The position numbers were made by a program, and so were the translations under genes. The notes beneath the pieces are model-generated. The model saw only the letters and a list, made by a program, of their open reading frames with translations. It was not told the origin of the DNA and did no database searches. DNA of 64,000 bases from Deltaproteobacteria bacterium (GTDB lineage: Bacteria; Myxococcota_A; UBA9160; UBA6930), in NCBI GenBank assembly GCA_016875395.1, contig VGRF01000001.1:95921-159920 (forward strand). Reading direction: 5' to 3'. Positions 1 to 64,000 of the stretch are shown here, piece by piece. Positions within the stretch are counted from its first letter, which is position 1. Every line of letters starts with the position of its first letter.

Positions 1-2658
1 GGCGTGCACCCGTTCGACGAGGTCGCCTGGGAGCTGCGCTCCGCGACGATCGCGAACGAGCGCGGCGAGACGATCTTCGAGCAGCGCGATGTCGAGATTC
101 CCGCGTCGTGGTCGCAGCTCGCGACGAACGTGGTCGTGTCGAAGTATTTCCGTGGCCACATCGGCACGCCCGAGAGCGAGCGCAGCGTGAAGCAGCTGAT
201 CGGCCGCGTCGTGAACAAGATTCACGAGTGGGGCGTGCAGGGCGGCTACTTCGCCACCCCCGAGGACGGCGAGATCTTCAAGGACGAGCTCTCGCATCTG
301 CTCGTGACGCAGAAGATGGCGTTCAACAGCCCGGTCTGGTTCAACCTCGGCGTCGTCGGCACGCCGCAGCAGGCGAGCGCGTGCTTCATCAACTCCGTCG
401 CGGATACGATGGAGTCGATCATGGACCTCGCGAAGACCGAGGCCATGTTGTTCAAGGGCGGCTCGGGCACGGGCTCGAACCTCTCGAAGATTCGCTCCTC
501 GAAGGAGAAGCTCGCGGGCGGCGGCACGGCCTCGGGGCCCGTCTCGTTCATGCGCGGCTTCGACTCGTTCGCCGGCGTCGTGAAGTCCGGCGGCAAGACG
601 CGGCGCGCGGCGAAGATGGTGATCCTCAACGTCGATCACCCGGACATCCGCGAGTTCATCCACAGCAAGGCGGATGAAGAGAAGAAGGCGTGGTCGCTGA
701 TCGACGCCGGCTACGACGGCGGCTTCAACGTGCCCGGCGGTGCCTACGACTCCGTGTTCTTCCAGAATGCGAATCACTCGGTGCGCGTGACCGACGACTT
801 CATGCGCGCCGCGCTCGATGATCGCCAGTGGCAGACGCGCGCCGTAACGACCGGCGAAGTCGTCGACACGTTCAAGGCGAAAGAGCTGCTGAAAGAGATC
901 TCGGAGGCCGCGCACGTCTGCGGCGATCCGGGCATGCAGTACGACACGACGATCAACCGCTGGAATCCGGTCAAGGTCTCGGGCCGCATCAACTCGAGCA
1001 ATCCGTGCTCCGAGTACATGTTCCTCGACGACACGGCCTGCAATCTCGCGAGCCTCAACCTGATGCGCTTCGTCGACGAAGCGGGTCGCTTCGAAGTCGC
1101 AGCGTTCCGGCGCGCAGCGGCGCTCACGATCCTCGCGCAAGAGATTCTGGTCGACTTCGCGGATTACCCGACTCCGCAGATCGCGAAGAACAGCCACCTC
1201 TACCGCCCGCTCGGCCTCGGCTACGCGAACCTCGGCGCGCTGCTGATGAGCCAGGGCCTCCCGTACGACAGCGACGAGGGCCGCAACGTCTCGGCCGCGA
1301 TCACGTCGCTGATGTGCGGCGAGGCGTATCGCATGAGCGCGGAGATTGCGGGCGCGATGGGCCCCTTCCCGCACTACAAGCAGAACCGCGCGCCGTTCCT
1401 CGAAGTGATCGGCATGCACAAGCACGCGGCGGAGTCGGTGCCGTCCTCCGGAGTGCAGACGGATCTCTGGAAGGCCTCGCGCGACGCGTGGTCGCAGGCG
1501 CTCGAGCTGGGCACGAAGCACGGATACAAGAACGGTCAAGTCACGGTGCTCGCGCCCACTGGCACGATCGCATTCATGATGGACTGCGACACGACCGGTG
1601 TAGAGCCGGACATCGCGCTCGTGAAGTACAAGAAGCTGGTCGGCGGCGGCCTACTCAAGATCGTTAACAACACCGTGCCGATGGCGCTGAGCAAGCTCGG
1701 TTACGGCGAGAAGCAGATCAGTGACATCGTCGCCTACATCGACGAGCGCGAGACGATCGAGGGTGCGCCGCACGTGCGCGACGAGAACCTCGCGGTGTTC
1801 GACTGCGCGTTCCGAGCGACCAACGGTAAGCGCTCGATTCACTGGAAGGGTCACATCCGGATGATGGGTGCGGTGCAGCCGTTCCTGTCGGGCGCGATCA
1901 GCAAGACAGTGAATCTGCCCAACGAGGCGACGGCGGACGACCTTCGCGACGCCTATGTCGAGGGCTGGAGGCTCGGGCTGAAGGCGCTCGCGGTCTACCG
2001 CGACGGCAGCAAGCGCACGCAGCCGCTCAACGCCGGCAAGGACGAGGAGAAGAAGAGCAACGTCATCGACCTGCGCGAGCGCCGCGCCGTGCGCGTGAAG
2101 CTGCCCGACACGCGGGACTCGGTGACGCACAAGTTCTCGATCGCGGGCCACGAGGGCTACCTCACCGTCGGCCTCTACGCCGACGGCAAGCCCGGCGAGA
2201 TCTTCCTGCGCATGGCGAAGGAAGGCAGCACGATCTCGGGCCTGATGGACACGATCGCGACCATGACGTCGATCGCGCTCCAGTACGGCGTGCCGCTGAA
2301 GGCGCTGACGGACAAGTTCAGTCACACGCGCTTCGAGCCGGCCGGCTTCACGAACAACCCCGAGATTCCGATGGCGAAGTCAGTCACTGACTACGTCTTC
2401 CGGTACCTCGCGAATCGCTTCCTGCAGGAGGAAGTGATCGCGACCGACGAGCAAGAGACCGAAGCGGAGCCGACCGGGCTCGCGGAGATTCGGCGCGTCG
2501 CGATCGCGGGCGGCTCGGTGGATCGCGCGAAGGGCGAGCGCTCGACCTTCGTGAATCAGGCGGATGCACCTACTTGCACGGAGTGCGGAACCATTACGGT
2601 GCGCAACGGCGCGTGCTATAAGTGTCCTAACTGCGGAGCCACGAGCGGTTGTAGCTGA
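1..2658 (+). CDS. nrdJ: Ribonucleotide reductase, class II (adenosylcobalamin-dependent), 5' end cut by the window edge
   Basis: The frame is open from base 1 (track ORF 4..2658, 884 aa). RNR motifs seen: FNSPVWFNLG, ASACFINSV, SNPCSEYMFLDDTACNLASLNL, APTGTIAFMMDCDTTGVEPD. Cys-rich C-terminal tail CTECG..CYKCPNCG. No small-subunit gene is adjacent. Confidence 0.9.
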   Translation, partial: GVHPFDEVAWELRSATIANERGETIFEQRDVEIPASWSQLATNVVVSKYFRGHIGTPESERSVKQLIGRVVNKIHEWGVQGGYFATPEDGEIFKDELSHLLVTQKMAFNSPVWFNLGVVGTPQQASACFINSVADTMESIMDLAKTEAMLFKGGSGTGSNLSKIRSSKEKLAGGGTASGPVSFMRGFDSFAGVVKSGGKTRRAAKMVILNVDHPDIREFIHSKADEEKKAWSLIDAGYDGGFNVPGGAYDSVFFQNANHSVRVTDDFMRAALDDRQWQTRAVTTGEVVDTFKAKELLKEISEAAHVCGDPGMQYDTTINRWNPVKVSGRINSSNPCSEYMFLDDTACNLASLNLMRFVDEAGRFEVAAFRRAAALTILAQEILVDFADYPTPQIAKNSHLYRPLGLGYANLGALLMSQGLPYDSDEGRNVSAAITSLMCGEAYRMSAEIAGAMGPFPHYKQNRAPFLEVIGMHKHAAESVPSSGVQTDLWKASRDAWSQALELGTKHGYKNGQVTVLAPTGTIAFMMDCDTTGVEPDIALVKYKKLVGGGLLKIVNNTVPMALSKLGYGEKQISDIVAYIDERETIEGAPHVRDENLAVFDCAFRATNGKRSIHWKGHIRMMGAVQPFLSGAISKTVNLPNEATADDLRDAYVEGWRLGLKALAVYRDGSKRTQPLNAGKDEEKKSNVIDLRERRAVRVKLPDTRDSVTHKFSIAGHEGYLTVGLYADGKPGEIFLRMAKEGSTISGLMDTIATMTSIALQYGVPLKALTDKFSHTRFEPAGFTNNPEIPMAKSVTDYVFRYLANRFLQEEVIATDEQETEAEPTGLAEIRRVAIAGGSVDRAKGERSTFVNQADAPTCTECGTITVRNGACYKCPNCGATSGCS

Positions 2659-2679
2659 TGACGCAGTGGCTTTGATCTA

Positions 2680-3780
2680 GTGGCGCCTCGAGCTGGGGGG
2701 GTGAGAGGCGTCGCGAAGCGCGGAGTCAGGTCGAGGGGCCTGGCTCCGCGCTTCTACTTCGGGCTCGCGTCTCGTGCGCTGCTGTTGTCAGGCATCGCGC
2801 TTGCCTCGCTGGCGTGCATCGACGTGAGCATCCCGCTCTTCGCGAGCGGCGGCGCCCTCGAAGAGCGCGTGCTCGACGGAGAGCGCGGGCCGAAGATTCT
2901 GCTCGTCGACGTGAGCGGGCCGCTCGGCCTGCGCTCCACGAGCGGGTTGTTGGGTCTGTCGCAGAGCGAGAGCGCGGTGTCGCGCCTGCGCGAAGAGCTC
3001 GAGCGCGCCGAGCGCGACGACGAAATCGCGGCGCTCGTCCTGCGCATCGACAGCCCCGGCGGCACCGTGATCGCGAGCGAGATCCTCTACCGCGAGCTGA
3101 TGCGCCACAAGCGCGCGACCGGAAGGCCCGTGGTCGCGCAGTTGATGGGGATCGCGGCGTCGGGCGGGTACTACGTTGCGATGAGCGCGGACCGCGTGCA
3201 GGCGTATCCGTCGACGATCACCGGCTCGATCGGCGTGATCATGCTCGGCTTCAACGCGAGCGGCCTGATGGAGAAGGTCGGCGTGGACTACCAGACCTTC
3301 ACGACGGGCTCGTTCAAGGACGCCGGCTCGCCATTTCGCCCGATGAGCGACGCCGAGCGCGCTCAGATCCAGAGCGTGGTGACGGACCTGTTCGCGAGCT
3401 TCCTCGAGGTCGTCGAGAAGGGACGCCCTGCGCTTTCGCGCGCGGGCGTCGAGCAGCTCGCCGACGGCCGCATCTTCTCCGGCAAGCAAGCCCTGGGCGC
3501 CGGGCTCATCGACTCGCTCGGAGACCTCGAGAGCGCGATCGAGGCGGCCAAGACCGCAGCGCGGGTGGATGGGGACGCGCGCGTCGTGATCTACCGCCGG
3601 CGGGGCGAGCGCGCGGAGAATCTCTTCTCGGTGCAGGCGCCAGTCACCGGCGACGGCGCCGCGGCTCAGCTGCGCGGCGCGCTGGCAGAGTCGAGCTTTC
3701 TCTACTGGTGGCCCGGCGCCGCGAACGGCGCCCTCGTGCAGGGCGCGCTCGGCGCAACGGGCGCCTCGCCGGCGCCGTAA
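2680..3780 (+). CDS. sppA: Signal peptide peptidase SppA (S49 family, 36K type)
   Basis: Motifs IDSPGGTVIASE and MGIAASGGYYVAMSADRVQAYPSTITGSIGV, plus an N-terminal hydrophobic anchor. The GTG start at 2680 is uncertain. Confidence 0.85.
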   Translation: MAPRAGGVRGVAKRGVRSRGLAPRFYFGLASRALLLSGIALASLACIDVSIPLFASGGALEERVLDGERGPKILLVDVSGPLGLRSTSGLLGLSQSESAVSRLREELERAERDDEIAALVLRIDSPGGTVIASEILYRELMRHKRATGRPVVAQLMGIAASGGYYVAMSADRVQAYPSTITGSIGVIMLGFNASGLMEKVGVDYQTFTTGSFKDAGSPFRPMSDAERAQIQSVVTDLFASFLEVVEKGRPALSRAGVEQLADGRIFSGKQALGAGLIDSLGDLESAIEAAKTAARVDGDARVVIYRRRGERAENLFSVQAPVTGDGAAAQLRGALAESSFLYWWPGAANGALVQGALGATGASPAP

Positions 3781-3869
3781 CAACTACGCCGGCTTGCGCC
3801 CGCGCACGCCGGTCGCGCAGCGCGTTCTGTCGCGGGCGCCCCGCGCCCGTCAACGGGCTGCGCGCGCGA

Positions 3870-4259
3870 TCAGTAGACCCAGCGCCCGCCCTGGAAGCGG
3901 AAGATCTCGGTCACCGCGGTGGTCGCGACGACCTTGCAGTCCGAGCCGCCGCCCGCGGCGCACTGGTGCTCCTGGTAGCGGAGCAGCCCCACGTAGGGAG
4001 CGGCTGCGCTGCCGGTCGGCTTCAGCTCGATCTTGAAGTCGTCGCCGTAGCCGCGGTACGCGCCGCCCGAGGCCTGCTTCTTCTCGTGCGCCTCGGCGGC
4101 CGCCATCTTCTTCATCCAGTCGCTCGCGAAGCTCTGAAAAGCGGCCTCCGCGTTCGCCGCGCCCGGATCACTCGGCGCGATCTTGGCCGGCTCGCCGGCG
4201 AACGCCGCAGCGGACCACGCGAACACGCCCAACATCAGTAGTCGACCCACGCTCTTCAT
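3870..4259 (-). CDS. Hypothetical small secreted protein (129 aa)
   Basis: An internal ATG at 4259 yields MKSVGRLLMLGVFAWSAAAFA, which looks like a signal peptide. The 63 upstream codons of the track ORF are Arg-rich read-through. No family recognised. A Pho-box-like site lies in the divergent promoter region. Confidence 0.5.
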   Translation of the reverse strand: MKSVGRLLMLGVFAWSAAAFAGEPAKIAPSDPGAANAEAAFQSFASDWMKKMAAAEAHEKKQASGGAYRGYGDDFKIELKPTGSAAAPYVGLLRYQEHQCAAGGGSDCKVVATTAVTEIFRFQGGRWVY

Positions 4260-4367
4260 CGCTCGCCTCCGTTTCCGGCTCGCTGCGGTGAGCGGCCGCA
4301 CCATCCGTTTCGGCGGCGGCGAGAGCGCGCGTGTGACCGATCGCACACGCGCGTGGCGACACATCTC

Positions 4368-4385
4368 CGTGACGCGAACGTGAAG
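4368..4385 (-). promoter_or_regulatory. Pho-box-like 7-4-7 direct repeat (minus strand reads CTTCACG-TTCG-CGTCACG)
   Basis: Two 7-nt repeats with 11-bp periodicity in the phoB/secreted-protein divergent region. The half-site (C/T)GTCAC(A/G/C) also occurs at 6641 and 8028. Confidence 0.35.
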
Positions 4386-4446
4386 GTCCGAGGAAGCTGC
4401 GCGGCGACGCCTGCTCAGCGCGCTCGGCTGCCGATAGATTGCGCGC

Positions 4447-5127
4447 ATGCCGAGTACGATTCTGGTCGTCGAAGACGAGCCCGATCTGGCCGAGCTCGTG
4501 CGCTTCCACCTGAGTCAGGCGGGCTTCGCGGTCGAAGTTGCACATTCAGGGAGTGCTGGGCTGACTTCGATCCGCCGCGCGCGGCCCGCACTCGTCGTGC
4601 TCGACCTGATGCTCCCAGACTTGTCAGGCACCGAGGTCTGTCGCGAGGTGCGCGGCGATCCCAAGCTGCGCGACCTCCCCATCCTGATGCTGACTGCGCG
4701 TGCCGACGAGGTGGACCGTGTGGTCGGCTTCGAGCTCGGCGCGGACGATTACGTGACGAAGCCGTTCAGCCCGCGCGAGCTCGTGCTGCGCGTGCGCGCC
4801 ATTCTGCGCCGCGCCGAAGGCGAGGCGGAGCCTGCCGCGGTGCTCCGCCGCGGCGCACTGCAGCTCGATGCCGAGCGGCATCGCTGTACGGTCGACGGCG
4901 CCGCCGTCGATCTCACGGCGAAAGAGTTCCGCCTGCTCGAAGTGCTGATGTCGCGGCCGGGCCACGTGATGACGCGCCAGCGCCTGCTCGACGACGTCTG
5001 GGGCTCCGACATCACCGTCACCGAGCGCACGATCGACACGCACCTGAAGCGCCTGCGCGAGAAGCTCGGCGGCGCGGGCGACTTGATCGAGACCGTGCGC
5101 GGCGTCGGATACCGTCTCGCGGACTAG
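4447..5127 (+). CDS. phoB: OmpR-family response regulator, PhoB-like
   Basis: Receiver domain (VVEDEPDL, DLMLPDLSG, KPF) plus a winged-helix C-terminus ending GVGYRLAD. The phoB assignment comes from context: phoR and pstSCAB-phoU lie downstream. Confidence 0.88.
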   Translation: MPSTILVVEDEPDLAELVRFHLSQAGFAVEVAHSGSAGLTSIRRARPALVVLDLMLPDLSGTEVCREVRGDPKLRDLPILMLTARADEVDRVVGFELGADDYVTKPFSPRELVLRVRAILRRAEGEAEPAAVLRRGALQLDAERHRCTVDGAAVDLTAKEFRLLEVLMSRPGHVMTRQRLLDDVWGSDITVTERTIDTHLKRLREKLGGAGDLIETVRGVGYRLAD

Positions 5128-5287
5128 AACCCATCTCAGAATTCCGGACCGAGCCCGGCGCGCGGACTTGGCCGGCTGGCGAGGCGCGCGAGCGAAGGCG
5201 TATCCGTGGATACTTCGAGCGAAGCGCAACGAAGCCAGACGGACAAAGACGCGCGCCAGGCGACGGGAGGAATTCTGAGATGGGTTC
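5127..5287. repeat. R1 copy A: 161-bp palindromic MITE-like element with 19-bp perfect terminal inverted repeats
   Basis: Arms GAACCCATCTCAGAATTCC and GGAATTCTGAGATGGGTTC. Central palindrome GTATCC-GT-GGATAC at 5200-5213. TA on both flanks. A second copy sits at 54768-54973. Confidence 0.85.
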
Positions 5288-5303
5288 TAAGGGCGGGTTC
5301 CGC

Positions 5304-6620
5304 ATGCGCGCGCGATTCATCGCGGGAGTCGTGGCGATCGCGTTCGCTGCATGGCTTGCGGGCGAGGCGGCGCACGGCCTCGCGGCGCCGCTGCGGGCGC
5401 TCGTGGTGTTAGGGGCCGCGCTCGGGCTCGGCGCGCTGCTCGTGCACGCCCACGTTCGCCGCCTCGAAGAAGTGCGCGGCGCGCTCGACGCAGTGCTTGC
5501 GGGCGCACCGCGCGCGCGCATCGAGCGCTCGAGCAGCGGCGCGATCGGCGCGCTCTCGCGCGCGGTGGATGCGGTGGGCGCCGCGCTGCGCGTGCGTGAC
5601 GCATCGGCCGCAGCAGCGCGCGAACGCCTCGAAGCCGTGCTCGACGCGATGGTTGAGGGCGTGCTCGTGCTCGGCCCCGACGGCCGCGTGCAGCTCGCCA
5701 ACGCGCGCCTGCGCGAGCTGTTCAGCGTGTGGGGCGAAGTCGCGGGCCGCACGCCGCTCGAAGTGATCCGCCGCGCGGACGTGGACGAGCTGTTAGGGCT
5801 CGCGGGGCGAACGAGTGAGCCCGTCGCGCTCGACCTCGCGCTCGGCGACGACGGCTCGCTCGAAGTCCACGCGCGCCGCTTCCCCGCGCAGGGAGAGAGG
5901 CAAGGCGTCGTCGCCGTCTTTCACGACGTGAGCGAGATCCGGCGGCTCGAGAGCCACCGCCGCGAGTTCGTGGCGAACGTTTCGCACGAGCTGCGCACGC
6001 CGCTCACCGCGATTCAAGGCTATGCGGAGACGCTCGCTGCGAACGACCTCGAGCCCGAGCGGCGCAAGCAGTACGTCGAGACGATCACGCGCAACGCCGA
6101 GCGGCTGCGCGCGCTGATCGAGGATCTGCTCGAGCTCGCGCGCGTGGAAGGCGGGAAGCGCACGCTCGCGCCGGAGGCGATCGATGCCAGCGCGTTCATC
6201 GCCGCGCTGCTGCGCGAGCTGCGCCCGCGGCTCGAGGCGCGGAGGCTTGCGGCTTCCTGCGTGGGCGCCGCTCAGGTGCTCGCCGATCGCCGCGCACTCG
6301 AGCAGATCGTGCAGAACCTGCTCGACAACGCGGTCAAGTACACGGAGCCCGGCGGCCGCATCGAGGTGCGCCTTTCGCGCGATGGCGCGCGCGCGCGCAT
6401 CGAGGTCGCGGACACGGGCATCGGCATTCCCGAGCGCGACCGCGCGCGCGTCTTCGAGCGCTTCTACCGCGTCGACAAGGCGCGCTCGCGCGATCTCGGC
6501 GGCACCGGCCTCGGGCTCTCGATCGTGAAGCACCTCGCCCAAGCGATGGACGGCGACATCTTCGTCACCTCCGCCGAAGGCCAAGGCTCCACGTTCACGG
6601 TGACGTTGCCCGCGGCTTGA
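5304..6620 (+). CDS. phoR: Phosphate-regulon sensor histidine kinase, PhoR-like
   Basis: Two N-terminal TM helices, a PAS-like segment, H-box FVANVSHELRTPLTAIQGY, and ATPase boxes (NLLDNAVKYT, DTGIGIP, GGTGLGLSIVKH). The start is ATG 5304, or ATG 5280 inside the R1 right arm. The 755-aa track ORF is an artefact of upstream read-through. Confidence 0.88.
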   Translation: MRARFIAGVVAIAFAAWLAGEAAHGLAAPLRALVVLGAALGLGALLVHAHVRRLEEVRGALDAVLAGAPRARIERSSSGAIGALSRAVDAVGAALRVRDASAAAARERLEAVLDAMVEGVLVLGPDGRVQLANARLRELFSVWGEVAGRTPLEVIRRADVDELLGLAGRTSEPVALDLALGDDGSLEVHARRFPAQGERQGVVAVFHDVSEIRRLESHRREFVANVSHELRTPLTAIQGYAETLAANDLEPERRKQYVETITRNAERLRALIEDLLELARVEGGKRTLAPEAIDASAFIAALLRELRPRLEARRLAASCVGAAQVLADRRALEQIVQNLLDNAVKYTEPGGRIEVRLSRDGARARIEVADTGIGIPERDRARVFERFYRVDKARSRDLGGTGLGLSIVKHLAQAMDGDIFVTSAEGQGSTFTVTLPAA

Positions 6621-6640
6621 CGGCGCGCGGACCGCCGCGA

Positions 6641-6658
6641 TGTCACGAACTCGTCACA
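6641..6658 (+). promoter_or_regulatory. Pho-box-like 7-4-7 direct repeat TGTCACG-AACT-CGTCACA upstream of the porin gene
   Basis: Read directly from the sequence. A -10-like TATGGT at 6690-6695 has no good -35, as expected for an activator-dependent promoter, although the spacing to the box is longer than in E. coli. Confidence 0.45.
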
Positions 6659-6736
6659 CGCTCGCCTCCGTGTGGCGCTTCTCGCTCCTTATGGTGCGCT
6701 CGAGCTCACCGAGCGTTCACACAAGGAGCAAACTCC

Positions 6737-8005
6737 GTGAAGAAGTCCGTCCGCTGGATTCTGTTCGCATGCGCCGCATGGTTCGCTGCGACGCCCGCTC
6801 TCGCCGCCGACGACGCGGTGATCGCCGAGGTGCTCGCGATCTTGAAGGAGCGCGGCATCGTCGACGACGCAAAGCACGCAGAGCTCGTCGCGAAGAACAA
6901 AGAGTACGAAGCGAAGCAGTCGTCGCTGCTGAGCCGCGTGATCTGGACCGGCGACTTCCGCGCGCGCCTCGAGAACTATTGGTTCGACGAAGACGCGCTC
7001 GGCGGCGAAGACGACAACCGCCACCGCGCGCGCTACCGGCTGCGCCTCGGTGCGGCGGTTCCCGTGAACGAGTGGCTGACCGCGGGCTTCCGACTCGCGT
7101 CCGGCGAGACCGAGAACCGCAGCACGAACCGCACGCTCGGCGCGGGCGACGACTTCGATCGCGACACGTTCTCGCTCGACGAGGCGTACGTGCAGCTGAA
7201 GCTGCCGATCGACGTGGGCAGCACCACGGTCGTGTTCGGCAAGCAGAGCAACCCGTTCGTCTGGAAGAACGGCAAGGACTACATGACTTGGGACAACGAC
7301 TACAGCCCCGAGGGCTTGTCGCTGCGCTGGACGATGCAGCCCTCGTCCTCCGTGAATCTGTTCGGCAATGCCGGCTACTTCATCATCGACGAGAACGGCA
7401 GCGCGAAGGACCCGCACTTCTTCGGGCTCCAAGGCGGCGCACACGTGCAAGCCGCGGAAAAGGTCGCAGTGGGCGGCCGCGCGACGTGGTTCAGCTACGG
7501 CTCGCTCAACACCGCGTTCTTCACGCGCCACAACGCCTTCGGCAACGTCGGCCTCTCCGACAACTCCGACGGCAGCATCAGCCAGCTCGAGCTGAGCGCC
7601 TACGCGAAGTCGACGCACGTGGCCGAGTGGCCCGTGCTGCTCCACGCGCACTTCACGAAGAACCTCGACGCGGTCTCGCTGCCCGGCGAGGGCAAGCAGG
7701 ACACGGGCTGGGGCGTCGCGCTCGAAGTGGGCGACGCGAAGCAGCTCGCGCTGCTCGGCGTCGGCTACTACGCGCTCGAGGCCGACTTCTCGCCCGCGCT
7801 CTACACCGACAGCGACCTCACGGACGGCTTCACGAACCGCGAGGGCTGGGCGTTCTACGCGACGCGCCAAGTGCTCTCGAACACCGAGCTCACGCTCGAG
7901 CTGTTCATGTCGGACGCGCTCGAGAAGTCCTCGCCGCTGTTCAACACCTCGATCGCCGACAGCGAGCGCTTCCGCTTGCGCACCGACGTGGTGGTGAAGT
8001 TCTGA
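6737..8005 (+). CDS. Putative outer-membrane beta-barrel porin, probably phosphate-regulated
   Basis: GTG start at 6737 preceded by AAGGAG. Signal peptide VKKSVRWILFACAAWFAATPALA, a short coiled-coil, then alternating beta-strand pattern. C-terminus ...RLRTDVVVKF (terminal Phe is typical of OMPs). Located between phoR and pstS. Confidence 0.6.
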   Translation: MKKSVRWILFACAAWFAATPALAADDAVIAEVLAILKERGIVDDAKHAELVAKNKEYEAKQSSLLSRVIWTGDFRARLENYWFDEDALGGEDDNRHRARYRLRLGAAVPVNEWLTAGFRLASGETENRSTNRTLGAGDDFDRDTFSLDEAYVQLKLPIDVGSTTVVFGKQSNPFVWKNGKDYMTWDNDYSPEGLSLRWTMQPSSSVNLFGNAGYFIIDENGSAKDPHFFGLQGGAHVQAAEKVAVGGRATWFSYGSLNTAFFTRHNAFGNVGLSDNSDGSISQLELSAYAKSTHVAEWPVLLHAHFTKNLDAVSLPGEGKQDTGWGVALEVGDAKQLALLGVGYYALEADFSPALYTDSDLTDGFTNREGWAFYATRQVLSNTELTLELFMSDALEKSSPLFNTSIADSERFRLRTDVVVKF

Positions 8006-8027
8006 GCGGCGCGTCTCGCTCGGCGTT

Positions 8028-8045
8028 CGTCACAGAAACGTCACC
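8028..8045 (+). promoter_or_regulatory. Pho-box-like 7-4-7 direct repeat CGTCACA-GAAA-CGTCACC upstream of pstS
   Basis: A third CGTCACA at 8083-8089 is in phase (55 bp = 5 x 11). TAGGGT at 8077-8082 is -10-like. Confidence 0.5.
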
Positions 8046-8114
8046 AAGCGCCCATCGCCCCGCCGCGCCGCGTGCGTAGGGTCGTCACACACAATGAAAC
8101 AGAGGAAACACGAG

Positions 8115-9146
8115 ATGAAGACTCTCCCGTTCGTTCTCGCCCTCGGCATCGCGGCAGGGATCGCCGCACCCGCAGCGGCGCGAGACCAGATCCGCATCGT
8201 GGGCTCGTCCACCGTCTATCCCTTCTCGACCGCGGTCGCGGAGCAGTTCGGCCGCCGCGGCAAGTTCAAGACGCCAGTCGTCGAGAGCACCGGCACCGGC
8301 GGTGGCATCAAGCTATTTTGCTCGGGCGTGGGCGATCAGACGCCCGACATCGCGAACGCCTCGCGGCGCATGAAGGACACGGAGCTCGCGAGCTGTCAGG
8401 CCGCTGGCGTGAAGGAAGTCGTCGAGGTGAAGATCGGCTACGACGGCATCGTGATCGCCAACGCGAAGAAGGCGAAGCCGGTCGCGCTGAAGAAGCAGCA
8501 CATCTTCCTCGCGCTCGCGAAGCAGGTGCCGAAGGACGGCAAGCTCGTCGCGAACCCGTACAAGAAGTGGAGCGAGATCGATCCATCGCTGCCCGCGATC
8601 AAGATCGAGGTGCTCGGGCCGCCGCCGACTTCGGGAACGCGCGACGCGTTCGTGGAGCTGGCGATGGAGGGTGGGGCGAAGACCTTCCCGATGCTGGCCG
8701 CGCTCAAGGAGAAGGACGAGAACGCCTTCAAGGCCGCCGCTCACGCAATCCGCGAAGACGGCCACTACGTCGAGGCGGGCGAGAACGACAACCTGATCGT
8801 GCAGAAGCTCGTCGCCAACCCGAATGCGTTCGGCGTGTTCGGGTACTCGTTCCTCGAGGAGAACACGGACAAGGTGCGCGGCAACGCGGTCGACGGCGTC
8901 GCGCCGAGCTTCGATGCGATCGCGGACGGGAAGTACGGGATCTCCCGCGCACTCTTTTTCTACGTGAAGAAGGCCCACGTCGGGAAGGTGCCCGGCCTGA
9001 AGGAGTTCATCGCGGCGTTCATGAGCCCCGCGGCGGCCTCCGAGGACGGCTATCTCGCCGACAAGGGCCTGATCCCGCTCGCAGCGGCGGAGCGCGCGGC
9101 GGTGGTGAAGAGCGCGACGGCGCTCACGGCCTTCGCGCTGAAGTAG
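8115..9146 (+). CDS. pstS: Phosphate ABC transporter substrate-binding protein
   Basis: IRIVGSSTVYPF and TGTGGGIK motifs. ATG 8115 (7 codons inside the track ORF) follows GAGGAAA and yields the signal peptide MKTLPFVLALGIAAGIAAPAAA. Confidence 0.9.
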   Translation: MKTLPFVLALGIAAGIAAPAAARDQIRIVGSSTVYPFSTAVAEQFGRRGKFKTPVVESTGTGGGIKLFCSGVGDQTPDIANASRRMKDTELASCQAAGVKEVVEVKIGYDGIVIANAKKAKPVALKKQHIFLALAKQVPKDGKLVANPYKKWSEIDPSLPAIKIEVLGPPPTSGTRDAFVELAMEGGAKTFPMLAALKEKDENAFKAAAHAIREDGHYVEAGENDNLIVQKLVANPNAFGVFGYSFLEENTDKVRGNAVDGVAPSFDAIADGKYGISRALFFYVKKAHVGKVPGLKEFIAAFMSPAAASEDGYLADKGLIPLAAAERAAVVKSATALTAFALK

Positions 9147-9189
9147 GCTCGCGCCGGCACGGCGTGCTCCGACGCGCCGGAACCTGCTC

Positions 9190-10389
9190 ATGCTGTTCCC
9201 CGCACTCGCAACGATCGCCGCACTGGCAGCGCTCGCCTTCTGGCTCGGCCGGGGGCGGGCGCTCGCCGTTTCTCTCGCCGAGGGCCGGCTGCGCGCGCGG
9301 CCGAATTATTACGGTGGCTACGTCGCGCTCTGGGCCGCGCTGCCCGCGCTCGCGGCGACGATCGCAGCCGCGCTGTTCGCGCCTGCTGCGCGCGGCGCGC
9401 TGCTCGCGGCGCTGCTCGCCGCCGGGCTCGCCGGCGCGTTCTTCGCGCGCCGCCGCGTCACCGCGGCGCTCAACGCGCGCGTGCCGGTGGAGCGCGCGAC
9501 GCGCATCGCGCTCGGCGCGAGCTCGCTGGTCGCGATCCTCACCACCGTCGGCATCATCGCCTCGCTGCTGTTCGAGGCGTGGCGCTTCTTCGAGCGCGTG
9601 CCGATGAGCGAGTTCCTGTTCGGTTTGCAGTGGAGCCCGCAGACCGCGATTCGCGAAGACCAGGTCGGCTCGTCCGGCGCCTTCGGCGCGGTGCCGGTCT
9701 TTGCGGGCACGCTGCTGATCACGCTGATCGCGATGAGCGTCGCCGCGCCGATCGGCCTGCTCAGCGCGATCTACCTCGCCGAGTACGCGCGACCGCGAGT
9801 GCGTGCGCTCGTGAAGCCGCTGCTCGAAGTGCTCGCCGGCATTCCCACCGTCGTCTACGGATTCTTCGCCGCGCTCACGGTCGCGCCCGCGGTGCGCGGC
9901 TTCGGCGAGCGCATCGGGCTCGACATCGCGTCGGAGAGCGCGCTCGCGGCCGGCGGCGTGATGGGCGTGATGATCATTCCCTTCGTGTCGTCGCTGTCGG
10001 ACGACGTGATTCGCGCGGTTCCGCAGTCGCTGCGGGAGGCTTCGCTCGGCCTCGGCGCAACGCCGAGCGAGACGATTCGCCGCGTCGTGTTCCCCGCCGC
10101 GCTGCCCGGCATCGTCGGCGCGCTCTTGCTCGCGGTCTCGCGCGCGGTGGGCGAGACGATGATCGTGGTGATGGCGGCGGGCCTCGCCGCGAACCTCACC
10201 GCGAACCCGCTCGAAGCCGTCACGACCGTCACGGTGCAGATCGTGACGCTGCTCGTGGGCGATCAGGAGTTCGACAGCGCGAAGACGCTCGCCGCGTTCG
10301 CGCTCGGCCTCGCGCTGTTCCTCGTGACGCTCGTGCTGAACGTGATCGCGCTCGAAGTGGTGCGCCGCTACCGGGAGCAATATGAGTGA
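9190..10389 (+). CDS. pstC: Phosphate ABC transporter permease PstC
   Basis: Polytopic membrane protein with EAA-loop region EASLGLGATPSETIRRVVFPAALPGIVGA. Second position in the pst operon. Confidence 0.88.
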   Translation: MLFPALATIAALAALAFWLGRGRALAVSLAEGRLRARPNYYGGYVALWAALPALAATIAAALFAPAARGALLAALLAAGLAGAFFARRRVTAALNARVPVERATRIALGASSLVAILTTVGIIASLLFEAWRFFERVPMSEFLFGLQWSPQTAIREDQVGSSGAFGAVPVFAGTLLITLIAMSVAAPIGLLSAIYLAEYARPRVRALVKPLLEVLAGIPTVVYGFFAALTVAPAVRGFGERIGLDIASESALAAGGVMGVMIIPFVSSLSDDVIRAVPQSLREASLGLGATPSETIRRVVFPAALPGIVGALLLAVSRAVGETMIVVMAAGLAANLTANPLEAVTTVTVQIVTLLVGDQEFDSAKTLAAFALGLALFLVTLVLNVIALEVVRRYREQYE

Positions 10390-11650
10390 CGCGAAGCGCG
10401 CGCTGCTGAAGAAGCGCTACGCCGCCGAGCGCCGCTTCCGGCGCGTCGGCCTCGCGGCCGTGGGCGTCGCGCTGACCGCCCTCGCGGTGCTCCTCGGCAG
10501 CATCGTGTGGCAGGGCGTGCCCGCCTTCACGGAGCACCGCGTTCGGCTCGAGGTCGTGCTCGACGAGGCCGAGATCGATCCGGATGGCTCACGCGACCCG
10601 GAGCTGCTCGCCGAGGCGAACTGGGCGGGCCTCCTGAAGAGCGCGCTGCAGGCGCACTTCCCCGAAGTCGAGAGCCGAAGCGAGAAGCGCGAGCTTGCGG
10701 AGCTGCTCAGCAGCGGCGCTGCCTACGACCTCGCGGACCGCGTGCTCGCGAACCCGAAGCTGATCGGCACGACGACCTCGCTCGAAGCGCTGCTCTCGGA
10801 CGACGCGAGCCTCGCGCTGCGCGGCGAGATCGATCGCGACGTGCCGGAAGAGGAGCGCGTGCTCAGCGACGCGCAGCTCGCGTGGCTCGACTCGCTCGCG
10901 GAGCGCGGCCTCGCGCGCGAAGCGTTCGCCGCGCGCCTGCTGACATCCGGCGACAGCCGCGAGCCCGAGCTCGCGGGCATTCTCGGCGCCGCAGCCGGCT
11001 CGTTCTGGACGCTGCTCGTCACGCTCGCGCTCTCGTTCCCGCTCGGCGTCGCCGCGGCGCTCTACCTCGAGGAGCTCGCGCCGAAGAATCGCTGGACCGA
11101 CCTGATCGAGGTCAACATCAACAACCTCGCCGCGGTGCCGTCGATCGTGTTCGGCTTGTTAGGCCTCGCGGTCTTCCTCGGCTGGTTCGGGCTGCAGGGT
11201 TCGGCGCCACTCGTGGGCGGGATGGTGCTCGCGCTGATGACGCTGCCCACCGTGATCATCGCCGCGCGCGCAGCGATTCGCGCGGTGCCGCCGTCGATCC
11301 GCGAGGCGGCGCTCGGCGTCGGCGCCTCGCAGCTGCAGACCGTGTTTCATCACGTGCTGCCGCTCGCACTGCCCGGAGTGCTCACCGGCACGATCCTCGG
11401 CATGGCGCGCGCGCTCGGTGAGACTGCGCCGCTGCTCATGATCGGCATGGTCGCGTTCATCGTGGACGTTCCGGCTGGCCCGCTCGATCCCGCGTCCGCG
11501 TTGCCCGTGCAGATCTTCCTGTGGGCCGACAGCCCGGAGCGCGCGTTCGTGGCGCGTACGTCGGCGGCCATTCTCGTTCTGCTCACGTTCCTCGTGCTAA
11601 TGAACCTCGCGGCGGTGCTGCTCCGCAGCCGCTTCGAACGCCGCTGGTGA
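10382..11650 (+). CDS. pstA: Phosphate ABC transporter permease PstA
   Basis: EAA-loop [29 protein letters not shown] and a long periplasmic loop after TM1. Overlaps pstC by 8 nt. Confidence 0.88.
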
Positions 11651-11663
11651 GCCGGAGCCCAGG

Positions 11664-12428
11664 ATGTCGTTCTTGACCAAGATCTCGGCGCGCGGCCTCA
11701 ACGTTCATTACGGCGAGAAGCAAGCGCTATTCGACGTGAACCTCGACATCCCGAAGCAGAACGTCACCGCGCTGATCGGCCCGTCGGGCTGTGGCAAGTC
11801 TACGTTTCTGCGATGCGTGAACCGCATGAACGACCTGATCGAGATCTGCCGCGTCGACGGCAAGCTGATGCTCGACGGGGACGACCTCTACGCGGACGGC
11901 GTCGACGTCGTCGCGCTGCGCGCGCGCGTCGGCATGGTGTTCCAGAAGCCGAATCCGTTTCCGAAGTCGATCTACGAGAACGTCGCGTACGGCCCGCGCA
12001 TCCACGGCCTCGCGAGCAAGCGCGCAGACCTCGACGAGATCGTGATCACGAGCCTCGAGCGCGCGGGCCTCTACGGCGAAGTGAAGGAGCGCCTGCACGA
12101 CTCCGGCACGAGCCTCTCGGGCGGCCAGCAGCAGCGGCTCTGCATCGCGCGCGCGATCGCGGTCAGCCCCGACGTGATCCTGATGGACGAGCCGTGCTCG
12201 GCGCTCGATCCGATCGCGACGGCCCGCATCGAGGAGCTGATCGGCGAGCTGCGCGAGAGCTTCACGATCGTGATCGTGACGCACTCGATGCAGCAGGCCG
12301 CGCGCGTCTCGCAGACGACGGCGTTCTTCCACCTCGGCCGCGTGGTCGAGTGCGGCGACACCGCGCAGATCTTCACCGACCCGCGCGACAAGCGAACGCG
12401 CGACTACATCACCGGAAGGTTCGGATGA
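11664..12428 (+). CDS. pstB: Phosphate ABC transporter ATP-binding protein
   Basis: Walker [10 protein letters not shown], signature [14 protein letters not shown], Walker [13 protein letters not shown]-loop VTHSM. Confidence 0.95.
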
Positions 12429-12445
12429 GCAAGCGGCGCATCGCC

Positions 12446-12492
12446 GCGCGCAGCGAGGCGAAGTCTTCGGAGCCGAGCGGAGGTCGAACAGT
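12446..12492 (+). repeat. R2-core motif copy (GCGCGCAGCGAGGCGAAG..GAGCGGAG) in the pstB-phoU spacer
   Basis: Shares GCGCGCAGCGAGGCGAAG and GCCGAGCGGAG with 37871-37895 and with the insert in R1 copy B (54868-54905). Confidence 0.6.
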
Positions 12493-12546
12493 GGCTTCTA
12501 CATCAGTGAGGACGCGAAAGTCGCGCGCGACCGCGCCGTTGCGAGC

Positions 12547-13218
12547 TTGCCGATGACGCGGCCCGTCGAGCCCGTGCTCACGAACCTCCGTCAACAGTTG
12601 TTACGGATGGGCAGCCTCGCCGAGGCGATTCTCGAGAAGTCGCTGCAGAGCCTGTGGCGTCTCGACGTCGCGCTCGCCCGCGAGGTGAAGATCGACGACC
12701 TCGAGATCGATCGGCTCGACATCGCGATCGACGACCTCGTGCTGCGCATTCTCGCGACGCAGGCGCCCGTCGCGGACGATCTGCGAAACGTGATCGCGTG
12801 CAAGATGATCGCGACCGACCTCGAGCGCGTGGGCGACCTCGCGCGCAACATCGCGAAGAGCGCCGAGCGCCTCGCCACGCGCGCGAGCGTCGAGACGCCG
12901 CCGCGCCTGCGCACACTCGCCGAGGAGGCGCAGCGCATCCTGCGCCGCGCGCTCGACGCGTTCTCGGAGCACGACTCCGCGCGCGCGACGGACGTGCTGG
13001 CCGACGACGATCAGGTCGACGCCGACGAAGACGCCGTGATCCGCAGCGCGATCGAAGAGATCGCGACGCACCCAGAGTTCACCGCGCAGGAAGTCGACTT
13101 CATCCTGATCGCGAAGAACCTCGAGCGCGTCGCCGATCACGCGACCAACATCGCGGAGGACGTAATCCTCGCGACGCAGGCGCGGAATGTGAAGCACGCA
13201 GCGAAGTTGCTCGCCTAG
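12547..13218 (+). CDS. phoU: Phosphate signalling modulator PhoU
   Basis: 223 aa with two PhoU repeats (DLEIDRLD.., DLERVGDLARNIA / NLERVADHATNIAE). Terminal gene of the pst operon. Confidence 0.92.
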   Translation: MPMTRPVEPVLTNLRQQLLRMGSLAEAILEKSLQSLWRLDVALAREVKIDDLEIDRLDIAIDDLVLRILATQAPVADDLRNVIACKMIATDLERVGDLARNIAKSAERLATRASVETPPRLRTLAEEAQRILRRALDAFSEHDSARATDVLADDDQVDADEDAVIRSAIEEIATHPEFTAQEVDFILIAKNLERVADHATNIAEDVILATQARNVKHAAKLLA

Positions 13219-13242
13219 GACTTCGTCTCCGACGCGCGCCTG

Positions 13243-13342
13243 CTCTTCCATGTTGACTTCGCATCGGCCTCGAAGACTCGGCCGCTGCTGCGCGCTCCGC
13301 TTGCGGCCTCGGCCGACATGCTTGGCAGGAGCGTTCGTCATC
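13243..13342 (+). repeat. R2 copy a: structured 3'-flank repeat
   Basis: TTGACTTC, then hairpin GCATCGGCC[TCGAAGACTC]GGCCGCTGC (13261-13288), then CTGCGCGCTCCGCTTGCGGCCTCGGCCGAC..GCTTGGCAGGAGCGTTCGTCATC. Begins 25 nt after the phoU stop. Confidence 0.75.
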
Positions 13343-13531
13343 GAGACTCCTCTGACGTGCTCTCGGCGCGTCAGACTCGGGTGCTTTGGCGAGCGTCGGG
13401 GAGCTCCGTGGCGCTGACGCAAGTCGTGGGCAGACCGCACGTGTCGTTGCCGGTTCGTCACGGGTGGGACACCGGGGCGTCGCGAGGGCGCGACGCGGTC
13501 TGATGCGACGTTCCTCCGCTGAGCTTCGCGG

Positions 13532-14953
13532 TTACGACCGCGCGATCGCGTCGAGGATGACGCCTTCGCGCAGGCCCCAGTCGCACACCGCAACCTCGCG
13601 CAGCCCGAGTGAGCGCAGGATCTCTCGCACGATCAGCGCGCCGGTGGGGAGAAGATCGGCGCGGCGCGCGGACATGCCGCGCATGCGCATGCGACCCGCG
13701 TGCGTGGAGTCCGCGAGCTTCGCGACGAGTGCGTCGAGCTCGCTGCGGCGCAGGCGCGCATCGGGCGGGATGCGGTGCGTGTCCTCGTCGAGCGCGTTCG
13801 CGAGCCGATAGAGCGCGCGCACGGTGCCGCCGATCGCGACCGCGCTCTGCGCCGCGAAGCCTTCCACGCGCTCGCGCAGCGGCGCGAGGGAGTCGCGCAC
13901 GCGCGCAGCGATCGCCTCTTGCTGCGCGCTCGTGAGCGGGTCGTCGCGCCCGAGCTCTTGGTGAATGCGGACGCTGCCGATCGGGAGCGAGCGCTCCCAG
14001 CGCACCTCGCCATTCGCGCCGAGCGCGAGCTCGAGGCTGCCGCCGCCGAGGTCGATGCCGAGCGCGCGCTCGTCGTTCAGCGAGAGGCGCTGCGCGATCG
14101 CGCGAAAGATCAGCCGCGCTTCCTCTTCTCCCGAGAGCACGCGCACGCGCTCGTCGAGCGCCTCCGACAGGCGCGCCACGACCTCGCGGGAGTTGGTGGC
14201 GTCGCGAAGCGCCGCCGTCGCCACGGCGATTACGCGATCGGCGCCTGCGTCAGCCGCGTCCTTGCGCATCTGCGAGACGGTCTCGACCGCAGCATCCGCG
14301 GCGGAGCGCGGGATCTTTCCGCCCTCCGTAATCAGTGCACCGAGCCGCAGCATCACGCGCTCGCGTCCGACGCGATGGATCGCGCCGCCGGGCTCGGCGT
14401 CCGCGACGAGCAGGTGAAACGAGCTCGAGCCGAGGTCGAGCACCGCGAGGCGCTGCGCACGCGGGCCGCCGACGCGGCGGCTTGGAGCGCCCGAGGTGTC
14501 GCGTGGTAGCCAGTAGGTCGCCCGCGGTCGCTCCCCGGCATCCGCCTCGACGCGCCAGAAGGAGCCTTTTTCGCACTCGATCTCGCTCGGCTTCACCCCA
14601 TCGGCGTCGAGCGAGGCAAGCAGCACGGGCAAGAGATCGCCGTGGCCGCACAGCACGACGGGCTCGGCGGCGAGCGACGCCAACAACAACGCCGCGCCAT
14701 CGAGCGTCGCGCCCTCCGCGAGCCGAGCGTCCTGCTCGATGCGCAATCCCGTCGTTTGCGCGAGCGGCTCGAGCGTCTGCACGCAGCGCACGTGGGGTGA
14801 CGAAATCAGCCGCCGCGGGTGCTCCTCCGCGAGCGCCGTGGCGATCGCCTCGGCCTGCAGATCGCCCGCAGGCGTGAGCGGGCGCAGCTCGTCGTCTTCG
14901 CGCCAGCGATTGCGGCTAAAGGCCTTGGCGTGGCGGACCAAGAACAGCTTCAT
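13532..14953 (-). CDS. ppx: Fusion protein: SixA-like histidine phosphatase (N-terminal) + Ppx/GppA exopolyphosphatase domains
   Basis: N-terminus MKLFLVRHAKA..RPLTPAG..SSPHVRCVQT..CGHGDLL (His-phosphatase fold, about 150 aa). It is followed by an ASKHA fold: LAVLDLGSSSFHLLVAD.., IDLGGGSLEL, AIGGTVRAL. No C-terminal HD domain. Confidence 0.8.
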   Translation of the reverse strand: MKLFLVRHAKAFSRNRWREDDELRPLTPAGDLQAEAIATALAEEHPRRLISSPHVRCVQTLEPLAQTTGLRIEQDARLAEGATLDGAALLLASLAAEPVVLCGHGDLLPVLLASLDADGVKPSEIECEKGSFWRVEADAGERPRATYWLPRDTSGAPSRRVGGPRAQRLAVLDLGSSSFHLLVADAEPGGAIHRVGRERVMLRLGALITEGGKIPRSAADAAVETVSQMRKDAADAGADRVIAVATAALRDATNSREVVARLSEALDERVRVLSGEEEARLIFRAIAQRLSLNDERALGIDLGGGSLELALGANGEVRWERSLPIGSVRIHQELGRDDPLTSAQQEAIAARVRDSLAPLRERVEGFAAQSAVAIGGTVRALYRLANALDEDTHRIPPDARLRRSELDALVAKLADSTHAGRMRMRGMSARRADLLPTGALIVREILRSLGLREVAVCDWGLREGVILDAIARS

Positions 14954-15025
14954 CTCGCGCGCTCGCCCCCTCGCGGGCTTGACCCGACTTGCTGGGCGAG
15001 TTTCTCGGGAATGCCGGGGCGCTCG

Positions 15026-16900
15026 TCAACGCGCGCGCTCGGCGGCGGCCGCCTCGTGCATCGCGCGCTGGAGGCTCGCGCCGGCCCGGCGCGCGACGCG
15101 ATGCCACGCGCCGTCTTGATCGAGCTCCCAGGCGTGATCGTCGTCGCGCCGCGCGGCTTCGATCAGTGCATCGAGCCGGCGCTGGTGCGCCGGCGTCTCG
15201 ATCGGCACGAGCGCCTCGATTCGTTGCGAGAGGTTGCGGGTCATCAGGTCCGCGGATCCGATGAAATAGCGGTAGCCGCGCCGCTCCGAGCCGAAGCGGA
15301 AGATGCGCGAGTGCTCGAGGTAACGGCCGAGGATCGAGCGCACCGTGATGCGCTCGGAAAGGCCGAGCACGCCGGGTCGCAGGCAGCTGATCCCGCGCGA
15401 GACCAGCTCGATGCGCACGCCGGCGCGCGAGGCTTCGCAGAGCGCATCGATCATGGCGGCATCCTGGATGCCATTGACCTTGATGAACGCGCTGCCGTCT
15501 GGCTCGCGCATCTCGGCATCCAGCTGCTCGACGAGCGCGCTGCGCAGGTTGTGCGGCGCGACCAGCAGCTTCTCGTAGCTCGGCGCGCGCGAGAGGCCGG
15601 TGAGATGGTTGAAGAGCAGCGCGACGTCGCGGCCGATCTCGGGGGACGCGGTGAAGAGGCCGAGATCCTCGTACACGCGAGACGTCACCGGGTTGTAGTT
15701 GCCCGTGCCGATGTGCGAGTAGCGCTGCACGCCGCCGGGCTCTTCGCGCACCACCAAAGCGAGCTTCGCGTGCGTCTTCAGCCCGATCACTCCGTAGACG
15801 ACGTGCGCACCGGCGCGCTCGAGCAGCTGCGCGCGCTCGATGTTCGCGCGCTCGTCGAAGCGCGCGCGCAGCTCCACGACCACTGCGACTTCCTTGCCGG
15901 AGCGCGCGGCGTGACAGAGCGCGAGCACGACGGGGTTCTCGTTGCCAGAGGCGCGGTAGAGCGTGTGCTTGATGGCGCGCACGTGCGGATCGCGCGCGGC
16001 CTGCCACACGAACTCCTCGACCGAGCCGCGAAAAGACTCGTAGGGGTGGTGCACGAGCACGTCGCCGCGCTTCAGCACCGCAAAAAAATCCGGCGCGCGC
16101 TCGTGCTCCTCGCCGCGCAGCTGCGGAGGTTGCACGGGGACGAGCGAAGGGAACTTCAGCTCGGGTCGCTCGAGATTCGCGATCTCCCAGAGATCGCCGA
16201 GCTCGCCGAGCGCATGGAATTCATAGGTGTCGTCAACGCGCAGCCCGAGGTTTTCGCGCAGCAGCGCGCGCATGCCTTCGGGCATTTCGCGCTCGACCTC
16301 GAGACGCACTGGATGGTTCGTGCGCAGGCGGCGCTGCAGGCCCGAGGCGACGGCGTCGAGCAAGTCGTCGGCCTCGCCTTCATCGAGCTCGAGGTCGGCG
16401 TCGAGCGTCACGCGGAATGCGTGCTGCTCGAGGATGCGCATGCCGGGAAAGAGCAGATCGAGCTTCGCGGCGATCAGCTCCTCGATCGGCAGCAGCGGCT
16501 CGCCGCCGCCAAGCGCGATGAAGCGCGGCAGGTTCGGCGGCACCTTGACGCGCGCGAACGAGATCGCGCGCTGCTGCTCGGGGTTCTCGAGCCACACCCC
16601 GAGATTCAGCGAGAGGTTGGAGATCGCGGGAAACGGATGCGCGCTGTCGACGGAGAGCGGCGTGAGCACGGGCTCGACGTGGCTCTCGTAATAACTCGTC
16701 GCCGACTCGCGCGCGCTCGCGCCGAGGTCCTTCCAACTCGCGATGCGGATGCCGAAGCTCCCGGCGTCTACCTCTGGGACGAAGACCGCCACGAAGTCGA
16801 ACGCGCCGCCCGCGACCTCGCCGCCGGCCGTCAACCCGCCCGCCCCACCCGCCGCATGCTGATCATCCCGCTGCAAGAGATCGCAACAGCGATCAACCAT
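15026..16900 (-). CDS. ppk: Polyphosphate kinase 1, apparently N-terminally short (624 aa)
   Basis: PPK1 motifs: LTPLSVDSAHPFP, HIGTGNYN, YFIGSADLMTRNLSQRIE, and the two PLD-like C domains. Only about 45 aa precede the GIRIASWKDL segment, and no N-domain motifs are visible. Confidence 0.85.
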   Translation of the reverse strand: MVDRCCDLLQRDDQHAAGGAGGLTAGGEVAGGAFDFVAVFVPEVDAGSFGIRIASWKDLGASARESATSYYESHVEPVLTPLSVDSAHPFPAISNLSLNLGVWLENPEQQRAISFARVKVPPNLPRFIALGGGEPLLPIEELIAAKLDLLFPGMRILEQHAFRVTLDADLELDEGEADDLLDAVASGLQRRLRTNHPVRLEVEREMPEGMRALLRENLGLRVDDTYEFHALGELGDLWEIANLERPELKFPSLVPVQPPQLRGEEHERAPDFFAVLKRGDVLVHHPYESFRGSVEEFVWQAARDPHVRAIKHTLYRASGNENPVVLALCHAARSGKEVAVVVELRARFDERANIERAQLLERAGAHVVYGVIGLKTHAKLALVVREEPGGVQRYSHIGTGNYNPVTSRVYEDLGLFTASPEIGRDVALLFNHLTGLSRAPSYEKLLVAPHNLRSALVEQLDAEMREPDGSAFIKVNGIQDAAMIDALCEASRAGVRIELVSRGISCLRPGVLGLSERITVRSILGRYLEHSRIFRFGSERRGYRYFIGSADLMTRNLSQRIEALVPIETPAHQRRLDALIEAARRDDDHAWELDQDGAWHRVARRAGASLQRAMHEAAAAERAR

Positions 16901-16961
16901 TAGGGAACGCAGCGAACGGGAGGCGCCAACGCGCGGAGCACGATGGCTGACGCGCCGCCAC

Positions 16962-17081
16962 CCGAGCCAGATCGGCTCGGATGACGAACGCTACTCCCAA
17001 GCGGGTCGGCCGAGGCCGCAAGCGAAGCGCGCAGCTTTCCGCGGAGTCTTCGGAGCGGAAAGCGAAGTAAACAAGGAAGAG
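16962..17081 (-). repeat. R2 copy b: structured 3'-flank repeat
   Basis: The minus strand reads TTTACTTCG, hairpin CTTTCCGC[TCCGAAGACTCC]GCGGAAAG (17035-17062), then CTGCGCGCTTCGCTTGCGGCCTCGGCCGAC..GCTTGGGAGTAGCGTTCGTCATC..GATCTGGCTCGG. It lies between the ETF-QO stop and the ppk start. Confidence 0.8.
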
Positions 17082-17133
17082 CGCAAGCCCCGTTACTCAG
17101 ACCGCCCACAGAGGCCGCACACCTCGCCGCCGC

Positions 17134-19288
<2,155 letters not shown>

Positions 19289-19313
19289 TGCGAGCGATGC
19301 GCATGCGCTCGCG

Positions 19314-20279
19314 GTGTGCGGTGTTCGCGCACTCAGAGTGGGCGTGAGCGCGATGCGCGCAGAGTCGGCCATCGTCGACATCGCGCGCGATTTCTTGGCC
19401 GCGCACCGCGCGCTGCGCGCGATCGGCGCGAGCGAGGCGGCGGGCTCGCTGCGCTTCGACGAGGTGCGCGAGTTCGTCGGCGACGACGAGCGCAGCGTGC
19501 TGTTCCGCCTGAAGGAGCGCTGCCACGCGCTGTTCCGCGGCGACGACTCGGAGATCGCCACGAGCGCGCTCTTCGATCTCGCGGTGGGCTCGCTCTTCCA
19601 CGAGGCGATGAAGCTGCGCGAGCACGTCTATCAGGCCGACGTGTACGCGCCGAAGGTCGCCGCGCTGCGCGCGCGCGGCGTCAGCGACGAGAGCGGCCTG
19701 CTCGCCGAGTTCGACAAGCTCGTGCGCGACGCGCGCGTGCGCCTCAAGGAGTCGGTGGCGGAGTCGCGCGTGTTGTTAGGGCGGACGACGGCGCAGTTCC
19801 GCGTACTGCTGAGCAGTTACGCGGACAACGGGCTGCTGGCGCGCTTCCTGGTCGAGAACGCGGGCGAGCTCGCGCGCGCGTTCGATCGCAGCGAGGACGC
19901 CGCGCTGGCCGATCTGCACGGAAGCGCCGGGGCCGCGTGGCGCCGCGCCGCGTGGTCGTACCTCGCGAGCGGCTTCTTCGCGGAGGCGACGCGCGCGCTC
20001 GCCGAGGCCGAGCGGCGCGGCGAGCGCGGCCCCGAGCTCGTTCGCCAGCGCGCGTTCGCGGACGGCATGAGCGCGTACCTCGCGGGCCGCTACGACGCGG
20101 CGCTGAGTGGCCTCGAAGCGTGGGTGGGCGCGCAGCCCGGCGGCGACGAGCTGCGCCTTGCAGCGCTCGCAGCGTCCGCGATGGCGGGTGCGAAGAAGCT
20201 CGCGGCGAGCGATGCCGCGCTCTCTCAGCGTGCGGCGCAGCTCGCGGACCGCCTGCGCGCGCTCTCCTCGCGCGCCTAG
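19314..20279 (+). CDS. Hypothetical protein (Ala/Arg/Leu-rich, helical, TPR-like C-terminus)
   Basis: Coding-like ORF with no recognisable motif. The start may be GTG 19314 or ATG 19353. Confidence 0.5.
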   Translation: MCGVRALRVGVSAMRAESAIVDIARDFLAAHRALRAIGASEAAGSLRFDEVREFVGDDERSVLFRLKERCHALFRGDDSEIATSALFDLAVGSLFHEAMKLREHVYQADVYAPKVAALRARGVSDESGLLAEFDKLVRDARVRLKESVAESRVLLGRTTAQFRVLLSSYADNGLLARFLVENAGELARAFDRSEDAALADLHGSAGAAWRRAAWSYLASGFFAEATRALAEAERRGERGPELVRQRAFADGMSAYLAGRYDAALSGLEAWVGAQPGGDELRLAALAASAMAGAKKLAASDAALSQRAAQLADRLRALSSRA

Positions 20280-21025
20280 TTGTCAGGCGACGCGTGCGCC
20301 CTCTGGCGCGCGTAGAGCCAAGCCGCGCCTCCCACGACGACCATCGTGATCCCGATCAGCTGCGCGCCGGTCAGCCCGAACGCCATCGGCGGATTCACAC
20401 GCAGCGTCTCGACGGCGAAGCGCCCGACTCCGGCGAGCACGCCGTACTCCGCGAACAAGAACGGGCTCGCTTTGCGGCGCCTCCACAGCACGATGCCGAT
20501 GAAGATCAGCCACGCGGTCTCGTACAGCTGGGTCGGGTGCACGGGCACGACGGTGGGCGGAGCGCCTTCCGGGAACGCGATGCCGTACCACGCGTCGGTG
20601 GGCTTGCCGTAGTCGTCGCCCACGAGGAAGCAGCCGATGCGCCCGCACGCTTGGCCGAAAGGGGCCGCATTCGCGACGGCTGCGGCCACGGAAGCGGTCG
20701 GGATCTTGTGGAGCCAGGTGCCAACCGTGACACCGATCGTTCCGAGGATCAGCCCGCCAAACCACACCATGCCGGCGCGGGAGAGCAGCGCCGGGAAGAA
20801 CTCAGCTTCCCCGCGCAGCGTGAACTCGATGGCGTAATAGAGCTTCGAGCCGAGCACGCCGAAGACGACCGCGTAGATCAGGATGGTGGACGACAGCTCG
20901 GGATCGAGCTTCATCTCGCGGAAGCGCCGCGCCACGACGTAGTCCGAGACGAGAAAGCCGATCGCGACCATCACGCCGAACGAGCTGATCGCGAAGCCGA
21001 ACGGCTCCCAAAGCACGGGGTACAT
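20276..21025 (-). CDS. lgt: Prolipoprotein diacylglyceryl transferase
   Basis: Polytopic membrane protein with an Lgt-like N-terminus (MYPVLWEPFGFAISSFGVM) and the HPTQLYE motif. Confidence 0.9.
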   Translation of the reverse strand: MYPVLWEPFGFAISSFGVMVAIGFLVSDYVVARRFREMKLDPELSSTILIYAVVFGVLGSKLYYAIEFTLRGEAEFFPALLSRAGMVWFGGLILGTIGVTVGTWLHKIPTASVAAAVANAAPFGQACGRIGCFLVGDDYGKPTDAWYGIAFPEGAPPTVVPVHPTQLYETAWLIFIGIVLWRRRKASPFLFAEYGVLAGVGRFAVETLRVNPPMAFGLTGAQLIGITMVVVGGAAWLYARQRAHASPDN

Positions 21026-21071
21026 GGCGCGGCACCCTAGGAGACTCGACTGCGCGCGTCATCGCGCGCGC

Positions 21072-22052
21072 TCAGCGCGCGATCGGGATCGTGACGTGTA
21101 CCGCGGCGCCCTCGCCGGGGATGCTCTCGACCCACGCGCGCCCGCCCCAGCGCGCGGCGAGGTCGCGCACGATCGCGAGACCGAGCCCGCGCGGACGCTC
21201 GCTCGCGGCATGCGCGCTGCTGTGGCCCGCCGCGAAGACGCGTTCGCACTCGCTGCGCGGGATGCCGACGCCGTTGTCGCGAACCGTCAGCGTCGCGACG
21301 TCGCCTCCGCAGCGAACTTCCACGCAGATCGTCGCATCGACCGGGTCGCCCATGTGATCGATGGCATTGTCGATCAAGTTCGACAGCACGCGATGGAGGC
21401 TGCCGGGCGCGCAGGCGAGCGCGGGCGCATCGAGCGGAGTCACGAGGCGAACGCCCTTGCGGTCGAGCTCCTGCTTGCGCTCGGCGCGAATCTCTTCGAC
21501 CACGCGGGTCACGTCGGCCAGCGGCTGGTGCGTCGGGTCGGCGGCTGACTCGATCAGCGCTTGGAGCGTTCCTGCGAAACGCTCGATGCGCTCGAGAAAG
21601 CTCACCGCGCGGGCCGTGTTGCCGCGCGCAAGCTCCTCGCGCGCAAGCCGAGAAAACCCGATCACACCGCACAGCGGAGAGCGCAGGTCGTGGGCGAGCG
21701 CGGCGACCCGGTCGGGCGCTGTCTCTTCCCATTCGACGTAGACGAGCGTCGCGTCTCCAAGCCGGGCGCCGTGCGCGCTCGCCCGGCGCGAAGATCCGTC
21801 CGCGTGGGCCAGCTCGCGGAGCTGGCGTTTGGGGCCGGCATGCGGGCCAAGGCTCAGGCCGAGCTCCTCAGCGGGACGGCCGAGGACCTCGCACGGGGTC
21901 GAGTAGCCGAGACCGCTCGCGATGCGCTCGGTCGCGGCGCGCACGACCCCCGCGGCGTCGACGAGCACGAGGGGCGCGTCGACGTACGCGACCAACTCCG
22001 CGAGCGACTCGAGTGCGCCGGTCGCATCCCACGGTTGCTTCACGATCGGCAC
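21072..22052 (-). CDS. Cytoplasmic PAS-histidine kinase (orphan)
   Basis: H-box LAHDLRSPLCGVIGF. ATPase boxes NLIDNAIDH, DNGVGIP, GLGLAIVRDL. No TM segments and no adjacent response regulator. Confidence 0.85.
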   Translation of the reverse strand: MPIVKQPWDATGALESLAELVAYVDAPLVLVDAAGVVRAATERIASGLGYSTPCEVLGRPAEELGLSLGPHAGPKRQLRELAHADGSSRRASAHGARLGDATLVYVEWEETAPDRVAALAHDLRSPLCGVIGFSRLAREELARGNTARAVSFLERIERFAGTLQALIESAADPTHQPLADVTRVVEEIRAERKQELDRKGVRLVTPLDAPALACAPGSLHRVLSNLIDNAIDHMGDPVDATICVEVRCGGDVATLTVRDNGVGIPRSECERVFAAGHSSAHAASERPRGLGLAIVRDLAARWGGRAWVESIPGEGAAVHVTIPIAR

Positions 22053-22310
22053 CTCGATCGCATCGGCTCAGCAATTGCCCCGCAGACACGCCCGCGGGGC
22101 ATCGAATCCTATCAACGCGGCATTTCGGGGGGAATCTCAATCACCTGAGCGAGGTGCTCGCATCTCCTTCGGAGCGCAGCCGACCGGCAGGCACAGTCTT
22201 TGGGAGTGCTCCCTCGCGCGCCCGTCCGATACGGTTCGACACCCCCCGCGATCGAACGCGCGCCCCCGGTCGCGCGATCGGCGTTGGGGGCGGCTTCGGG
22301 AGGGTCTTCA

Positions 22311-22841
22311 ATGACCCGAAACCAAGTACTCCTGCTCGTCGCGCTCTCGGGCTTCATGCTGAGCGGCAGTCAGCCGCCCGCGCCCGGTACGCCCGCCGTC
22401 TCGGCGGCGCCGCCCGAGCAGCATGAGCGCATCGTGGCCCGCATCGCTGGCCTGAATCCGCACCTGACGCCCGGCCAGCTGGATCGCATCGAGGCGGCGA
22501 TCGATCGCTACTCGGAGAAGTATGGGCTCGACCCGGTGCTCGTGGCGGCCGTGATCGAGGTCGAGAGCTCCGGCAAGCCGTGGGCGCGCAGCCCGGCTGG
22601 TGCGCTCGGGCTGATGCAGGTGATGCCGCACATGATCCGGCCCATGGGGATGGCCGGGAATCCGTCGACCGTCGAGGCAAACGTCGAGGCGGGCTGCGCG
22701 ATCCTGGCGAGCAACATTCGGCGCCTGGGCGAAGAGGACGGCATCTCGGCTTACTTCTGGGGCGGCAACATCAAGGGCCCCGGCTACCTGAACAAGGTGA
22801 AGGCCGCGCGGGAGCGCTTGCGAGCCGAGCTAGAGGCGTGA
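22311..22841 (+). CDS. Soluble lytic transglycosylase (SLT domain) protein
   Basis: Catalytic motif AVIEVESSGKPWARSPAGALGLMQVMP. N-terminal hydrophobic signal from ATG 22311. Confidence 0.85.
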   Translation: MTRNQVLLLVALSGFMLSGSQPPAPGTPAVSAAPPEQHERIVARIAGLNPHLTPGQLDRIEAAIDRYSEKYGLDPVLVAAVIEVESSGKPWARSPAGALGLMQVMPHMIRPMGMAGNPSTVEANVEAGCAILASNIRRLGEEDGISAYFWGGNIKGPGYLNKVKAARERLRAELEA

Positions 22842-22851
22842 CCTTGCGGCG

Positions 22852-23706
22852 ATGAGCGACCCGGCGCTGCGGCGAATCGAGGGCTGGCACACCGCGCCGG
22901 CTGATCTCGCGATCTTCCGCCGCGTCTGGCTCCCGGCGCTCGAGCCGCAGCGAGTGCTGCTGCTGGTGCACGGGTTCGGCGAGCACAGCGGGCGCTATGA
23001 CGAGCTCGCCGCCTGGTTCGCCGCGCGAGGCTGCGCGGTCTACGCCTACGACCTGCGCGGGCACGGGCGATCGGGCGGCCGGCGCACGCACGTCGCGTCG
23101 TTCGACGAGTACCTCGACGACCTCACCGCGATTCACGAGCTCGTGCGCGAAGAGCACCCGGGGCTTCCGCTCACGCTCGTCGGCCACAGCATGGGCGGCT
23201 TGATCGGGCTCGCGTATCTCGCGCTGCGCAAGCCCTCGCTGCGCGGCGCGATCATCTCCGCTCCCGCGCTCGCGCCGGATCGCGCGGTGCCCGCGTGGCG
23301 CTTGTGGCTGGCGCGCGCGCTGCGCCGGCTCGCGCCGCAGCTGGCGATGGCGAGCGGCCTCGATCTCAGTGGGCTCTCTCGAGACGAGGAAGTCTTCCGG
23401 CGCTACCTCGCAGACCCGCTCGTCGTCCGCACGATGACGGCCTCGCTCGGCGCCGAGCTGATCGCGATGGCGCCGCGGGTTCGCGCAAGCGCCGGCGCGA
23501 TCGACGTGCCTGTGCTGATGATGCACGGCGCCGCGGACCCGATTTGCATCGCATCCGCGAGCGAGGAGTTCGCCGCGCAGCTGCGGGCGCCGGGCAGCGC
23601 ACTGCGCATCTATCCGAATCTGCGCCACGAGATCTTCAACGAGCCGGAGCGCGAGCGCGTGTTCGGCGACGCGTGGAAGTGGCTCGAAAGTGAGGCGGGG
23701 ACATGA
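22852..23706 (+). CDS. Alpha/beta hydrolase (lysophospholipase / monoacylglycerol-lipase-like)
   Basis: HGFGEHSGRY, nucleophile elbow GHSMGG, C-terminal HEIFNE. Confidence 0.8.
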   Translation: MSDPALRRIEGWHTAPADLAIFRRVWLPALEPQRVLLLVHGFGEHSGRYDELAAWFAARGCAVYAYDLRGHGRSGGRRTHVASFDEYLDDLTAIHELVREEHPGLPLTLVGHSMGGLIGLAYLALRKPSLRGAIISAPALAPDRAVPAWRLWLARALRRLAPQLAMASGLDLSGLSRDEEVFRRYLADPLVVRTMTASLGAELIAMAPRVRASAGAIDVPVLMMHGAADPICIASASEEFAAQLRAPGSALRIYPNLRHEIFNEPERERVFGDAWKWLESEAGT

Positions 23707-24191
23707 GCGCGAAGCTCACGCACTTGGACGAGCAGGGCCGCGCGCGCATGCTGGATGTCGGCGCGAAGGAGGTGACCGAGCGCGTGTGCGTCGCGCGCGG
23801 CGAGGTGCAGATGGCCCGCGCGACGCTCGAGGCGATCACGAGCGGAGCGACGCCGAAGGGAGACGTGTTCGCGACCGCCCGCATCGCGGGCATCCAGGCC
23901 GCCAAGCGCACCGGCGAGTGGATCCCCCTCGCGCACCCGATGCCGCTCGACGCCGTGGAGGTGGTGCTCGTGCCCGATTCCGCCGCGAGCTGCGTGCGGG
24001 TCGAGGCGACCGTGCGCGCGCATTGGCGCACGGGCGTCGAGATGGAAGCGATGGTCGCCGTGAGCGCCGCGGGGCTCACGATCTACGACATGTGCAAGGC
24101 GATGGACCGGGGGATGTCCGTCACGGCGGTGCGACTCGTGCGCAAGAGCGGCGGCAAGAGCGGAGTGTGGGAGCGAACCGGCGAGAAATAG
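23703..24191 (+). CDS. moaC: Cyclic pyranopterin monophosphate synthase accessory protein MoaC
   Basis: LTHLDEQGRARMLDVGAKEVTER, KGDVFATARIAGIQAAKRT and IPLAHP motifs. 162 aa. Confidence 0.92.
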   Translation: MSAKLTHLDEQGRARMLDVGAKEVTERVCVARGEVQMARATLEAITSGATPKGDVFATARIAGIQAAKRTGEWIPLAHPMPLDAVEVVLVPDSAASCVRVEATVRAHWRTGVEMEAMVAVSAAGLTIYDMCKAMDRGMSVTAVRLVRKSGGKSGVWERTGEK

Positions 24192-24342
24192 CTGGCGCCT
24201 CGTGCAACTGCGGCGGAGGTTGCTGGTTCGAGACCGAGCGCATCGGCAGTCGCAGCGAATGCCGCGTCCGACGCTTCGTCTGTCATGATGATTTCGCCGG
24301 GCGGCGCCGGAACCGGCAGGGGGGCGCGGTGTCAGATCGCGC

Positions 24343-24996
24343 GTGGCATTCGTGACCGAACCGATTCTCCCGAGGACTGGCGCGACTGCCGCGCCGGCGG
24401 CGGCCGACGCGCAGGCGATCGACCCCGATCTTTCCCTGGTCGCGCGTTGGCGCGCCGGCGACGTGGTCGCCTTCAGCGAGCTCGTGCGGCGTCACCAGCG
24501 CAAAGTGTTCGGCATGCTCGCGCGCATGCTCGGCGACCGCGACGACGCCGCGGACGCGACGCAGGAGACCTTCCTCAACCTGCACCGGCACGGCCATCGG
24601 TTCCGCAGTGAGTCGCGCTTCTCGACATTCGTCTACCGCGTTGCGGTAAACGCGGCGCTGAATCGCAAGCGCAGCCAGACTCGCCGCCGCGCGCGCACCG
24701 AGGAGTTCGCGCAGGGTCAGCAGATCGGGCAGGCGCTGCCTTTCACGCCGCGTGGCCCCGAGGATGCGATCGGCGGCGGCGAGGTGCAGCAGCGCGTGCA
24801 ACGCTGTCTCGCCGCGCTGCCCGAAGCGCTCCGCGCGCCGGTCGTGCTCTACGACATCGAGGGCTTGAGCTACGGCGAGATCGCCGAAATCCTCCAGATC
24901 GCGGAGGGCACGGTGAAGTCACGCATCCATCGCGCGCGTCATGCGCTGCGGCGCGAGCTCGCCGACCTCGCGCGCGAAGTCGGGGCCGCGGAATGA
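24343..24996 (+). CDS. ECF (group IV) sigma-70 factor
   Basis: Region 2 (FSELVRRHQRKVFG, DATQETFLNLHRH) and region 4 (LSYGEIAEILQIAEGTVKSRIHRAR). Confidence 0.9.
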   Translation: MAFVTEPILPRTGATAAPAAADAQAIDPDLSLVARWRAGDVVAFSELVRRHQRKVFGMLARMLGDRDDAADATQETFLNLHRHGHRFRSESRFSTFVYRVAVNAALNRKRSQTRRRARTEEFAQGQQIGQALPFTPRGPEDAIGGGEVQQRVQRCLAALPEALRAPVVLYDIEGLSYGEIAEILQIAEGTVKSRIHRARHALRRELADLAREVGAAE

Positions 24997-25811
24997 TGCA
25001 CTGGCGCGCGCGGCGGCGGCTCTCCGAGTACCTCGATGGCTCGCTGTCCGAACGCGCGCAGCGCGCCGTCGCGATTCACCTCGACGCGTGCGCGCAGTGC
25101 CGCCGCGAGCTCGCCGAGCTGCGCGCGACCGTGCAGTTGTTGCGGTCGTTGCCAGAGCTCGAAGAGCCCGCATTTCTCGCGACGCGAATCGAGGCGCGCA
25201 TCGAAGCGGGGGAAGCTGCGCCGACGTGGCGCGATCGCGTGCGCGATCTCGCGGACGCCGCGCTCGCGAGCAACTGGATGCCGGCCGCGAGCGCAGTCGC
25301 CGCGCTGTTCGTGGTCGCGACGGCTCTGCAGGTCCAGGTGAACATTCAGCTGCCGTGGGCAGCGGCTCCGCCGCAGGTTCCGCAAGCACCGGCGGCCGCG
25401 CCGGCGCCGTTCTCTGCGCCTTCCTTCTCGCCCCCGCCCGTCACGCTCGTGTCGCGCGCCGAGGTTCCGCCGGGGGCGACGCCCGTACGTGAGCGCCGCC
25501 GCTTCGATCACTTCGTGCTGCAAGACGCATCGGGCGTGTGGCGAGCGTGCGCAGCGCGGCCCCGCGATGCCGAGTGCCGCAGCTTCCGGCGCCAGCTCGT
25601 CGACCTCGCGCTCGAGGATCCGCCGGTGTTCGTGAACGAAGTCGCAGCCTTCCCGCCGGCTTCGCAAGAGCGCGTGCTCAGCGCGATTTCGATGGAGGCA
25701 GCGCGCGCGGGTCATGCCGAGCGCGTCGTCGTGCGGCTGCGCGGCCTGCGCGACCCGCGCGTCGAAGGCATCGTCGTTCGCCTCGAGCGTCCGGCTCCGT
25801 CTCGCGAGTGA
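24993..25811 (+). CDS. Anti-sigma factor (zf-HC2 type, single TM)
   Basis: N-terminal H-x3-C-x2-C (HLDACAQC), a central hydrophobic helix (AASAVAALFVVATAL), and a 4-nt overlap with the sigma gene. Confidence 0.8.
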   Translation: MMHWRARRRLSEYLDGSLSERAQRAVAIHLDACAQCRRELAELRATVQLLRSLPELEEPAFLATRIEARIEAGEAAPTWRDRVRDLADAALASNWMPAASAVAALFVVATALQVQVNIQLPWAAAPPQVPQAPAAAPAPFSAPSFSPPPVTLVSRAEVPPGATPVRERRRFDHFVLQDASGVWRACAARPRDAECRSFRRQLVDLALEDPPVFVNEVAAFPPASQERVLSAISMEAARAGHAERVVVRLRGLRDPRVEGIVVRLERPAPSRE

Positions 25812-25854
25812 CCGCTTTCCGGCGGAGCGTGTGAGCCGCTGATAGGGTCGCCGC

Positions 25855-27057
25855 ATGCGTCGGCGACTTCTCAGGCAACTTGCTCGGCTCCTCGCAGCCG
25901 CGGTGCTGGCGAGTGCGACGCACGCGGAGTCGCGCGTCGATCTCGCGGGAGTTCGCGCCGCGCCGCTGCGCGATCGTCGCGTGGCCGACTCGCTGAGCGA
26001 CGCAGCACGCGAGCCGCGCGCGCTGCGCATCGACACGCAGCCCAGCGGCGTCCGCGTCGAGATCGCGTACCTGCGCGACGGCGTCGAGCTCGCGCGCGGC
26101 GCGGGGGAGTCGCCGCTGATCGCGCAGCTGCCGGCGCTCGCGCGCGCGGGTGAGCGAGATCGGCTGCGCGTGCGCGCCGACTCGGCGGGCTTCAGCTCGG
26201 TGGTGCGAACGCTCGCTGCGCGCAGCGCCGAGCCCGTGCTGCACGTCGAGCTCGAGCCGCTCCCGCCGCGCGAGCTTCGGGTCTCGCTGCTCGAGCTCGG
26301 CGACGTCGCGGAGCTGCGCATCGCGAGCGATCGCGCGCTCCGTGTGAGGCTCGCCGGAACGCCGCGCGGCGACCGACTCGTCTTCACCGGCGCCGCACGC
26401 GAAAGCGCGTTCGCCGCTGCGCTCGAGGCGCTGCACGGCGCTGCGCTCGCGAGCGCGCGCGCGAGGCCGCTCGGCGCGGACCTCGCGCTCGAGCTGGAGC
26501 GTGCGCCGAGCCACGCGAGCCACGAGCTGCGCCTGACCGCGCACGCGGCTACCGGCGGCGGACACGAGATCATCGCGCGCTGGATCCCGCCCGATCGCGG
26601 CGCCGCGCTGCGCCGTGCAGCGTCGCGCGCGCTGGAGCCTCTGACGGCGCACGAAGTGACGGGCTGTGCGCTCGCGTTCGAGCGCGAGCTCCGCGCCGCC
26701 GTCGGGCTCGACTCGATCGCGCGCGCGCTCGCGGGCGAGCAGCGCTTCGCGCGCGAGCTGAGCGCGCTCGCGCTGCAGCGAGTCGCCGAGCTCTCGCCCC
26801 GCGGCGAGCTCGGGCTCGTCGACGGCGCGCGGCTCGATCCCGCGCGCGCGCTCGAACGCGAGGTCGCGCTCGCGCGCGTCGCCGAGGTGAATGGCGCGCT
26901 CGCCGCGATTCGCGCGCTTGCGAACGGGCTCGCGTCCGCCGGCGCTGAGTCGCGCGCGCTGCACGCGTGGCTCGCGCCCGATCTACCGAGCGAGGCGTTC
27001 GCGTCGGCGCTCGCGCGAGCCGCGGCCGCAGAGCGAGCCTGCGCGCCCGCGCAATGA
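25855..27057 (+). CDS. Hypothetical secreted protein (400 aa, Ala/Arg/Leu-rich)
   Basis: Signal peptide MRRRLLRQLARLLAAAVLASATHA. Third gene of the ECF module. No family recognised. Confidence 0.5.
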   Translation: MRRRLLRQLARLLAAAVLASATHAESRVDLAGVRAAPLRDRRVADSLSDAAREPRALRIDTQPSGVRVEIAYLRDGVELARGAGESPLIAQLPALARAGERDRLRVRADSAGFSSVVRTLAARSAEPVLHVELEPLPPRELRVSLLELGDVAELRIASDRALRVRLAGTPRGDRLVFTGAARESAFAAALEALHGAALASARARPLGADLALELERAPSHASHELRLTAHAATGGGHEIIARWIPPDRGAALRRAASRALEPLTAHEVTGCALAFERELRAAVGLDSIARALAGEQRFARELSALALQRVAELSPRGELGLVDGARLDPARALEREVALARVAEVNGALAAIRALANGLASAGAESRALHAWLAPDLPSEAFASALARAAAAERACAPAQ

Positions 27058-27069
27058 CGACTTCGCCCC

Positions 27070-27777
27070 GTGGTCCCGCGGACGAACCCCATGCACGAAG
27101 ACGATCGCTCTCGCCTCCCGCGCGAGCGCCTGCTCGCTCACGGCGCCGCGCCGCTGAGCGACGCGGAGCTGCTCGCGCTGTTGCTGCGCACCGGAGCGCG
27201 CGGGCGCTCGGCAACTGATCTCGCGAGCGAGCTGCTCGCGAGCGCGAGCCTCAGCTCGCTCGCGCTGGCCGCGCCTGCAGAGCTCGCGCGCATCGCAGGG
27301 ATCGGCCCTGCCAAGGCGGGCAGCGTGCTCGCCGCGCTCGAGCTGGGCCGGCGCGCCGCGGCCACGCCGCTGCGCCGCGGCGACCGCATCGCGAGTCCTG
27401 AGGACGTCCATCGGCACTTTCACGCGCGGCTTCGGGATGCGGTCGCGGAGCAGTTCCACGTCGTGCTCCTCGACGCGCGGCATCGCGTGATCCGCAGCGT
27501 GCTCGCCTCGCAGGGCACGCTCACCGCGAGCCTCGTGCACCCACGCGAGGTGTTCCGTCCCGCGCTGCGCGAAGCGGCGGCTGCAATCGTGCTCGTGCAC
27601 AACCACCCGAGCGGCGACCCGACTCCGAGCCCCGAAGACCGCGAGCTCACGCGCCGCCTCGCGAGCGCGGGCAACCTGCTCGGGGTTCCGGTGCTCGACC
27701 ACGTGATCGTGGCCGAGCGCGGCTTCGCGAGCCTGCGCGAAGACGGCGAGATCGCGCCGCCACCGCGCGACCCGTGA
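27070..27777 (+). CDS. radC: RadC-like JAB/MPN domain protein
   Basis: N-terminal HhH region (PRERLLAHGAAPLSDAELLALLLRTG) and JAMM motif HNHPSGDPTPSPEDRELT. ATG 27091 is an alternative start. Confidence 0.88.
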   Translation: MVPRTNPMHEDDRSRLPRERLLAHGAAPLSDAELLALLLRTGARGRSATDLASELLASASLSSLALAAPAELARIAGIGPAKAGSVLAALELGRRAAATPLRRGDRIASPEDVHRHFHARLRDAVAEQFHVVLLDARHRVIRSVLASQGTLTASLVHPREVFRPALREAAAAIVLVHNHPSGDPTPSPEDRELTRRLASAGNLLGVPVLDHVIVAERGFASLREDGEIAPPPRDP

Positions 27778-27858
27778 CCCAAGCGGCGACGCGCAGGTGC
27801 GAGCCGACGCGCAGCTGGCGCAGTCAAGTCCGCGCGAGTCCTCTCCGAAAAGCGGGCC

Positions 27859-28203
27859 ATGGCTCGCCAGGTCACTCACACGGACCGCCGCCGCTCGCGC
27901 CGCGAGGGAGCGGAGATCTCCGTTCAGTACGAGAGCGTCGACGAGCTGTTCAGCGAGTTCACGCGCGACATCAACGAAGGGGGCGTCTTCATCGCGACCG
28001 AGCGCCCGCTCGATCTCGACGAACCGGTCTCGCTGAGCTTCCAGCTGCCGGGCGGTGAGCGCGCGATTCGCGTCTCCGGTCGCGTCGTGCGCGTGCAGAC
28101 GAAGGACGACGACGGTGTCGCTGGCATGGCGGTCGAGTTCGAAGCGCTCGACGCCACCGCGCGCCGCGCGATCGACGACCTCGTTCGCAGCTTGCGCCGC
28201 TAG
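27859..28203 (+). CDS. PilZ domain protein (putative c-di-GMP receptor)
   Basis: RRRSRREG (RxxxR) and DINEGGVF (D/NxSxxG-like) motifs in a 114-aa beta-barrel-sized protein. Confidence 0.7.
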   Translation: MARQVTHTDRRRSRREGAEISVQYESVDELFSEFTRDINEGGVFIATERPLDLDEPVSLSFQLPGGERAIRVSGRVVRVQTKDDDGVAGMAVEFEALDATARRAIDDLVRSLRR

Positions 28204-28245
28204 AGAGAACGCGCCGTCGCGCTGAGCCGTGCGCTCGCCCGGTAG

Positions 28246-28701
28246 CTAGAACGGGATCTCGTCGTCCGCGGGCGGCGGGCCGCCGTCGAAGCCGCCGCCA
28301 GCACTCATTCCGCCGCTGCCCTGGCCTCCGCCTTGGCCGCGCGGTGCACCACCACCACCGCCGTCGCGTCCGCCACCGATGAACTGCACGGTGTTCGCGA
28401 CGATCTCGGTCGTGCGCTGCTTCTGCCCCTCTTTGTTCTCCCACTCGCGCGTCTGGAGGCGGCCTTCGATGTAGACCGTGCGCCCCTTCGAGAGGTACTG
28501 CGCGCACAGCTCGGCCGTGCGGCCCCACGCGACGATGCGGTGCCACTCGGTGCGCTCCTCGCGTCCGCTGCCGTCCTTCTTGTTCCACGAATCGCTCGTC
28601 GCGATCGAGAAGTTCGCGACCGGCTGGCCGCTCGGCGTGTATCGCAGCTCGGGATCGCGCCCGAGGTTTCCAAGCAGAATGACTTTGTTGACGCTGGCCA
28701 T
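28246..28701 (-). CDS. ssb: Single-stranded DNA-binding protein
   Basis: OB-fold N-terminus [22 protein letters not shown], a Gly-rich linker, and the acidic tip DDEIPF. Confidence 0.95.
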
Positions 28702-28796
28702 TTCGTTTCTCCGACGGAACTCGGGGTGTAAGCGGCATCTTGGTTGGCCGCGCGAGGGGCGTCAAGCAAGGACGCTAGGATCGCGCGCCAATTCGC

Positions 28797-29507
28797 ATGT
28801 TCTATTTCGTCCGCTTCTGTCTGATCGCGCTCTACACCGTCTTCTGGGGAGCGCTTGCGACCGTGGTCGCGCCGTTCAGCGGCGAAGCGATCGTGTGGAT
28901 CGGGCGCAATTGGATCCGCTGGATCTTCGCGACGAGCCGCATCGAGGTGCAGGTCGAGGGGCTCGAGCACGTGCGCGCGACGCCGTGCGCCGTCTACATG
29001 TCGAACCACCAGAGCGTGCTCGACATCGGCGCGATCATCGAAACGCTGCCCGTCTCGTGGCGCTTCGTGGCGAAGAAAGAGCTGACTTACGTGCCGTTCT
29101 TCGGCTGGGCACTCGCGCTGTCCGATCAGATCGTGATCGACCGCGGCAACCGGCGGCGCTCGGTCGAGAGCCTGCGGCGCGCGGCGGAGCGCGTTCGCGC
29201 CGGCGCGAACGTGATCATCTTCCCGGAAGGGACCCGCAGCCCGGACGGGAAGCTCCAGCCCTTCAAGAGCGGCGGCTTTCACCTCGCGGTCGACGCCGGC
29301 GTCCCGGTGATTCCCGTGACGGTGTCCGGCAGCGCTGCGCTCACGCCCAAGCACTCGCTGAAGGTGCTCTCGGGCCCCGTGAAGGTCGTGTACGGCGCGC
29401 CGATCCCCATCGCGGGCCCGCATGCGCGCGATCGCGAGGCGCTCAAACAGCGTGTCGCTGCGGCGATCGAAGCGGGATACGACGCGGAGTTGCAACGGAA
29501 TCGTTGA
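28797..29507 (+). CDS. plsC: 1-acyl-sn-glycerol-3-phosphate acyltransferase
   Basis: HxxxxD motif NHQSVLD, FPEGTRS, and an N-terminal TM segment. Confidence 0.88.
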   Translation: MFYFVRFCLIALYTVFWGALATVVAPFSGEAIVWIGRNWIRWIFATSRIEVQVEGLEHVRATPCAVYMSNHQSVLDIGAIIETLPVSWRFVAKKELTYVPFFGWALALSDQIVIDRGNRRRSVESLRRAAERVRAGANVIIFPEGTRSPDGKLQPFKSGGFHLAVDAGVPVIPVTVSGSAALTPKHSLKVLSGPVKVVYGAPIPIAGPHARDREALKQRVAAAIEAGYDAELQRNR

Positions 29508-29566
29508 CGCTCGCTCGCCGCGCTGGGTAGGCTGCGCGAGTTGCCCATCGCGGGGGTGAGGGGCGC

Positions 29567-31996
29567 ATGGCCAAAGCAGCGGCCGCACGCAAGACACGTG
29601 CGCGCGCGTCCTTCCTGGGCGCGCCGGGCGGCGGAGTTGCGCGCGAAGCAGGCGGCGTCCTGCTCGCGGGCTTCGTCGCGCTCGCAGCGGTCGCGCTTTG
29701 GAGCTACTCGCCGTCGGACGCGGTGCTCGAGTGGACCCACGTCGAGAACCGGGCGAGCGTCGCGGGCGCCACGGTTGCGGGCCTGCTGCACCGCTTCGCC
29801 GGAGTCGCCGCGTGGGGCGTGGTCATGGCGCTCGGTGCGGTCGCGGCATCGCTGCTCACGGCCGGACGCCTCGCGATTCCGCGCCATCTCTGGATCGCCG
29901 GCGGCGTCGCGTGGGGAGCGATCGCGACGCTCGCGTCCGTGCTGCCGATGCTCTCGCCGGAGCAGTTCGCGGGCGTGTCGGGTGGCTGGGTCGGCGGCAG
30001 CCTCGCGGGGATCGAGTCGCTGCTGATCAGCACCTACGGCGCCTTCCTCGTGAACGCGCTCTTGCTCGCGGTCGGGCTCGCGGGCTTCGCAGGTGTACCC
30101 GCGGGCGAAGCGCTCGCGGCGCTCGCGCGCGGCGGCGTGTCGGCTTCGCGCATCGCGGGGCGCGGCGCGCTCGCGTTCGGAGGCTGGGCGCACCGCATGG
30201 CGTTCGCGGGCGCCGACGCAGCGCAGCGCGGCTGGACGCAGCTCGAAGTCTGGCGCGAGCGGCGTGCGCGGCGCGAACGCGTCGAGGAGACGCGCGAGCA
30301 GCTCGCAGGTGCGGAGGAAGCGGCGGCGCCCCCGGTCGCGATCGCAGGCGAAGAGCCGCTCGCCCCCGCGGTTGCGGCAGAAACGCCGGCGCCCCCCGCG
30401 CGCCCGCGTGGCGCTGCGCCGGCGATCGTCGATCACGCGCGCGAGCGCAAGCGCGAGCCCGAGCAGGAGACGTTCACGTTCGCAGAGCCGACGTCGCTCG
30501 GGCCCTACGAGGCGCCCGACGTTGCGGAGACCTTCCAAGCGCCGCCCGAGAACGCGCGCAAGTACGACCGCGAGAGCTTGATCATGAACTCGCGGATCCT
30601 CGAGAAGAAGCTCGCGGACTTCGGCGTGATGGGCCGCGTGGTCACGGTGCACCCCGGTCCCGTGATCACGATGTACGAGTTCGAGCCGGCGCCGGGCGTC
30701 AAGGTCAACCGCATCACGAACCTGTCGGACGACCTCGCGCTCGCGCTGCGCGCGCTCTCGATCCGGATCATCGCGCCGATTCCGGGCAAGAGCGTCGTCG
30801 GCATCGAGGTGCCGAACGCGGAGCGCGAGACCGTCTACATCCGCGACTTGCTCGAGGCGCGCTCGTTCCGCGGCGCACCGAGCAAGCTCACGCTCGCGCT
30901 CGGCAAGGACATCTTCGGCAACCCCGTCGAGGCCGACCTCGCGACCATGCCGCACCTGCTCGTGGCCGGCGCCACCGGCACGGGCAAGAGCGTGTTCCTC
31001 AACTCGCTGCTGTGCTCGATCCTGGTCCGAGCCACGCCCGACGAAGTGAAGCTGCTGCTCGTCGACCCGAAGCTGCTCGAGCTCTCGATCTACGAGAAGA
31101 TTCCGCACCTGATCGCGGACGTCGTCACGAACCCGAAGCGCGCGTCGGCCGCGCTGCAGGGCATCGTGCTCAAGATGGAGGAGCGCTACCAGCAGATGGC
31201 GGCGCTCGGCGTCCGCAACATCGCGCAGTTCAACGCGCGCGTGGACGAGGCGAAGGCGGCGGGCATGAGGACGTACCGCCTGCGCCCGAAGCCCGGCGAG
31301 GCGGAGGGGCGCGAGGTCGAGTACGCGCGCATTCCGTACATCGTGGTCGTGATCGATGAGCTCGCGGACCTGATGGTCGTCTCCGCGAAGGATGTCGAGG
31401 AGTCGCTGCAGCGCCTCGCGCAGATGGCGCGCGCCTCGGGCATTCACCTCGTGCTGGCGACGCAGCGGCCGAGCGTCGACGTCCTCACCGGCATCATCAA
31501 GGCGAATTTTCCGGCGCGCATTTCGTTCCAAGTGTCGTCGCGCACCGACTCGCGGACGATTCTCGACCAAGGCGGCGCCGACCAACTGCTCGGACAAGGC
31601 GACATGCTGTTCCTCCCGCCCGGCACCTCGAAGCTCGCGCGCCTGCACGGCCCCTACGTGAGCGAGCGCGAGGTGACGAAGCTCGTCGAGCACCTGCGCC
31701 GCCAAGGCGCGCCGAAGTTCGACGAGGAGTTGTTACGGATCCCCGAGGAGGCGGAAGAGGGCGGCGAAGCGATCGATCCCGAGGACGTGGACGAGCACTA
31801 CGACATGGCCGTGCGCATCGTCGCCGAGACGCGCAACGCATCGATCTCGTATCTCCAGCGTCGGCTCAAGGTCGGGTACAACCGCGCCGCGCGCATGATC
31901 GAGCAGATGGAGCGCGAGGGCGTGGTCGGTCCGCAGATCGGCGTGCGCCCGCGCGAGGTGTTCATCGCGCCGATCGGCGAAGACGCCGATGCCTGA
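29567..31996 (+). CDS. ftsK: DNA translocase FtsK
   Basis: N-terminal TM helices, a Pro/Ala linker, Walker A GATGTGKS, Walker B VVVIDELADLM, and gamma domain SISYLQRRLKVGYNRAARMIEQME. Confidence 0.95.
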   Translation: MAKAAAARKTRARASFLGAPGGGVAREAGGVLLAGFVALAAVALWSYSPSDAVLEWTHVENRASVAGATVAGLLHRFAGVAAWGVVMALGAVAASLLTAGRLAIPRHLWIAGGVAWGAIATLASVLPMLSPEQFAGVSGGWVGGSLAGIESLLISTYGAFLVNALLLAVGLAGFAGVPAGEALAALARGGVSASRIAGRGALAFGGWAHRMAFAGADAAQRGWTQLEVWRERRARRERVEETREQLAGAEEAAAPPVAIAGEEPLAPAVAAETPAPPARPRGAAPAIVDHARERKREPEQETFTFAEPTSLGPYEAPDVAETFQAPPENARKYDRESLIMNSRILEKKLADFGVMGRVVTVHPGPVITMYEFEPAPGVKVNRITNLSDDLALALRALSIRIIAPIPGKSVVGIEVPNAERETVYIRDLLEARSFRGAPSKLTLALGKDIFGNPVEADLATMPHLLVAGATGTGKSVFLNSLLCSILVRATPDEVKLLLVDPKLLELSIYEKIPHLIADVVTNPKRASAALQGIVLKMEERYQQMAALGVRNIAQFNARVDEAKAAGMRTYRLRPKPGEAEGREVEYARIPYIVVVIDELADLMVVSAKDVEESLQRLAQMARASGIHLVLATQRPSVDVLTGIIKANFPARISFQVSSRTDSRTILDQGGADQLLGQGDMLFLPPGTSKLARLHGPYVSEREVTKLVEHLRRQGAPKFDEELLRIPEEAEEGGEAIDPEDVDEHYDMAVRIVAETRNASISYLQRRLKVGYNRAARMIEQMEREGVVGPQIGVRPREVFIAPIGEDADA

Positions 31997-32741
31997 CACG
32001 CGCACGCTGCGGGCCTGCTCGCTCGCCGTGATCCTCGCCGCGGTCAGCGCGAGCGCTGCAGGTGGCGACGACGCGGCGCAATCCGCGCCAGCACCGAAGC
32101 AAGCGCCCGCCAAGCCCGCGCAGCCTGCGCCGCCGAAGCCGGCCGCCCCCGCGGACTGCGCGGCTCAGATGACCGCGCGCGTACAGGCGCGTTACGACCG
32201 CATGCGCGACCTCGAGGCGCGCTTCACGCAGCGCACGATCAGCCAGCTCTCGCCCGCGGGCGACGTCTCGACCGGTCGCGTCGCGCTCGCGAAGCCCGGC
32301 AAGATGCGCTGGAGCTACGAGGCGCCGGAGCCGAGCCTGGTCGTGAGCGACGGCAGGACGCTGTGGATCTACGACGCCGTCGCGCGCGAAGCGCAGAAGC
32401 TCGCGGTCGGCGAGCAGTTCATGTCCGGCGCCGCGTTCCAGTTCTTGTTAGGCGACGGCCGCATCGCGGACAGCTTCACGGTGCGCGCTGCGGACTGCGG
32501 CGCGGCGCGGGTGAAGCTCGTGCTGACGCCGAAGGGCGATGCCACGTACGAGCACCTCGAGCTCGTCGTCGACGCAGCGAGCGCGGAGGCGCAAGCGACG
32601 TCCGTCGTGGACCTGTTCGGGAATCGCACCGAGGTCGAGTTCAGCGAGATTCGTTACGACCGCGCGCCCGGCGCGAGCGTGTTTCAGTTCACGCCCGAAC
32701 CCGGTGTGCGCGTGATCGAGCTCGACGCCCCTGCGAGCTGA
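31989..32741 (+). CDS. lolA: Outer-membrane lipoprotein carrier protein LolA
   Basis: Signal peptide, a Pro/Ala-rich spacer, then a LolA-like fold (RFTQRT.., GKMRWSYEAPEPSLVVSDGRTLWIYD). Conserved ftsK-lolA adjacency with an 8-nt overlap. Confidence 0.8.
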   Translation: MPDTRTLRACSLAVILAAVSASAAGGDDAAQSAPAPKQAPAKPAQPAPPKPAAPADCAAQMTARVQARYDRMRDLEARFTQRTISQLSPAGDVSTGRVALAKPGKMRWSYEAPEPSLVVSDGRTLWIYDAVAREAQKLAVGEQFMSGAAFQFLLGDGRIADSFTVRAADCGAARVKLVLTPKGDATYEHLELVVDAASAEAQATSVVDLFGNRTEVEFSEIRYDRAPGASVFQFTPEPGVRVIELDAPAS

Positions 32742-32943
32742 CACGCAGCTTTCTCGACACCGCGTCGGAAACTCGGCGCTCTCGATCCGTCCGCGCACGA
32801 CCTCGCATCTTCGAGTGGCACCCCGCGCGCAGGCCATCGGCAACTTCGCGCGGCGCGCTTGCCGCTGCGCGCGAGACGCGCGCTCGATGCGCTGCGGCTT
32901 TGCGCCGCGAGTGTTTGCAGATGAAGTTGCGCATCGCCGAGCG

Positions 32944-32972
32944 TTGACACTCGAAAACCGCATTCGTAGATT
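32944..32972 (+). promoter_or_regulatory. Sigma-70-like promoter TTGACA-N17-TAGATT about 280 nt upstream of mpa
   Basis: Consensus -35 at 32944-32949, an exact 17-nt spacer, and -10 TAGATT at 32967-32972, within an unusually AT-richer patch of a 509-bp intergenic region. Confidence 0.5.
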
Positions 32973-33250
32973 CGCCATTCACCGAAAGTCACGAAAAAAC
33001 GGGCACTTGGGCGAGCCTTCGCACTTCGAAGCGGAGCCCGGGCAAGCTCGTCGAAGGGACGCAGCGAGGCGCCGCGAGTGATTAGGGCGAGCGGCGCCTG
33101 CCGCGGAGTGCGGGACGCGATGACGAGGCGGAGCATCGACACCCAGAGGAGCGACGAGGCGCGACGCGAGCGTCGCGCGGCACATGCCTTGCACAACGCT
33201 GTGCCTACCGCCCGCGTCGTGCGCGCGGCCCTCGAAGTGGAGAGTTCGCG

Positions 33251-35080
33251 ATGAGCGAGTTCGACGAATCTGGACGCAGCAGCCGTGGATTCTTGCGCCG
33301 CTTCGGCCCCGGGCGCGATGGCGAGGCCGAGGGAGAGCGCGAGCGGGAGCGCACGATGGCGCGCTCGCTCCAGGAGGAGGCCGAGGATCTGCGCGAGGCG
33401 CTGCGCTTCTTCGGCGGCGATTCCGCCGAGTTCCGCCGCCGCCTCGATCGCATCCTCGCGGAGTACGAGGCGCAGCGCCGGCGCGCGACGTTGCTGCGCG
33501 ATCAGCTCGGCGACGCCGAGCGCCAGAACGAGAAGCTCGTCGCGACGCTGCAAGAGGCGAAGCAGCAGATCGAGCTGCTGAAGGAAGAAGTCGACAAGCT
33601 GTGCGCGCCGCCGAACGGCTACGGCGTGTTCATCCGCAGCAACAAGGACAGCACGGCGGAGATCATCGTCGACGGCAAGGCGATGCGCGTGAACGTGCAT
33701 CCGAACGTCGACACCACGACGTTCGAGGAGGGTCAGCTCGTCGTCCTCAACGAGGCGTTCAACGTGGTCGAGGGCTCGGGCTTCACGCAGCGCGGCGAGA
33801 TCGTCTCGATCTCCGAGATTCTCGGCGACGGCCGCGCGGTGGTGCTCGGGCACACCGACGACGAGCGCGTCGTGACGCTCGCTTCGCCGCTGCGCCGCGA
33901 GCGCCTCAAGGTCGGCGACAACCTGCTCGTCGACACGCGCACGCAGTACGCGTTCGAGAAGATGCCGAAGAGCGCGGTGGAAGAAGTCGCGCTCGAGGAA
34001 GTTCCGGACGTCACCTACGACCAGATCGGCGGCCTCGGCGAGCAGGTGCAGATCCTGCGCGACGCGATCGAGCTGCCGTATCTGCACCCCGACGTGTTCG
34101 CGGAGCACAAGCTCCATCCGCCGAAGGGCATCCTGCTCTACGGGCCGCCCGGCTGCGGCAAGACGCTGATCGCGAAGGCCGTCGCGAACTCGCTCGCGAA
34201 GCGCATCGAAGAGCGCAGCGGCCGCCAGACGCCCGCGTACTTCCTCAACGTGAAGGGCCCAGAGCTCCTCAACAAGTACGTCGGCGAGACCGAGCACAAG
34301 ATCCGCGAAGTCTTCAAGCGCGCGCGCGAGAAGGCGAGCGAAGACGTGCCGGTGGTGATCTTCTTCGACGAGATGGACTCGCTGTTCCGCATGCGCGGAT
34401 CGGGCATCTCCTCGGACATGGAGGCCACCGTCGTCGCGCAGTTCCTGAGCGAGATCGACGGCGTCGAGTCGCTGAAGAACGTGATCGTGATCGGCGCGAG
34501 CAACCGGCAGGACCTGATCGATCCCGCGGTGCTGCGCCCGGGCCGCCTCGACCTCAAGGTGAAGGTGAGCCGCCCGGACAAGCAGGCCGCGTTCGAGATC
34601 TTCACGAAGTACTTCACGCCGGATCTGCCCATGCACGCGTCGATGACGTCGCGCTACGGCAGCGACCTCACGAGGGCCTGCGAGCAGATGCTGCGCGAGA
34701 CGATCGAGAAGATGTACTCGACGGGCGACGACAACAAGTTCCTCGAGGTCACGTACGCGAAGGGCGAGCGCGAGATCTTCTACTTCAAGGACTTCTCGAG
34801 CGGCGCGATGATCGAGAACATCGTGGCGCGCGCGAAGAAGATGGCGGTGAAGCGGTTGATCGACGCGGGCGAGCGCGGCATCAAGATCGACGACCTGCAC
34901 ACGGCGGTGCGGGACGAGTTCAAGGAGAACGAGGATCTGCCCAACACCACCAATCCTGACGACTGGGCGCGCATCTCCGGCCGCAAGGGCGAGCGCATCA
35001 TCAACGTGCGCACGCTCATCACGGGAATCAGCCGGAAGGAACGCTCCATCGAGAACGTCGACTCCGGTCAGTACCTGTAA
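33251..35080 (+). CDS. mpa: Proteasome-associated AAA+ ATPase Mpa/ARC
   Basis: N-terminal coiled coil (LVATLQEAKQQIELLKEEVDKLCAPPNGYG), OB domains, Walker A GPPGCGKT, Walker B VVIFFDEMD, and the C-terminal GQYL proteasome-docking motif. Confidence 0.95.
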   Translation: MSEFDESGRSSRGFLRRFGPGRDGEAEGERERERTMARSLQEEAEDLREALRFFGGDSAEFRRRLDRILAEYEAQRRRATLLRDQLGDAERQNEKLVATLQEAKQQIELLKEEVDKLCAPPNGYGVFIRSNKDSTAEIIVDGKAMRVNVHPNVDTTTFEEGQLVVLNEAFNVVEGSGFTQRGEIVSISEILGDGRAVVLGHTDDERVVTLASPLRRERLKVGDNLLVDTRTQYAFEKMPKSAVEEVALEEVPDVTYDQIGGLGEQVQILRDAIELPYLHPDVFAEHKLHPPKGILLYGPPGCGKTLIAKAVANSLAKRIEERSGRQTPAYFLNVKGPELLNKYVGETEHKIREVFKRAREKASEDVPVVIFFDEMDSLFRMRGSGISSDMEATVVAQFLSEIDGVESLKNVIVIGASNRQDLIDPAVLRPGRLDLKVKVSRPDKQAAFEIFTKYFTPDLPMHASMTSRYGSDLTRACEQMLRETIEKMYSTGDDNKFLEVTYAKGEREIFYFKDFSSGAMIENIVARAKKMAVKRLIDAGERGIKIDDLHTAVRDEFKENEDLPNTTNPDDWARISGRKGERIINVRTLITGISRKERSIENVDSGQYL

Positions 35081-35125
35081 GCGGCGGGCGGCTCGTGCCC
35101 GTCACCCGGAGTTCGTGGAGCGCCG

Positions 35126-36610
35126 ATGGCGATACCGAAGGTGATGGGCACCGAGATCGAGTTCGGAATTGCGGTCCAGAACGACCGCGATTTCGACCCG
35201 ATCTCGAGCTGCGTGCTGCTGGTGAACGCGTACCGCGAAGATCGCCTCGCGGGCATCCTGTGGGACTACGACCAGGAGAATCCCCTCGCCGACGCGCGCG
35301 GCTTCCAGGTCGACGGCGAGAAGTACACGCCGAACCAGCAAGAGAACATCGCGCGCAACAAGACGCTCGAGAACGGCGCGCGTTACTACGTCGACCACGC
35401 GCACCCCGAGTACTCGTGCCCGGAAGTGACGAACCCGCGCGAGCTCGTGATTCACGAGAAGGCCGGCGAGCGCGTGATCGAAATCTCGCGCCGCGAGGCG
35501 ACGCAGCTGCTTCCCGCCGGAACGCAGCTGCTCGTGCACAAGAACAACAGCGACCACAAGGGCAACAGCTACGGCTCGCACGAGAACTACTTGATGGACC
35601 GGCGCACGTCCTTCAAGCAGATCGTCGAGCACCTGATGCCGTTCTTCGTGACGCGCCAGGTCTACGCGGGCGCGGGCAAGGTGGGCAGCGAGAACCGCGC
35701 GCATCCGTGTCTGTATCAGCTCTCGCAGCGCTCGGACTTCTTCGAGACGGAAGTGGCGCTCGACACGATGGTGAAGCGCCCGATCATCAACACGCGCGAC
35801 GAGCCGCACGCCGACCGCGAGAAGTATCGGCGGCTGCACGTGATCGTCGGCGACTCGAACATGAGCGAGTACACGATCTGGCTGCGCCAAGGTGTTACGG
35901 CGATCGTGCTCTCGATGATCGAGGACGGCGCGATCGACCGCGACCTCACGCTGCGCGATCCGGTTCGCGCGATCAAAGAGGTGTCGCACGACATCTCGCT
36001 GAAGCGAACGATCGAGCTCAACTCGGGCAAGAAGCTCAGCGCGGTGCAGCATCAGCGCGAGTTCTACGCGCTCGCGAAGAAGTATCAGGCTGCGCGCGAG
36101 CTGCCGGCTTGGGCGCCCGAGATCATGGATGCGTGGCTCGACGTGCTCGACGCGCTCGAGCGCGATCCGCGCGAGCTCGCCGATCGCCTCGACTGGGTGG
36201 CGAAGCAGGCGATGATCGAGGCGTTCCTGGAGCGCAAGGGGCTCGATTGGGAATCGCCGCAGGCGCAGATGCTCGACCTGCAGTTCCACGACGTGCGGCC
36301 CGAGAAGGGCCTCGCGTATCTGCTCGAGCGGCAAGGCAAGCTGCGCAGGCTCGTCAGCGACGACGAGATCGTGCGCGCGATCACCGAGCCGCCCGAGGAC
36401 ACGCGCGCGTACTTCCGGGGTCAGTGCCTCAAGCGCTACGGTGAAGCGGTGTTCGGCGTGAACTGGGATTCGATCTCGTTCGGCATCGGCGACGAGCCGA
36501 TCAAGCGAGTGATGATGGCGGAACCGCTCAAAGGCTCGATGAAGCACGTCGAAGAGTTGCTCGACCGCTCGCCGACGGCGGCCGAGCTCGTGCGCAACCT
36601 GCGCACCTGA
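35126..36610 (+). CDS. dop: Pup deamidase/depupylase Dop (Pup-ligase family)
   Basis: MGTEIEFGI, YVDHAHPEYS, GNSYGSHENYLM, QLSQRSDF, INTRDEPHAD and YFRGQCLKRYG closely parallel mycobacterial Dop as I recall it. Position between mpa and pup. Confidence 0.9.
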   Translation: MAIPKVMGTEIEFGIAVQNDRDFDPISSCVLLVNAYREDRLAGILWDYDQENPLADARGFQVDGEKYTPNQQENIARNKTLENGARYYVDHAHPEYSCPEVTNPRELVIHEKAGERVIEISRREATQLLPAGTQLLVHKNNSDHKGNSYGSHENYLMDRRTSFKQIVEHLMPFFVTRQVYAGAGKVGSENRAHPCLYQLSQRSDFFETEVALDTMVKRPIINTRDEPHADREKYRRLHVIVGDSNMSEYTIWLRQGVTAIVLSMIEDGAIDRDLTLRDPVRAIKEVSHDISLKRTIELNSGKKLSAVQHQREFYALAKKYQAARELPAWAPEIMDAWLDVLDALERDPRELADRLDWVAKQAMIEAFLERKGLDWESPQAQMLDLQFHDVRPEKGLAYLLERQGKLRRLVSDDEIVRAITEPPEDTRAYFRGQCLKRYGEAVFGVNWDSISFGIGDEPIKRVMMAEPLKGSMKHVEELLDRSPTAAELVRNLRT

Positions 36611-36627
36611 CCTCCGAGGAGAACACC

Positions 36628-36894
36628 ATGATTCGCCGAAAGCACTCTCTCGCGAACGACGCGGACCTCGCGGGCTTCGGCGTCGCGCACGCCGCCGAGC
36701 AGCAGCAGAAGCAAAAGCAGGGCGGCGGCGAGGGTGAGGGCGGCGCACCGTCCGGCGAAGGCGGCAAGAAGCTCGCCAAGAAGGGCGAGGCGCTGAAGGA
36801 AGAGATGGACTCGCTGATGGACGAGATCGACAACGTGCTCGAAGAGAACGCCGAGGAGTTCGTGAAGAACTACGTCCAGCGAGGCGGCGAGTAG
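36628..36894 (+). CDS. pup: Prokaryotic ubiquitin-like protein Pup (88 aa, C-terminal GGE)
   Basis: C-terminal half EEMDSLMDEIDNVLEENAEEFVKNYVQRGGE matches the Pup helix and GGE tail. GAGGAG lies 7 nt upstream of the ATG. Confidence 0.92.
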   Translation: MIRRKHSLANDADLAGFGVAHAAEQQQKQKQGGGEGEGGAPSGEGGKKLAKKGEALKEEMDSLMDEIDNVLEENAEEFVKNYVQRGGE

Positions 36895-36940
36895 GTAGGC
36901 CGGAACGCCGCGAGCGGCCGCGGGGGGCGAGCCGAGCGCG

Positions 36941-37759
36941 GTGTTCGAACACGCTGGAGGGGGCGTGCAGTTCTGGGATGGCTACAAGGGCTCGAGCTTC
37001 CTCGAGCTTCTCGCGACGGATCATCCGCAGCTGCGGCCTGATCTCGGCGGCTTGATCTCGCAGATCGGCGCTGCGCCGAACGTTCCGCACGGCACGACCT
37101 GCCTCGGTCTTCGCTACGGCGACGGCGCGCTCGTCGCGGCCGATCGGCTTGCGACGATGGGTTATCAGGTCGCGAGCCGCGAGATCGAGAAGCTCTGGGT
37201 CACGGACAACACCTCCGTGATGGCGATCGCCGGCGCCGCGGGCCCCGCGATCGAGATGGCGCGCCTGATCGCCGTGCAATTCGAGCACCGCGAGAAGATC
37301 GAGGGCGAGCCGCTCGAGCTCGAGGGCAAAGCCAACACGCTCTCGCAGCTGATCCGGCAGAACCTGCCCGCCGCGATGCAAGGCCTCGCCGTGGTGCCGC
37401 TGTTCGCGGGCTACGACGCGCGTCGTCGCACGGGCCGCGTCTGGAAGTACGAGATCACCGGCGGACGCTACGAAGAGCGCGAGTACGAGTGCGTCGGCTC
37501 GGGCTCGATCTTCGCGCGCGAGTCGCTGAAGAAGAGCTTCCGCGCCGAGTCCTCGCGCGCCGACGCCGTGCTGATGGCGATCGAGGCGCTGAAGGACGCC
37601 GCGGACGAAGACCGCGCGACCGGCGGAGTCGACCTCGAGCGCGGCATCTTCCCGCGCGTGAAGACCTGCACCGCGCGCGGCGTCGAGGACGTCTCCGACG
37701 ACGAGATCGCGCAGGCCTACCAGCAAGTGCTCGAACGCCGCCGCCGCCCGCGCGGTTGA
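36941..37759 (+). CDS. prcB: 20S proteasome beta subunit
   Basis: 51-aa propeptide ending ..NVPHG, followed by TTCLGL. Thr1, Asp17 (AADR) and Lys33 (REIEK) are all present. GSGS motif. Confidence 0.95.
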   Translation: MFEHAGGGVQFWDGYKGSSFLELLATDHPQLRPDLGGLISQIGAAPNVPHGTTCLGLRYGDGALVAADRLATMGYQVASREIEKLWVTDNTSVMAIAGAAGPAIEMARLIAVQFEHREKIEGEPLELEGKANTLSQLIRQNLPAAMQGLAVVPLFAGYDARRRTGRVWKYEITGGRYEEREYECVGSGSIFARESLKKSFRAESSRADAVLMAIEALKDAADEDRATGGVDLERGIFPRVKTCTARGVEDVSDDEIAQAYQQVLERRRRPRG

Positions 37760-37834
37760 GGCGTCGAGCCGACGCAACTCCAACATCGCCCGTAACAAGA
37801 GGACCACGCCCCGCCCGAACGCGGCTCGAGAAGC

Positions 37835-37900
37835 CGCAAGCCGACCGAGCGAGCCCGCTCGCTCCGTCGGCGCGCAGCGAGGCGAAGCCGAGCGGAGAAT
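37835..37900 (+). repeat. 13-bp-stem hairpin plus R2-core motif in the prcB-prcA spacer
   Basis: CCGACCGAGCGAG-CCCG-CTCGCTCCGTCGG (37841-37870, one mismatch), followed by GCGCGCAGCGAGGCGAAGCCGAGCGGAG. Confidence 0.7.
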
Positions 37901-37908
37901 CGTAAGAG

Positions 37909-38604
37909 ATGGCGTTTCCGTTCTACGTGAACCCGGAGCAGATGACCGCCGAGAAGGCGGAGTACGCGCGCAAAGGCATCGCGCGCGGGCGATCGATCGT
38001 GACGCTCGAGTTCGGCGGCGGCGTGCTGATGGTCGGCGAGAATCCGCTCAAGCTGCAGAAGGTCGGCGAGATCTACGACCGCATCGCATTCGCCGGCGTC
38101 GGCAAGTTCAGCGAGTTCGATCGGCTGCGGAAAATGGGCATCCAGTGGGCCGACGTGGAGGGCTTCCGCTTCAGCCGCGACGACGTGCGCGGCAAGGCAC
38201 TCGCGAACCTCTACTCGCAGGTGCTCGGCGAAGAGTTCACGCGTTCGATCAAGCCGTTCGAAGTGGAGATCGTGGTCGCGGAGGTCGGCGACGAGAATCT
38301 CGCGGGCCACGAGAAGAACGCGCTCTACAAGATCGGCTTCGACGGCACGATCCAGGACCAAGAAGGCTTCATCGTGATCGGCGGCAGCGTCGACAACCTC
38401 CAGAGCCACATGAACACGCACTTCCGCGCGGGCCTCTCGCTCGGCGCCGCGTTGAAGCTCGGCCGCGACGCGCTGCAGCGCGCAGAGAACGGAAACCCCG
38501 ACCTCGGCGCGCGGCACCTCGAAGTCGCGCTGCTCGATCGCGCGCGCACCGGCCGCAAGTTCCGCCGCCTCGCGCAGAACGAAATCTCCCAGCTCCTGTC
38601 CTGA
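37909..38604 (+). CDS. prcA: 20S proteasome alpha subunit
   Basis: MAFPFYVNPEQMTAEKAEYARKGIARGRSIV.. is alpha-subunit-like at the N-terminus. 231 aa, immediately after prcB. Confidence 0.92.
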   Translation: MAFPFYVNPEQMTAEKAEYARKGIARGRSIVTLEFGGGVLMVGENPLKLQKVGEIYDRIAFAGVGKFSEFDRLRKMGIQWADVEGFRFSRDDVRGKALANLYSQVLGEEFTRSIKPFEVEIVVAEVGDENLAGHEKNALYKIGFDGTIQDQEGFIVIGGSVDNLQSHMNTHFRAGLSLGAALKLGRDALQRAENGNPDLGARHLEVALLDRARTGRKFRRLAQNEISQLLS

Positions 38605-38679
38605 CGGCGCGCGCCCGCAGCGCAGCGGCAACTTCGCTGCGATGCTGTGCAAGTCGCCCGCGCGACGTGCCGATGAGCG

Positions 38680-40119
38680 ATGGGTACATTCGCCAAACCG
38701 GGGCGAGGGTCTGTGCAAAAGCGCATCTACGGCGTCGAGACCGAGTACGGAATCATCTTCACGCCCGAGGGGCGGAAGACGCTGCCCGTCGAGAAGGCGA
38801 TCCGCTTCCTGTTCGAGAAGCTGATCACCACCGAGCACTTCCTCAACGTCTTCCTCGAGAACGGCGCGCGCTTCTACCAGGACACTGGCTGCCACCCCGA
38901 ATACGCGACGCCCGAGTGCGCGTCGCCGCGCCAGCTGATCGTGTACGACAAGGCCGGCGAGCGCATTCTCGAAGAGCTGCAGGACTACGCCGAAGAAAAG
39001 ATCCGCGAGGAGCGCATCGCGGGGAAGCTCTCCATCTTCAAGAACAACACCGACTTCGTCGGCAACAGCTACGGCTGCCACGAGAACTACCTCGTCGACC
39101 GCGACGTCGACTTCTACTACCTCGCCGAGCAGCTGATCCCGTTCCTCGTGACGCGCCAGATCTACGCCGGCGCGGGCAAGGTGTTCCAGACGCAGGAAGG
39201 CGTGCATTACTGCGTCAGCCAGCGCGCGCAGCACATCTATCAGAAGATCAGCGGCACCACGACGAACGACCGCTCGATCATCAACACGCGCGACGAGCCC
39301 CACGCCGACCGCGAAAAGTTCCGCCGCCTGCACGTGATCGTGGGCGACTCGAACATGTCGGAGTACACGAACTTCCTGAAGATCGGCGCGTGCGCCGTCG
39401 TGCTCCAGATGATCGAGGACAACTACATCAACAAGGACTTCACCCTGCGCAATCCGGTGAAGGCCATCAAGGACATCTCGTACGACACGACTTGCAAGCG
39501 CAAGCTGCGCCTCGACAACGGGCGCGAGTATTCGCCGATCGAGATTCAGCGCGAGTACTGCGAGATGGCGCAGAAGTACGTCGAGCAATACCCGGTCTCC
39601 GACGAGCTGAAGCAGTCGGTCGTGATGTGGCAGCACGTGCTCGACTGCCTCGACACCGACCCCGACAAGCTCGATCGCCAGATCGACTGGGTGATCAAGC
39701 GGCGCCTGATCGAGAACTGGATCCAGGGCCACGACTCGCGCTGGAGCGATCCGCGCGTGTTCATGCTCGATCTGCAGTACCACGATCTGCGCATGAACCG
39801 CGGGCTCTACTACTTGTTGGAGCGCAAGGGCGCGGTGGAGCGAATTCTCACCGACGAAGAAGTGGACAAGGCGAAGACCGAGCCGCCGCCGGATACGCGC
39901 GCGAAGATGCGAGGCGAGTTCATCAAGCTCGCGCGCCAGAACGGGATCCAATACGACCTCGACTGGTCGAACATCCGCCTCGGCAACCTGCTGAACGTGC
40001 GCGTGATCTGTAACAACCCGTTCGAGACGGATACCGAGAAGGTCGCCGAGCTCGTGCGCACGATTCAGAAGACGAACCTCAGGAAGACATCGTTGAGCAA
40101 GCTCGTGATTCAGAGCTGA
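38680..40119 (+). CDS. pafA: Pup--protein ligase PafA
   Basis: RIYGVETEYGI, GCHPEYATPEC, GNSYGCHENYLV, CVSQRAQHI, INTRDEPHAD and DWVIKRRL parallel mycobacterial PafA. The exact start is uncertain (ATG 38680). Confidence 0.9.
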   Translation: MGTFAKPGRGSVQKRIYGVETEYGIIFTPEGRKTLPVEKAIRFLFEKLITTEHFLNVFLENGARFYQDTGCHPEYATPECASPRQLIVYDKAGERILEELQDYAEEKIREERIAGKLSIFKNNTDFVGNSYGCHENYLVDRDVDFYYLAEQLIPFLVTRQIYAGAGKVFQTQEGVHYCVSQRAQHIYQKISGTTTNDRSIINTRDEPHADREKFRRLHVIVGDSNMSEYTNFLKIGACAVVLQMIEDNYINKDFTLRNPVKAIKDISYDTTCKRKLRLDNGREYSPIEIQREYCEMAQKYVEQYPVSDELKQSVVMWQHVLDCLDTDPDKLDRQIDWVIKRRLIENWIQGHDSRWSDPRVFMLDLQYHDLRMNRGLYYLLERKGAVERILTDEEVDKAKTEPPPDTRAKMRGEFIKLARQNGIQYDLDWSNIRLGNLLNVRVICNNPFETDTEKVAELVRTIQKTNLRKTSLSKLVIQS

Positions 40120-40158
40120 TGCGCGATTCCGAGTACTGACGGTCTTCGAGGTTCGCTT

Positions 40159-40280
40159 TTCTCCTCGTTGACTCCGCAAACCGCTCCGCGGACTCCGCGG
40201 TTTGCTGCGCGCTTCGCTTGCGGCCTCGGCCGACTCGCTTGGGAGTAGCGTTCGGCTTCGGGGTTGATCTGGCGGCTCGG
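40159..40280 (+). repeat. R2 copy c: structured 3'-flank repeat
   Basis: TTGACTCCG, hairpin CAAACCGC[TCCGCGGACTCC]GCGGTTTG (40177-40204), then CTGCGCGCTTCGCTTGCGGCCTCGGCCGAC..GCTTGGGAGTAGCGTTCGG..GATCTGGCGGCTCGG. Begins 40 nt after the pafA stop. Confidence 0.8.
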
Positions 40281-40600
40281 CGAACGCGTCGCGCGGTTGA
40301 AAGACTCACCGAGGCGGGCATCCATTGCAGCGGCTCCGCCGTTGCATCGAAGCGGAGTTGGTCGCGCGCATCACGCGTACGCAAGTTGCGTGCATCGCTT
40401 GCGCATGCGCGGTTGCGCTCCGACGGAGCGTGGCGGCTGGCTGCGTGATGGCTCGCACCGACGGAGTGCGTGAGCGGGCGCGGGTCGCAGTGGGGCGGCA
40501 GAAAAGTCGCGCTGAGCGAGCAGCGAGCGCTCAACTCGCGGCGCATCGCGCCGATACGGAACGAGGCCGGAGCGCTGCGCCTTCACTCCGAGAGGATTTC

Positions 40601-41635
40601 ATGCTCGACTCGCTGATGGGGTGGCTCTCGAACGATCTCGCCATCGATCTCGGCACGGCGAACACGCTCGTGTACGCGAAGGGCAAAGGTCTCATCTGTT
40701 CGGAGCCGTCCGTGGTGGCGGTGACGTCGGATCCGACGGGGCGCGGCGACAAGGTGCTCGCGGTCGGCCACGAAGCGAAGGAGATGCTCGGGCGCACGCC
40801 GGGCTCGATTCGCGCGGTGCGCCCGATCAAGGACGGCGTGATCGCCGACTTCGAGATCACCGAAGCGATGCTCCGCTACTTCATCGCGCGCGCCAACAAC
40901 AAGCGCCGCCTGGCGCGCCCGCGCATCGTGATCTGCGTGCCGCCCTGCATCACCAGCGTCGAGAAGCGCGCCGTGCGCGAGTCCGCGATGTCGGCCGGCG
41001 CGCGCGAAGTGTTCTTGATCGAGGAGCCGATGGCCGCGGCGATCGGCGCCGGCCTCGACGTGACCGCACCTACGGGCAACATGGTCGTCGACATCGGCGG
41101 CGGCACCACGGACGTCGCCGTGATCTCGCTCTCCGGCATCGTCTGCTCGCGCTCGATCCGCTGCGGCGGCGACGCGATGGACGAGGCCGTCATCAACTAC
41201 GTGAAGCGCAAGTACAACATGCTGATCGGCGAGCGCACCGCGGAGTCGGTGAAGATGGCGATCGGCACCGCTTCGCCGACGGCGAAGACCGAGACGATGG
41301 AGATCAAGGGCCGCGACCTCGTCGCCGGCATCCCGAAGGTCGTCGTCACCACCAGCGAAGAGATCCGCGAGGCGCTGCAGGAGCCGCTCGCGCAGATCGT
41401 CGAGACCGTGCACCTCACGCTCGAGCGCACGCCCCCGGAGCTCGCGGCCGACATCGTCGATCGCGGCATCATGCTCGTCGGCGGCGGCTCGATGCTGAAG
41501 GATCTCGACACCGTGCTGCGCCAGGAGACGAAGCTGCCGATTCTGCGCAGCGAGGATCCGTTCACGGCGGTCGTCTACGGCGCTGGCAGAGCGCTGGACA
41601 ACCTGGATCTGCTGAAAGAGGTCGCGATTCCGTAG
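40601..41635 (+). CDS. mreB: Rod-shape-determining actin homologue MreB
   Basis: The real start is ATG 40601, after GAGAGG. Motifs: DLGTANTLVY, IEEPMAAAIGAGL, VVDIGGGTTDVAVISL, GIMLVGGGSML. Confidence 0.95.
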   Translation: MLDSLMGWLSNDLAIDLGTANTLVYAKGKGLICSEPSVVAVTSDPTGRGDKVLAVGHEAKEMLGRTPGSIRAVRPIKDGVIADFEITEAMLRYFIARANNKRRLARPRIVICVPPCITSVEKRAVRESAMSAGAREVFLIEEPMAAAIGAGLDVTAPTGNMVVDIGGGTTDVAVISLSGIVCSRSIRCGGDAMDEAVINYVKRKYNMLIGERTAESVKMAIGTASPTAKTETMEIKGRDLVAGIPKVVVTTSEEIREALQEPLAQIVETVHLTLERTPPELAADIVDRGIMLVGGGSMLKDLDTVLRQETKLPILRSEDPFTAVVYGAGRALDNLDLLKEVAIP

Positions 41636-41914
41636 GCGCGTGTGACCCCGGGCGGGGACTGCCTCGTCCAGATTCCCCGTGCTTCGCCCGCCTCCGCGCC
41701 CTCCGGCCCGCTGCGCGCCGAGTTACGCATCAGGCTCTCGCCTGCGCGGCGCTCGCGGCTTGCTGCACACACCCTGCTCCGCGCCGAACTGATCTGGTTC
41801 CGCAACGACGACGCGGGTGCGCACGACGAGGTCCTCGCGTACACCGCCGGCCGGCGCACGCTCAGAGGCGCGATCCCGTTGCGTCGTGATACTAATGCCG
41901 CCGGGAGGTCGACC

Positions 41915-43166
41915 ATGACGACCGGTGCCGAGGGCTCTGCTCTCCCGTGGGTCGAGGCCATCGCCCGTTCCTTCGAGCCGATTGCGTTCGACGCCTTCCA
42001 CCGCGATCGGCTGCCCGCGCTCGTCGCGCGCCACGGCTCCCTCGTCGCTCGGGACCTCGACGGCGCCGCCCCGCTCGCGTTTCGCGTCGGCTCTGGCGCG
42101 GCGTACACCTGGTTGCCGTCGCCCGATGGTCTGCGCGTCGCCGTCGGCGATGCGGCCGCCGAGACCGTCGTCGCGCTCGACGAGCGAGTCTTCTCGGAGT
42201 TCGTCCACCAGCTGGTCACGGCCTCGGGTGCCGTCATGACAGGGCGCGCGTCGCTCGTGCGCGGGAGCCTGGCGGGCTGGCAGCGCTTCGAGCCCGCGCT
42301 CCAGTCGCTGTGCGAGGGGCGCGAGATCTACGGCCCTCGCGTCTGGGAGACCCTCGTCGACCGCGACGGCAAGCCGCTCGACCTGCGCCGCCGCTTCTCG
42401 GTCGACGACGACCGCGAGGAGCTGCGCCACTTCTTCGAGGTGGCGGGCTATCTGCATCTGCGCGCCGTGTTCCGCCCCGACGAGGTCGAGCGATTCGGGC
42501 GCGAGGTCGAGCACGCGAGGTCGAAGACGACACCGGGGGATCCGTTCTCGTGGTGGTCCGTCGACGCGAGCGGGCGCGAGGTGGTGACGCGAATCAACTA
42601 CCTGGGCCGGCACTCGCCCGAGCTCCAGGCACTCTCCCACGATCCGCGGCTGGCGCGTTTTGCGCGGCTCGCCGGCGAGACGCTCCGCGTCTGCGACGAC
42701 CGGCTCGATGGGCCGATGGTCTTCATCAAGAACTCGAACGTCGTCAAAGGCAACGGCGATCTCGGCTGGCACGTGGACGATGGAATCGGGGGCCACCAGG
42801 TGATGTGCCCGCTGATCCAGGCAGGCATCCAGCTCGATCGCGCCAATCCCGAGAACGGCCAGCTCAAGGTGCTCGCCGGCTCCCATCGCTACTCGAAGCA
42901 TTGGATCGGCTGGGGCGAGGAAGGCAACTTGCCGGACGTCGCTCTCGAGACCGAGCCCGGCGACCTCACGCTCCACTTCGGCGATGCCATGCACGCACAC
43001 GACGCCGCCAACGACCGGACCGGACGCCGGTCGGCGAGCGCTCTACTACAAGTTCGCCGAGCCGAAGACCTTCGATTGGATTCCGGCAGCCTGTCACTAC
43101 AACGACGCGCTCTTCCGGCCGGACGCCAGCGGCCGGACGGCGAGTCGAGCCGCGACAGAAAACTGA
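41915..43166 (+). pseudogene. Phytanoyl-CoA dioxygenase (PhyH)-family Fe(II)/2OG oxygenase with an apparent +1 frameshift near 42995
   Basis: ATG 41915 follows GGGAGG. GWHVDDG (His/Asp facial triad) and LTLHFGDAMH in one frame continue as TTPPTTGPDAGRRALYYKF.. in the next frame (track ORF 42984..43166). The 555-aa track ORF runs on in the wrong frame. Confidence 0.7.
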
Positions 43167-43241
43167 CCCGCGAACGAGGCGATCGCGGCCTCCCGTCGCT
43201 CTCCGTCCGCACGGCGCGTAGCGCGGCGAGAGAACGCGCCC

Positions 43242-44255
43242 TCAACGCCTCTCGCGCCTCAGCTGCCAGCGGTTCACGGCGTTCACGTGGTCGCGGTAGT
43301 TCGTCGTGAACTCGTGCGTGCCGTCGCCGCGCGCAACGAAGAAGAGGAACTCGACGCCGGGTGTCGGCTCCACCGCGGCGCGCAGTGAGGCGAGGCCGGG
43401 GTTGGCGATCGGGCCCGGGGGCAGCGCGGGGATGCGGTAGGTGTTGTACGGGTTGGTTTCGTCTTCGAGGTGGATGCGGCGCAGGTTGCCGTCGAAGTTC
43501 GGGATGCCGTAGATCACCGACGGGTCGGTCTCGAGACGCATGCGCTTGCCGAGTCGGTTGTGGAAGACGGCGGAGATCAGCGGGCGCTCCTCGGGCGCGC
43601 CCGTCTCCTTCTCGATCAGCGAGGCGAGGATCACGACGTCGCGCTTCGCCATGCCGCGCTTCTGAGCGAGCGGCGCGACTTCAGCCCAGGCGCGATCGAA
43701 CTGCGCGAGCTGCGCCTCGATCACTTCGCGCGCGCCGGCGCCGCGCGGGAAGCGATAGGTCTCGGGAAACAGGAAGCCCTCGAGCGTGTCGCCGGGCACG
43801 CCGTGTTCTTTCGCGACCGCCGGGTCGCGCGCGAGCGTGGCGTAGTCGCTCGCTGAACCGAAGCCTGCGTCGGCGACGCGCTGCGCGATCTCGACGAGCG
43901 TGAGGCCCTCGGGGATCGCGACGCCGTGCAGGCGCACACGGCCCGAGACGAGCAGGTCGAGCACCGCGCGCGCGTCGAGCCCGGGCTCGATCTGGTACTC
44001 GCCGACCTTGAGCGCGCCGTCTTTCTTCTCGATGCGCGCGAGCCAGCCGAACGCGCGCGCGTCGCGGATCACGCCCTGCGCTTCGAGCTGCGCGGCGACG
44101 GAGCGAAACGAGGCGCCGCTCGGCACCTCGACGATCGCGGCTTCGCTGCGCCCCGGCGCGCGGAGGGACTCGCGCCACCAGCGCTGCGCGACGACGACAG
44201 CGAGCGCAGCGCCGAGCAGCACGAGCAGCGCCAGTGCGGCGAGCGCGCGCTTCAC
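43242..44255 (-). CDS. mltG: Endolytic murein transglycosylase MltG (YceG-like)
   Basis: N-terminal TM helix, EGFLFPETYRF, NTYRIPALPPGPIANPG. Confidence 0.9.
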   Translation of the reverse strand: MKRALAALALLVLLGAALAVVVAQRWWRESLRAPGRSEAAIVEVPSGASFRSVAAQLEAQGVIRDARAFGWLARIEKKDGALKVGEYQIEPGLDARAVLDLLVSGRVRLHGVAIPEGLTLVEIAQRVADAGFGSASDYATLARDPAVAKEHGVPGDTLEGFLFPETYRFPRGAGAREVIEAQLAQFDRAWAEVAPLAQKRGMAKRDVVILASLIEKETGAPEERPLISAVFHNRLGKRMRLETDPSVIYGIPNFDGNLRRIHLEDETNPYNTYRIPALPPGPIANPGLASLRAAVEPTPGVEFLFFVARGDGTHEFTTNYRDHVNAVNRWQLRRERR

Positions 44256-44695
44256 GAGCGAGGCTCGTCGCGCTTCGGCTGCGCCCCGCCGCGCTCCAGA
44301 AAGCTCCGCAGCAAGAGCGTCGCCGCGATCGCGTCGACCTCGCCGCGCTCGCGCTTCTTGCTCGTGCGTCCCATCTCACCGAGCGCGCGCTCGGCTTCGC
44401 GCGAAGTCCAGCGCTCGTCCTGAAGCTCGACGCGCACGCCAGTTTTTTTCGCGAGCTCGGCCGCGAAGCGCTGCGCCGCCTCCGCCTCGGGCCCGCGGCG
44501 CCCGTTCATGTGGATGGGCAGGCCGACGACCACGCACTCGGCGCCGCGCTCCTTCACGAGCGCGGCGATCGCAGCGACGTCCTTCGCCGCGCCGCGGCTC
44601 TCGACCGCGCCGGCGGGGAACGCGATGCGCGCGTCGGGATCGGAGACCGCGAGGCCGATTCGCTTCGAGCCGAGGTCGATGCCGAGCACGACCAC
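44252..44695 (-). CDS. ruvX: YqgF/RuvX putative pre-16S rRNA nuclease / resolvase-like protein
   Basis: VLGIDLGSKRIGLAVSD, an RNase H-like fold, 147 aa. Overlaps mltG by 4 nt. Confidence 0.9.
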   Translation of the reverse strand: MVVLGIDLGSKRIGLAVSDPDARIAFPAGAVESRGAAKDVAAIAALVKERGAECVVVGLPIHMNGRRGPEAEAAQRFAAELAKKTGVRVELQDERWTSREAERALGEMGRTSKKRERGEVDAIAATLLLRSFLERGGAQPKRDEPRS

Positions 44696-44700
44696 GGCGG

Positions 44701-46284
44701 TCAGCGCTGCGCGCTGCGCGCGACCGCCTCGGCGCGGCGATCGAGCGCGCGCTGAGCGGCCTTGCGCAGCGGCTCGTCGCGCGACTGCAGTGCCTCGGCC
44801 AGCAGCGTGACGGCCTGGTCGCCGGGCACGCTGGAGAGCGCCGTCGCCGCGGCCACCTTCACGTCTTTCAGCCAGCGCCCCGTGAGGCCCGCCTTGCGGT
44901 GCATCAGCGAGCCGAAGATCACGTTCGCTTCGGGCCGCCCGAGGCGGCCGAGCGCGCGCACGATCTCCTTCGCCAGCTCGATGTCCTTCGTTTCGAGCGC
45001 GCGCTCGAGCGCGTGGCCGAGCGGCGCCACCGCTTTCGGGCTCGCGGTTCCGGCGAGGTGCTGCACCGAAGAGATCACGACGCTGCGCTCGCTGCGCAGG
45101 CCGCGCGCGAGGCCCGCCACCGCGTCCTCCGTGCCGATGCGCACGAGCGCGCGCGCAGCCTCCTCGCGCAGCACCGGATCAGCGCCGACCGCGAGGTCCG
45201 AGAGGCGCGGCACGGCGGCGGGATGCTGCAGCATGCCGAGCACGTGCGCGGCGCTGCGCGCGATCGCGGTATCGGGGCGATCGAGGCGATTCAACAGCTC
45301 CGGGGCAGCGCGCTCGCCGAGCGCGAGCAGCAACGGAATGATGCGCTCGCGCTGAATCGGCTCGGGGTAGGCGGGCATGCGATCGAGCACCGCCGCGGCC
45401 GCGGGCTCGCCCACGAGCGCGATGACCTGCGCGGCGCGCACCTGCTCGGTTCCGCTGCCGCGTGCGGTGCGCTCCAGCAAGTCGCTCAGCGCTGGCCCCA
45501 TCACGAGCGGCGTGAGGAAGCCGCGCGCGCTCTCGCTGAGGCGCTGCTCCTTCGTCTCCACGTGCTCGGCGAGCACGCCGATCAGGCGAAACATCACGTC
45601 CGCGTCGCGCGCGCGCTCGGCTTCCGTGACCGCGCGGCGCATGCCGTCGATGTAGGAGCTCGGGCTCGCGCACTCGTCGAGCTCGCTCAGCAGCTCGTCG
45701 AGCGGCGAGAGCGCCGGCTCGTTGCCGAGCGGCTCGGTGTCCGAATCGGGATCCGCGAGCGCCTGCGGCTGCGGCGGCGGGGCCGCCGCCTGCGCCACCG
45801 GCGAGACGTGCGGCGGTGTCTCCGCTGCGGCGGGTGCTTCCGGCTCCGCGGCGATGCCGATCGGCACCCACGCGCGCAGGCGCTCGACGAACGCGTCGCC
45901 GCGCAGCCCGCGCGCGTTCGCGTCGGTCAGCAGGTGGGCGAAGCCTGCGAGCGCGTCGCCGTCCATCTCGGGGTCGAAGCGCAGCACGCGGAGCTGGCGC
46001 AGGCGGAGCTCGCCGAGGATCTCGCTGAGGCGATCGTGCTTCAGCAACCCGCTCGCGCCTTCCTCGCGGAAGCCGTCGGCCTCGATTTGCAGCGCGAGGG
46101 GGCCCGTGCGGGCGAGGTCGCTGCGCCAAGTGCGCAGGCAGCGCTCGAATGCGGCGGTGAGCTTCGGGTCGCCCGGCACGAGCAGCGTGCGCGCCTTCAC
46201 GATGCTCGCGAGCTCGAGCAGCAGCACCGCGAGCTCGGGCGCAGTTCGGCCCGCAGATGCGGCGGCGCTCGCTGTGCGCGTCAT
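44701..46284 (-). CDS. HEAT-repeat protein (527 aa), function unknown
   Basis: The C-terminal half has repeated ..A(V/A)P.L...L...D..(V/L)R..AA.AL..(I/L)G units (HEAT/PBS-lyase-like). Pro/Ala-rich central linker. First gene of the ruvX-mltG operon. Confidence 0.65.
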   Translation of the reverse strand: MTRTASAAASAGRTAPELAVLLLELASIVKARTLLVPGDPKLTAAFERCLRTWRSDLARTGPLALQIEADGFREEGASGLLKHDRLSEILGELRLRQLRVLRFDPEMDGDALAGFAHLLTDANARGLRGDAFVERLRAWVPIGIAAEPEAPAAAETPPHVSPVAQAAAPPPQPQALADPDSDTEPLGNEPALSPLDELLSELDECASPSSYIDGMRRAVTEAERARDADVMFRLIGVLAEHVETKEQRLSESARGFLTPLVMGPALSDLLERTARGSGTEQVRAAQVIALVGEPAAAAVLDRMPAYPEPIQRERIIPLLLALGERAAPELLNRLDRPDTAIARSAAHVLGMLQHPAAVPRLSDLAVGADPVLREEAARALVRIGTEDAVAGLARGLRSERSVVISSVQHLAGTASPKAVAPLGHALERALETKDIELAKEIVRALGRLGRPEANVIFGSLMHRKAGLTGRWLKDVKVAAATALSSVPGDQAVTLLAEALQSRDEPLRKAAQRALDRRAEAVARSAQR

Positions 46285-46343
46285 CGTTCCCCCCGAAACG
46301 TCGCGAAGCCGCGCGCATTCTGACGCGAGATTGCGACGCGCGC

Positions 46344-46952
46344 TTGACGCATCGCTTCTCCGTCGGAGAAACTCGCGCGATCGAGTTCCCCCACTCGGTC
46401 TCCCCGAAAATCCTCCGCGGTCCCGAAGCGGAGTCCATCATCGAAACGAAAAGTGGAGATCGCCCGGCGCAGCCCCGGGCGTTCGTTGCGCTCGCGCTCG
46501 CGACGGGGCTCGGCATCGGCTTCGCGCCGTTCGCGCCGGGAACTTTCGGCTCGCTGCTGGCTGCAGCGATTTTCGTGTTACTTTCGCAGTCGATCTGGGG
46601 CGTGATCGGCGTGTGGGGGGCGAGCGTGGGGCTCGGAGTCTGGGCGGCCGGCGAGGCGCAGCGCGCATTCGGGCGCGAGGACGACTCGCGCATCGTGATC
46701 GACGAGATCGCGGGCCAGCTGCTCGCGCTCGCGCCGCTGCTCGCGTTGCCCGCAGCGAGCCGCGGAAATTTCTTCGCGCTTGTGACCGCATTCGTCGCAT
46801 TCAGGCTGTTCGATATCTGGAAACCGGGGCCGGTCGGCGCCGCAGAGAAACGATTCCAAGGAGGGCTCGGCGTGATGGCGGACGATCTCGTCGCAGGCGC
46901 GCTCGCGGCTGCGGTCGTAGCCGCGCTGGTCGCGGGCGGGGTGCTCGCGTGA
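46344..46952 (+). CDS. pgpA: Phosphatidylglycerophosphatase A
   Basis: GLGIGFAPFAPGTFGS, IVIDEIAGQL, FRLFDIWKPGP, GGLGVMADDLVAG. The start is uncertain: TTG 46344 is proposed because ATG 46257 of the track ORF would overlap the divergent HEAT gene. Confidence 0.75.
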   Translation: MTHRFSVGETRAIEFPHSVSPKILRGPEAESIIETKSGDRPAQPRAFVALALATGLGIGFAPFAPGTFGSLLAAAIFVLLSQSIWGVIGVWGASVGLGVWAAGEAQRAFGREDDSRIVIDEIAGQLLALAPLLALPAASRGNFFALVTAFVAFRLFDIWKPGPVGAAEKRFQGGLGVMADDLVAGALAAAVVAALVAGGVLA

Positions 46953-48229
46953 AGGCCGAGGTCCTCACGATCGGCGACGAGCTGCTGCGCGGCGAGATCG
47001 TCGACTCGAACAAGTCGTTTCTCTCCGAGAAGCTGCTCGGCATCGAGGTCGAGACGCGCTTTCACGCCTCGGTGAACGACGACCCCGCCGACATGCGCGA
47101 CGCGTTTCTGCGCGCGGCGGATCGCAGCGAGATCGTGCTCGTCTCGGGCGGCCTCGGTCCGACGCGGGACGACCTCACGGTGGAGGTGCTCGCGCAGACG
47201 TTTGGGCGCGCGCTCGTGCAGCACGAGCCTTCGCTGCGCCGCATCGAGGAGTTCTTCGCACGCAACCAGCGCGCGATGTCGCCGAGCAACGCGAAGCAGG
47301 CGCTCGTGCCGGAGGGCTGCGAGGTGCTGCCGAATCCGGTGGGCACCGCGCCGGGCTGCATGCTCGACGTCGGGCGCGCCGTGTTCTTCTGCATGCCCGG
47401 AGTGCCGCGCGAGCTGTATCGCATGATGGAAGAGCAGGTGCTGCCGCGCGTCGCTGCGCGGCTCGGCGGAAGCCGCGGCGTGATGCGCGCGGCGCTGCTG
47501 CGCACCTTCGGGCTCGGCGAGTCGAACCTCGAGGACACGCTCGCCGATGTCGGCCGCGAGGAGGGCGTGATCCTCGGCTTCCGCACCGCGTTTCCCGACA
47601 ACTTCCTGCGCCCCGTCGCGCGCGCGAAGACGGCCCCGGAAGCCGACGCGAAGCTCGCGCGCGCGAGCGCAGCGATCGAGGCGAAGCTCGGCCCGCTCGT
47701 CTACACGCGCGGCGATGAGACGATGGAGTCGGTCGTGGGCCGCATGCTCGCGGAGCGCGGCCTCACGCTCGCGACCGCCGAGAGCTGCACCGGCGGTCTG
47801 ATCGGCGCGCGCCTCACCGCGGTGGCCGGCTCCTCGCGCTACTACCGCGGCGGCGTGGTCGCCTACGCGAACGAGGCGAAGCGCGACTTGTTGGGCGTGT
47901 CCGAGGCGCTGCTGCGCGAGCACGGCGCCGTGTCCGCGCCGGTTGCGCGCGCGATGGCGGAAGGCGCCCGCGCGCGGCTCGGCGCCGACCTCGCACTCGC
48001 CACGACAGGCATCTCGGGCCCCGACGGCGGCACGCCAGAGAAGCCCGTGGGTCTCGTGTGGATCGCGCTCGCGTCGAAGGACGGAACCGAGGCAGAGCAG
48101 ATGATCTTCCCGTTCGACCGCGAGCGGCACCGCGTGATCACGGCGCAAACCGCGCTCGACTGGGTGCGCCGCTCGCTGCTCGGTCTCCCGCGCTTGGTGC
48201 CGCGCTACGTGCGGGGAGCGACGCGATGA
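46949..48229 (+). CDS. cinA: CinA family protein (MoCF-like domain + PncC NMN deamidase domain)
   Basis: VKAEVLTIGDELLRGEIVDSN.., GGLGPTRDD, AESCTGGL. The GTG start overlaps the pgpA stop (GTGA). The 835-aa track ORF is an upstream artefact. Confidence 0.9.
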   Translation: MKAEVLTIGDELLRGEIVDSNKSFLSEKLLGIEVETRFHASVNDDPADMRDAFLRAADRSEIVLVSGGLGPTRDDLTVEVLAQTFGRALVQHEPSLRRIEEFFARNQRAMSPSNAKQALVPEGCEVLPNPVGTAPGCMLDVGRAVFFCMPGVPRELYRMMEEQVLPRVAARLGGSRGVMRAALLRTFGLGESNLEDTLADVGREEGVILGFRTAFPDNFLRPVARAKTAPEADAKLARASAAIEAKLGPLVYTRGDETMESVVGRMLAERGLTLATAESCTGGLIGARLTAVAGSSRYYRGGVVAYANEAKRDLLGVSEALLREHGAVSAPVARAMAEGARARLGADLALATTGISGPDGGTPEKPVGLVWIALASKDGTEAEQMIFPFDRERHRVITAQTALDWVRRSLLGLPRLVPRYVRGATR

Positions 48230-48858
48230 GCGTGCAATGGGAGCGCGAGTCGCTCGGGCCGTCGGCCCGAAAGAACGGCGCTGCCGTGCGCGCGTTCTTC
48301 GCGATCGGGCTCGGGGGGCAGCTCCGCGAGAGCACTGCGGCGCTCGCGCGCGACCTCGCGGCGCGGGTGGGCGGCGAGGGCGTGCGCTGGACTGCGCCGG
48401 ACTCGTATCACCTCACGCTGCGCTTCCTCGGCAACGTGCCGAGCGCCGACGTCGCGCTGCTCGCCGAGCGTGCGCAGGACGCGCTCGCGCCGTGCGCGCC
48501 GTTCGTGCTCACGCTCGGCCCCGCGCTCGCGTTCCCGTCTGCGCGCCAGCCGCGCGTGATCGCGCTCGCGGCGCAACCGGAGGGCCCGCTCGCGGATCTC
48601 GCCGCGCGGCTCGAGAAGGTCGCGGTCGAGCTCGGCCTGGCGCCCGAGGAGCACGCCTTCCGCGCGCACCTCACGATCGGCCGCGTGCGCGCGCGCCGCG
48701 CGCCGAAGCTCGATGCGCCCGCGCCCGCCGGCGCACTCGAAGTGCGCGAGGTCGTGCTGTTCCGCACCGACCTCGCGCGCGAAGGCGCCCAGTACACGCC
48801 GCTCGCGACGCTGCCCCTCGGCGCGTCCGCGGCTCCGCTCTCACCCGGTTCCAACTGA
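48226..48858 (+). CDS. thpR: RNA 2',3'-cyclic phosphodiesterase ThpR/LigT (2H family)
   Basis: Two HxT motifs (YHLTLRFLG and AHLTIGR). The ATG overlaps the cinA stop (ATGA). Confidence 0.85.
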
Positions 48859-48880
48859 GAAAACACCAAGGAGCAACTCA

Positions 48881-49942
<1,062 letters not shown>

Positions 49943-50135
49943 GCCCGCCTGCCATCGGGCCTGCCTGATCTGGGAGACCCCCCGGATCGCAGGCGGGGCT
50001 GGCCAATCCGGCCGGTTCCCGCCTGCTTTGGCTCCCTGCCGCCGCGCCTTTGCCGCCTCAAGGGAACCCCTCGCGCCGCCGAAACGGACGTGACGCCGTG
50101 GCTGGATGCGGACGAAGCGAGAGGGAACCCACGCG

Positions 50136-51317
50136 ATGGCTCTGAACCTCGACGAGATCCTGAAGGTCGCTCTCAAGGGCGGCGCTTCGGACATCCATCT
50201 GAAGTCGGGCCTGCCGCCGATGTTCCGCGTCGATGGCGCCCTGGTTCCGCTGAAGAACGGCGAGCGCCTGCTCCCCGAAGAGACCACCCGCATCGCGACG
50301 TCGATCATGAACGACGTGCAGCGCGCGCGCTTCGAGGAGAAGCGCGAGTGCGATCTCGCGTACGGCATCGCGTGGCTCGGGCGCTTCCGCGTCAACGTGT
50401 TCCAGCAGCGCGGCACCACGGGCTGCGTGTTCCGCGTGATTCCGTTCGGCGTGAAGACGATGGAGCAGCTCCACCTGCAGAAGGTGATCGAGAAGATCGC
50501 GATGGAGCATCGCGGGCTGATTCTCGTCACCGGCACCACGGGCTCGGGAAAGTCGACGACGCTCGCGTCGATGATCGACTACATCAACACCAACCGAACC
50601 TGTCACATCATGACGATCGAGGATCCGATCGAGTTCCTGATCCGCGATCGCCGCTCGATCGTGAACCAGCGCGAGATCGGCGTCGACACGCAGACCTTCT
50701 CGAACGCGCTGCGCGCGGCGCTGCGCCAAGACCCCGACGTGATCCTCGTCGGCGAAATGCGTGATTTCGAGACGATCGAGACGGCGCTCACCGCGGCCGA
50801 GACCGGCCACCTCGTGATGAGCACGCTGCACACGCTCGATGCGACCGAGACGATCAACCGCATCATCTCCGTGTTCCCGCCGTACCAGCAGAAGCAGGTG
50901 CGCATCCAGCTCGCCTCGATCCTCAAGGCCGTGATCTCGCAGCGCCTCGTGCCGCGCGCTGACGGCAAGGGCCGCGTGCCCGCGCTCGAGGTGATGATCG
51001 CCTCCGCGCGCGTGAAGGAGTGCATCTCCGACAAGGACCGCACGAAGGAGATCCACGAGTCGATCGCGAAGGGCTTCACGTCGTACGGCATGCAGACCTT
51101 CGACCAGTCGCTGATGGCGCACGTGAAGAACGGGCTCGTCACCTACGACGAGGCGCTCAAGCACGTCTCCAATCGCGACGACTTCGCGCTGCGCTTCAAG
51201 GGCATCGCCTCGACGTCGGACGGCACCTGGGACGACTTCGAGGGCGAGAAAGAAGAGAAGAAGGAGAGCGGCGGCGGCAAGGGCGGCGCCGGCGACGATT
51301 TCTTGGAGCGCTTCTAG
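50136..51317 (+). CDS. pilT: Type IV pilus retraction ATPase, PilT/PilU family
   Basis: Walker A GTTGSGKST, Asp box TIEDPIEF, Walker B ILVGEMRD, His box GHLVMSTLHT. Acidic/Gly-rich C-terminal tail. ATG 50136 is preferred over 50106. Confidence 0.88.
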   Translation: MALNLDEILKVALKGGASDIHLKSGLPPMFRVDGALVPLKNGERLLPEETTRIATSIMNDVQRARFEEKRECDLAYGIAWLGRFRVNVFQQRGTTGCVFRVIPFGVKTMEQLHLQKVIEKIAMEHRGLILVTGTTGSGKSTTLASMIDYINTNRTCHIMTIEDPIEFLIRDRRSIVNQREIGVDTQTFSNALRAALRQDPDVILVGEMRDFETIETALTAAETGHLVMSTLHTLDATETINRIISVFPPYQQKQVRIQLASILKAVISQRLVPRADGKGRVPALEVMIASARVKECISDKDRTKEIHESIAKGFTSYGMQTFDQSLMAHVKNGLVTYDEALKHVSNRDDFALRFKGIASTSDGTWDDFEGEKEEKKESGGGKGGAGDDFLERF

Positions 51318-51739
51318 GCGGCGGGCATCGCGACCCCGGGAGCGATCAGTTCGACATCCGGGAAGTAGGCGCGTACGCGCTTCGCATCGCGGGTGAGAAG
51401 CGAGAGCCGCGAGATCGCGGCGTGGGCCCCGATGAAGAAGTCCGGCAGCGGCGCGCTGCGTGCGCCCACGCGCCGCCGGTACTTCACGAAAGCCTTGCCG
51501 GCGAGGAACCCGGCGTCCCACGGCAACGGCAAGCGACGAAACTCGCGCTCGGGCAGCACGGCATCGAGCTCCTCGATTCGTGCGAAGCGGATCGAGACCT
51601 CCGCGTAGACGATGGGGTTGATCGCGAGCTCGCCCTCGCTTGCGCAGTGCTCGAGAGCAGCCGCGGACCACGAGAACCAGCGAGGGTCTTCCGTCAGCAC
51701 GTCGAGTAGCACGCTGCTGTCGACGAGCACGACGCTCAT
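51314..51739 (-). CDS. vapC: PIN-domain toxin VapC
   Basis: N-terminus VVLVDSSVLLDVL, 141 aa, 4-nt overlap with the upstream antitoxin gene. Confidence 0.8.
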   Translation of the reverse strand: MSVVLVDSSVLLDVLTEDPRWFSWSAAALEHCASEGELAINPIVYAEVSIRFARIEELDAVLPEREFRRLPLPWDAGFLAGKAFVKYRRRVGARSAPLPDFFIGAHAAISRLSLLTRDAKRVRAYFPDVELIAPGVAMPAA

Positions 51740-51972
51740 CGTGGCCCGCGCGTCAGCGCAAGAATCTCGTCGGTCGTCAGGCGCACGCCGCCTCTACCGC
51801 GGAGGCGCTCGACGAGTGAGCGGCCCCGCGAAGACTTTTTCGCGCGCCGCGCCCGGCGAATGCGAACGGCGTTGCCGCTCAGCTCGAACTCGACCTCGCA
51901 ATTCGGCAGCAGCCCGAGCTTCTCGCGGATTTCGACCGGGATCGTGACTTGGCCTTTCGCCGTAACGCGCAT
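51736..51972 (-). CDS. vapB: AbrB/SpoVT-type antitoxin VapB
   Basis: MRVTAKGQVTIPVEIREKLGL swapped-hairpin DNA-binding motif. 78 aa. Confidence 0.8.
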   Translation of the reverse strand: MRVTAKGQVTIPVEIREKLGLLPNCEVEFELSGNAVRIRRARRAKKSSRGRSLVERLRGRGGVRLTTDEILALTRGPR

Positions 51973-52128
51973 CGCAGCCTCCGAACCGGGTTGGAATTTG
52001 CGAAGTCTTACTCGGCGCCGAGGCGCGTCAACGTGAACGCGCGTCCACGAGCGCCCGGCTCTGCGTGTGGCCCTCGGCCCGGAGTCGTCCTGTTACTCTG
52101 CGCGCCTTCACTCTCCGAAGGGGTTCCC

Positions 52129-54768
52129 GTGTCCGCGCCGCGCTCTGCTCACGACATCCGCGAAAGCTTCCTCGCGTTCTTCGAGTCGAAGGGGCACACC
52201 CGCGTCGCGAGCGCGTCGCTCGTTCCCAGCGACCCGACGCTGCTGTTCACGAACGCGGGCATGGTGCCGTTCAAGCGCGTGTTCACGGGTGAGGAGACGC
52301 GGCCGTACAAGCGCGCGACCACGACGCAGAAGGTCATGCGCGTGTCGGGCAAGCACAACGACCTCGAGGAGGTCGGCCGCAGCGCGCGCCACCACACCTT
52401 CTTCGAGATGCTCGGGAACTTCTCGTTCGGCGACTACTTCAAGCACGAGGCGATCGAGTTCGCGTGGGAGCTGATTACGCAGCACTGGAAGCTCGAGCCG
52501 AAGGACCTCGTGGTCTCGGTGTTTCGCGAGGACGACGAGGCGGCTGCGATCTGGGAGCGCGAGATCGGCGTCCCCGCTTACAAGATCTATCGGCTCGGCG
52601 AGAGCGAGAACTTCTGGCAGATGGGCGACACCGGGCCGTGCGGCCCTTGCACCGAGATCCACATCGATCGGGGCGAGATCGCGGGGGTGCCGAACGACGA
52701 CCCCTCGAGCGCCTCGGGCCGCTTCCTCGAGTTCTGGAACCTCGTGTTCATGCAGTTCAACCGCGACGCGAGCGGCAAGCTCACGCCGCTGCCGAAGCCC
52801 TCGGTGGATACGGGCGCCGGGCTCGAGCGCGTGGCGCAGGTGCTGAACGGCTTCCGTAACAACTACGAGACCGACCTGTTCACGCCGATCCTGGCTCACG
52901 CGCAGTCGCTCTCGGGCGTGAGGCTCGGCCGCGCCGCGGAGAGCGACGTCTCGCTGAAGGTCGTCGCGGATCACGCACGCGCCGTCACGTTCATGATCGG
53001 CGACGGCGTGCTGCCCGCGAACGAGGGCCGCGGCTACGTGCTGCGCCGCATCCTGCGCCGTGCGGCGCGCCACGGCGTCTTGTTGGGGCTCGATCGCCCG
53101 TTCCTGCACGAAGTCTCGAACACCGTGATCGACGAGATGTCGCGCGCGTTCCCGGAGCTCGCCGAGCGCCGCGCCTACATCACGAGCCGCGTGCGCCGCG
53201 AGGAGGAGCGCTTCCTCGCCACGCTGAAGAGCGGCCTCGCGCTGCTGAACGACGAAGTCGCCGCGCTGAAGGCGAAGGGCGGCACGACGCTGCCCGGCGC
53301 CGTCGTGTTCCGGCTCTACGACACGTTTGGCTTCCCCGTCGATCTCACGCAGGACGTGCTGAAGTCGCATGCGATGACCGTCGACGAGGCGGGCTTCGCG
53401 AGCGAGATGGAGACGCAGCGCGCGCGTTCGCGCGAGCACTGGAAGGGCAGCGGCGACACGGGCGTGGCGCAGATCTATGGACGCATCGCCGCGGACGTCG
53501 CGACGGAGTTCACGGGCTACGACACGCTCAGCGGCGAGTCCCGCGTGCGCGCGCTGCTCGTGAACGGCGCGCCGGTCGACGCCGCGAGCGAAGGCGCCGA
53601 GGTGGAGATATCCGTCGACGAGACGCCCTTCTACGCCGAGAGCGGCGGCCAAGTCGGCGACCGCGGCGTGATCGAGAGCGACGCCGCGCGCATCGAGATC
53701 ACCGACACGCAGCGCCCGAGCGGCCAGCTCGTGATGCACCGCGGCCGCGTCGCGCGCGGCACGCTGCGCGCGGGCGACGCGGTGCGCCTCGCGGTCGACG
53801 CCGAAGCGCGCGCGGCCACGGTCCGGAATCACTCGGGCACGCATCTCCTTCACGCGGCGCTGCGCGAAGTCGTGGGTCCGCAGGCGATGCAGAAGGGCTC
53901 GCTCGTCGCGCCCGATCGCCTGCGCTTCGACTTCACGAACGACGCGCCGCTGAGCGAGGTGGAGATCGAGCGCATCGAGGATCTCGTGAATCGCTGGATC
54001 GAGGCGAATGACGGCGGGCGCACACGGCAGATGGCGTACAAGGAGGCCATCGCGGCCGGCGCCATGGCGCTGTTCGAGGAGAAGTACGGCGACGAGGTGC
54101 GCGTCGTGTCTTTCGGCGGCGTCTCGACCGAGCTGTGCGGCGGCACGCATGCGAAGGCGACGGGCGACATCGGGCTGCTGAAGATCATCAGCGAGTCCGG
54201 CATCGCCGCGGGGGTTCGGCGCATCGAGGCGCTGACGGGCCTCGGCGCCCTCGCGCACCTGCGCGCGCAAGAGAAGAAGCTGCGGCGCGTGAGCGAGGCG
54301 CTGAAGGTGCCGGCGGATCAGGTGGGCGATCGCGTCGAGAAGCTGCTCGACGAGCGCAAGGCGGCGGAGAAGCAGATCGCGGAGCTGAAGCGCGCGCAGT
54401 TCTCGGGCGGCGCGCAGAGCGCGGCGCAGACGCGCGAGATCGCCGGCGTGCAGGTGCTCGTGCGCCGCGCGGACGGCCTCGGCGGGAACGATCTGCGCGG
54501 GCTCGTCGACGATCTGCGCGGGCAAGTGAAGAGCGGGATCGTGCTCGTCGCTTCGAGCGAAGAGGGCAAGGTGGCGCTCGCGCTCGGCGTGAGCCCCGAT
54601 CTCAAGGACAAGCTCAAGGCCGGCGACCTCGTGCGCGAGATCAGCGCGGTGGTCGGCGGCAAGGGCGGTGGGCGGCCCGACTTCGCGCAGGGCGGCGGCA
54701 CCGACGCCGCGAAGCTCGATGCCGCGATCGAGCGCCTCTTCGCGCTCGTGGGCGAGGCGCGCGCCTAG
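52129..54768 (+). CDS. alaS: Alanine--tRNA ligase
   Basis: FTNAGM, HHTFFEMLGNFSFGDYFK, FWNLVFMQFN, editing motifs HSGTHLLH and CGGTH, C-terminal DHHA1-like GGKGGGRPDFAQGGG. GTG start at 52129. Confidence 0.95.
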   Translation: MSAPRSAHDIRESFLAFFESKGHTRVASASLVPSDPTLLFTNAGMVPFKRVFTGEETRPYKRATTTQKVMRVSGKHNDLEEVGRSARHHTFFEMLGNFSFGDYFKHEAIEFAWELITQHWKLEPKDLVVSVFREDDEAAAIWEREIGVPAYKIYRLGESENFWQMGDTGPCGPCTEIHIDRGEIAGVPNDDPSSASGRFLEFWNLVFMQFNRDASGKLTPLPKPSVDTGAGLERVAQVLNGFRNNYETDLFTPILAHAQSLSGVRLGRAAESDVSLKVVADHARAVTFMIGDGVLPANEGRGYVLRRILRRAARHGVLLGLDRPFLHEVSNTVIDEMSRAFPELAERRAYITSRVRREEERFLATLKSGLALLNDEVAALKAKGGTTLPGAVVFRLYDTFGFPVDLTQDVLKSHAMTVDEAGFASEMETQRARSREHWKGSGDTGVAQIYGRIAADVATEFTGYDTLSGESRVRALLVNGAPVDAASEGAEVEISVDETPFYAESGGQVGDRGVIESDAARIEITDTQRPSGQLVMHRGRVARGTLRAGDAVRLAVDAEARAATVRNHSGTHLLHAALREVVGPQAMQKGSLVAPDRLRFDFTNDAPLSEVEIERIEDLVNRWIEANDGGRTRQMAYKEAIAAGAMALFEEKYGDEVRVVSFGGVSTELCGGTHAKATGDIGLLKIISESGIAAGVRRIEALTGLGALAHLRAQEKKLRRVSEALKVPADQVGDRVEKLLDERKAAEKQIAELKRAQFSGGAQSAAQTREIAGVQVLVRRADGLGGNDLRGLVDDLRGQVKSGIVLVASSEEGKVALALGVSPDLKDKLKAGDLVREISAVVGGKGGGRPDFAQGGGTDAAKLDAAIERLFALVGEARA

Positions 54769-54960
54769 AACCCGTCTCAGAATTCCGGACCGAGCCCGGC
54801 GCGCGGGTTTGGCCGGCTGGCGAGGCGCGCGAGCGAAGGCGTATCAAAAGATACTTCGAGCGAAGCGCAAGCGGAGCGCGCAGCGAGCCGGAGGCGAGCG
54901 GAGTCGAAAGCGAGAGCAAGCCAGCCGGGCAAAGACGCGCGCCCGGCGAAGGGAGGAATT

Positions 54961-54973
<13 letters not shown>
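54768..54973. repeat. R1 copy B: 206-bp palindromic MITE-like element carrying a roughly 45-bp R2-core insert
   Basis: GAACCCGTCTCAGAATTCC ... GGAATTTTGAGCCGGGTTC. Collinear with copy A apart from the insert GCGGAGCGCGCAGCGAGCCGGAGGCGAGCGGAGTCGAAAGCGAGAGCAA. Confidence 0.85.
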
Positions 54974-56991
<2,018 letters not shown>

Positions 56992-56998
56992 AGCCGCG

Positions 56999-57661
56999 CT
57001 AGACGCTCACCTCGTCGCCCGCGCCCGCACTGAAGTCGTACTCGTATCGGGTGTCGACCTCGTCGTCGGCAGGCGGCTCCGCTTCCTCGAACGGCGCCTC
57101 GTCCTCAGGCGCGAAGTCGTCGCTCGGTGGTGGCGCGGCGACGTCGGGCAGCTCGCCTGCGAGGGAGCGCGCTTCGGCGAGCAGCTCGATCGAGCGGCTG
57201 CCCGCGAGCACATCGTGGTCCGCGCCGACGAAGGCGGTGAAGCCGACCAGTGCGAGGCCGACCAGCAGTGCGCCTTCGGCGCCGCCCAGCGCGCCGCCTA
57301 ACAAACGGTCGAGCAAGCCGAGGCTGGTGGCATGCACGCGCTTACGCACGAAGCCGCCGACCGCGACGACCACGAGCATCGCGCCGAGGCCGACGAGCAA
57401 GCCGCCCGCGATCGATGCTTGTCGCTGCGAGAGCTCGAGCCCGAAGGGCGCGCTGCCCATCAGCCAGGCTGCGGTGGGGTCGGTCCAGAGTCGCACTGCG
57501 ACGAACGCCGCCGCGAGCGCCGCGAGGGAGAAGGCCTCGCGAAGTAGACCGATCCAGAGGCCGCGGAGCATCGCGAGCGTGACGACGCCGAGCGCGACGC
57601 GATCGATCCAACCCAGCTCAGCGAGCCAGCGCACGAACTCGTTCTCGGTGAGAGCTTCCAC
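56999..57661 (-). CDS. cvpA: CvpA-family membrane protein
   Basis: WIDRVALGVVTLAMLRGLWIGLLREAFSL is CvpA-like at the N-terminus. Four predicted TM segments and an acidic C-terminal tail. Confidence 0.7.
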   Translation of the reverse strand: MEALTENEFVRWLAELGWIDRVALGVVTLAMLRGLWIGLLREAFSLAALAAAFVAVRLWTDPTAAWLMGSAPFGLELSQRQASIAGGLLVGLGAMLVVVAVGGFVRKRVHATSLGLLDRLLGGALGGAEGALLVGLALVGFTAFVGADHDVLAGSRSIELLAEARSLAGELPDVAAPPPSDDFAPEDEAPFEEAEPPADDEVDTRYEYDFSAGAGDEVSV

Positions 57662-57789
57662 GGCGCGGCGCAGTCTATCAGTGGAGTTTTCGGCTTCGAC
57701 TCGCAGGAGTCAGTGAGCGGAGCCCCCAGGCCCTGTTGCCTGTGACGTGGGCGGCGAGCGCCGTGTTCACGCGTCATGCTGGGCGCCAC

Positions 57790-59379
57790 ATGTACGACGC
57801 GATTCTGATCGGTGGCGGGCACAACGGGCTCACGGCGGCGGCCTATCTCGCGCGCGCAGGTCTGCGCGTGATCGTGCTGGAACGGCGCGAGATTCTGGGC
57901 GGCACCTGCGTGACGGAGGAGCTCTGGCCGGGCTTCAAGATCTCGCGCGCGGCGTACGTCGCGGGCTTGTTACGGCCCGCCGTGGTCGAGGAGCTCGGCC
58001 TCCTGCGCCGCGGCCTGAAGCTCCTGCCGCGGCGGCCTTCGTCTTGGACGCCCGACGCGAACGGACCGGGCCTGCTGTTCGGCCGCGACGAGGCCGCGAA
58101 CCTCGCGCAGATCCGGCACTACTCGCCGCGCGACGCCGAGCGCATGCCCGCGTACGAGCGCGTGATCGACCGCGCTGCGCGCGTGATCGAGCCGCTGCTC
58201 GACGCGCCGCCCTTCGATCCCGCGCATCCGCGCCTCGCCGATCTCGGGCCGCTGCTGAAGGCGCTGCGCGCAGGGATCGCGCTGCGCAGCGATCTCACCG
58301 AGGCGCTCGCACTGGTGCTCGGCTCCGCCACGAACGGGATCAATCGCTGGTTCGAGAGCGAGCCGCTGCGCTCGACGCTCGCGACCGATGCACTGATCGG
58401 CGCGCACGCGGGGCCGTCGACGCCCGGCACGGGCTACGTGCTGTTCCACCACCTGATGGGCGACACCGGCGGCGCGCGCGGCGTGTGGGCCTACGTCGAA
58501 GGCGGCATGGGCGGACTCAGCGCGGCGCTCGCCGACGCCGCGCGCGAAGCCGGCGCCGAGATCCGCACGAACGCGGAGGTGCGGCGCATCGGGCTGCGGG
58601 GCGGGCGCGCGTGCGCGGTAGAGCTCGCGGACGGCGCCTCGCTCGAAGCGCGCGCGATCGTGTCGTCGATCGACCCGTACCACACGCTCCAGCTGTTAGG
58701 GCGCGAGCACGCACCCGCGGAGTTCGCCAGCACGGTCGACGCGACCGACTTCCGCAGCCCCGTCGTGAAGATCAACCTCGCGCTCGACTCGCTGCCCGTG
58801 TTCCACGCCTGCCCCGACGTGCGCGAGCCGGGGCCGTGGCACCAGGGCACGATCCACCTCGGCGCGGGCACGATGGACGAGCTCGACGCCTCGTTCTCCG
58901 CGGCGGAGCGCGGCGAGCTGCCCGAGAAGCCGATGATCGAGCTCACCGTGCCGAGCGCGGTCGACCCGACGCTCGCGCCGCGCGGCAAGTACGTCGCCTC
59001 GCTGTTCGTGCAGCACGCGCCGCCGCGGGCCACGGCGGAGTTCTGGGAAAAGAACCGCGAGCGCTTCGCCGACCGCGTGCTCGCCTGCATCGACGAGCTC
59101 TCGCCCGGCTTCTCGCGCCGCGTGGTCCACCGAGACGTGCTGACGCCCCTCGACCTCGAGCGGGTGTTCGGCATTCGCGGCGGCAACATCTTCCACGGCG
59201 CGATGACGCTCGACCGGCTAGGGCCGATGCGTCCCGCGCCCGGATGGTCCCGCTACGCGACGCCGCTGCCCGGATTTTTCCTGTGCGGCGCCGCCACGCA
59301 CCCCGGCGGCGGCGTGATGGGCGCATGCGGGCGCAACGCAGCGAAGGTGATCGCGGAGTCGCTGCGCGCGGAACGCTGA
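57790..59379 (+). CDS. FAD-dependent oxidoreductase, phytoene-desaturase (CrtI)-like family
   Basis: MYDAILIGGGHNGLTAAAYLARAGLRVIVLE dinucleotide-binding fold, and C-terminal GGNIFHG..CGAATHPGGGVMG. Confidence 0.8.
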   Translation: MYDAILIGGGHNGLTAAAYLARAGLRVIVLERREILGGTCVTEELWPGFKISRAAYVAGLLRPAVVEELGLLRRGLKLLPRRPSSWTPDANGPGLLFGRDEAANLAQIRHYSPRDAERMPAYERVIDRAARVIEPLLDAPPFDPAHPRLADLGPLLKALRAGIALRSDLTEALALVLGSATNGINRWFESEPLRSTLATDALIGAHAGPSTPGTGYVLFHHLMGDTGGARGVWAYVEGGMGGLSAALADAAREAGAEIRTNAEVRRIGLRGGRACAVELADGASLEARAIVSSIDPYHTLQLLGREHAPAEFASTVDATDFRSPVVKINLALDSLPVFHACPDVREPGPWHQGTIHLGAGTMDELDASFSAAERGELPEKPMIELTVPSAVDPTLAPRGKYVASLFVQHAPPRATAEFWEKNRERFADRVLACIDELSPGFSRRVVHRDVLTPLDLERVFGIRGGNIFHGAMTLDRLGPMRPAPGWSRYATPLPGFFLCGAATHPGGGVMGACGRNAAKVIAESLRAER

Positions 59380-59398
59380 GGCCGGCTGGCGCGGGGCA

Positions 59399-59770
59399 CT
59401 ACGCCGGCTGCGAGAAGCACAGCCGGTACCCGTCGAGATCGCGCACCACGAACTCGACGCGGCCCCATGGCTTCCGCGCAATCGCGTCGACCACGTCGGC
59501 GCCGCGGCTCGCGAGCTCTTCGTGCAGCGCGCGCACGTCGTCCACCTCGACGAAGCCATCGAGATGTTCCCCCGCAGCGCGATGCTCGCGCTCGCCGGCG
59601 AGCCTCGGCGCGCACTTCAGGTGGATCGTCGCGCCGTCGCGCGAGACGCTCGCGTAGAAGCCTTCGTACACGAAGTCGGCGTGGAAGCCGAGGCGCTGCT
59701 CGTAGTGGGCGATCGCGGCGGCGAGGTCGTCGACGAGGAGCTGCGGCGAGATCGCGCGCAGCGTTGCCAT
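59399..59770 (-). CDS. Glyoxalase/bleomycin-resistance (VOC) family protein
   Basis: 123 aa with paired beta-alpha-beta-beta-beta pattern. FVVRDLDGYRLCF C-terminal motif. Confidence 0.7.
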   Translation of the reverse strand: MATLRAISPQLLVDDLAAAIAHYEQRLGFHADFVYEGFYASVSRDGATIHLKCAPRLAGEREHRAAGEHLDGFVEVDDVRALHEELASRGADVVDAIARKPWGRVEFVVRDLDGYRLCFSQPA

Positions 59771-60486
59771 CTACTTCTGCGTCATGCGCAGGTACATGCG
59801 CACGTCTTCACGCGAGGCGTCGCGCGCGAGCACGGCGTTCCACTCGGCGATGGCTTCAGTGGTACGGCCGAGCGTGAAGTAGGTGAGGCCGAGCTGAACG
59901 CTCGCGTCGGCGTATGCGGGGTTCGCGCGCTGCACGCGGCGCAGCTCGGCGATCGACTGCGCGGCGAGGCCCGCCTCGCGGAGCACCGCGCCGAGGCGGC
60001 AGCGGATGTCGAGGAATGTGGGCGAGCGCTCGAGCGCCTTCTTGTACTCGCCGATCGCGGCGCGCAGGTCACCGCTCTCGCGGTAGGCGTCGCCGAGCGC
60101 GGCGTGCAGATTCGCGAGCTTGCCGCGCGTCGTGCCATCGAGCGCTTCGAGCGCCGGTGCCGAGTGCGACTTCGCGCGCTCGGCGATCTCTCGCGCGCGC
60201 TCGAACTGGCCGCTGCGCTCGTACACGCTGCCGAGCGCGAGCGCGCACTCGGCGTAGGCGGGATTGATCTCGAGGGCGCGCTCGAAGGCGCTCGTCGCTT
60301 CGGGCAGCCGGCCGCCGCGCTCGTGCACGAGGCCGACGAGGTAGTGCCGTCGGCGTAGCCGGGATTCGTCGCGAGCACGCGCTCGAACGTCGCGAGCGCG
60401 CCGTCGGCGTCGCCGGCGTCGAGCAGCGCGCGACCGCGACTCAGCGCAGCGCGCGATTCCGGAAGCATCGCCTGCGTACGCGTCAC
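59771..60486 (-). pseudogene. TPR-repeat protein with an apparent single-nucleotide deletion near 60346
   Basis: The N-terminal frame (..ALATFERVLATNPGYADG) continues in another frame as HYLVGLVHERGGRLPEATSAFERALEINPAYAE.. (track ORFs 59782..60486 and 59771..60583). Multiple TPR units. Confidence 0.7.
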
Positions 60487-60493
60487 GCCCGAG

Positions 60494-60610
60494 CCTCGCT
60501 GCGCGCTTCGCTGCCGCGTTGGCCTTCGCTCGCTGCGCCTCGCTGCGCGCTCCGCTTGCGCCGTTGGCCTCGCTCGATTGCACCGCGCCGCGCGCTCCGC
60601 TTGCCAGTCG
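60494..60610. repeat. Tandem array (about 2.7 x 44-45 bp) of the R2 core motif
   Basis: CCTCGCTGCGCGCTTCGCTGCCGCGTTGGCC (60494), CCTCGCTGCGCGCTCCGCTTGCGCCGTTGGCC (60538) and GCGCGCTCCGCTTGCCAG (60590), all in the bamD-TPR spacer. Confidence 0.75.
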
Positions 60611-61390
60611 TTACTGCGCGCTGGGGATTTGGTCTCGCGCCTGCTCGGCGACGTTGCTGGCGGGGTAGTTGTCGAGGATCACCTCGAACAGCTGCTGCGC
60701 GTCGTCGTCGCGGTTCATGCGGCGGTAGGCGATGCCGAGCTTGTAGAGCGCTTCAGCGTCGAGGCCGAGGCCGGGGAACTCGTCGATCACCGACTGATAC
60801 CGGTTCGCCGCGCTCTGATACTCCTCGCGGTCGAAGTAGAAGTCGCCCACGATCAGCGCCTGCTTCGCGAGCTTGCGGCGCAGCTTCTTCCAGAGCTCCT
60901 CGGCCTCCGCCGTCTCCGGCGCGTTCGGGTAGCGCAGGATCAGCTGATCGAGCGCGGCCACCGCCTCGCGCGTCTGCGTCTGGTCGCGCACCGACTTCTC
61001 AGACTGGCGCTCGTGGCAGAGCGCGGTGCGCAGCATGGTGTACGGCACCTTCTCGTGATCGGGGTGCAGCTGCGCGAAGTCGCGGTAGTAGCCGAGCGCT
61101 TCTTCCCAGCGGCTCTGCGCGAAGTGCGCGTCGGCGATGCGCAGCTCGGCGAGCACGGCGTATTCGCTGTAGGGGTAGTTGTCGATGATGTCCTGGAACT
61201 GGTCGATCGCGTCCTGGTAGTTCGCGAAGTTCACGCCGAGGATCGACCGGTCGTGTTCGAGCATCGCCACGCCTTGCTCGTAGAGCCGATCGGCCGAAGG
61301 CACTTCGCTGATCTCGTCGACGCCACTCGACGCGCAACCTGCGAGCAAAGCGACGAAAGCGAGGGCGGTGAGCAGCGCGGATCGGGACAT
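60611..61390 (-). CDS. bamD: Outer-membrane protein assembly factor BamD (YfiO) lipoprotein
   Basis: Lipobox LLAGC, a TPR-like body, and QDAIDQFQDIIDNYPYSEYAVLAELRIADAHF. Confidence 0.88.
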   Translation of the reverse strand: MSRSALLTALAFVALLAGCASSGVDEISEVPSADRLYEQGVAMLEHDRSILGVNFANYQDAIDQFQDIIDNYPYSEYAVLAELRIADAHFAQSRWEEALGYYRDFAQLHPDHEKVPYTMLRTALCHERQSEKSVRDQTQTREAVAALDQLILRYPNAPETAEAEELWKKLRRKLAKQALIVGDFYFDREEYQSAANRYQSVIDEFPGLGLDAEALYKLGIAYRRMNRDDDAQQLFEVILDNYPASNVAEQARDQIPSAQ

Positions 61391-61585
61391 CGCGATCTCC
61401 TCGGTGGAAGCGCCGCCACCCTACAAGAGCCGGCTACGCGGAGAAAGCGCTAGTTGCGGGGGAGCGGCGAGACCCGGCGGCAAATCAGCCGCGCCGCACA
61501 GCGTCGTCGGCTGTTTTCGCCTTGAATGGCGCCTGGAGCGACCTCGAGCAAGCGCCTAGATTGCGCGCCTTTCCGGAGGACCCCC

Positions 61586-61771
61586 GTGCAAGAGCACGCC
61601 ACGAAGTTTCGCCTCGATCGCCGTCTCGCCGCACGCCGCGGCTGGATCGCGCAGGATCAGCTCGACAAGGAGCTGAACACGCTGCCCGATGTGGGGGACA
61701 AGGGCGAGATCGTCGAGTCGCCGCAGCAGCCGGCGGGGGACGCGGCACCCGCGGAGGGCGGCGGCGAGTAG
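61586..61771 (+). CDS. Hypothetical small protein (61 aa)
   Basis: GTG 61586 follows GGAGGA. Product VQEHATKFRLDRRLAARRGWIAQDQLDKELNTLPDV.. No family recognised. Confidence 0.4.
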   Translation: MQEHATKFRLDRRLAARRGWIAQDQLDKELNTLPDVGDKGEIVESPQQPAGDAAPAEGGGE

Positions 61772-61783
61772 CCGCGCGGGGGC

Positions 61784-62368
61784 GTGCTCAAGTCGCGCTT
61801 CGGCATCGAGCTCGACGCGACGCTCCGCCGCGCGCTGCCGTTCCTGTTTCACCCGCGCGTTCACCCGAACGCGCTCACGCTGCTCGGCGCGGCGATCTCG
61901 CTGCTCGCGGCTGCCGACTTCGCGGCGGGCGAGCTGCGGCGCGGCGCCGCGCTGGCCGCGGTCGGTGGTGTGTTCGATCTCGTCGACGGCGTCGTCGCGC
62001 GCGCACAGGGCAGGGCGACGCGCTTCGGCGCGTTTCTCGATTCCACGCTCGATCGCCTCGTCGACGTCGCGCTGCTGCTCGGCCTCGCCCTTCACTACGC
62101 CGAGAGCGGAGAGCGCGCCTGGGCGTGGGTCGCGGGCGCGGCGACGGCCGGCAGCGTGCTCACGTCGTATGCGAAGGCGCGCGCCGAGCTCTGGCTGCGC
62201 GACTTCTCGGGCGGCTGGCTCGAGCGCGCCGAGCGCATCCTGCTGCTGATCGCGGGCGGCCTGCTCGGGCTGATGAAGCCGGCGCTCGCGATCGTCGCGA
62301 TCGGGAGCGTGGCGACCGCCGTGCAGCGCATCATCATCGCGAAACGAAGACTGGAGGCCGAGCCATGA
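61784..62368 (+). CDS. CDP-alcohol phosphatidyltransferase family protein
   Basis: Signature DLVDGVVARAQGRATRFGAFLDSTLDRLVD (D-x2-DG-x2-AR...G-x3-D-x3-D). Polytopic membrane protein. Confidence 0.85.
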   Translation: MLKSRFGIELDATLRRALPFLFHPRVHPNALTLLGAAISLLAAADFAAGELRRGAALAAVGGVFDLVDGVVARAQGRATRFGAFLDSTLDRLVDVALLLGLALHYAESGERAWAWVAGAATAGSVLTSYAKARAELWLRDFSGGWLERAERILLLIAGGLLGLMKPALAIVAIGSVATAVQRIIIAKRRLEAEP

Positions 62369-62685
62369 GCGACACACGCGGATTCACGGTCGTGGGGAAC
62401 GAGGAGCGCCCGGCGGACGCGCTGCCGAAGCCGGACTTCTCCGGCTTCCTGATCTCGCTCGGCACTTCCGCATTCGTGCACCTCGGCCTGATCGCAGATC
62501 CCGAGAGCGGAGAGAAGCGCGCGCCGAACGTTCCGCTCGCGCGGCAGACGATCGACATGATCGAGCTGCTCGAAGAGAAGACGCGCGGGAACCTGACGGG
62601 CGAGGAGGCGACGCTGCTGCGCAATCTGCTGACGGACCTGCGCATGCGCTTCGTCGAGGTGGCGCGGGGCGCGGCGAAGAAGTGA
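62365..62685 (+). CDS. DUF1844-like small protein
   Basis: PDFSGFLISLGTSAFVHLG..IDMIELLEEKTRGNL..E..LL..LLTDLRMRFVE pattern. The ATG overlaps the upstream stop (ATGA). Confidence 0.6.
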   Translation: MSDTRGFTVVGNEERPADALPKPDFSGFLISLGTSAFVHLGLIADPESGEKRAPNVPLARQTIDMIELLEEKTRGNLTGEEATLLRNLLTDLRMRFVEVARGAAKK

Positions 62686-63635
62686 CGCGCGCCGAGCTGC
62701 GCGCGCCCGCGAAGCTGAATCTCGGGCTGCGCATCACGGGGCGGCGGGCGGACGGGTATCACGAGCTCGAGAGCCTGTTCGTCCCGATCGCGCTCGCAGA
62801 CACGCTGCGCGTCGAGCTGAGCGGCGCTCCCGGCGTCCGGCTTCGCGTTTCGGGGGACGCCGCCGTCGGCGTGCCCGAGGACACGCGCAATCTCGCCTGG
62901 CGGGCGGCCGAGGCGTTCGCGCGCGAGGCGAAGCTCGGAACCGGCGTCTCGCTCGCGCTGGAGAAGCGCGTGCCCTCGCCGGCAGGCCTCGGGGGCGGAT
63001 CCAGCGACGCGGGGGCGGTGCTGCGAGCGCTCTCGCGACTCACGGGCAGCCCGGTTGCGCCCCCTCGGCTGGCGGAGATCGCACTCGCGCTCGGCGCCGA
63101 CGTGCCGTTCTTCCTCGATCCCCGGCCGGCGCTCGTGGAGGGAATCGGCGAGCGCGTCCTGCCCGTCTCCGGCGTCCCCGAGCTGCCGGTGCTCCTCGCG
63201 CATCCCGGGTTCGGGCTCGAAACACGGGCCGTGTATGCCGCTTTCGACGCCCAGAGTTCGTTGACTGCCCAAAACCACCCCCTTACCTTGCGCGCCCTTC
63301 TCGCCCTTGGTGAGGAGGCGGGCGCCGTCGAGGCGCGCTTTCCGAGCGACGACGCCCGGTTGCGCGAGCTGGTCGCAAACGACCTCGAGCCGGCTGCCAC
63401 CCGCCTTCGCCCCGAGGTCGCGAAGCTGCGAGAGGAGCTTTCACGAACCGGCGCGCGCGCGGTCGGAATGTCCGGCAGCGGCCCCACGCTGTACGCGATC
63501 TACGCGAGCGAAGCCGCCGCGCGGATCGCCGAGCCACAAGTCGCCGCAACCGGCGCGCGCACCTGGCTGACGAGAACGCTCACGAGCGGCACCGAACAAC
63601 TCGAACCACGCGAAAGAGACAGAGCCTCCGAGTAA
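62682..63635 (+). CDS. ispE: 4-diphosphocytidyl-2-C-methyl-D-erythritol kinase
   Basis: APAKLNLGLRITGRRADGYHEL, GHMP motif PSPAGLGGGSSDAGAVL, MSGSGPT. Confidence 0.92.
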   Translation: MTRAELRAPAKLNLGLRITGRRADGYHELESLFVPIALADTLRVELSGAPGVRLRVSGDAAVGVPEDTRNLAWRAAEAFAREAKLGTGVSLALEKRVPSPAGLGGGSSDAGAVLRALSRLTGSPVAPPRLAEIALALGADVPFFLDPRPALVEGIGERVLPVSGVPELPVLLAHPGFGLETRAVYAAFDAQSSLTAQNHPLTLRALLALGEEAGAVEARFPSDDARLRELVANDLEPAATRLRPEVAKLREELSRTGARAVGMSGSGPTLYAIYASEAAARIAEPQVAATGARTWLTRTLTSGTEQLEPRERDRASE

Positions 63636-63768
63636 CGATCGACCCCAAAGGCCGTCGCAAACGCAAGCGATCCGAGCGGCGCAGCCGCTCAGATCGCGCG
63701 CAGCGAGCCGGGCAGCTCGCGGTGCCACGTGGCAAGGCCAACGAGGCGAGCGAAGCTCGAAGAAAGCT

Positions 63769-63843
63769 TGGGGCGTCGCCAAATGGTAAGGCAGCGGCCT
63801 TTGGAGCCGCCTATTGCAGGTTCGAGTCCTGCCGCCCCAGCCA
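63769..63843 (+). tRNA. tRNA-Gln (anticodon UUG), CCA encoded
   Basis: Manual cloverleaf: acceptor TGGGGCG/CGCCCCA; 3-bp D stem GCC/GGC with loop AAATGGTAA; anticodon stem GCGGC/GCCGC with loop CTTTGGA; T arm GCAGG-TTCGAGT-CCTGC; discriminator G + CCA. Confidence 0.93.
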
Positions 63844-63903
63844 AGTTTTTTCCGCGAGCTCCCTAATCACTCAGCAATCAGCTTCGAAGACTGGAGAACG
63901 ACC

Positions 63904-64000
63904 GTGGCAGAGAACGCACTCAGCGCCGAATCCCGCGAAGGCACCGGCAAGGGCGTCGCCCGCAAGCTGCGCCAGAAGGGCCAGATTCCGGCGGTGATCT
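63904..64000 (+). CDS. rplY: 50S ribosomal protein L25/Ctc, 3' end cut by the window edge
   Basis: GTG 63904 follows GGAG. Product VAENALSAESREGTGKGVARKLRQKGQIPAVI.. matches the L25 N-terminus. Classic ispE-tRNA-Gln-rplY context. Confidence 0.8.
   Translation, partial: MAENALSAESREGTGKGVARKLRQKGQIPAVI

Follow-up and report, generated by a model that had tools for sequence, protein, structure and literature searches.

A palindromic MITE family with TA target duplications, probably of IS630/Tc1-mariner type, in the phoB and alaS stop codons of an uncultured freshwater Myxococcota

The 161-bp palindrome located at the phoB-phoR junction is a real MITE, i.e., a member of a class of elements already well known. 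Five copies were found at five unrelated loci, two of them in the window (the whole stretch of 64,000 nucleotides analysed here), where they start within the stop codons of phoB and alaS, respectively. The reading retained, with a probability of about 85%, is that of a non-autonomous element which duplicates a TA target in the IS630/Tc1-mariner mode and which has landed in these two stop codons. The family has the properties expected of a MITE: (i) short length (below about 800 bp) and no transposase coding; (ii) terminal repeats; (iii) a target duplication; (iv) copies at several loci whose orthologous sites are empty in relatives. The coordinates of the features are collected in Table 1.

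Table 1. Features of the two window copies and of the genes next to them (positions are those of the window).
Feature	Position	Strand	Basis or remark
phoB (OmpR-family response regulator, 226 aa)	4447..5127	+	ORF; Pfam Response_reg and Trans_reg_C; NCBI MBM4381832.1
phoB stop TAG	5125-5127	+	final G is the first base of copy 1
Left duplicated TA	5125..5126	.	sequence and empty-site comparison
MITE copy 1	5127..5287	+	161 bp, imperfect palindrome
Left 19-bp terminal inverted repeat	5127..5145	+	GAACCCATCTCAGAATTCC
Apical hairpin of copy 1	5200..5213	+	GTATC-CGTG-GATAC
GGGAGG, SD-like	5265..5270	+	right arm of copy 1
Right 19-bp terminal inverted repeat	5269..5287	-	exact reverse complement of left repeat
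Element-borne ATG	5280..5282	+	in frame with phoR; JGI (IMG) gene-call start, 446-aa product
Right duplicated TA	5288..5289	.	with A5290, remnant of the ancestral phoB TAA stop
Native phoB-phoR spacer	5291..5303	+	13 nt, GGGCGGGTTCCGC
phoR from native start (438 aa)	5304..6620	+	orthologue N-termini; NCBI MBM4381833.1
alaS (879 aa, JGI call)	52129..54768	+	last base of TAG stop is the first base of copy 2
MITE copy 2	54768..54973	+	206 bp, right end degenerate
Extra 45 nt nested in copy 2	54870..54914	+	one unit of an unrelated 45-nt repeat
Element-borne GGGAGG-AATT-TTG	54951..54963	+	TTG 54961 in frame with ispG; JGI (IMG) start, 676 aa
ispG (gcpE) from native GTG	54976..56991	+	start 2 nt beyond the element; empty-site orthologues TAA-GTG, TAG-GTG
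Element end sequence			GAACCCNTCTCAGAATTCC; expected to bound any partner transposase gene

The structure of copy 1 described by the first-pass annotation was reproduced in all its coordinates: the 161-bp element with its perfect 19-bp terminal inverted repeats, the G of the phoB TAG as first base of the element, the TA at both ends, and, in the right arm, GGGAGG and an ATG in frame with phoR. In dinucleotide-preserving shuffles of the window, zero matches to such terminal repeats are expected. An inverted-repeat finder returned arms of 56 nt (5125-5180 and 5234-5289) which are 79% complementary, and the remainder is largely paired in the RNA fold; the whole element is thus an imperfect palindrome, as had been proposed. 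The copies (161-206 bp) contain short open frames only, without protein-family content in six-frame translation. Copy 1 was recovered at at least 99% identity in independent JGI, ENA and Logan assemblies.

Four more copies exist at unrelated loci, and the refutation test set by the first-pass annotation came out in its favour. Apart from the two window copies (5127-5287 and 54768-54973), the family is found in L018 (1200-1360), L029 (3691-3851) and L038 (4315-4475). Over their full 161 bp, copies 3-5 share 91-97% identity with copy 1. Terminal repeats are recognisable and GGGAGG is invariant in the five copies, which also keep the apical stem GTATC/GATAC around a variable 4-nt loop (CGTG, CGTC, AAAA, CGAC). 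The element-borne ATG is missing from copies 2 and 5 and is therefore not a feature of the family. Copy 5 (L038) adds about 54 residues to a called ORF, in which it is inserted in frame; its host gene looks like a decaying integrase-like gene. Several independent assemblies break within the element (L013, L016, L017).

Further copies were sought by two exact terminal-repeat scans, one covering 185,579 species-representative genomes and the other the JGI metagenome set. The genome scan gave 7 single matches in unrelated phyla, none extending past the 19-mer, i.e., a number at or below the chance expectation of about 17 (estimated from 18 specified bases and about 1.2e12 strand-bases). Among the 16 loci of the metagenome scan, only L018 and L029 are real copies; L019, also from Lake Tanganyika, matches by chance at a gene end. 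Neither viral contigs (two patterns) nor PLSDB plasmids (blastn) gave a match to the element. A six-frame peptide search of 5.8 billion proteins for ORF-embedded copies returned one, P0121, which is copy 5; this search used a concatenated element translation, and its candidate list may be swamped by Arg/Ala-rich words. No presence/absence polymorphism was seen within the population, every contig of which carries both window copies. Within the searched range, the family appears, from sequence matches, confined to a narrow lineage of uncultured freshwater Myxococcota represented by a Lake Tanganyika MAG.

At the phoB-phoR junction, deleting the element and one TA from the window sequence gives GAC TAA GGGCGGGTTCCGC ATG, with a 13-nt spacing. 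The empty sites for which the first-pass annotation proposed to look do exist: element-free junctions were found in two relatives (85% and 82% PhoR identity) and read GAC/GAT TGA GCGAGGCGTCGGC ATG. A third related lineage has TAA, followed by a different, unrelated insertion. Judging by these comparisons, the insertion point is within the TA of the phoB stop codon, ancestrally TAA, and not between the phoB stop and the phoR start as first described; the native phoR ATG (5304) and the 13-nt spacer were left intact. This spacer has the same length as in the empty-site relatives but is without their GAGG, and 5 of its 13 positions are changed.

The element-borne ATG at 5280 is located 24 nt upstream of the native one and in the same frame, with 9 nt between it and GGGAGG (GGGAGG-N9-ATG). 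The NCBI annotation starts phoR at 5304 whereas the JGI (IMG) call starts it at 5280, the predicted N-termini being MRAR... and MGSKGGFRMRAR..., respectively. Element-free PhoR orthologues begin at the equivalent of 5304 (MRARFI). Since the orthologue N-termini and the NCBI call both point to 5304, the element need not supply the SD and the ATG. The earlier statement that it supplies them thus stands in part: both are present and the ATG is in frame, but the native start is intact and neither is required.

Copy 2 is located at the alaS-ispG junction; its left 103 nt and right 56 nt show 93% and 87.5% identity to copy 1, respectively. It lacks the right-hand TA (GGGTTC/CG, the slash marking the end of the element). 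The unrelated 45-nt repeat of which it contains one unit also forms a tandem array at 60493-60605. The empty sites in relatives (88% and 86% IspG identity) read GCC TAA GTG and GCG TAG GTG. Removing copy 2 restores alaS-TA(A/G) directly abutting the ispG GTG, i.e., an original spacer of 0 nt. The in-frame position of TTG 54961 follows a 3-nt to 2-nt change in the right flank; the predicted IspG N-termini are LSRVPVRPF... from this TTG versus VRPF... from the native GTG. The element has replaced everything upstream of the ispG start, thus downstream translation must tolerate the element or use it.

TA is found on both sides in four of the five copies (1, 3, 4 and 5), the flanks being cTA/G...C/TAa for copy 1 and cTA/.../TAg for each of copies 3, 4 and 5; a single TA (or TGA) is found at the empty sites. 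The TA duplication of IS630/Tc1-mariner type, with which the first-pass annotation held the flanks to be compatible, is thus supported. The inferred targets are CTAG (three copies), CTAA (one copy) and CTA(A/G) (one copy). Since copy 1 is flanked by CTAG on the left and by CTAA on the right, the G belongs to the element and the duplication is of 2 bp, not of 4 bp; the reconstructed junction, with one TAA stop and a spacer as long as in the empty sites, argues for 2 bp as well. For IS630, a 2-bp duplication at a CTAG target is listed (PMC2577343 Table 1, citing Tenzen and Ohtsubo 1991).

The earlier description of the element as non-autonomous also holds, for no transposase or integrase domain was recorded or found, either by Pfam in the called genes of the window at about 0-15, 12.8-33.7 and 50.6-64 kb or by hmmscan in ten ORFs at 40-50 kb. 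The part at about 33.7-40.3 kb was inspected by eye only; it looks like Pup-proteasome genes. No DDE transposase was found in the scanned flanks of the window either. The genome, metagenome, viral and plasmid searches gave no autonomous element with matching terminal repeats, and the assignment to IS630 therefore draws solely on the TA duplication and the CTAG target. Mobilisation would be due to a cut-and-paste DDE transposase supplied from elsewhere, inserting at the TA of CTAG or CTAA and duplicating it.

Such targets are scarce. The host genome has a G+C content of 69.5%, the TA dinucleotide has a frequency of 0.8% in the 64-kb window, and CTAG occurs there 16 times versus about 180 expected (i.e., about ten-fold depleted), about 9 of these 16 sites being stop codons of predicted genes. 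The rare CTAG/CTAA sites of this G+C-rich genome are thus mostly stop codons. Both window copies sit in upstream stops (phoB and alaS), at tight operon junctions, because targets are rare and mostly stop codons. The first base of the element is G and its last is C, so that the left TA plus this G rebuilds a TAG stop, and PhoB is unchanged.

The RNA of positions 5120-5295 has a predicted energy of -104.6 kcal/mol versus a shuffle mean of -64.2 (z = -9.4; 0 of 200 shuffles as stable). The hairpin of copy 1 itself (-99.6 kcal/mol) has about 58-60 predicted pairs, the 19 at its base being perfect, and the energies of all the copies range from -99.6 to -118 kcal/mol. Across the stem, 98.6% of the cells are paired, and three pairs show compensatory double changes. 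A long near-perfect dsRNA stem of the Correia/NEMIS kind is therefore predicted between co-directional genes originally 13 nt and 0 nt apart. In the predicted fold, ATG 5280 is always paired (unpaired probability <=0.001); GGGAGG faces the left-arm CCGGACC, partly in an internal loop, with a mean unpaired probability of 0.33. More generally, the element-borne starts are essentially always paired according to an accessibility model in which nearly everything is paired in a G+C-rich mRNA. The scan gave no promoter or terminator consensus in or beside the element. No site resembling an intrinsic terminator is present in 4300-5700, the stem being followed by UAAGGGCGGG, without a U-tract. Rfam gave nothing at the gathering threshold for the whole window and nothing meaningful in E-value mode for 5050-5350; the sole match, to a microRNA-precursor model (24.8 bits versus a threshold of 142), is of the generic long-hairpin kind.

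Other origins of the palindrome were weighed against this reading. A native, vertically inherited attenuator or terminator of phoBR, or else an assembly artefact, was considered in view of the very stable hairpin between two cistrons. However, the same sequence is present at four other unrelated loci and absent from the three related lineages (two with the 13-nt spacer only, one with the unrelated insertion), there is no U-tract or terminator consensus, and the independent JGI, ENA and Logan assemblies agree; both proposals are refuted by the copies elsewhere and the empty sites, and their probability is practically nil. It is very improbable that the element is a REP/REPIN-type palindrome moved as ssDNA by a RAYT (IS200/IS605-like) without target duplication. 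The long near-perfect hairpin with conserved asymmetric bulges, the mostly extragenic copies and the high G+C of the genome would suit such a palindrome, but its terminal inverted repeats, perfect over 19 bp, extend right to its termini, TA is present on both sides in four of five copies with a single TA at the empty site, and the 161 bp, with an internal core which is not REP-like, far exceed a REP unit of 20-40 nt. Those parts of the window that were scanned gave no Y1 transposase, and the element does not qualify as REP/REPIN. As for the transposase family, the IS427-like group of IS5 has CTAG-like targets and duplications of 2-4 bp, and the MITE as described could have been mobilised by this group and not by IS630. 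CTAG is found on both sides in three of the five copies, and these flanks fit a 4-bp duplication (ends AACCC...GGGTT) or a 2-bp TA duplication. Nevertheless, a 4-bp duplication needs an extra mutation in copy 1 (CTAG left, CTAA right); the orthologous phoB-phoR site is TAA in one relative (with the different insertion after it) and TGA in two; and the closest empty site of copy 2 (same GCGCGCC context) has CTAA versus CTAG in the occupied left flank. An IS5-type mobilisation is thus quite unlikely.

It can also be asked whether the family was shaped or filtered by selection as operon-safe and functional as an RNA hairpin, i.e., whether it rebuilds the upstream stop, keeps an outward RBS and start only where these survive in frame with the downstream gene, and maintains a sense-strand hairpin as a processing or stabilising element. 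The left arm faces the gene reading into the element in all four informative copies, but the numbers are tiny (p ~0.12). An in-frame open start carried by the element is found at phoR (ATG 5280), lipB (the same ATG) and ispG (TTG 54961); counted as 2-3 of 3, this gives p ~0.04-0.11, the start-codon choice being flexible in the case of ispG. The invariance of GGGAGG in the five copies and the loss of the relatives' GAGG from the native phoR spacer point the same way; against them, the ATG is absent from copies 2 and 5, and the predicted equilibrium fold leaves the element-borne start codons fully paired. In all five copies, the sense RNA exceeds the antisense RNA in stability (by 3-19 kcal/mol), and one-sided stem transitions mostly give G.U on the sense strand; however, the tally is about 5-6 versus 1 (the counter-example being T41C in copy 1; p ~0.06-0.11), and the copies share ancestry, so that a conserved asymmetry may be merely inherited. 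Shaping or filtering by selection is on this evidence rather unlikely. It is unlikely that the family is adapted to, or strongly filtered for, operon junctions as a portable intercistronic module resetting the stoichiometry of neighbouring genes, a proposal which comprises stop-TA targeting, the stop rebuilt by the terminal G, an in-frame GGGAGG plus start and a selected sense hairpin. As part of this unlikely proposal, GGGAGG and the start would take over or back up initiation at phoR, at lipB and at ispG with its remodelled flank.

Several known systems are close to the TA-duplicating MITE described here. RUP (repeat unit of pneumococcus) is a 107-bp MITE attributed to IS630-Spn1 and inserting at TA (PMC2229807). 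Both are short non-autonomous elements with terminal inverted repeats and TA insertion, but they share no sequence similarity, and the partner IS of RUP is known from matching repeats whereas none was found here. In addition, unlike RUP, the present element has stops at its ends only and leaves five of the six frames open. The Correia/NEMIS elements of Neisseria are TA-flanked palindromes of about 100-155 bp, co-transcribed with neighbouring genes; their RNA hairpins are cleaved by RNase III, which alters flanking mRNA levels, and one size class, which is open-reading, occurs as fusions with genes (PMC2229807, PMC10969869). The likeness lies in the palindromic TA-flanked structure, the hairpin being here a predicted one; the two differ in sequence and in host phylum. 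Correia/NEMIS have RNase III processing, promoter activity and an IHF site, whereas no sigma-70 consensus was seen in the scan of the present element.

The ERIC/IRU elements of enterobacteria, about 127 bp long, are imperfect palindromes that carry TA at each terminus; they often lie immediately 3' of genes and are co-transcribed with an orientation-dependent effect on upstream mRNA stability (PMC3184786). They differ from the present family in acting through RNase E, in having no known transposase and in having no sequence relationship to it. Chunjie, a MITE found in Geobacter uraniireducens, lies inside a phosphate-uptake operon without destroying it and has a predicted RNA hairpin of about -98 to -130 kcal/mol (PMC3184786, PMC10969869). 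It is likewise a MITE of a 'deltaproteobacterium' with a very stable predicted hairpin. However, Chunjie is rich in A+T, and its terminal repeats are of 21 bp and its direct repeats of 9 bp; thus it uses a different transposase family and target rule. The comparison can be extended to elements within genes. Rickettsia palindromic elements insert in frame within genes, as does copy 5, which is the only intragenic copy here.

Regarding expression, the effects of the hairpin on RNA, like any selection on it, are suggestive only. In the folding model the element would be co-transcribed and form a hairpin between the phoB and phoR cistrons, and the previously coupled phoB stop and phoR start would have been pushed 163 nt apart. 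By analogy with the Correia, ERIC and REP elements, this hairpin resembles substrates of RNase III or 3' exonucleases, and since it is of the kind on which these enzymes act, the phoB:phoR ratio could rise through its processing. The right-arm GGGAGG plus start codon may allow the downstream gene to initiate at another site, in frame; such initiation would be optional at phoR and perhaps required at ispG, whose start codon has nothing else upstream of it.

Descriptions of MITEs from Myxococcota or from uncultured freshwater lineages are rare. The present family affects gene calling: two pipelines disagree on the start of phoR (5280 versus 5304), and the called start of ispG, and probably that of lipB, falls within the element. 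It also illustrates how an element targeting TA/CTAG is funnelled into stop codons where CTAG is depleted about ten-fold, and how a split stop is repaired by an element whose ends are G...C. The ispG gene is normally indispensable and the original alaS-ispG spacer was of 0 nt, thus a hairpin of about 58-60 predicted bp can stand between tightly coupled cistrons without abolishing the downstream gene. The alaS-ispG junction is a natural test of translational coupling, and in the case of phoBR the regulator-to-kinase ratio is a candidate target of natural perturbation by the element.

The first-pass annotation had described, at the phoB-phoR junction, a palindromic MITE-like element of 161 bp with perfect 19-bp terminal inverted repeats. 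The sequence, an inverted-repeat finder and the RNA fold bear out its coordinates, from the G of the phoB TAG stop (its first base, as annotated) to 5287, and the GGGAGG, the in-frame ATG and the TA on both sides lie where they had been placed. The first 19 bases are GAACCCATCTCAGAATTCC and the last 19 are exactly complementary, a match absent from shuffled versions of the window. The finder gives arms of 56 nt, 79% complementary, and the RNA fold pairs most of the remaining element around the apex GTATC-CGTG-GATAC. The RNA of 5120-5295 has a predicted folding energy of -104.6 kcal/mol, where shuffled sequences give -64.2 +/- 4.3 (z = -9.4). Position 82 of the element (5208) is G in the window (apical loop CGTG) and C (CGTC) in the metagenome contigs. 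CGTC is found in 7/7 metagenome contigs with a complete copy at this locus and is their sole difference from the window, so that, apart from this base, the population carries the element fixed and without variation.

Coordinates of the repeats and neighbouring features (bare numbers, window; L-numbers, loci on other contigs)
Feature	Position	Remark
phoB	4447-5127	stop TAG 5125-5127
Copy 1	5127-5287	phoB-phoR junction
Flanking TA dinucleotides, copy 1	5125-5126 and 5288-5289	
Apex, copy 1	5200-5213	
GGGAGG	5265-5270	
Element-borne ATG	5280	in frame with the phoR ORF
Copy 2	54768-54973	206 bp, alaS-ispG junction
Terminal repeats, copy 2	54768-54786 and 54955-54973	
Copy 3	L018 1200-1360	in CTAG, 4 nt past a TAA stop
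Copy 4	L029 3691-3851	between two convergent stops
Copy 5	L038 4315-4475	in frame within a called ORF
ORF of 346 aa, "hypothetical protein"	L038 4012-5052	contains copy 5
Insertion of ~115 nt	L035 9870-10000	directly after the phoB TAA
Compensatory pair 1	repeat position 7	A-U to G-C
Compensatory pair 2	position 16	U-A/A-U/U.G
Compensatory pair 3	alignment columns 34 and 173	G-C/C-G
45-nt repeat, 2.5-copy tandem array	60493-60605	downstream of the gene at 60611-61390
45-nt repeat, elsewhere	12440-12498, ~37870-37913, L018 1381-1486, L035 9883-9933	
45-nt repeat, single unit	54870-54914	nested inside copy 2
Pup-proteasome-type cluster	33251-40119	by eye
Small ORF of this cluster	36628-36894	
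dnaB (924 aa)	L039/L040 1-647	~6-10 kb beyond the right end of the window

The search for further copies of the 19-bp arm, which the annotation had proposed, yields a repeat family of five copies. Copy 2, in the same window, matches copy 1 at 93% identity in its left 103 nt and at 87.5% in its right 56 nt, and its first base is the G of the alaS TAG stop. Copies 3 and 4, obtained by exact-pattern scan of JGI metagenome contigs, are both full and lie on one 291-kb contig; they are 96-97% identical to copy 1, with unrelated flanks. Copy 5 (91% identity) was reached by a protein search with the six-frame translation of the element. The exact-pattern scan of 185,579 species-representative genomes gave just single 19-mers at chance level, and no copies were found in the viral contigs and plasmids searched; at the stringency used the family thus appears confined to a narrow lineage. 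Several assemblies (L013, L016, L017) are broken within the element, and assemblers tend to break at dispersed repeats. The host, named "MAG: Deltaproteobacteria bacterium" at NCBI and with close relatives labelled Myxococcota, is a population found in numerous Lake Tanganyika metagenomes; contigs carrying the locus come from IMG samples whose ids appear in the data-availability statement of PMC8245535.

The ORF containing copy 5 adjoins PIN/PhdYeFM toxin-antitoxin genes. Its C-terminal half resembles by eye a tyrosine recombinase (integrase), and it is probably a decaying integrated element; RUP and Correia elements similarly insert into mobile-element genes.

Element-free junctions, looked for in relatives as the annotation had suggested, occur at both loci of the window. 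PhoR relatives at 85% and 82% identity read GAC/GAT TGA GCGAGGCGTCGGC ATG, i.e., stop, 13 nt and start; removal of 5127-5287 and one TA from the window leaves GAC TAA GGGCGGGTTCCGC ATG, with the same 13-nt spacing. IspG relatives at 88% and 86% identity read GCC TAA GTG and GCG TAG GTG, the alaS stop abutting the ispG start, while the window reads GCC TA/G...(206 bp)...C/CG GTG. TA flanks copies 1, 3, 4 and 5 on both sides, in a window where this dinucleotide has a frequency of just 0.8%, which upholds the proposed TA target duplication. The deduced targets are CTAG (three), CTAA (one) and CTA(A/G) (one). Copy 1 has CTAG on the left and CTAA on the right, thus the G belongs to the element and the duplication is of 2 bp. 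These results show that a TA-duplicating, CTAG/CTAA-targeting non-autonomous MITE has inserted separately into the phoB and alaS stop codons, both stops being rebuilt and the downstream coding sequences left intact.

In a third relative (84% PhoR identity) the phoB stop TAA is followed by a different insertion of ~115 nt, thus the junction has been hit independently at least twice in the clade. This insertion, identical in L036 and L037, begins CAGAC, finishes CAGACTCCTA and includes the 45-nt repeat motif; the native 13-nt spacer is intact after it.

The window has 69.5% G+C and contains 16 CTAG against ~180 predicted from base composition; about 9 of the 16, including both occupied ones, are gene stop codons in a crude gene model. 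As CTAG is rare and mostly found at stops, and as an element seeking CTAG/CTAA cannot survive inside essential genes, it lands in or beside stop codons. Moreover, with G as the first and C as the last base of the element, TA+G restores a TAG to a gene entering it from either side.

No transposase was found in the Pfam-annotated stretches (called genes at ~0-15 kb, 12.8-33.7 kb, 50.6-64 kb and ~6.6 kb beyond the window) or among ten ORFs submitted to hmmscan in 40-50 kb; ~33.7-40.3 kb was inspected by eye alone. The genes in the Pfam-annotated and hmmscan-covered stretches are housekeeping only (the pst-phoU-ppk phosphate cluster; mreB, recA, pilT; alaS, ispG), in agreement with the element having been called non-autonomous. 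IS630 is on record as duplicating 2 bp, the TA within CTAG (PMC2577343 Table 1, citing Tenzen and Ohtsubo 1991), and comparable reasoning assigned RUP, a pneumococcal MITE, to a transposase of the IS630 family (PMC2229807). Given that the element is a MITE, the mobilising transposase would belong to the IS630 family with a probability of about 0.7, an IS5/IS427-type enzyme being the main alternative. The element joins the known class of small MITEs and its kind is not new: RUP, Correia/NEMIS, ERIC and Nezha are the same kind of thing, whereas Chunjie, with 9-bp duplications and A+T-rich, is a different family.

The element was also said to supply the Shine-Dalgarno and the ATG of phoR. Both signals are present and in frame, but the native start and the 13-nt spacer are intact, so that the element need not supply them. 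Element-free PhoR orthologues begin MRARFI, which corresponds to ATG 5304 (those at greater distance begin 2-4 residues earlier), and NCBI starts phoR there (438 aa, MBM4381833.1), whereas JGI (IMG) uses ATG 5280 (446 aa). The odds that 5280 is used are roughly even. The spacer of the window lacks the GAGG that 3/3 relatives have 7 nt before the ATG (5/13 positions differ), and GGGAGG-N9-ATG is, as sequence, a good initiation signal, without stop ahead of 5304. Against this, the predicted ensemble has ATG 5280 paired practically always and leaves GGGAGG free for only about one-third of the time; moreover copies 2 and 5 have no ATG, because terminal-repeat position 7 is there G-C, not A-T.

In the five-copy alignment 98.6% of stem cells are paired, with compensatory double changes in three pairs. 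The sense RNA (the strand of the gene reading into the element) is more stable than the antisense in 5/5 copies, by 3-19 kcal/mol. By hand count from this alignment, one-sided stem transitions are mostly G.U on the sense strand (~5-6 wobbles vs 1 mismatch, T41C in copy 1). In 4/4 informative copies it is the same arm that is turned towards the gene reading in. Each of these signals, the pairing included, suggests selection on a hairpin transcribed with its neighbours, the copies being few and related and none of the tests significant. Neither a promoter or intrinsic-terminator consensus in or next to the element nor a matching Rfam family was found. The element would be transcribed with the operon, folding into a hairpin with some 58-60 predicted base pairs that would break direct stop-start coupling; GGGAGG and the start codon of the right arm may offer an alternative ribosome entry point. 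Co-transcribed Correia elements are processed by RNase III and ERIC by RNase E (PMC2229807, PMC3184786, PMC10969869), and by analogy the hairpin is likely a substrate for double-strand-specific or 3'-end processing, which would tend to favour phoB over phoR.

A second repeat, unrelated to the MITE, has a 45-nt unit with core AGCGGAGCGCGCAGCGAGGC; single units are also present apart from the tandem array, and the nested one accounts for the extra 45 bp of copy 2. The window contains 5 matches to the core motif vs 0.44 expected. Three of its occurrences (window 37909, L018, L035) directly precede an ATG, resembling in sequence a shared leader, GAGCGGAG-N6-9-ATGGC. The cluster at 33251-40119 looks like a Pup-proteasome-type cluster in a Myxococcota-like MAG, with an AAA ATPase having recorded Prot_ATP_ID_OB domains, two PafA/Dop-like ORFs (MAIPKVMGTEIEFG... 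and ...YGVETEYGI...), a small ORF and two ORFs of about 230-270 aa. Precomputed Pfam hits indicate an intein in dnaB, with a homing-endonuclease domain of the LAGLIDADG type.

From the empty sites, ispG started directly after the alaS stop before insertion. Only 2 nt now separate its GTG (54976) from the foot of a hairpin whose own folding energy is -118 kcal/mol, and everything upstream of this GTG is element sequence. The right flank of copy 2 is CG (2 nt) instead of the expected TA + A/G (3 nt), which puts an element-borne TTG (54961), 4 nt after GGGAGG, in frame with ispG; JGI gene calls start ispG there. In copy 3 the element ATG shares the frame of the lipB start ~120 nt downstream, with no stop between them (L018 1326 vs ~1473, potentially a third element-internal start call). 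That 3/3 co-directional contexts are in frame is suggestive, the sample being tiny, start choice flexible and the result not significant. Gene-caller starts fall inside the MITE because of its GGGAGG, and lead to MITE-derived N-terminal extensions in protein databases.

ispG is usually essential in organisms whose sole isoprenoid route is the MEP pathway; a possible ispE of this pathway is a GHMP-kinase gene, its identity unconfirmed, next to pth and the L25 gene, where ispE is usually found. Translation downstream of copy 2 would thus have to tolerate or use the element, and this junction is a natural test of translation restart behind a large hairpin. For the family, a modest interest lies in the way stop codons act as a funnel when G+C is high, and in the self-repairing TA/G end.

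Follow-up and report, generated by a model that had tools for sequence, protein, structure and literature searches.

A canonical Pup-proteasome locus in an uncultured diderm lineage, most likely of the Myxococcota

Work on pupylation and the bacterial proteasome has been confined almost entirely to Actinobacteria, where both matter for the virulence and stress survival of M. tuberculosis. The locus described here raises the question of whether six adjacent genes in a 64-kb stretch of DNA (the window) encode a complete Pup-proteasome system that belongs to a host with an outer membrane, and, if so, how long that host lineage has carried it. With high confidence, we read it as a canonical Pup-proteasome operon on the chromosome of an uncultured diderm member of the Myxococcota, most likely of class UBA9160 in GTDB Myxococcota_A.

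Gene content and layout of the locus

An earlier note on this DNA had placed six co-directional genes, Mpa/ARC-Dop-Pup-PrcB-PrcA-PafA, at 33251-40119, and the open reading frames lie at exactly these coordinates. The features of the region are as follows (window positions; evidence in brackets).

32944-32972, + strand: weak sigma-70-like promoter match, TTGACA-17-TAGATT, ~280 nt upstream of mpa (consensus scan)
33251-35080, + strand: mpa/arc, proteasomal AAA+ ATPase, 609 aa (TIGR03689, Pfam, alignment to M. tuberculosis Mpa)
35126-36610, + strand: dop, predicted depupylase/deamidase of Pup, 494 aa (TIGR03688, alignment to Acidothermus Dop)
36628-36894, + strand: pup, prokaryotic ubiquitin-like protein, 88 aa (PF05639, TIGR03687)
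36941-37759, + strand: prcB, 20S proteasome beta subunit, 272 aa, GTG start (TIGR03690)
37833-37895, + strand: GC-rich hairpin and 26-nt dispersed repeat in the prcB-prcA spacer (inverted-repeat and repeat searches)
37909-38604, + strand: prcA, 20S proteasome alpha subunit, 231 aa (TIGR03691, Pfam Proteasome)
38713-40119, + strand: pafA, predicted Pup--protein ligase, likely GTG start, 468 aa; the longest ORF runs from ATG 38680, 479 aa (TIGR03686)

All six genes exceed the curated NCBIfam equivalog cut-offs, PafA marginally, which bears out the assignments of Pup, Dop and PafA. Near full-length matches to experimentally solved actinobacterial counterparts were found for Mpa, Dop, Pup, PrcB and PafA, the five proteins queried (PrcA was not). 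The intergenic gaps of 45, 17, 46, 149 and 75 bp given before were reproduced. PafA homologues are 468 aa long and start with VQKRIYG at a GTG, and GAGGG precedes GTG 38713 in the window. This is probably the true start of pafA, and the prcA-pafA gap would therefore be 108 bp. Judged by their spacing, the six genes probably form a single operon. A sigma-70-like consensus scan gave 2 sites in the region against 0.5 expected, and the promoter and terminator scans of the region yielded nothing above chance except the one weak promoter match listed.

The pafA gene of M. tuberculosis lies apart from prcBA, in one operon with pafBC. In the window, pafA directly follows prcA, and neither a PafBC-type regulator nor a PAC2-type assembly chaperone was found within the 64 kb. 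The earlier note had described this difference from mycobacteria correctly, but it is not a departure from the usual order. The sequence mpa-dop-pup-prcB-prcA-pafA, present in the window and in nearly every related locus that is complete, is 'rigidly conserved' across pupylating organisms (PMC3511204). Because this order is canonical, and it is the mycobacteria that have intervening genes, the locus does not represent a new architecture.

Each component retains features expected of its family. Mpa scores 748 bits on the TIGR03689 pup_AAA model (cut-off 505) and contains two OB domains and a single AAA module (Pfam Prot_ATP_ID_OB_N, Prot_ATP_ID_OB_C and AAA). The motifs reported for it can be read directly: Walker A GPPGCGKT at residue 298, Walker B IFFDEMD at 370 and a C-terminal GQYL. 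It aligns with M. tuberculosis Mpa (7px9, 666 bits) from Mtb residue 30 to 609, the terminal GQYL included, a span that presumably takes in the coiled-coil segment of the Mtb protein. Its N-terminus differs from that of M. tuberculosis and is conserved in the clade (MSEFD/MSEHD...GR(K/R)GF), which backs the ATG start.

Pup is above cut-off on both of its profiles (PF05639, 68.6 bits; TIGR03687, 61.2 bits, cut-off 41). Its residues 23 to 88 align to M. tuberculosis Pup (3m9d), and the C-terminal halves of the two proteins are near-identical, ...EENAEEFVKNYVQRGGE in the window versus ...EENAEDFVRAYVQKGGQ/E. The window Pup has ~22 additional N-terminal residues, and the position of its upstream Met is conserved in most relatives. 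It ends in RGGE, as had been noted, whereas Mtb Pup ends in GGQ.

PrcB (TIGR03690 20S beta, 281 bits, cut-off 192) has an HG|TT processing site at residue 50 and hence a propeptide of 51 aa, together with Thr1, Asp17 and Lys33, all as first described. The processing site aligns with that of the Rhodococcus beta subunit (1q5r, 224 bits). Alignments to Rhodococcus and M. tuberculosis beta subunits include mature chains that start at the residue aligned to T52. PrcA reaches 278 bits on TIGR03691 (cut-off 139), its residues 1-230 of 231 covering profile positions 1-228 of 229.

The 149-bp spacer between prcB and prcA is long for the clade: the median in relatives is only ~21 nt. It holds a hairpin with arms at 37833-37854 and 37857-37878 (-34.6 kcal/mol, z = -1.98) and, at 37870-37895, the 26-nt dispersed repeat GCGCGCAGCGAGGCGAAGCCGAGCGG. 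A second copy of the repeat lies at 54876-54901, against 0.01 matches expected by chance, and the repeat is multi-copy in the related loci L004, L024 and L060.

Dop, PafA and the proposed pathway

Two Pup-ligase paralogues had been told apart by short motifs, GSHENYLM, QLSQRSDF and YFRGQC for Dop and GCHENYLV and CVSQRAQH for PafA. The motifs are present and the assignments stand, but GSHENYLM versus GCHENYLV is no true discriminator, because Acidothermus Dop has GCHENYLM. Profiles and structures separate the two proteins. Dop scores 561.4 bits on TIGR03688 (cut-off 492.3) versus 403.4 on the PafA model, and 500.6 bits against Acidothermus Dop 4b0r versus 257 against PafA. The alignment to Acidothermus Dop is unbroken over query residues 5-491, with the extra N-terminal, Dop-specific loop included: the GxExE Gly8 lies 82 residues before Asp90, and the equivalent span in PafA is 50.

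PafA scores 553.5 bits on TIGR03686, marginally (2 bits) above the cut-off of 551.3, versus 412.6 on the Dop model. Among PDB entries it matches C. glutamicum PafA best (4b0t, 362 bits), in an alignment that runs from the N-terminus, versus 328 bits for Dop, where alignment to the structures starts only at residue 54. The GxExE motif of PafA, GVETEYG, occupies residues 18-24, and the Dop-specific loop is absent. Asp68 (FYQDTGCHPEY, in the numbering of the 479-aa form) falls opposite the C. glutamicum Asp that has been replaced by Asn in the 4bjr chain. Against C. glutamicum PafA (4B0T/4BJR) and A. cellulolyticus Dop (4B0R/5LRT), the alignments are full-length across GxExE, the catalytic Asp, HENYL and RDEPHAD. 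By these profiles and alignments the separation is reciprocal and both assignments are correct. In related loci, proteins from metagenome-assembled genomes (MAGs) already carry the name 'Pup--protein ligase' in NCBI.

By homology to the systems of M. tuberculosis, C. glutamicum and Acidothermus, we can propose how the products would act; the activities, operon transcription and physiological role are all predicted on this basis. Pup would be made with its C-terminal Glu in place (GGE) and so, to judge from its ending, would be ligation-ready in the window organism, with deamidation unnecessary. PafA, with ATP, would activate the gamma-carboxylate of this Glu and ligate it to lysine side chains of targets. 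The coiled coils of the Mpa hexamer would catch Pup, and its disordered N-terminus would be threaded through the OB and AAA rings, while the C-terminal GQYL of Mpa would dock into the alpha ring of a PrcA7-PrcB7-PrcB7-PrcA7 core. There, Thr1 sites bared by autocatalytic loss of the propeptide at HG|TT would degrade the substrate. Dop would remove the Pup tag (depupylation), and where the Pup of a sister species ends in GGQ, it would additionally be the activating deamidase.

Host, conservation and age of the locus

The outer-membrane genes reported for this contig were confirmed: LolA at 31989-32741, Lgt at 20276-21025 (minus strand) and BamD/YfiO at 60611-61390 (minus strand), along with a Porin_5 protein at 6617-8005 that ends in Phe (...VVVKF). 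The host is not actinobacterial, in agreement with the earlier note: all of the 80 nearest loci come from MAGs of Myxococcota or 'Deltaproteobacteria'. They include the UBA6930 genome, the family of which falls in class UBA9160 of GTDB Myxococcota_A. From PafA similarity and the synteny shared with named MAGs, the host probably belongs to this class. To our knowledge, the lineage has no cultured member. The locus is genuine and complete, and apparently a functional Pup-proteasome operon of an uncultured diderm lineage.

At least 572 stretches in species-representative genomes matched, and we compared the nearest 80 loci. Dozens of independent assemblies, complete chromosomes included, have the arrangement ssb-ftsK-lolA-[six Pup-proteasome genes]-mreB...mltG-ruvX. 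Within the clade, PafA has changed less than MreB (median identities of 89% and 82%), and species that share the lolA-mreB site of the locus have FtsK identities down to 50-60% and LolA identities down to 33-55%. Among the 80 loci, GQYL is retained in 62 of 65 Mpa sequences and HG|TT with D17 and K33 in 69 of 73 PrcB sequences; Pup ends in GGE in 44 loci and in GGQ in 25. This retention indicates purifying selection on function. Judged by the breadth of these matches, the system is stably inherited over hundreds of related species and is not a sporadic oddity.

Could the six genes nevertheless be foreign to this chromosome? An actinobacterial proteasome fragment might have been joined chimerically to a Gram-negative contig during assembly or binning. 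The source is probably a metagenome assembly, PafA has no exact match in the gene-position index, and several related MAGs are plainly mislabelled in NCBI (as Spirochaetaceae, Geobacter or Gammaproteobacteria). However, both junctions, lolA-mpa and pafA-mreB, recur in ~60 genomes assembled independently by different projects, among them the three complete chromosomes OZ245002.1, OZ245817.1 and OZ252299.1 (5.0-6.2 Mb). Composition and codon usage are continuous over both junctions, and the proteins are only ~48-50% identical to actinobacterial ones. The chimeric join that the earlier note had raised against its own reading is next to impossible. A real but recent transfer, with the six genes moved as an island from, for example, Actinobacteria or Nitrospirota shortly before sampling, is extremely unlikely. 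Published work leans towards horizontal transfer as the route by which the system passed from Actinobacteria to other phyla (PMC7947786; PMC3511204), and bulk G+C is lower in the locus (0.63-0.68) than in the flanks (~0.70). Yet this difference is confined to codon positions 1 and 2, because of amino-acid composition, and GC3 of the locus genes (0.89-0.94) equals that of the flanks. Measured against the flanks, their use of synonymous codons is at least as host-like as that of housekeeping genes, PafA and Mpa fitting best in the window. The best-scoring actinobacterial PafA representative, among the labelled ones, is only 48% identical. The locus is also fixed at the same lolA-mreB site in dozens of diverged species, and any transfer must therefore be older than the radiation of the clade. 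By codon usage and position, the system has long been inherited vertically within the core genome of the lineage and is no recent acquisition.

A system so inherited might still be a degenerate or proteasome-independent one, as in Corynebacterium, Plesiocystis and Rhodopirellula, with pupylation acting in regulation or on membrane proteins and the 20S proteasome inactive or unrelated. C. glutamicum is without proteasome genes. In favour of this possibility, Actinobacteria are known to use pupylation for purposes other than degradation. The first deltaproteobacterial case described, Plesiocystis pacifica, also speaks for it: like the window host, this species is one of the Myxococcota in the broad sense, and it encodes Pup together with a Pup-ligase homologue, but no proteasome genes are linked to them, and four transmembrane segments are inserted in the ligase (PMC2588565). 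In contrast to the Plesiocystis/Rhodopirellula loci with membrane-anchored ligases, the window has linked prcBA and mpa, with prcB and prcA between pup and pafA. Its PafA is of the soluble type, collinear with soluble C. glutamicum PafA with short gaps only and no large insertion. The locus is therefore a variant distinct from the one earlier described for 'deltaproteobacteria'. Thr1, Asp17, Lys33 and the processing site of PrcB are intact, Mpa keeps its docking motif, and these proteasome features are conserved across the clade. We consider proteasome-independent pupylation very unlikely here and favour a degradative Pup-proteasome, alongside which extra degradation-independent functions may exist.

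Relation to known Pup-proteasome systems

The six components (Mpa, Dop, Pup, PrcBA and PafA) and the PrcB Thr1 processing site are the same as in M. tuberculosis and M. smegmatis; the M. tuberculosis system differs from that of the window in the points of gene arrangement, Pup and Mpa given above, and the window host is a diderm. Diderm lineages with the system have been known since 2007-2008 (PMC2588565). Among them are the 'actinomycete-like' loci of Leptospirillum/Nitrospirota (De Mot 2007; Iyer et al. 2008; Barandun et al. 2012), which, as described in the literature, are also complete, have the same gene order in a Gram-negative host and include GGE-type Pup (PMC3511204; PMC2588565). The phylum differs, and Leptospirillum has two divergent copies of the system (PMC3511204) versus the one copy seen here.

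A recent survey calls the occurrences in other phyla 'very sporadic… in a few draft genomes' (PMC7947786). The earlier note likewise spoke of sporadic loci in Gram-negative lineages. Occurrence in diderms was indeed known before, but within this clade the system is stable, not sporadic. It is of a known kind, already annotated automatically in public genomes, and adds no new mechanism or component. In this large lineage of uncultured diderms, which is widespread in the environment, a complete and strongly conserved system is a stable part of the core. The clade makes it possible to study the role of a Pup-proteasome in cells that have an outer membrane and a periplasm, and the reasons for the strong constraint on PafA.

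More tentatively, the Pup-proteasome could be a core module that is ancestral to the whole diderm class UBA9160 (Myxococcota_A, proposed name 'Vahlivitia'), present throughout it and perhaps indispensable, fixed between genes of envelope and division (ftsK-lolA and mreB), with its PafA under stronger constraint than MreB and placed in a multi-phylum clade apart from the Corynebacterium branch. If true under a rigorous phylogeny, this would revise the view of the range and origin of pupylation as 'Actinobacteria plus a few sporadic draft genomes'. In our neighbour-joining tree, the window PafA falls in a separate clade of MAG lineages only, where it groups with Gemmatimonadota, Entotheonellia, Nitrospinota, Chloroflexota and Moduliflexus, apart from the branch holding Corynebacterium PafA. 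The nearest named PafA clusters are those of Gemmatimonadota (74% identity), followed by Entotheonellia, Nitrospinota, Limnocylindrales and Moduliflexus (61-66%).

The Pup-proteasome operon and its assignment

The earlier note had described a complete Pup-proteasome locus of six co-directional genes in a diderm host, and this overall finding was real and correctly interpreted. We recovered open reading frames at exactly the following coordinates and reproduced the claimed intergenic gaps of 45, 17, 46, 149 and 75 bp.

Genes of the locus (window coordinates)
33251-35080, + strand: gene 1, mpa, 609 aa
35126-36610, + strand: gene 2, dop, 494 aa
36628-36894, + strand: gene 3, pup, 88 aa
36941-37759, + strand: gene 4, prcB, 272 aa, GTG start
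37909-38604, + strand: gene 5, prcA, 231 aa
38680-40119 as the longest ORF, + strand: gene 6, pafA, 479 aa

All the motifs quoted previously were found in the sequence. Mpa contains GPPGCGKT and IFFDEMD and terminates in GQYL, and the C-terminus of Pup is RGGE. In PrcB the HG|TT processing site at residue 50 corresponds to a propeptide of 51 aa, and the residues at +17 and +33 are Asp and Lys. Dop carries GSHENYLM, QLSQRSDF and YFRGQC; PafA carries GCHENYLV and CVSQRAQH.

Pfam placed an AAA domain and both proteasomal-ATPase OB domains on gene 1, Pup_ligase on genes 2 and 6, Pup on gene 3 and Proteasome on genes 4 and 5. For gene identity we used NCBIfam equivalog models with curated cut-offs: pup_AAA scored 748 bits on Mpa, Pup 61, 20S beta 281 on PrcB and 20S alpha 278 on PrcA. 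The two ligase paralogues were each scored with both models, gene 2 obtaining 561 bits with Dop and 403 with PafA, and gene 6 obtaining 553.5 with PafA and 413 with Dop. The Pup, Dop and PafA assignments held up in this comparison, all six proteins exceeding their cut-offs, PafA by a narrow margin (cut-off 551.3).

Sequence alignments to proteins of solved structure gave reciprocal support for the PafA and Dop assignments. The gene 6 protein matched Corynebacterium glutamicum PafA best (362 bits), aligning from the N-terminus, and aligned with Dop chains only from residue 54. For the gene 2 protein the alignment with Acidothermus Dop scored 500 bits, spanned residues 5-491 and took in the extra N-terminal loop, against only 257 bits with PafA. 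Opposite D68, the putative catalytic Asp of PafA when numbered on the 479-aa form, the chain of the C. glutamicum PafA structure 4bjr has Asn. The alignment of Mpa with its M. tuberculosis counterpart starts at residue 30 and extends through the terminal GQYL (666 bits), PrcB aligned across its processing site with the Rhodococcus and M. tuberculosis beta subunits, and Pup residues 23-88 aligned with M. tuberculosis Pup. Judged by sequence, family membership is unambiguous; the locus is a standard Pup-proteasome operon, a known kind of system.

Three gene starts were considered against relatives. Most PafA homologues have 468 aa, and the sole start conserved among them is a GTG giving VQKRIYG, whose equivalent in the window is GTG 38713, preceded by GAGGG; PafA is therefore probably 468 aa long, with a prcA-pafA gap of 108 bp. 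The Mpa start at ATG 33251 is backed by the conserved N-terminus MSEFD/MSEHD...GR(K/R)GF. For Pup, the long form is plausible: most relatives keep the upstream Met of the 88-aa form at the same position, and where M. tuberculosis Pup would begin, the window lacks a start codon. Mpa residues 1-55 (33251-33410) form a clade-conserved segment, MSEFDES...GRSSRGFLRRFGPGR in the window and MSE(F/H)D...GR(K/R)GFVRDVMRRI as consensus in relatives, upstream of the part alignable to M. tuberculosis Mpa.

Host lineage and inheritance of the locus

The window has a G+C content of ~70%, and the flanks consist of ordinary chromosomal housekeeping genes. Upstream lie a class II ribonucleotide reductase, a Pho-type cluster, ETF-QO, Lgt, an ECF sigma/anti-sigma pair, RadC, PilZ, SSB, an acyltransferase, FtsK and LolA. 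Downstream are MreB (mreB 40601-41635, the true start being about 40601), a PhyH-family dioxygenase, MltG/YceG, RuvX, PgpA, CinA, LigT, RecA, a PilT-like ATPase, AlaS, IspG and BamD/YfiO. The presence of LolA, BamD, Lgt and a Porin_5 protein ending in ...VVVKF was verified, confirming the diderm envelope claimed before. As the earlier note had also stated, no pafB or pafC follows pafA: neither pafBC (WYL) nor PAC2-type chaperone genes occur among the window genes scanned.

At least 572 stretches in species-representative genomes encode a relative of the window PafA. In the best 80 of these, ranked by PafA similarity, PafA is 83-99% identical and all are MAGs of Myxococcota or 'Deltaproteobacteria'. 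Ten of them (L001, L010, L014, L023, L024, L040, L049, L051, L062 and L080) carry Spirochaetales, Spirochaetaceae, Geobacter or Gammaproteobacteria labels in NCBI; on syntenic MAGs these are probably mislabels of the same uncultured lineage. One locus, L063, is from a UBA6930 genome, and several are from Danish MFD MAGs, the kind used in a 2026 preprint that places family UBA6930 in class UBA9160 ('Vahlivitia' proposed) of GTDB phylum Myxococcota_A. From similarity and synteny we infer that the window belongs to class UBA9160.

We weighed whether the outer-membrane and proteasome genes had been joined by a chimeric assembly, or the operon acquired by recent horizontal transfer. When window proteins were compared with the 80 loci by tblastn, the order ssb-(plsC)-ftsK-lolA-mpa-dop-pup-prcB-prcA-pafA-mreB...mltG-ruvX recurred in nearly every sufficiently long locus, including three complete chromosomes, and on this basis artefactual joining was rejected. 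The bulk G+C of the locus is lower than that of its flanks; because GC3 of the six genes (0.89-0.94) equals flank GC3, the difference sits in codon positions 1 and 2. Scored by the synonymous-codon preferences of flank genes, the codon fit of the six genes equals or exceeds that of MreB, RecA and AlaS, with PafA and Mpa the highest in the window. Flank-like GC3, host-like synonymous codons and conserved synteny led us to reject recent transfer as well. The operon belongs to the stably inherited core of a large uncultured diderm lineage and is adapted to its host.

A separate observation concerns L004 (CAVQTC010000002.1, ~5245-10166): its PafA is 95% identical to that of the window, and tblastn finds at best only 47% identity for Mpa and 45% for Dop, with the Dop match landing on pafA. 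This points to disruption, masking or rearrangement of mpa and dop in the L004 assembly.

Conservation within the clade and relationships of PafA

The Mpa C-terminus is GQYL in 62 of 65 loci and GQYV in the other 3, and PrcB retains HG|TT, D17 and K33 in 69 of 73. Identity to the window protein varied widely among the genes.

Median identity of relatives to the window protein across related loci
PafA: 89% (range 83-99)
MreB: 82%
Dop: 74%
Mpa: 73%
Pup: 66%
PrcB: 60%
FtsK: 59%
PrcA: 58%
LolA: 48%

By these values PafA appears unusually constrained, above MreB and far above its paralogue Dop and the proteasome subunits, a difference that ranking the loci by PafA similarity may inflate slightly. 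Among the 80 syntenic loci the C-terminus of Pup is GGE in 44 and GGQ in 25, so that deamidation-dependent and deamidation-independent forms coexist in one lineage. Their alternation among close relatives implies that the need for Dop-mediated deamidation switched repeatedly, and the mixture would be compatible with a Dop kept for depupylation as well as deamidation.

Metagenomes contain a highly varied Pup-ligase superfamily: clustering at 50% identity leaves 2,132 representatives at E <= 1e-30. Beyond the Myxococcota group, the closest PafA clusters bear the names Gemmatimonadota (74% identity), Entotheonellia (66%), Nitrospinota (65%), Limnocylindrales of the Chloroflexota (63%) and Candidatus Moduliflexus (61%); the top-scoring labelled actinobacterial representative is an Ilumatobacteraceae (Acidimicrobiia) protein at 48%. 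A neighbour-joining tree places both window paralogues in their expected groups, Dop with Acidothermus Dop and PafA with non-actinobacterial MAG lineages apart from the C. glutamicum PafA branch. With its long branches and few labelled tips, and lacking support values, the tree is too crude to tell in which direction, or how many times, ancient transfers took place.

Non-actinobacterial Pup systems have been on record since 2007-2008. Iyer et al. reported them in nitrospirae, deltaproteobacteria, planctomycetes and verrucomicrobia (PMC2588565); their deltaproteobacterial case, Plesiocystis, differs in that its variant has no proteasome and a ligase anchored in the membrane (PMC2588565). Barandun et al. 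described the order arc-dop-pup-prcB-prcA-pafA as 'rigidly conserved' (PMC3511204), and in NCBI the MAG proteins are already annotated as 'Pup--protein ligase' or 'PafA2 family'. Our literature search found no paper linking pupylation or bacterial proteasomes to Myxococcota, and the 2026 preprint on the UBA9160 lineage does not mention proteasomes. The stable core locus, the exceptionally conserved ligase and the GGE/GGQ alternation within the clade go beyond the earlier note and partly beyond the literature.

Spacers, repeats and neighbouring clusters

Over the whole window Rfam found a single tRNA (63769-63840) and no match in or near the locus. Between 32500 and 40800, terminator-like sites were at chance level, all on the minus strand, and a promoter scan gave one weak match, upstream of mpa. 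Neither the pafA-mreB nor the lolA-mpa spacer folded more stably than shuffled sequence (z = -0.20 and +0.19, respectively). The 'repeat and mreB leader' reported downstream of pafA thus comes down to a GC-rich hairpin (~40176-40205) in the 481-nt spacer, which lacks statistical support, and the final ~100 nt before mreB, which are conserved in the closest relatives only.

The prcB-prcA spacer measures 149 bp, against a median of ~21 nt in relatives; within it, a GC-rich hairpin (-34.6 kcal/mol, z = -1.98) adjoins a 26-nt GC-rich intergenic repeat, GCGCGCAGCGAGGCGAAGCCGAGCGG.

Copies of the repeat in the window and in related loci
37870-37895: prcB-prcA spacer, adjoining the hairpin
54876-54901: further copy, alaS-ispG spacer
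12446-12463: partial copy, pstB-phoU spacer
L004, 8937-9208: array of five copies, same (prcB-prcA) spacer
L024, 47-75 and 11446-11473
L060, 11401-11427

Related genomes hold many copies, on both strands and in arrays. This dispersed repeat is probably a small REP-like element, and its presence would account for the unusually long gap.

Elsewhere in the window, a contiguous phosphate-regulon-like cluster occupies 4447-16900. It comprises a response regulator of the OmpR type, a histidine kinase with PAS domain, the Porin_5 porin, PstS-PstC-PstA-PstB and PhoU, followed on the opposite strand by a Ppx/GppA fused to a histidine-phosphatase domain and by a polyphosphate kinase. The classic pgpA-cinA-ligT(thpR)-recA order is found at 46257-49942; there the longest ORFs overlap (cinA to 48229, ligT from 48058), so the ligT start probably lies farther downstream.

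Follow-up and report, generated by a model that had tools for sequence, protein, structure and literature searches.

R2, a dispersed hairpin-bearing repeat of gene 3′ ends in uncultured GC-rich bacteria, and its likeness to REP elements and miniature transposons

R2 is a previously uncatalogued dispersed repeat: a non-coding, non-autonomous family whose units measure about 110-175 nt and which is restricted to a GC-rich clade of uncultured bacteria whose public labels are Myxococcota or “Deltaproteobacteria”. We lean towards regarding it as a DNA-level repeat that is recognised through its hairpin, selfish or semi-domesticated, and REP/BIME- or MITE-like. Family membership, anatomy, covariation, distribution among spacers and turnover between relatives are matters of observation; R2 is placed functionally with REP/BIME/REPIN repeats and miniature transposons because of its invariant flanks, a stem in which only the pairing is kept, a fixed mismatch, its home at gene ends, its rapid turnover, and its mosaics and doublets.

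The window, i.e., the whole 64-kb stretch of DNA analysed here, was searched by nhmmer with a profile built from its three copies of R2 and was scored with a covariance model as well. Over the 64 kb, the profile search gave exactly three strong matches (E 9e-34 to 4e-30), the next best standing at E 0.012; the three full copies reported in the preliminary description are all in place (E 1e-30 to 1e-34, 95-123 bits), with an element length of about 145-175 nt rather than the 100-130 nt given there. The identities of phoU, ETF-QO and pafA, the genes that they follow, were verified by Pfam. The copies, their parts and the lesser matches are as follows:

13237..13381, + strand: R2 copy 1, 3′ of phoU and facing ppx; profile match 13237-13344 (E 3.6e-30; 95 bits)
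13243-13262, + strand: Block 1 of copy 1
13261-13288, + strand: hairpin HP1 of copy 1, stem GCATCGGCC/GGCCGCTGC with one T·C mismatch, loop TCGAAGACTC
End at 13337, + strand: Block 2 and 3′ module of copy 1
End at 13381, + strand: tail hairpin of copy 1, TCTGACG..CGTCAGA
16941..17088, − strand: R2 copy 2, 3′ of ETF-QO; profile match 17088-16978 (E 9e-34; 123 bits)
17034-17063, − strand: HP1 of copy 2, stem GCTTTCCGC / GCGGAAAGC, loop TCCGAAGACTCC
17078-17091, − strand: weak terminator-like stem at copy 2, leading into the T-rich Block 1
40151..40314, + strand: R2 copy 3 (the flagged one), between pafA and mreB; profile match 40151-40261 (E 2.6e-31; 116 bits)
40176-40205, + strand: HP1 of copy 3, stem GCAAACCGC / GCGGTTTGC, loop TCCGCGGACTCC
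54834..54918, − strand: degenerate short-hairpin R2 5′ module, GCTCGCC-TCC-GGCTCGC plus GCTGCGCGCTCCGCTTGC, nested in a copy of another repeat, R1; 21 bits, E ~0.02
12442..12481, − strand: marginal R2 fragment, antisense in the pstB-phoU spacer; profile E 0.012; covariance model 12.4 bits, E ~1.3
60495..60610, + strand: cluster of Block-2-like fragments (CTCGCTGCGCGCTTCGCT, CTCGCTGCGCGCTCCGCTTGCG, GCGCGCTCCGCTTGCC) with no full copy; 8.5-12 bits, E 1.5-9

The window copies align over ~130-190 nt (alignment A1), and the swap of TTT/AAA for AAA/TTT in the stem is seen there just as it was first described. The element starts 19-46 nt 3′ of the stop codon in the three copies, and HP1 starts 42 nt after the phoU stop, 70 nt after that of ETF-QO and 56-57 nt after that of pafA, which agrees with earlier readings of 42, 71 and 57 nt. 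Copy 2 is fixed in six metagenome contigs from the window's population, and the window itself corresponds to JGI contig Ga0194121_10000100 (136.7 kb). The recurrence of core fragments elsewhere in the window was borne out in part: CTCGCTGCGCGC occurs seven times where 0.83 occurrences are expected, and 0 of 100 shuffles reach seven, but, taken as copies of R2, only the module at 54834-54918(−) comes near significance. The fragment at 12442..12481(−) holds a hairpin of the TC/CT-mismatch stem type, the type of soil MAGs, together with CTCGCTGCGCGC.

Read 5′ to 3′, the parts of R2 are (often) a locus-specific GC-rich hairpin, then Block 1, HP1, Block 2, a 3′ module and a looser tail; the full unit takes up ~145-175 nt, from the T-rich block (TtTTCCTTGTTKACTTCGC) to a tail end near ..GCGTCAG.CATCGAGG. 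Block 1, TTCCTTGTT(T/G)ACTTCGC, also written TtTTCCTTGTT(T/G)ACTTCGC, is the T-richest stretch within these 70% GC spacers, and both it and Block 2 (GCTGCGCGCTTCGCTTGCG) are invariant in nearly all copies. The 3′ module reads GCCTCGGCCGAC-NNG-CTTGGGAGGAGCGTTCG in the lineage of the window and is replaced by different modules in other lineages, and the tail follows as ..CTTCGAGGTCGTTCTGG..GGCGCGTCAG.CATCGAGG. All copies keep ..ACTTCGC on the 5′ side of HP1 and GCTGCGCGC on its 3′ side; the motif TT(T/G)AC lies 5 nt 5′ of HP1, within the conserved 19-nt block, and a small TTCG..CGAG stem has one conserved U·G pair.

HP1 is 26-30 nt long in most copies; short forms measure 16-17 nt (3-nt loop), and rare ones up to 38 nt. 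Its stem comes as 9 bp with a 12-nt loop, as 9 bp with one T·C mismatch and a 10-nt loop, or as 7 bp with a TC/CT internal loop, so that two of the three types have a fixed pyrimidine·pyrimidine mismatch. The loop, described at first as conserved, is so in the main subfamilies (TCCGRRGACTCC or TCGRRGACTC), but some lineages have AGGA, AAG or UUC instead, or an unrelated stem-loop inside the same flanks; about half of the HP1 loops contain GGA or AGGA. Two further pairings were tried and rejected: a consistent tail hairpin (some copies have a CTGGCG..CGTCAG stem, the folds being heterogeneous) and an end-to-end, inverted-repeat-like pairing of Block 1 with GGGAG..AGCG, which is 68% paired with no pair changed on both sides.

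Pairing in the stem was scored in two alignments, A3 (MAFFT, 44 full copies) and A5 (structure-aware, hairpin only, 82 distinct copies). In A3, 96% of the hairpin cells are paired, compared with 38-60% in slid-partner controls; seven of the nine stem pairs change on both sides, the remaining two never vary, and none of 500 shuffles matches the observed covariation. A5 gives 83.8% paired cells (63.7% when shuffled, 26-56% in slid-partner controls) and a covariation of 0.261 as against 0.061 in shuffles, a value reached in 0 of 500. The covariation proposed from the window copies is therefore strongly confirmed on the larger sample, with 84-96% of cells paired. The stems fall into 35 haplotypes, of which 13 are Watson-Crick throughout; of the 656 cells, 548 are Watson-Crick pairs, 2 are G·T and 97 are T·C or C·T, the last confined to fixed positions. 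As for selection on structure plus loop, the stem is indeed kept by compensatory changes, but the identity of the loop is not universal.

One has to keep in mind that compensatory changes in the stem of a multi-copy palindrome are not, on their own, evidence of a functional RNA. A noticeable share of G·U pairs is normal in functional RNA helices, and template-switch correction, as known from quasipalindrome mutagenesis, can mechanically restore the pairing of a palindrome. Since template switching can yield perfect compensation in a DNA palindrome, covariation alone is no proof of selection by a protein; near-absent G·U pairs with a conserved pyrimidine mismatch fit a DNA hairpin read by a protein, and they also fit palindrome “correction” by template switching. 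Folding of the whole element is no better than that of shuffles on either strand (z −0.8 to +0.9). For 49 copies, the sense strand folds at −71.3 kcal/mol and the antisense strand at −64.1 kcal/mol, yet the z-scores are −0.79 and −0.84; the sense strand is U-rich (T 39.5 vs. A 18.1 per copy), and its advantage of ~7 kcal/mol vanishes in the z-scores because it is an effect of T-rich composition. A whole-element RNA structure was rejected, with z near zero and no strand-specific signal, and the step from covariation to RNA does not follow from a stem with 2 G·T for 548 Watson-Crick pairs, in an element whose strands fold equally well and which as a whole behaves like its shuffles.

Nearly all copies of R2 lie in spacers, and where the gene upstream shares their strand, the distance from its stop codon to the start of the element has a median of 35 nt (IQR 25-48). 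Spacer types were assigned with our own GC3-based gene caller, repeats being masked, which makes the following counts approximate:

Co-directional spacers, R2 sense: 19 sites
Co-directional spacers, R2 antisense: 10 sites
Convergent spacers, single units or same-orientation arrays: 15 sites
Convergent spacers, tail-to-tail doublets: 5 sites
Divergent spacers: 4 sites

The 20 convergent against 4 divergent spacers indicate a preference for gene 3′ ends (p = 0.0015). Orientation is readable in co-directional spacers only, where sense exceeds antisense by 18-19 to 10 (p = 0.14), or ~15 to 5 among full-length copies. Of the window copies, the first lies between convergent genes, and the second probably does as well, because a conserved small ORF on the + strand (16754-16903, C-terminus kept in five relatives) ends at 16903; once copy 2 is moved to the convergent class, the co-directional sites number 18 sense and 10 antisense, and the pafA copy is the only one in the window that remains informative on orientation. 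The preliminary description had R2 always in sense orientation just after a stop codon; a tendency to sense and a preference for gene 3′ ends remain, but ten antisense sites, four divergent ones and p = 0.14 speak against “always”. A reading of copies 1 and 2 as the arms of one doublet split by ppk-ppx was dropped on account of the same conserved small ORF at 16754-16903.

The sequence just upstream of R2 is itself prone to fold: the 45 nt before Block 1 reach −16.3 kcal/mol vs. −12.7 kcal/mol in controls taken 60 nt further upstream (p = 3e-5), and z falls below −1.5 in ~30% of copies as against 5% of controls. The clear hairpins end 0-9 nt (mostly 0-3 nt) short of the T-tract. They vary by locus and so form no part of the repeat; either R2 tends to land or to survive immediately 3′ of terminator stems, or such stems are completed by its T-rich edge. 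R2 had been proposed to be, among other things, a terminator or a small-RNA module, and we found neither a promoter nor a classical terminator within the element: the surroundings of the copies, when scanned, contained no sigma-70-like promoter, HP1 is followed by GCTGCGCGC instead of a T-run, and the sole match of the terminator scan was the weak stem upstream of copy 2, with Block 1 as its T-tail.

The same sites are occupied differently in relatives of the window. R2 is absent from the pafA-mreB spacer of a locus (L049) whose pafA is 92% identical in nucleotides, and homology with the window breaks exactly at the pafA stop codon. The site 3′ of ETF-QO, ordered by amino-acid identity, shows the following states:

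Window population: full R2 unit
L094 (92%): altered 5′ half only
L095 (89%): nothing
L096 (87%): 70-nt long palindrome made of Block 1, hairpin and reverse Block 1
L097 (82%): nothing
L098 (81%): nothing
L099 (75%): nothing

The three occupied sites have three different stems. R2 also forms compound structures, among them five tail-to-tail doublets of 289-316 nt each, which lie between convergent genes, differ in stem between their arms, and are a minority form (5 of 66 sites), most sites having single units or same-orientation arrays. In arrays with a 110-nt period, 5′ modules alternate with a strong 13-bp hairpin; one 168-nt tandem duplication includes the stop codon; and a 46-nt R2 module is nested in the copy of another repeat, R1, at 54765-54975, the twin R1 at 5124-5289 being without the insert. 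A REP/MITE-like DNA repeat, an outcome of the kind that the preliminary description had set against its own proposal, is what this turnover at the same sites, together with doublets, arrays and nesting, points to.

As regards the act of insertion, no clean filled and empty site with alignable flanks was caught, the pafA and mreB spacers being too diverged or rearranged. Neither consistent direct repeats flanking single units or doublets nor terminal inverted repeats of single units were found, and the CGAGG that recurs near both ends of R2 belongs to the conserved sequence. A tblastn search for RAYT- and IS200-type proteins and a scan for the MPNH.H HUH motif over 770 kb gave no match; this is a weak test, since such transposase genes are usually single-copy. 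The genes between nearby R2 copies are ordinary housekeeping ones (truB, rpsO, dprA and a GIDA-family protein).

In all, the family comprises 72 unique copies in ~60 metagenome and MAG loci (89 profile hits before removal of duplicates), and the covariance model gave 92 hits across the collected loci. In a species-representative genome set, an exact 20-mer from the conserved block hit 25 times, with 7 loci that hold real copies and 18 chance matches; the real copies come from five soil MAGs labelled Deltaproteobacteria or Myxococcota and from one labelled Spirochaetales. A degenerate pattern for the 5′ module matched 62 metagenome loci, and close homologues of the window's ETF-QO bear the NCBI name “Myxococcota bacterium”. 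Viral contigs had 0 copies of R2. Comparison with Rfam, at the gathering threshold and at E up to 10, put R2 in no known family: only tRNA-Gln passes in the window, the best sub-threshold score is that of Scr6925 (24 bits, 50 being needed), and the R2 doublets recall only miRNA long-hairpin models, far under threshold.

Among the other explanations, the one that we take most seriously, unlikely as we consider it, is that R2 works as RNA at the 3′ ends of mRNAs: transcribed together with the upstream gene, it would stop transcription, block 3′-exonucleases or bind a protein, and it would have spread by its usefulness, with which a mobile origin would be compatible. It would account for the position of R2 behind stop codons (19-46 nt in the window, median 35 nt and IQR 25-48 in the family), for the 20 convergent to 4 divergent spacers, in the former of which each gene often has its own sense copy, for the GC hairpin followed by T-rich Block 1 in the layout of an intrinsic terminator, for the U-rich sense strand (T 39.5, A 18.1) and for GGA or AGGA in about half of the loops; the sense excess (18-19 to 10, and ~15 to 5 among full-length copies) and the conserved U·G pair of the TTCG..CGAG stem would also fit an RNA role and are counterpoints to the reading at the DNA level. 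However, the orientation bias has p = 0.14 overall, with 10 antisense and 4 divergent-spacer copies, G·U pairs make up 2 of the 656 stem cells, fold z-scores do not differ between the strands and stay near zero over the full length of the element, HP1 is followed by GCTGCGCGC and no U-tract, the loop is replaced in some lineages, and orthologous copies have decayed or gone at 87-92% protein identity. Moreover, if transcription terminates at Block 1, R2 cannot be mostly transcribed, because termination then precedes most of the element. The two readings are not mutually exclusive, because REPs are DNA-level repeats and have roles at mRNA 3′ ends at the same time.

We find it very doubtful that R2 descends, in miniature form, from an IS200/IS605-type element or another rolling-circle HUH transposon, in which case HP1 would be the left-end hairpin and TT(T/G)AC would serve for cleavage or as the target. 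TTTAC or TTGAC does stand, conserved, just 5′ of a structure-conserved hairpin with a fixed mismatch, which resembles what IS608 TnpA uses, namely a TTAC site and irregularities in a hairpin, and single units without terminal inverted repeats or consistent target duplications are what that family predicts; against it, at least 14 nt upstream of TTKAC are conserved as well, which makes the motif internal and leaves no flanking target, a consistent right-end hairpin is absent, a 27-kb part of the window already holds copies in both orientations and thus shows no replication-strand bias, and no tnpA- or tnpB-like gene was seen. That R2 is an independent small-RNA gene, a short coding sequence or an integron attC is essentially excluded. 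The TTGACT of Block 1 is similar to a −35 box, but none of the copies has a promoter-like site around it, the only terminator-like stem is the weak one upstream of copy 2, and an Rfam match is absent. Two window copies have an ATG-led ORF on the reverse strand, but coding was rejected, as single-nucleotide indels and a hypervariable triplet break the frames and most copies are without the ATG. An attC site would share with R2 the conserved flanks, a hairpin variable in sequence and conserved in structure, and a position behind genes, but the flanks of R2 are not complementary R′′/R′ boxes (RYYYAAC / GTTRRRY), and its copies are scattered behind housekeeping genes with no cassette arrays.

The likeness of the DNA-level repeat that we favour to REPs, BIMEs and REPINs is extensive. 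Both have a short imperfect palindrome whose 5′ and 3′ flanks are conserved, both occur in numerous extragenic copies that lie mostly 3′ of genes and are patchy between relatives, and the palindrome of R2 is mostly in the 20-40 nt range that together with extragenic position and copy number marks REPs. Inverted doublets, long palindromic singlets, arrays and mosaics are likewise shared (PMC3337134), as are A/T-rich edges suggesting co-option as terminators (PMC3337134; PMC3733652). Bertels and Rainey described in Pseudomonas both REPIN doublets and long palindromic singlets that arise by loss of the centre, and in REPINs the spacer varies while the hairpin is kept, and the A/T edges suggest terminator co-option (PMC3337134). 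Most REPs are defined by an unpaired tetranucleotide, GTAG or CGTC, that borders the palindrome on one side (PMC3733652); R2 has no such tag by its hairpin, GTAG occurring only by chance in some 3′ modules. Its flanks are much longer (15-31 nt, in a unit of 110-175 nt), its palindrome is highly variable (35 haplotypes) whereas that of REPs is family-specific, its doublets measure ~310 nt as opposed to ~90-110 nt in REPINs and are a minority form (5 of 66 sites), and the weak search of 770 kb found no RAYT, the tyrosine transposase that mobilises REPs and whose gene they flank.

MITEs such as Correia/NEMIS, ERIC, RUP and MITEAba12 resemble R2 in being non-coding units of 100-200 nt dispersed in spacers, in their variable presence at orthologous sites (for R2, the pafA spacer and the ETF-QO spacer in six relatives), and in a capacity to carry regulatory signals and to fold once transcribed; single R2 units, however, have no terminal inverted repeats and showed no consistent target-site duplication, and the constrained structure is an internal hairpin rather than the ends. 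IS200/IS605 elements share with R2 recognition by an irregular hairpin and adjacent short motifs, a TTAC-like motif 5′ of the hairpin, and the absence of terminal inverted repeats and of consistent duplications, but the motif of R2 lies within a longer conserved block, and right-end hairpin, strand bias and transposase were not seen. The GC-rich locus-specific hairpin followed by Block 1, in about 30% or more of copies, is like an intrinsic terminator, whereas a conserved repeat continues downstream of that point, the element's own hairpin is without a U-tract, and its 100-plus conserved nt are unnecessary for termination. From integron attC sites, R2 differs in that Blocks 1 and 2 are not complementary and that it stands by scattered housekeeping genes instead of in cassette arrays next to an integrase. 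As R2 does not fully match the formal definition of any of these families, we call it a variant form: it is ordinary in kind, new in detail and in host lineage.

We infer that R2 acts as a DNA structure, and the kind of enzyme proposed here to mobilise it is deduced in the same way. Blocks 1 and 2 clamp a hairpin that is constrained by complementarity alone, an anatomy that fits a site for a structure- and sequence-specific protein. HP1 would form in single-stranded DNA and serve as a handle for a trans-acting enzyme that copies or recombines the unit, perhaps of the HUH/tyrosine-transposase kind (RAYT, IS200/IS605) or something analogous. Copies would build up at gene 3′ ends, where they are tolerated, and Block 1, very often found directly 3′ of a locus-specific GC hairpin, may occupy or complete a terminator-like site, with consequences for mRNA 3′ ends that, if there are any, would be secondary. 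Tandem duplication, tail-to-tail doublets, collapse to long palindromes and microhomology-mediated swapping of modules are the likely routes of diversification. A bolder version, which we regard as quite unlikely, would make R2 a mobile “gene-end cassette”, i.e., a selfish single-stranded DNA element read via its hairpin, its pyrimidine mismatch and its two invariant blocks, homing to the T-tract side of terminator hairpins and there supplying or replacing terminator function; in that case, the enzyme would not be a classical RAYT, because there is no GTAG or CGTC tag, and R2 would stand for a separate REP-like superfamily that chooses its targets in a new way.

If R2 is the DNA-level repeat that we favour, it would be a third style of REP-like repeat, with long invariant flanks, a freely co-varying stem and a fixed mismatch, in Myxococcota, a phylum for which, to our knowledge, REP-like elements have not been described. 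Its 35 stem variants within one pair of flanks would then make a natural data set on what a structure-reading DNA enzyme needs. In these MAGs, R2 marks gene 3′ ends and synteny breakpoints, and it could be of use as a lineage marker in metagenomes. It can also mislead gene callers, which call spurious ORFs across it, such as an ORF of 155 aa at 40079-40546.

Besides its three full copies, the hairpin-bearing repeat R2 left shorter traces in the window, among them the 12-mer CTCGCTGCGCGC, with 7 occurrences where 0.83 would be expected. The 12-mer corresponds to the 3' arm and the start of Block 2 of the R2 stem type with a TC/CT internal loop, a stem type different from those of the three full copies; its occurrences thus point to remnants of a second R2 subfamily dispersed across the spacers of the window.

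12446, 26212, 37870, 54876, 60495, 60539 and 63696: occurrences of CTCGCTGCGCGC

At 60495-60610, three Block-2-like fragments follow one another. An R2 module is also found nested in R1, the second repeat of the window, a palindromic, MITE-like element with terminal inverted repeats of about 21 nt (TAGAACCCATCTCAGAATTCC ... GGAATTCTGAGATGGGTTCTA), whose start is the TAG stop codon of the upstream gene. The two R1 copies share 93% identity over 106 nt, and the 46-nt insert of the second is a short-hairpin R2 5' module in reverse complement.

5124-5289: R1 copy
54765-54975: R1 copy bearing the 46-nt insert

Several metagenome loci carry arrays that alternate between R2 5' modules and a 13-bp GC hairpin (TTCGCCGACGCG...CGCGTCGGCGAA), which leads directly into the T-rich Block 1; these arrays look like terminator-like units chained with a period of 110 nt.

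L071, 1573-1901; also L029, L085, L065/L040, L077 and L053: arrays of R2 5' modules

R2 copies match synteny breakpoints at two sites, one behind mreB and the other at the phoU|ppx boundary.

L049, 6150-6409, − strand: tandem duplication behind mreB, compared with window 41635-41642
15026-16900, − strand: “ppk” ORF without the PP_kinase N-terminal domain
16700-16903, + strand: C-terminus of a small ORF, overlapping the “ppk” ORF

At the mreB site, the relative L049 carries a 168-nt tandem duplication 3' of the gene, made of the TAG stop codon, a 60-nt flank and an R2 5' module, and it lacks the gene that comes next after mreB in the window (41642-43309), which together place R2 copies at synteny breakpoints behind mreB. 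In the window, the first ~50 codons of “ppk” overlap, in antisense, the small ORF's conserved C-terminus. This small ORF shares 67-69% amino-acid identity with ORFs of 65-84 aa in the relatives L094 and L095, the match to the L097 and L098 ORFs being far shorter (10 residues). As relatives have no ppk-ppx in their interval from ETF-QO to phoU, this overlap, which adjoins two R2 copies, looks like a rearrangement junction.

Two long spurious antisense ORFs cross R2 copies in the window, and in relatives metagenome gene callers predict ORFs of 56-84 aa within or beside R2-bearing spacers. R2-type repeats can give rise to false gene calls in high-GC MAGs.

12601-13593, − strand: long spurious antisense ORF
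40079-40546, − strand: long spurious antisense ORF

Across the 64-kb window, Rfam and ARAGORN gave no match besides one tRNA-Gln; an R2-loop-like motif, TCGAAGACT, lies 30 nt 3' of it (63874-63882).

63769-63843, + strand: tRNA-Gln (anticodon TTG)

The window also holds a complete Pup-proteasome cluster, encoding an Mpa/ARC-type AAA ATPase, a Dop-like Pup ligase, an 88-aa Pup, two proteasome subunits and PafA.

33251-40119, + strand: Pup-proteasome cluster

This system is best known in Actinobacteria and Nitrospirae; relatives of the lineage hosting the cluster carry the Myxococcota label.
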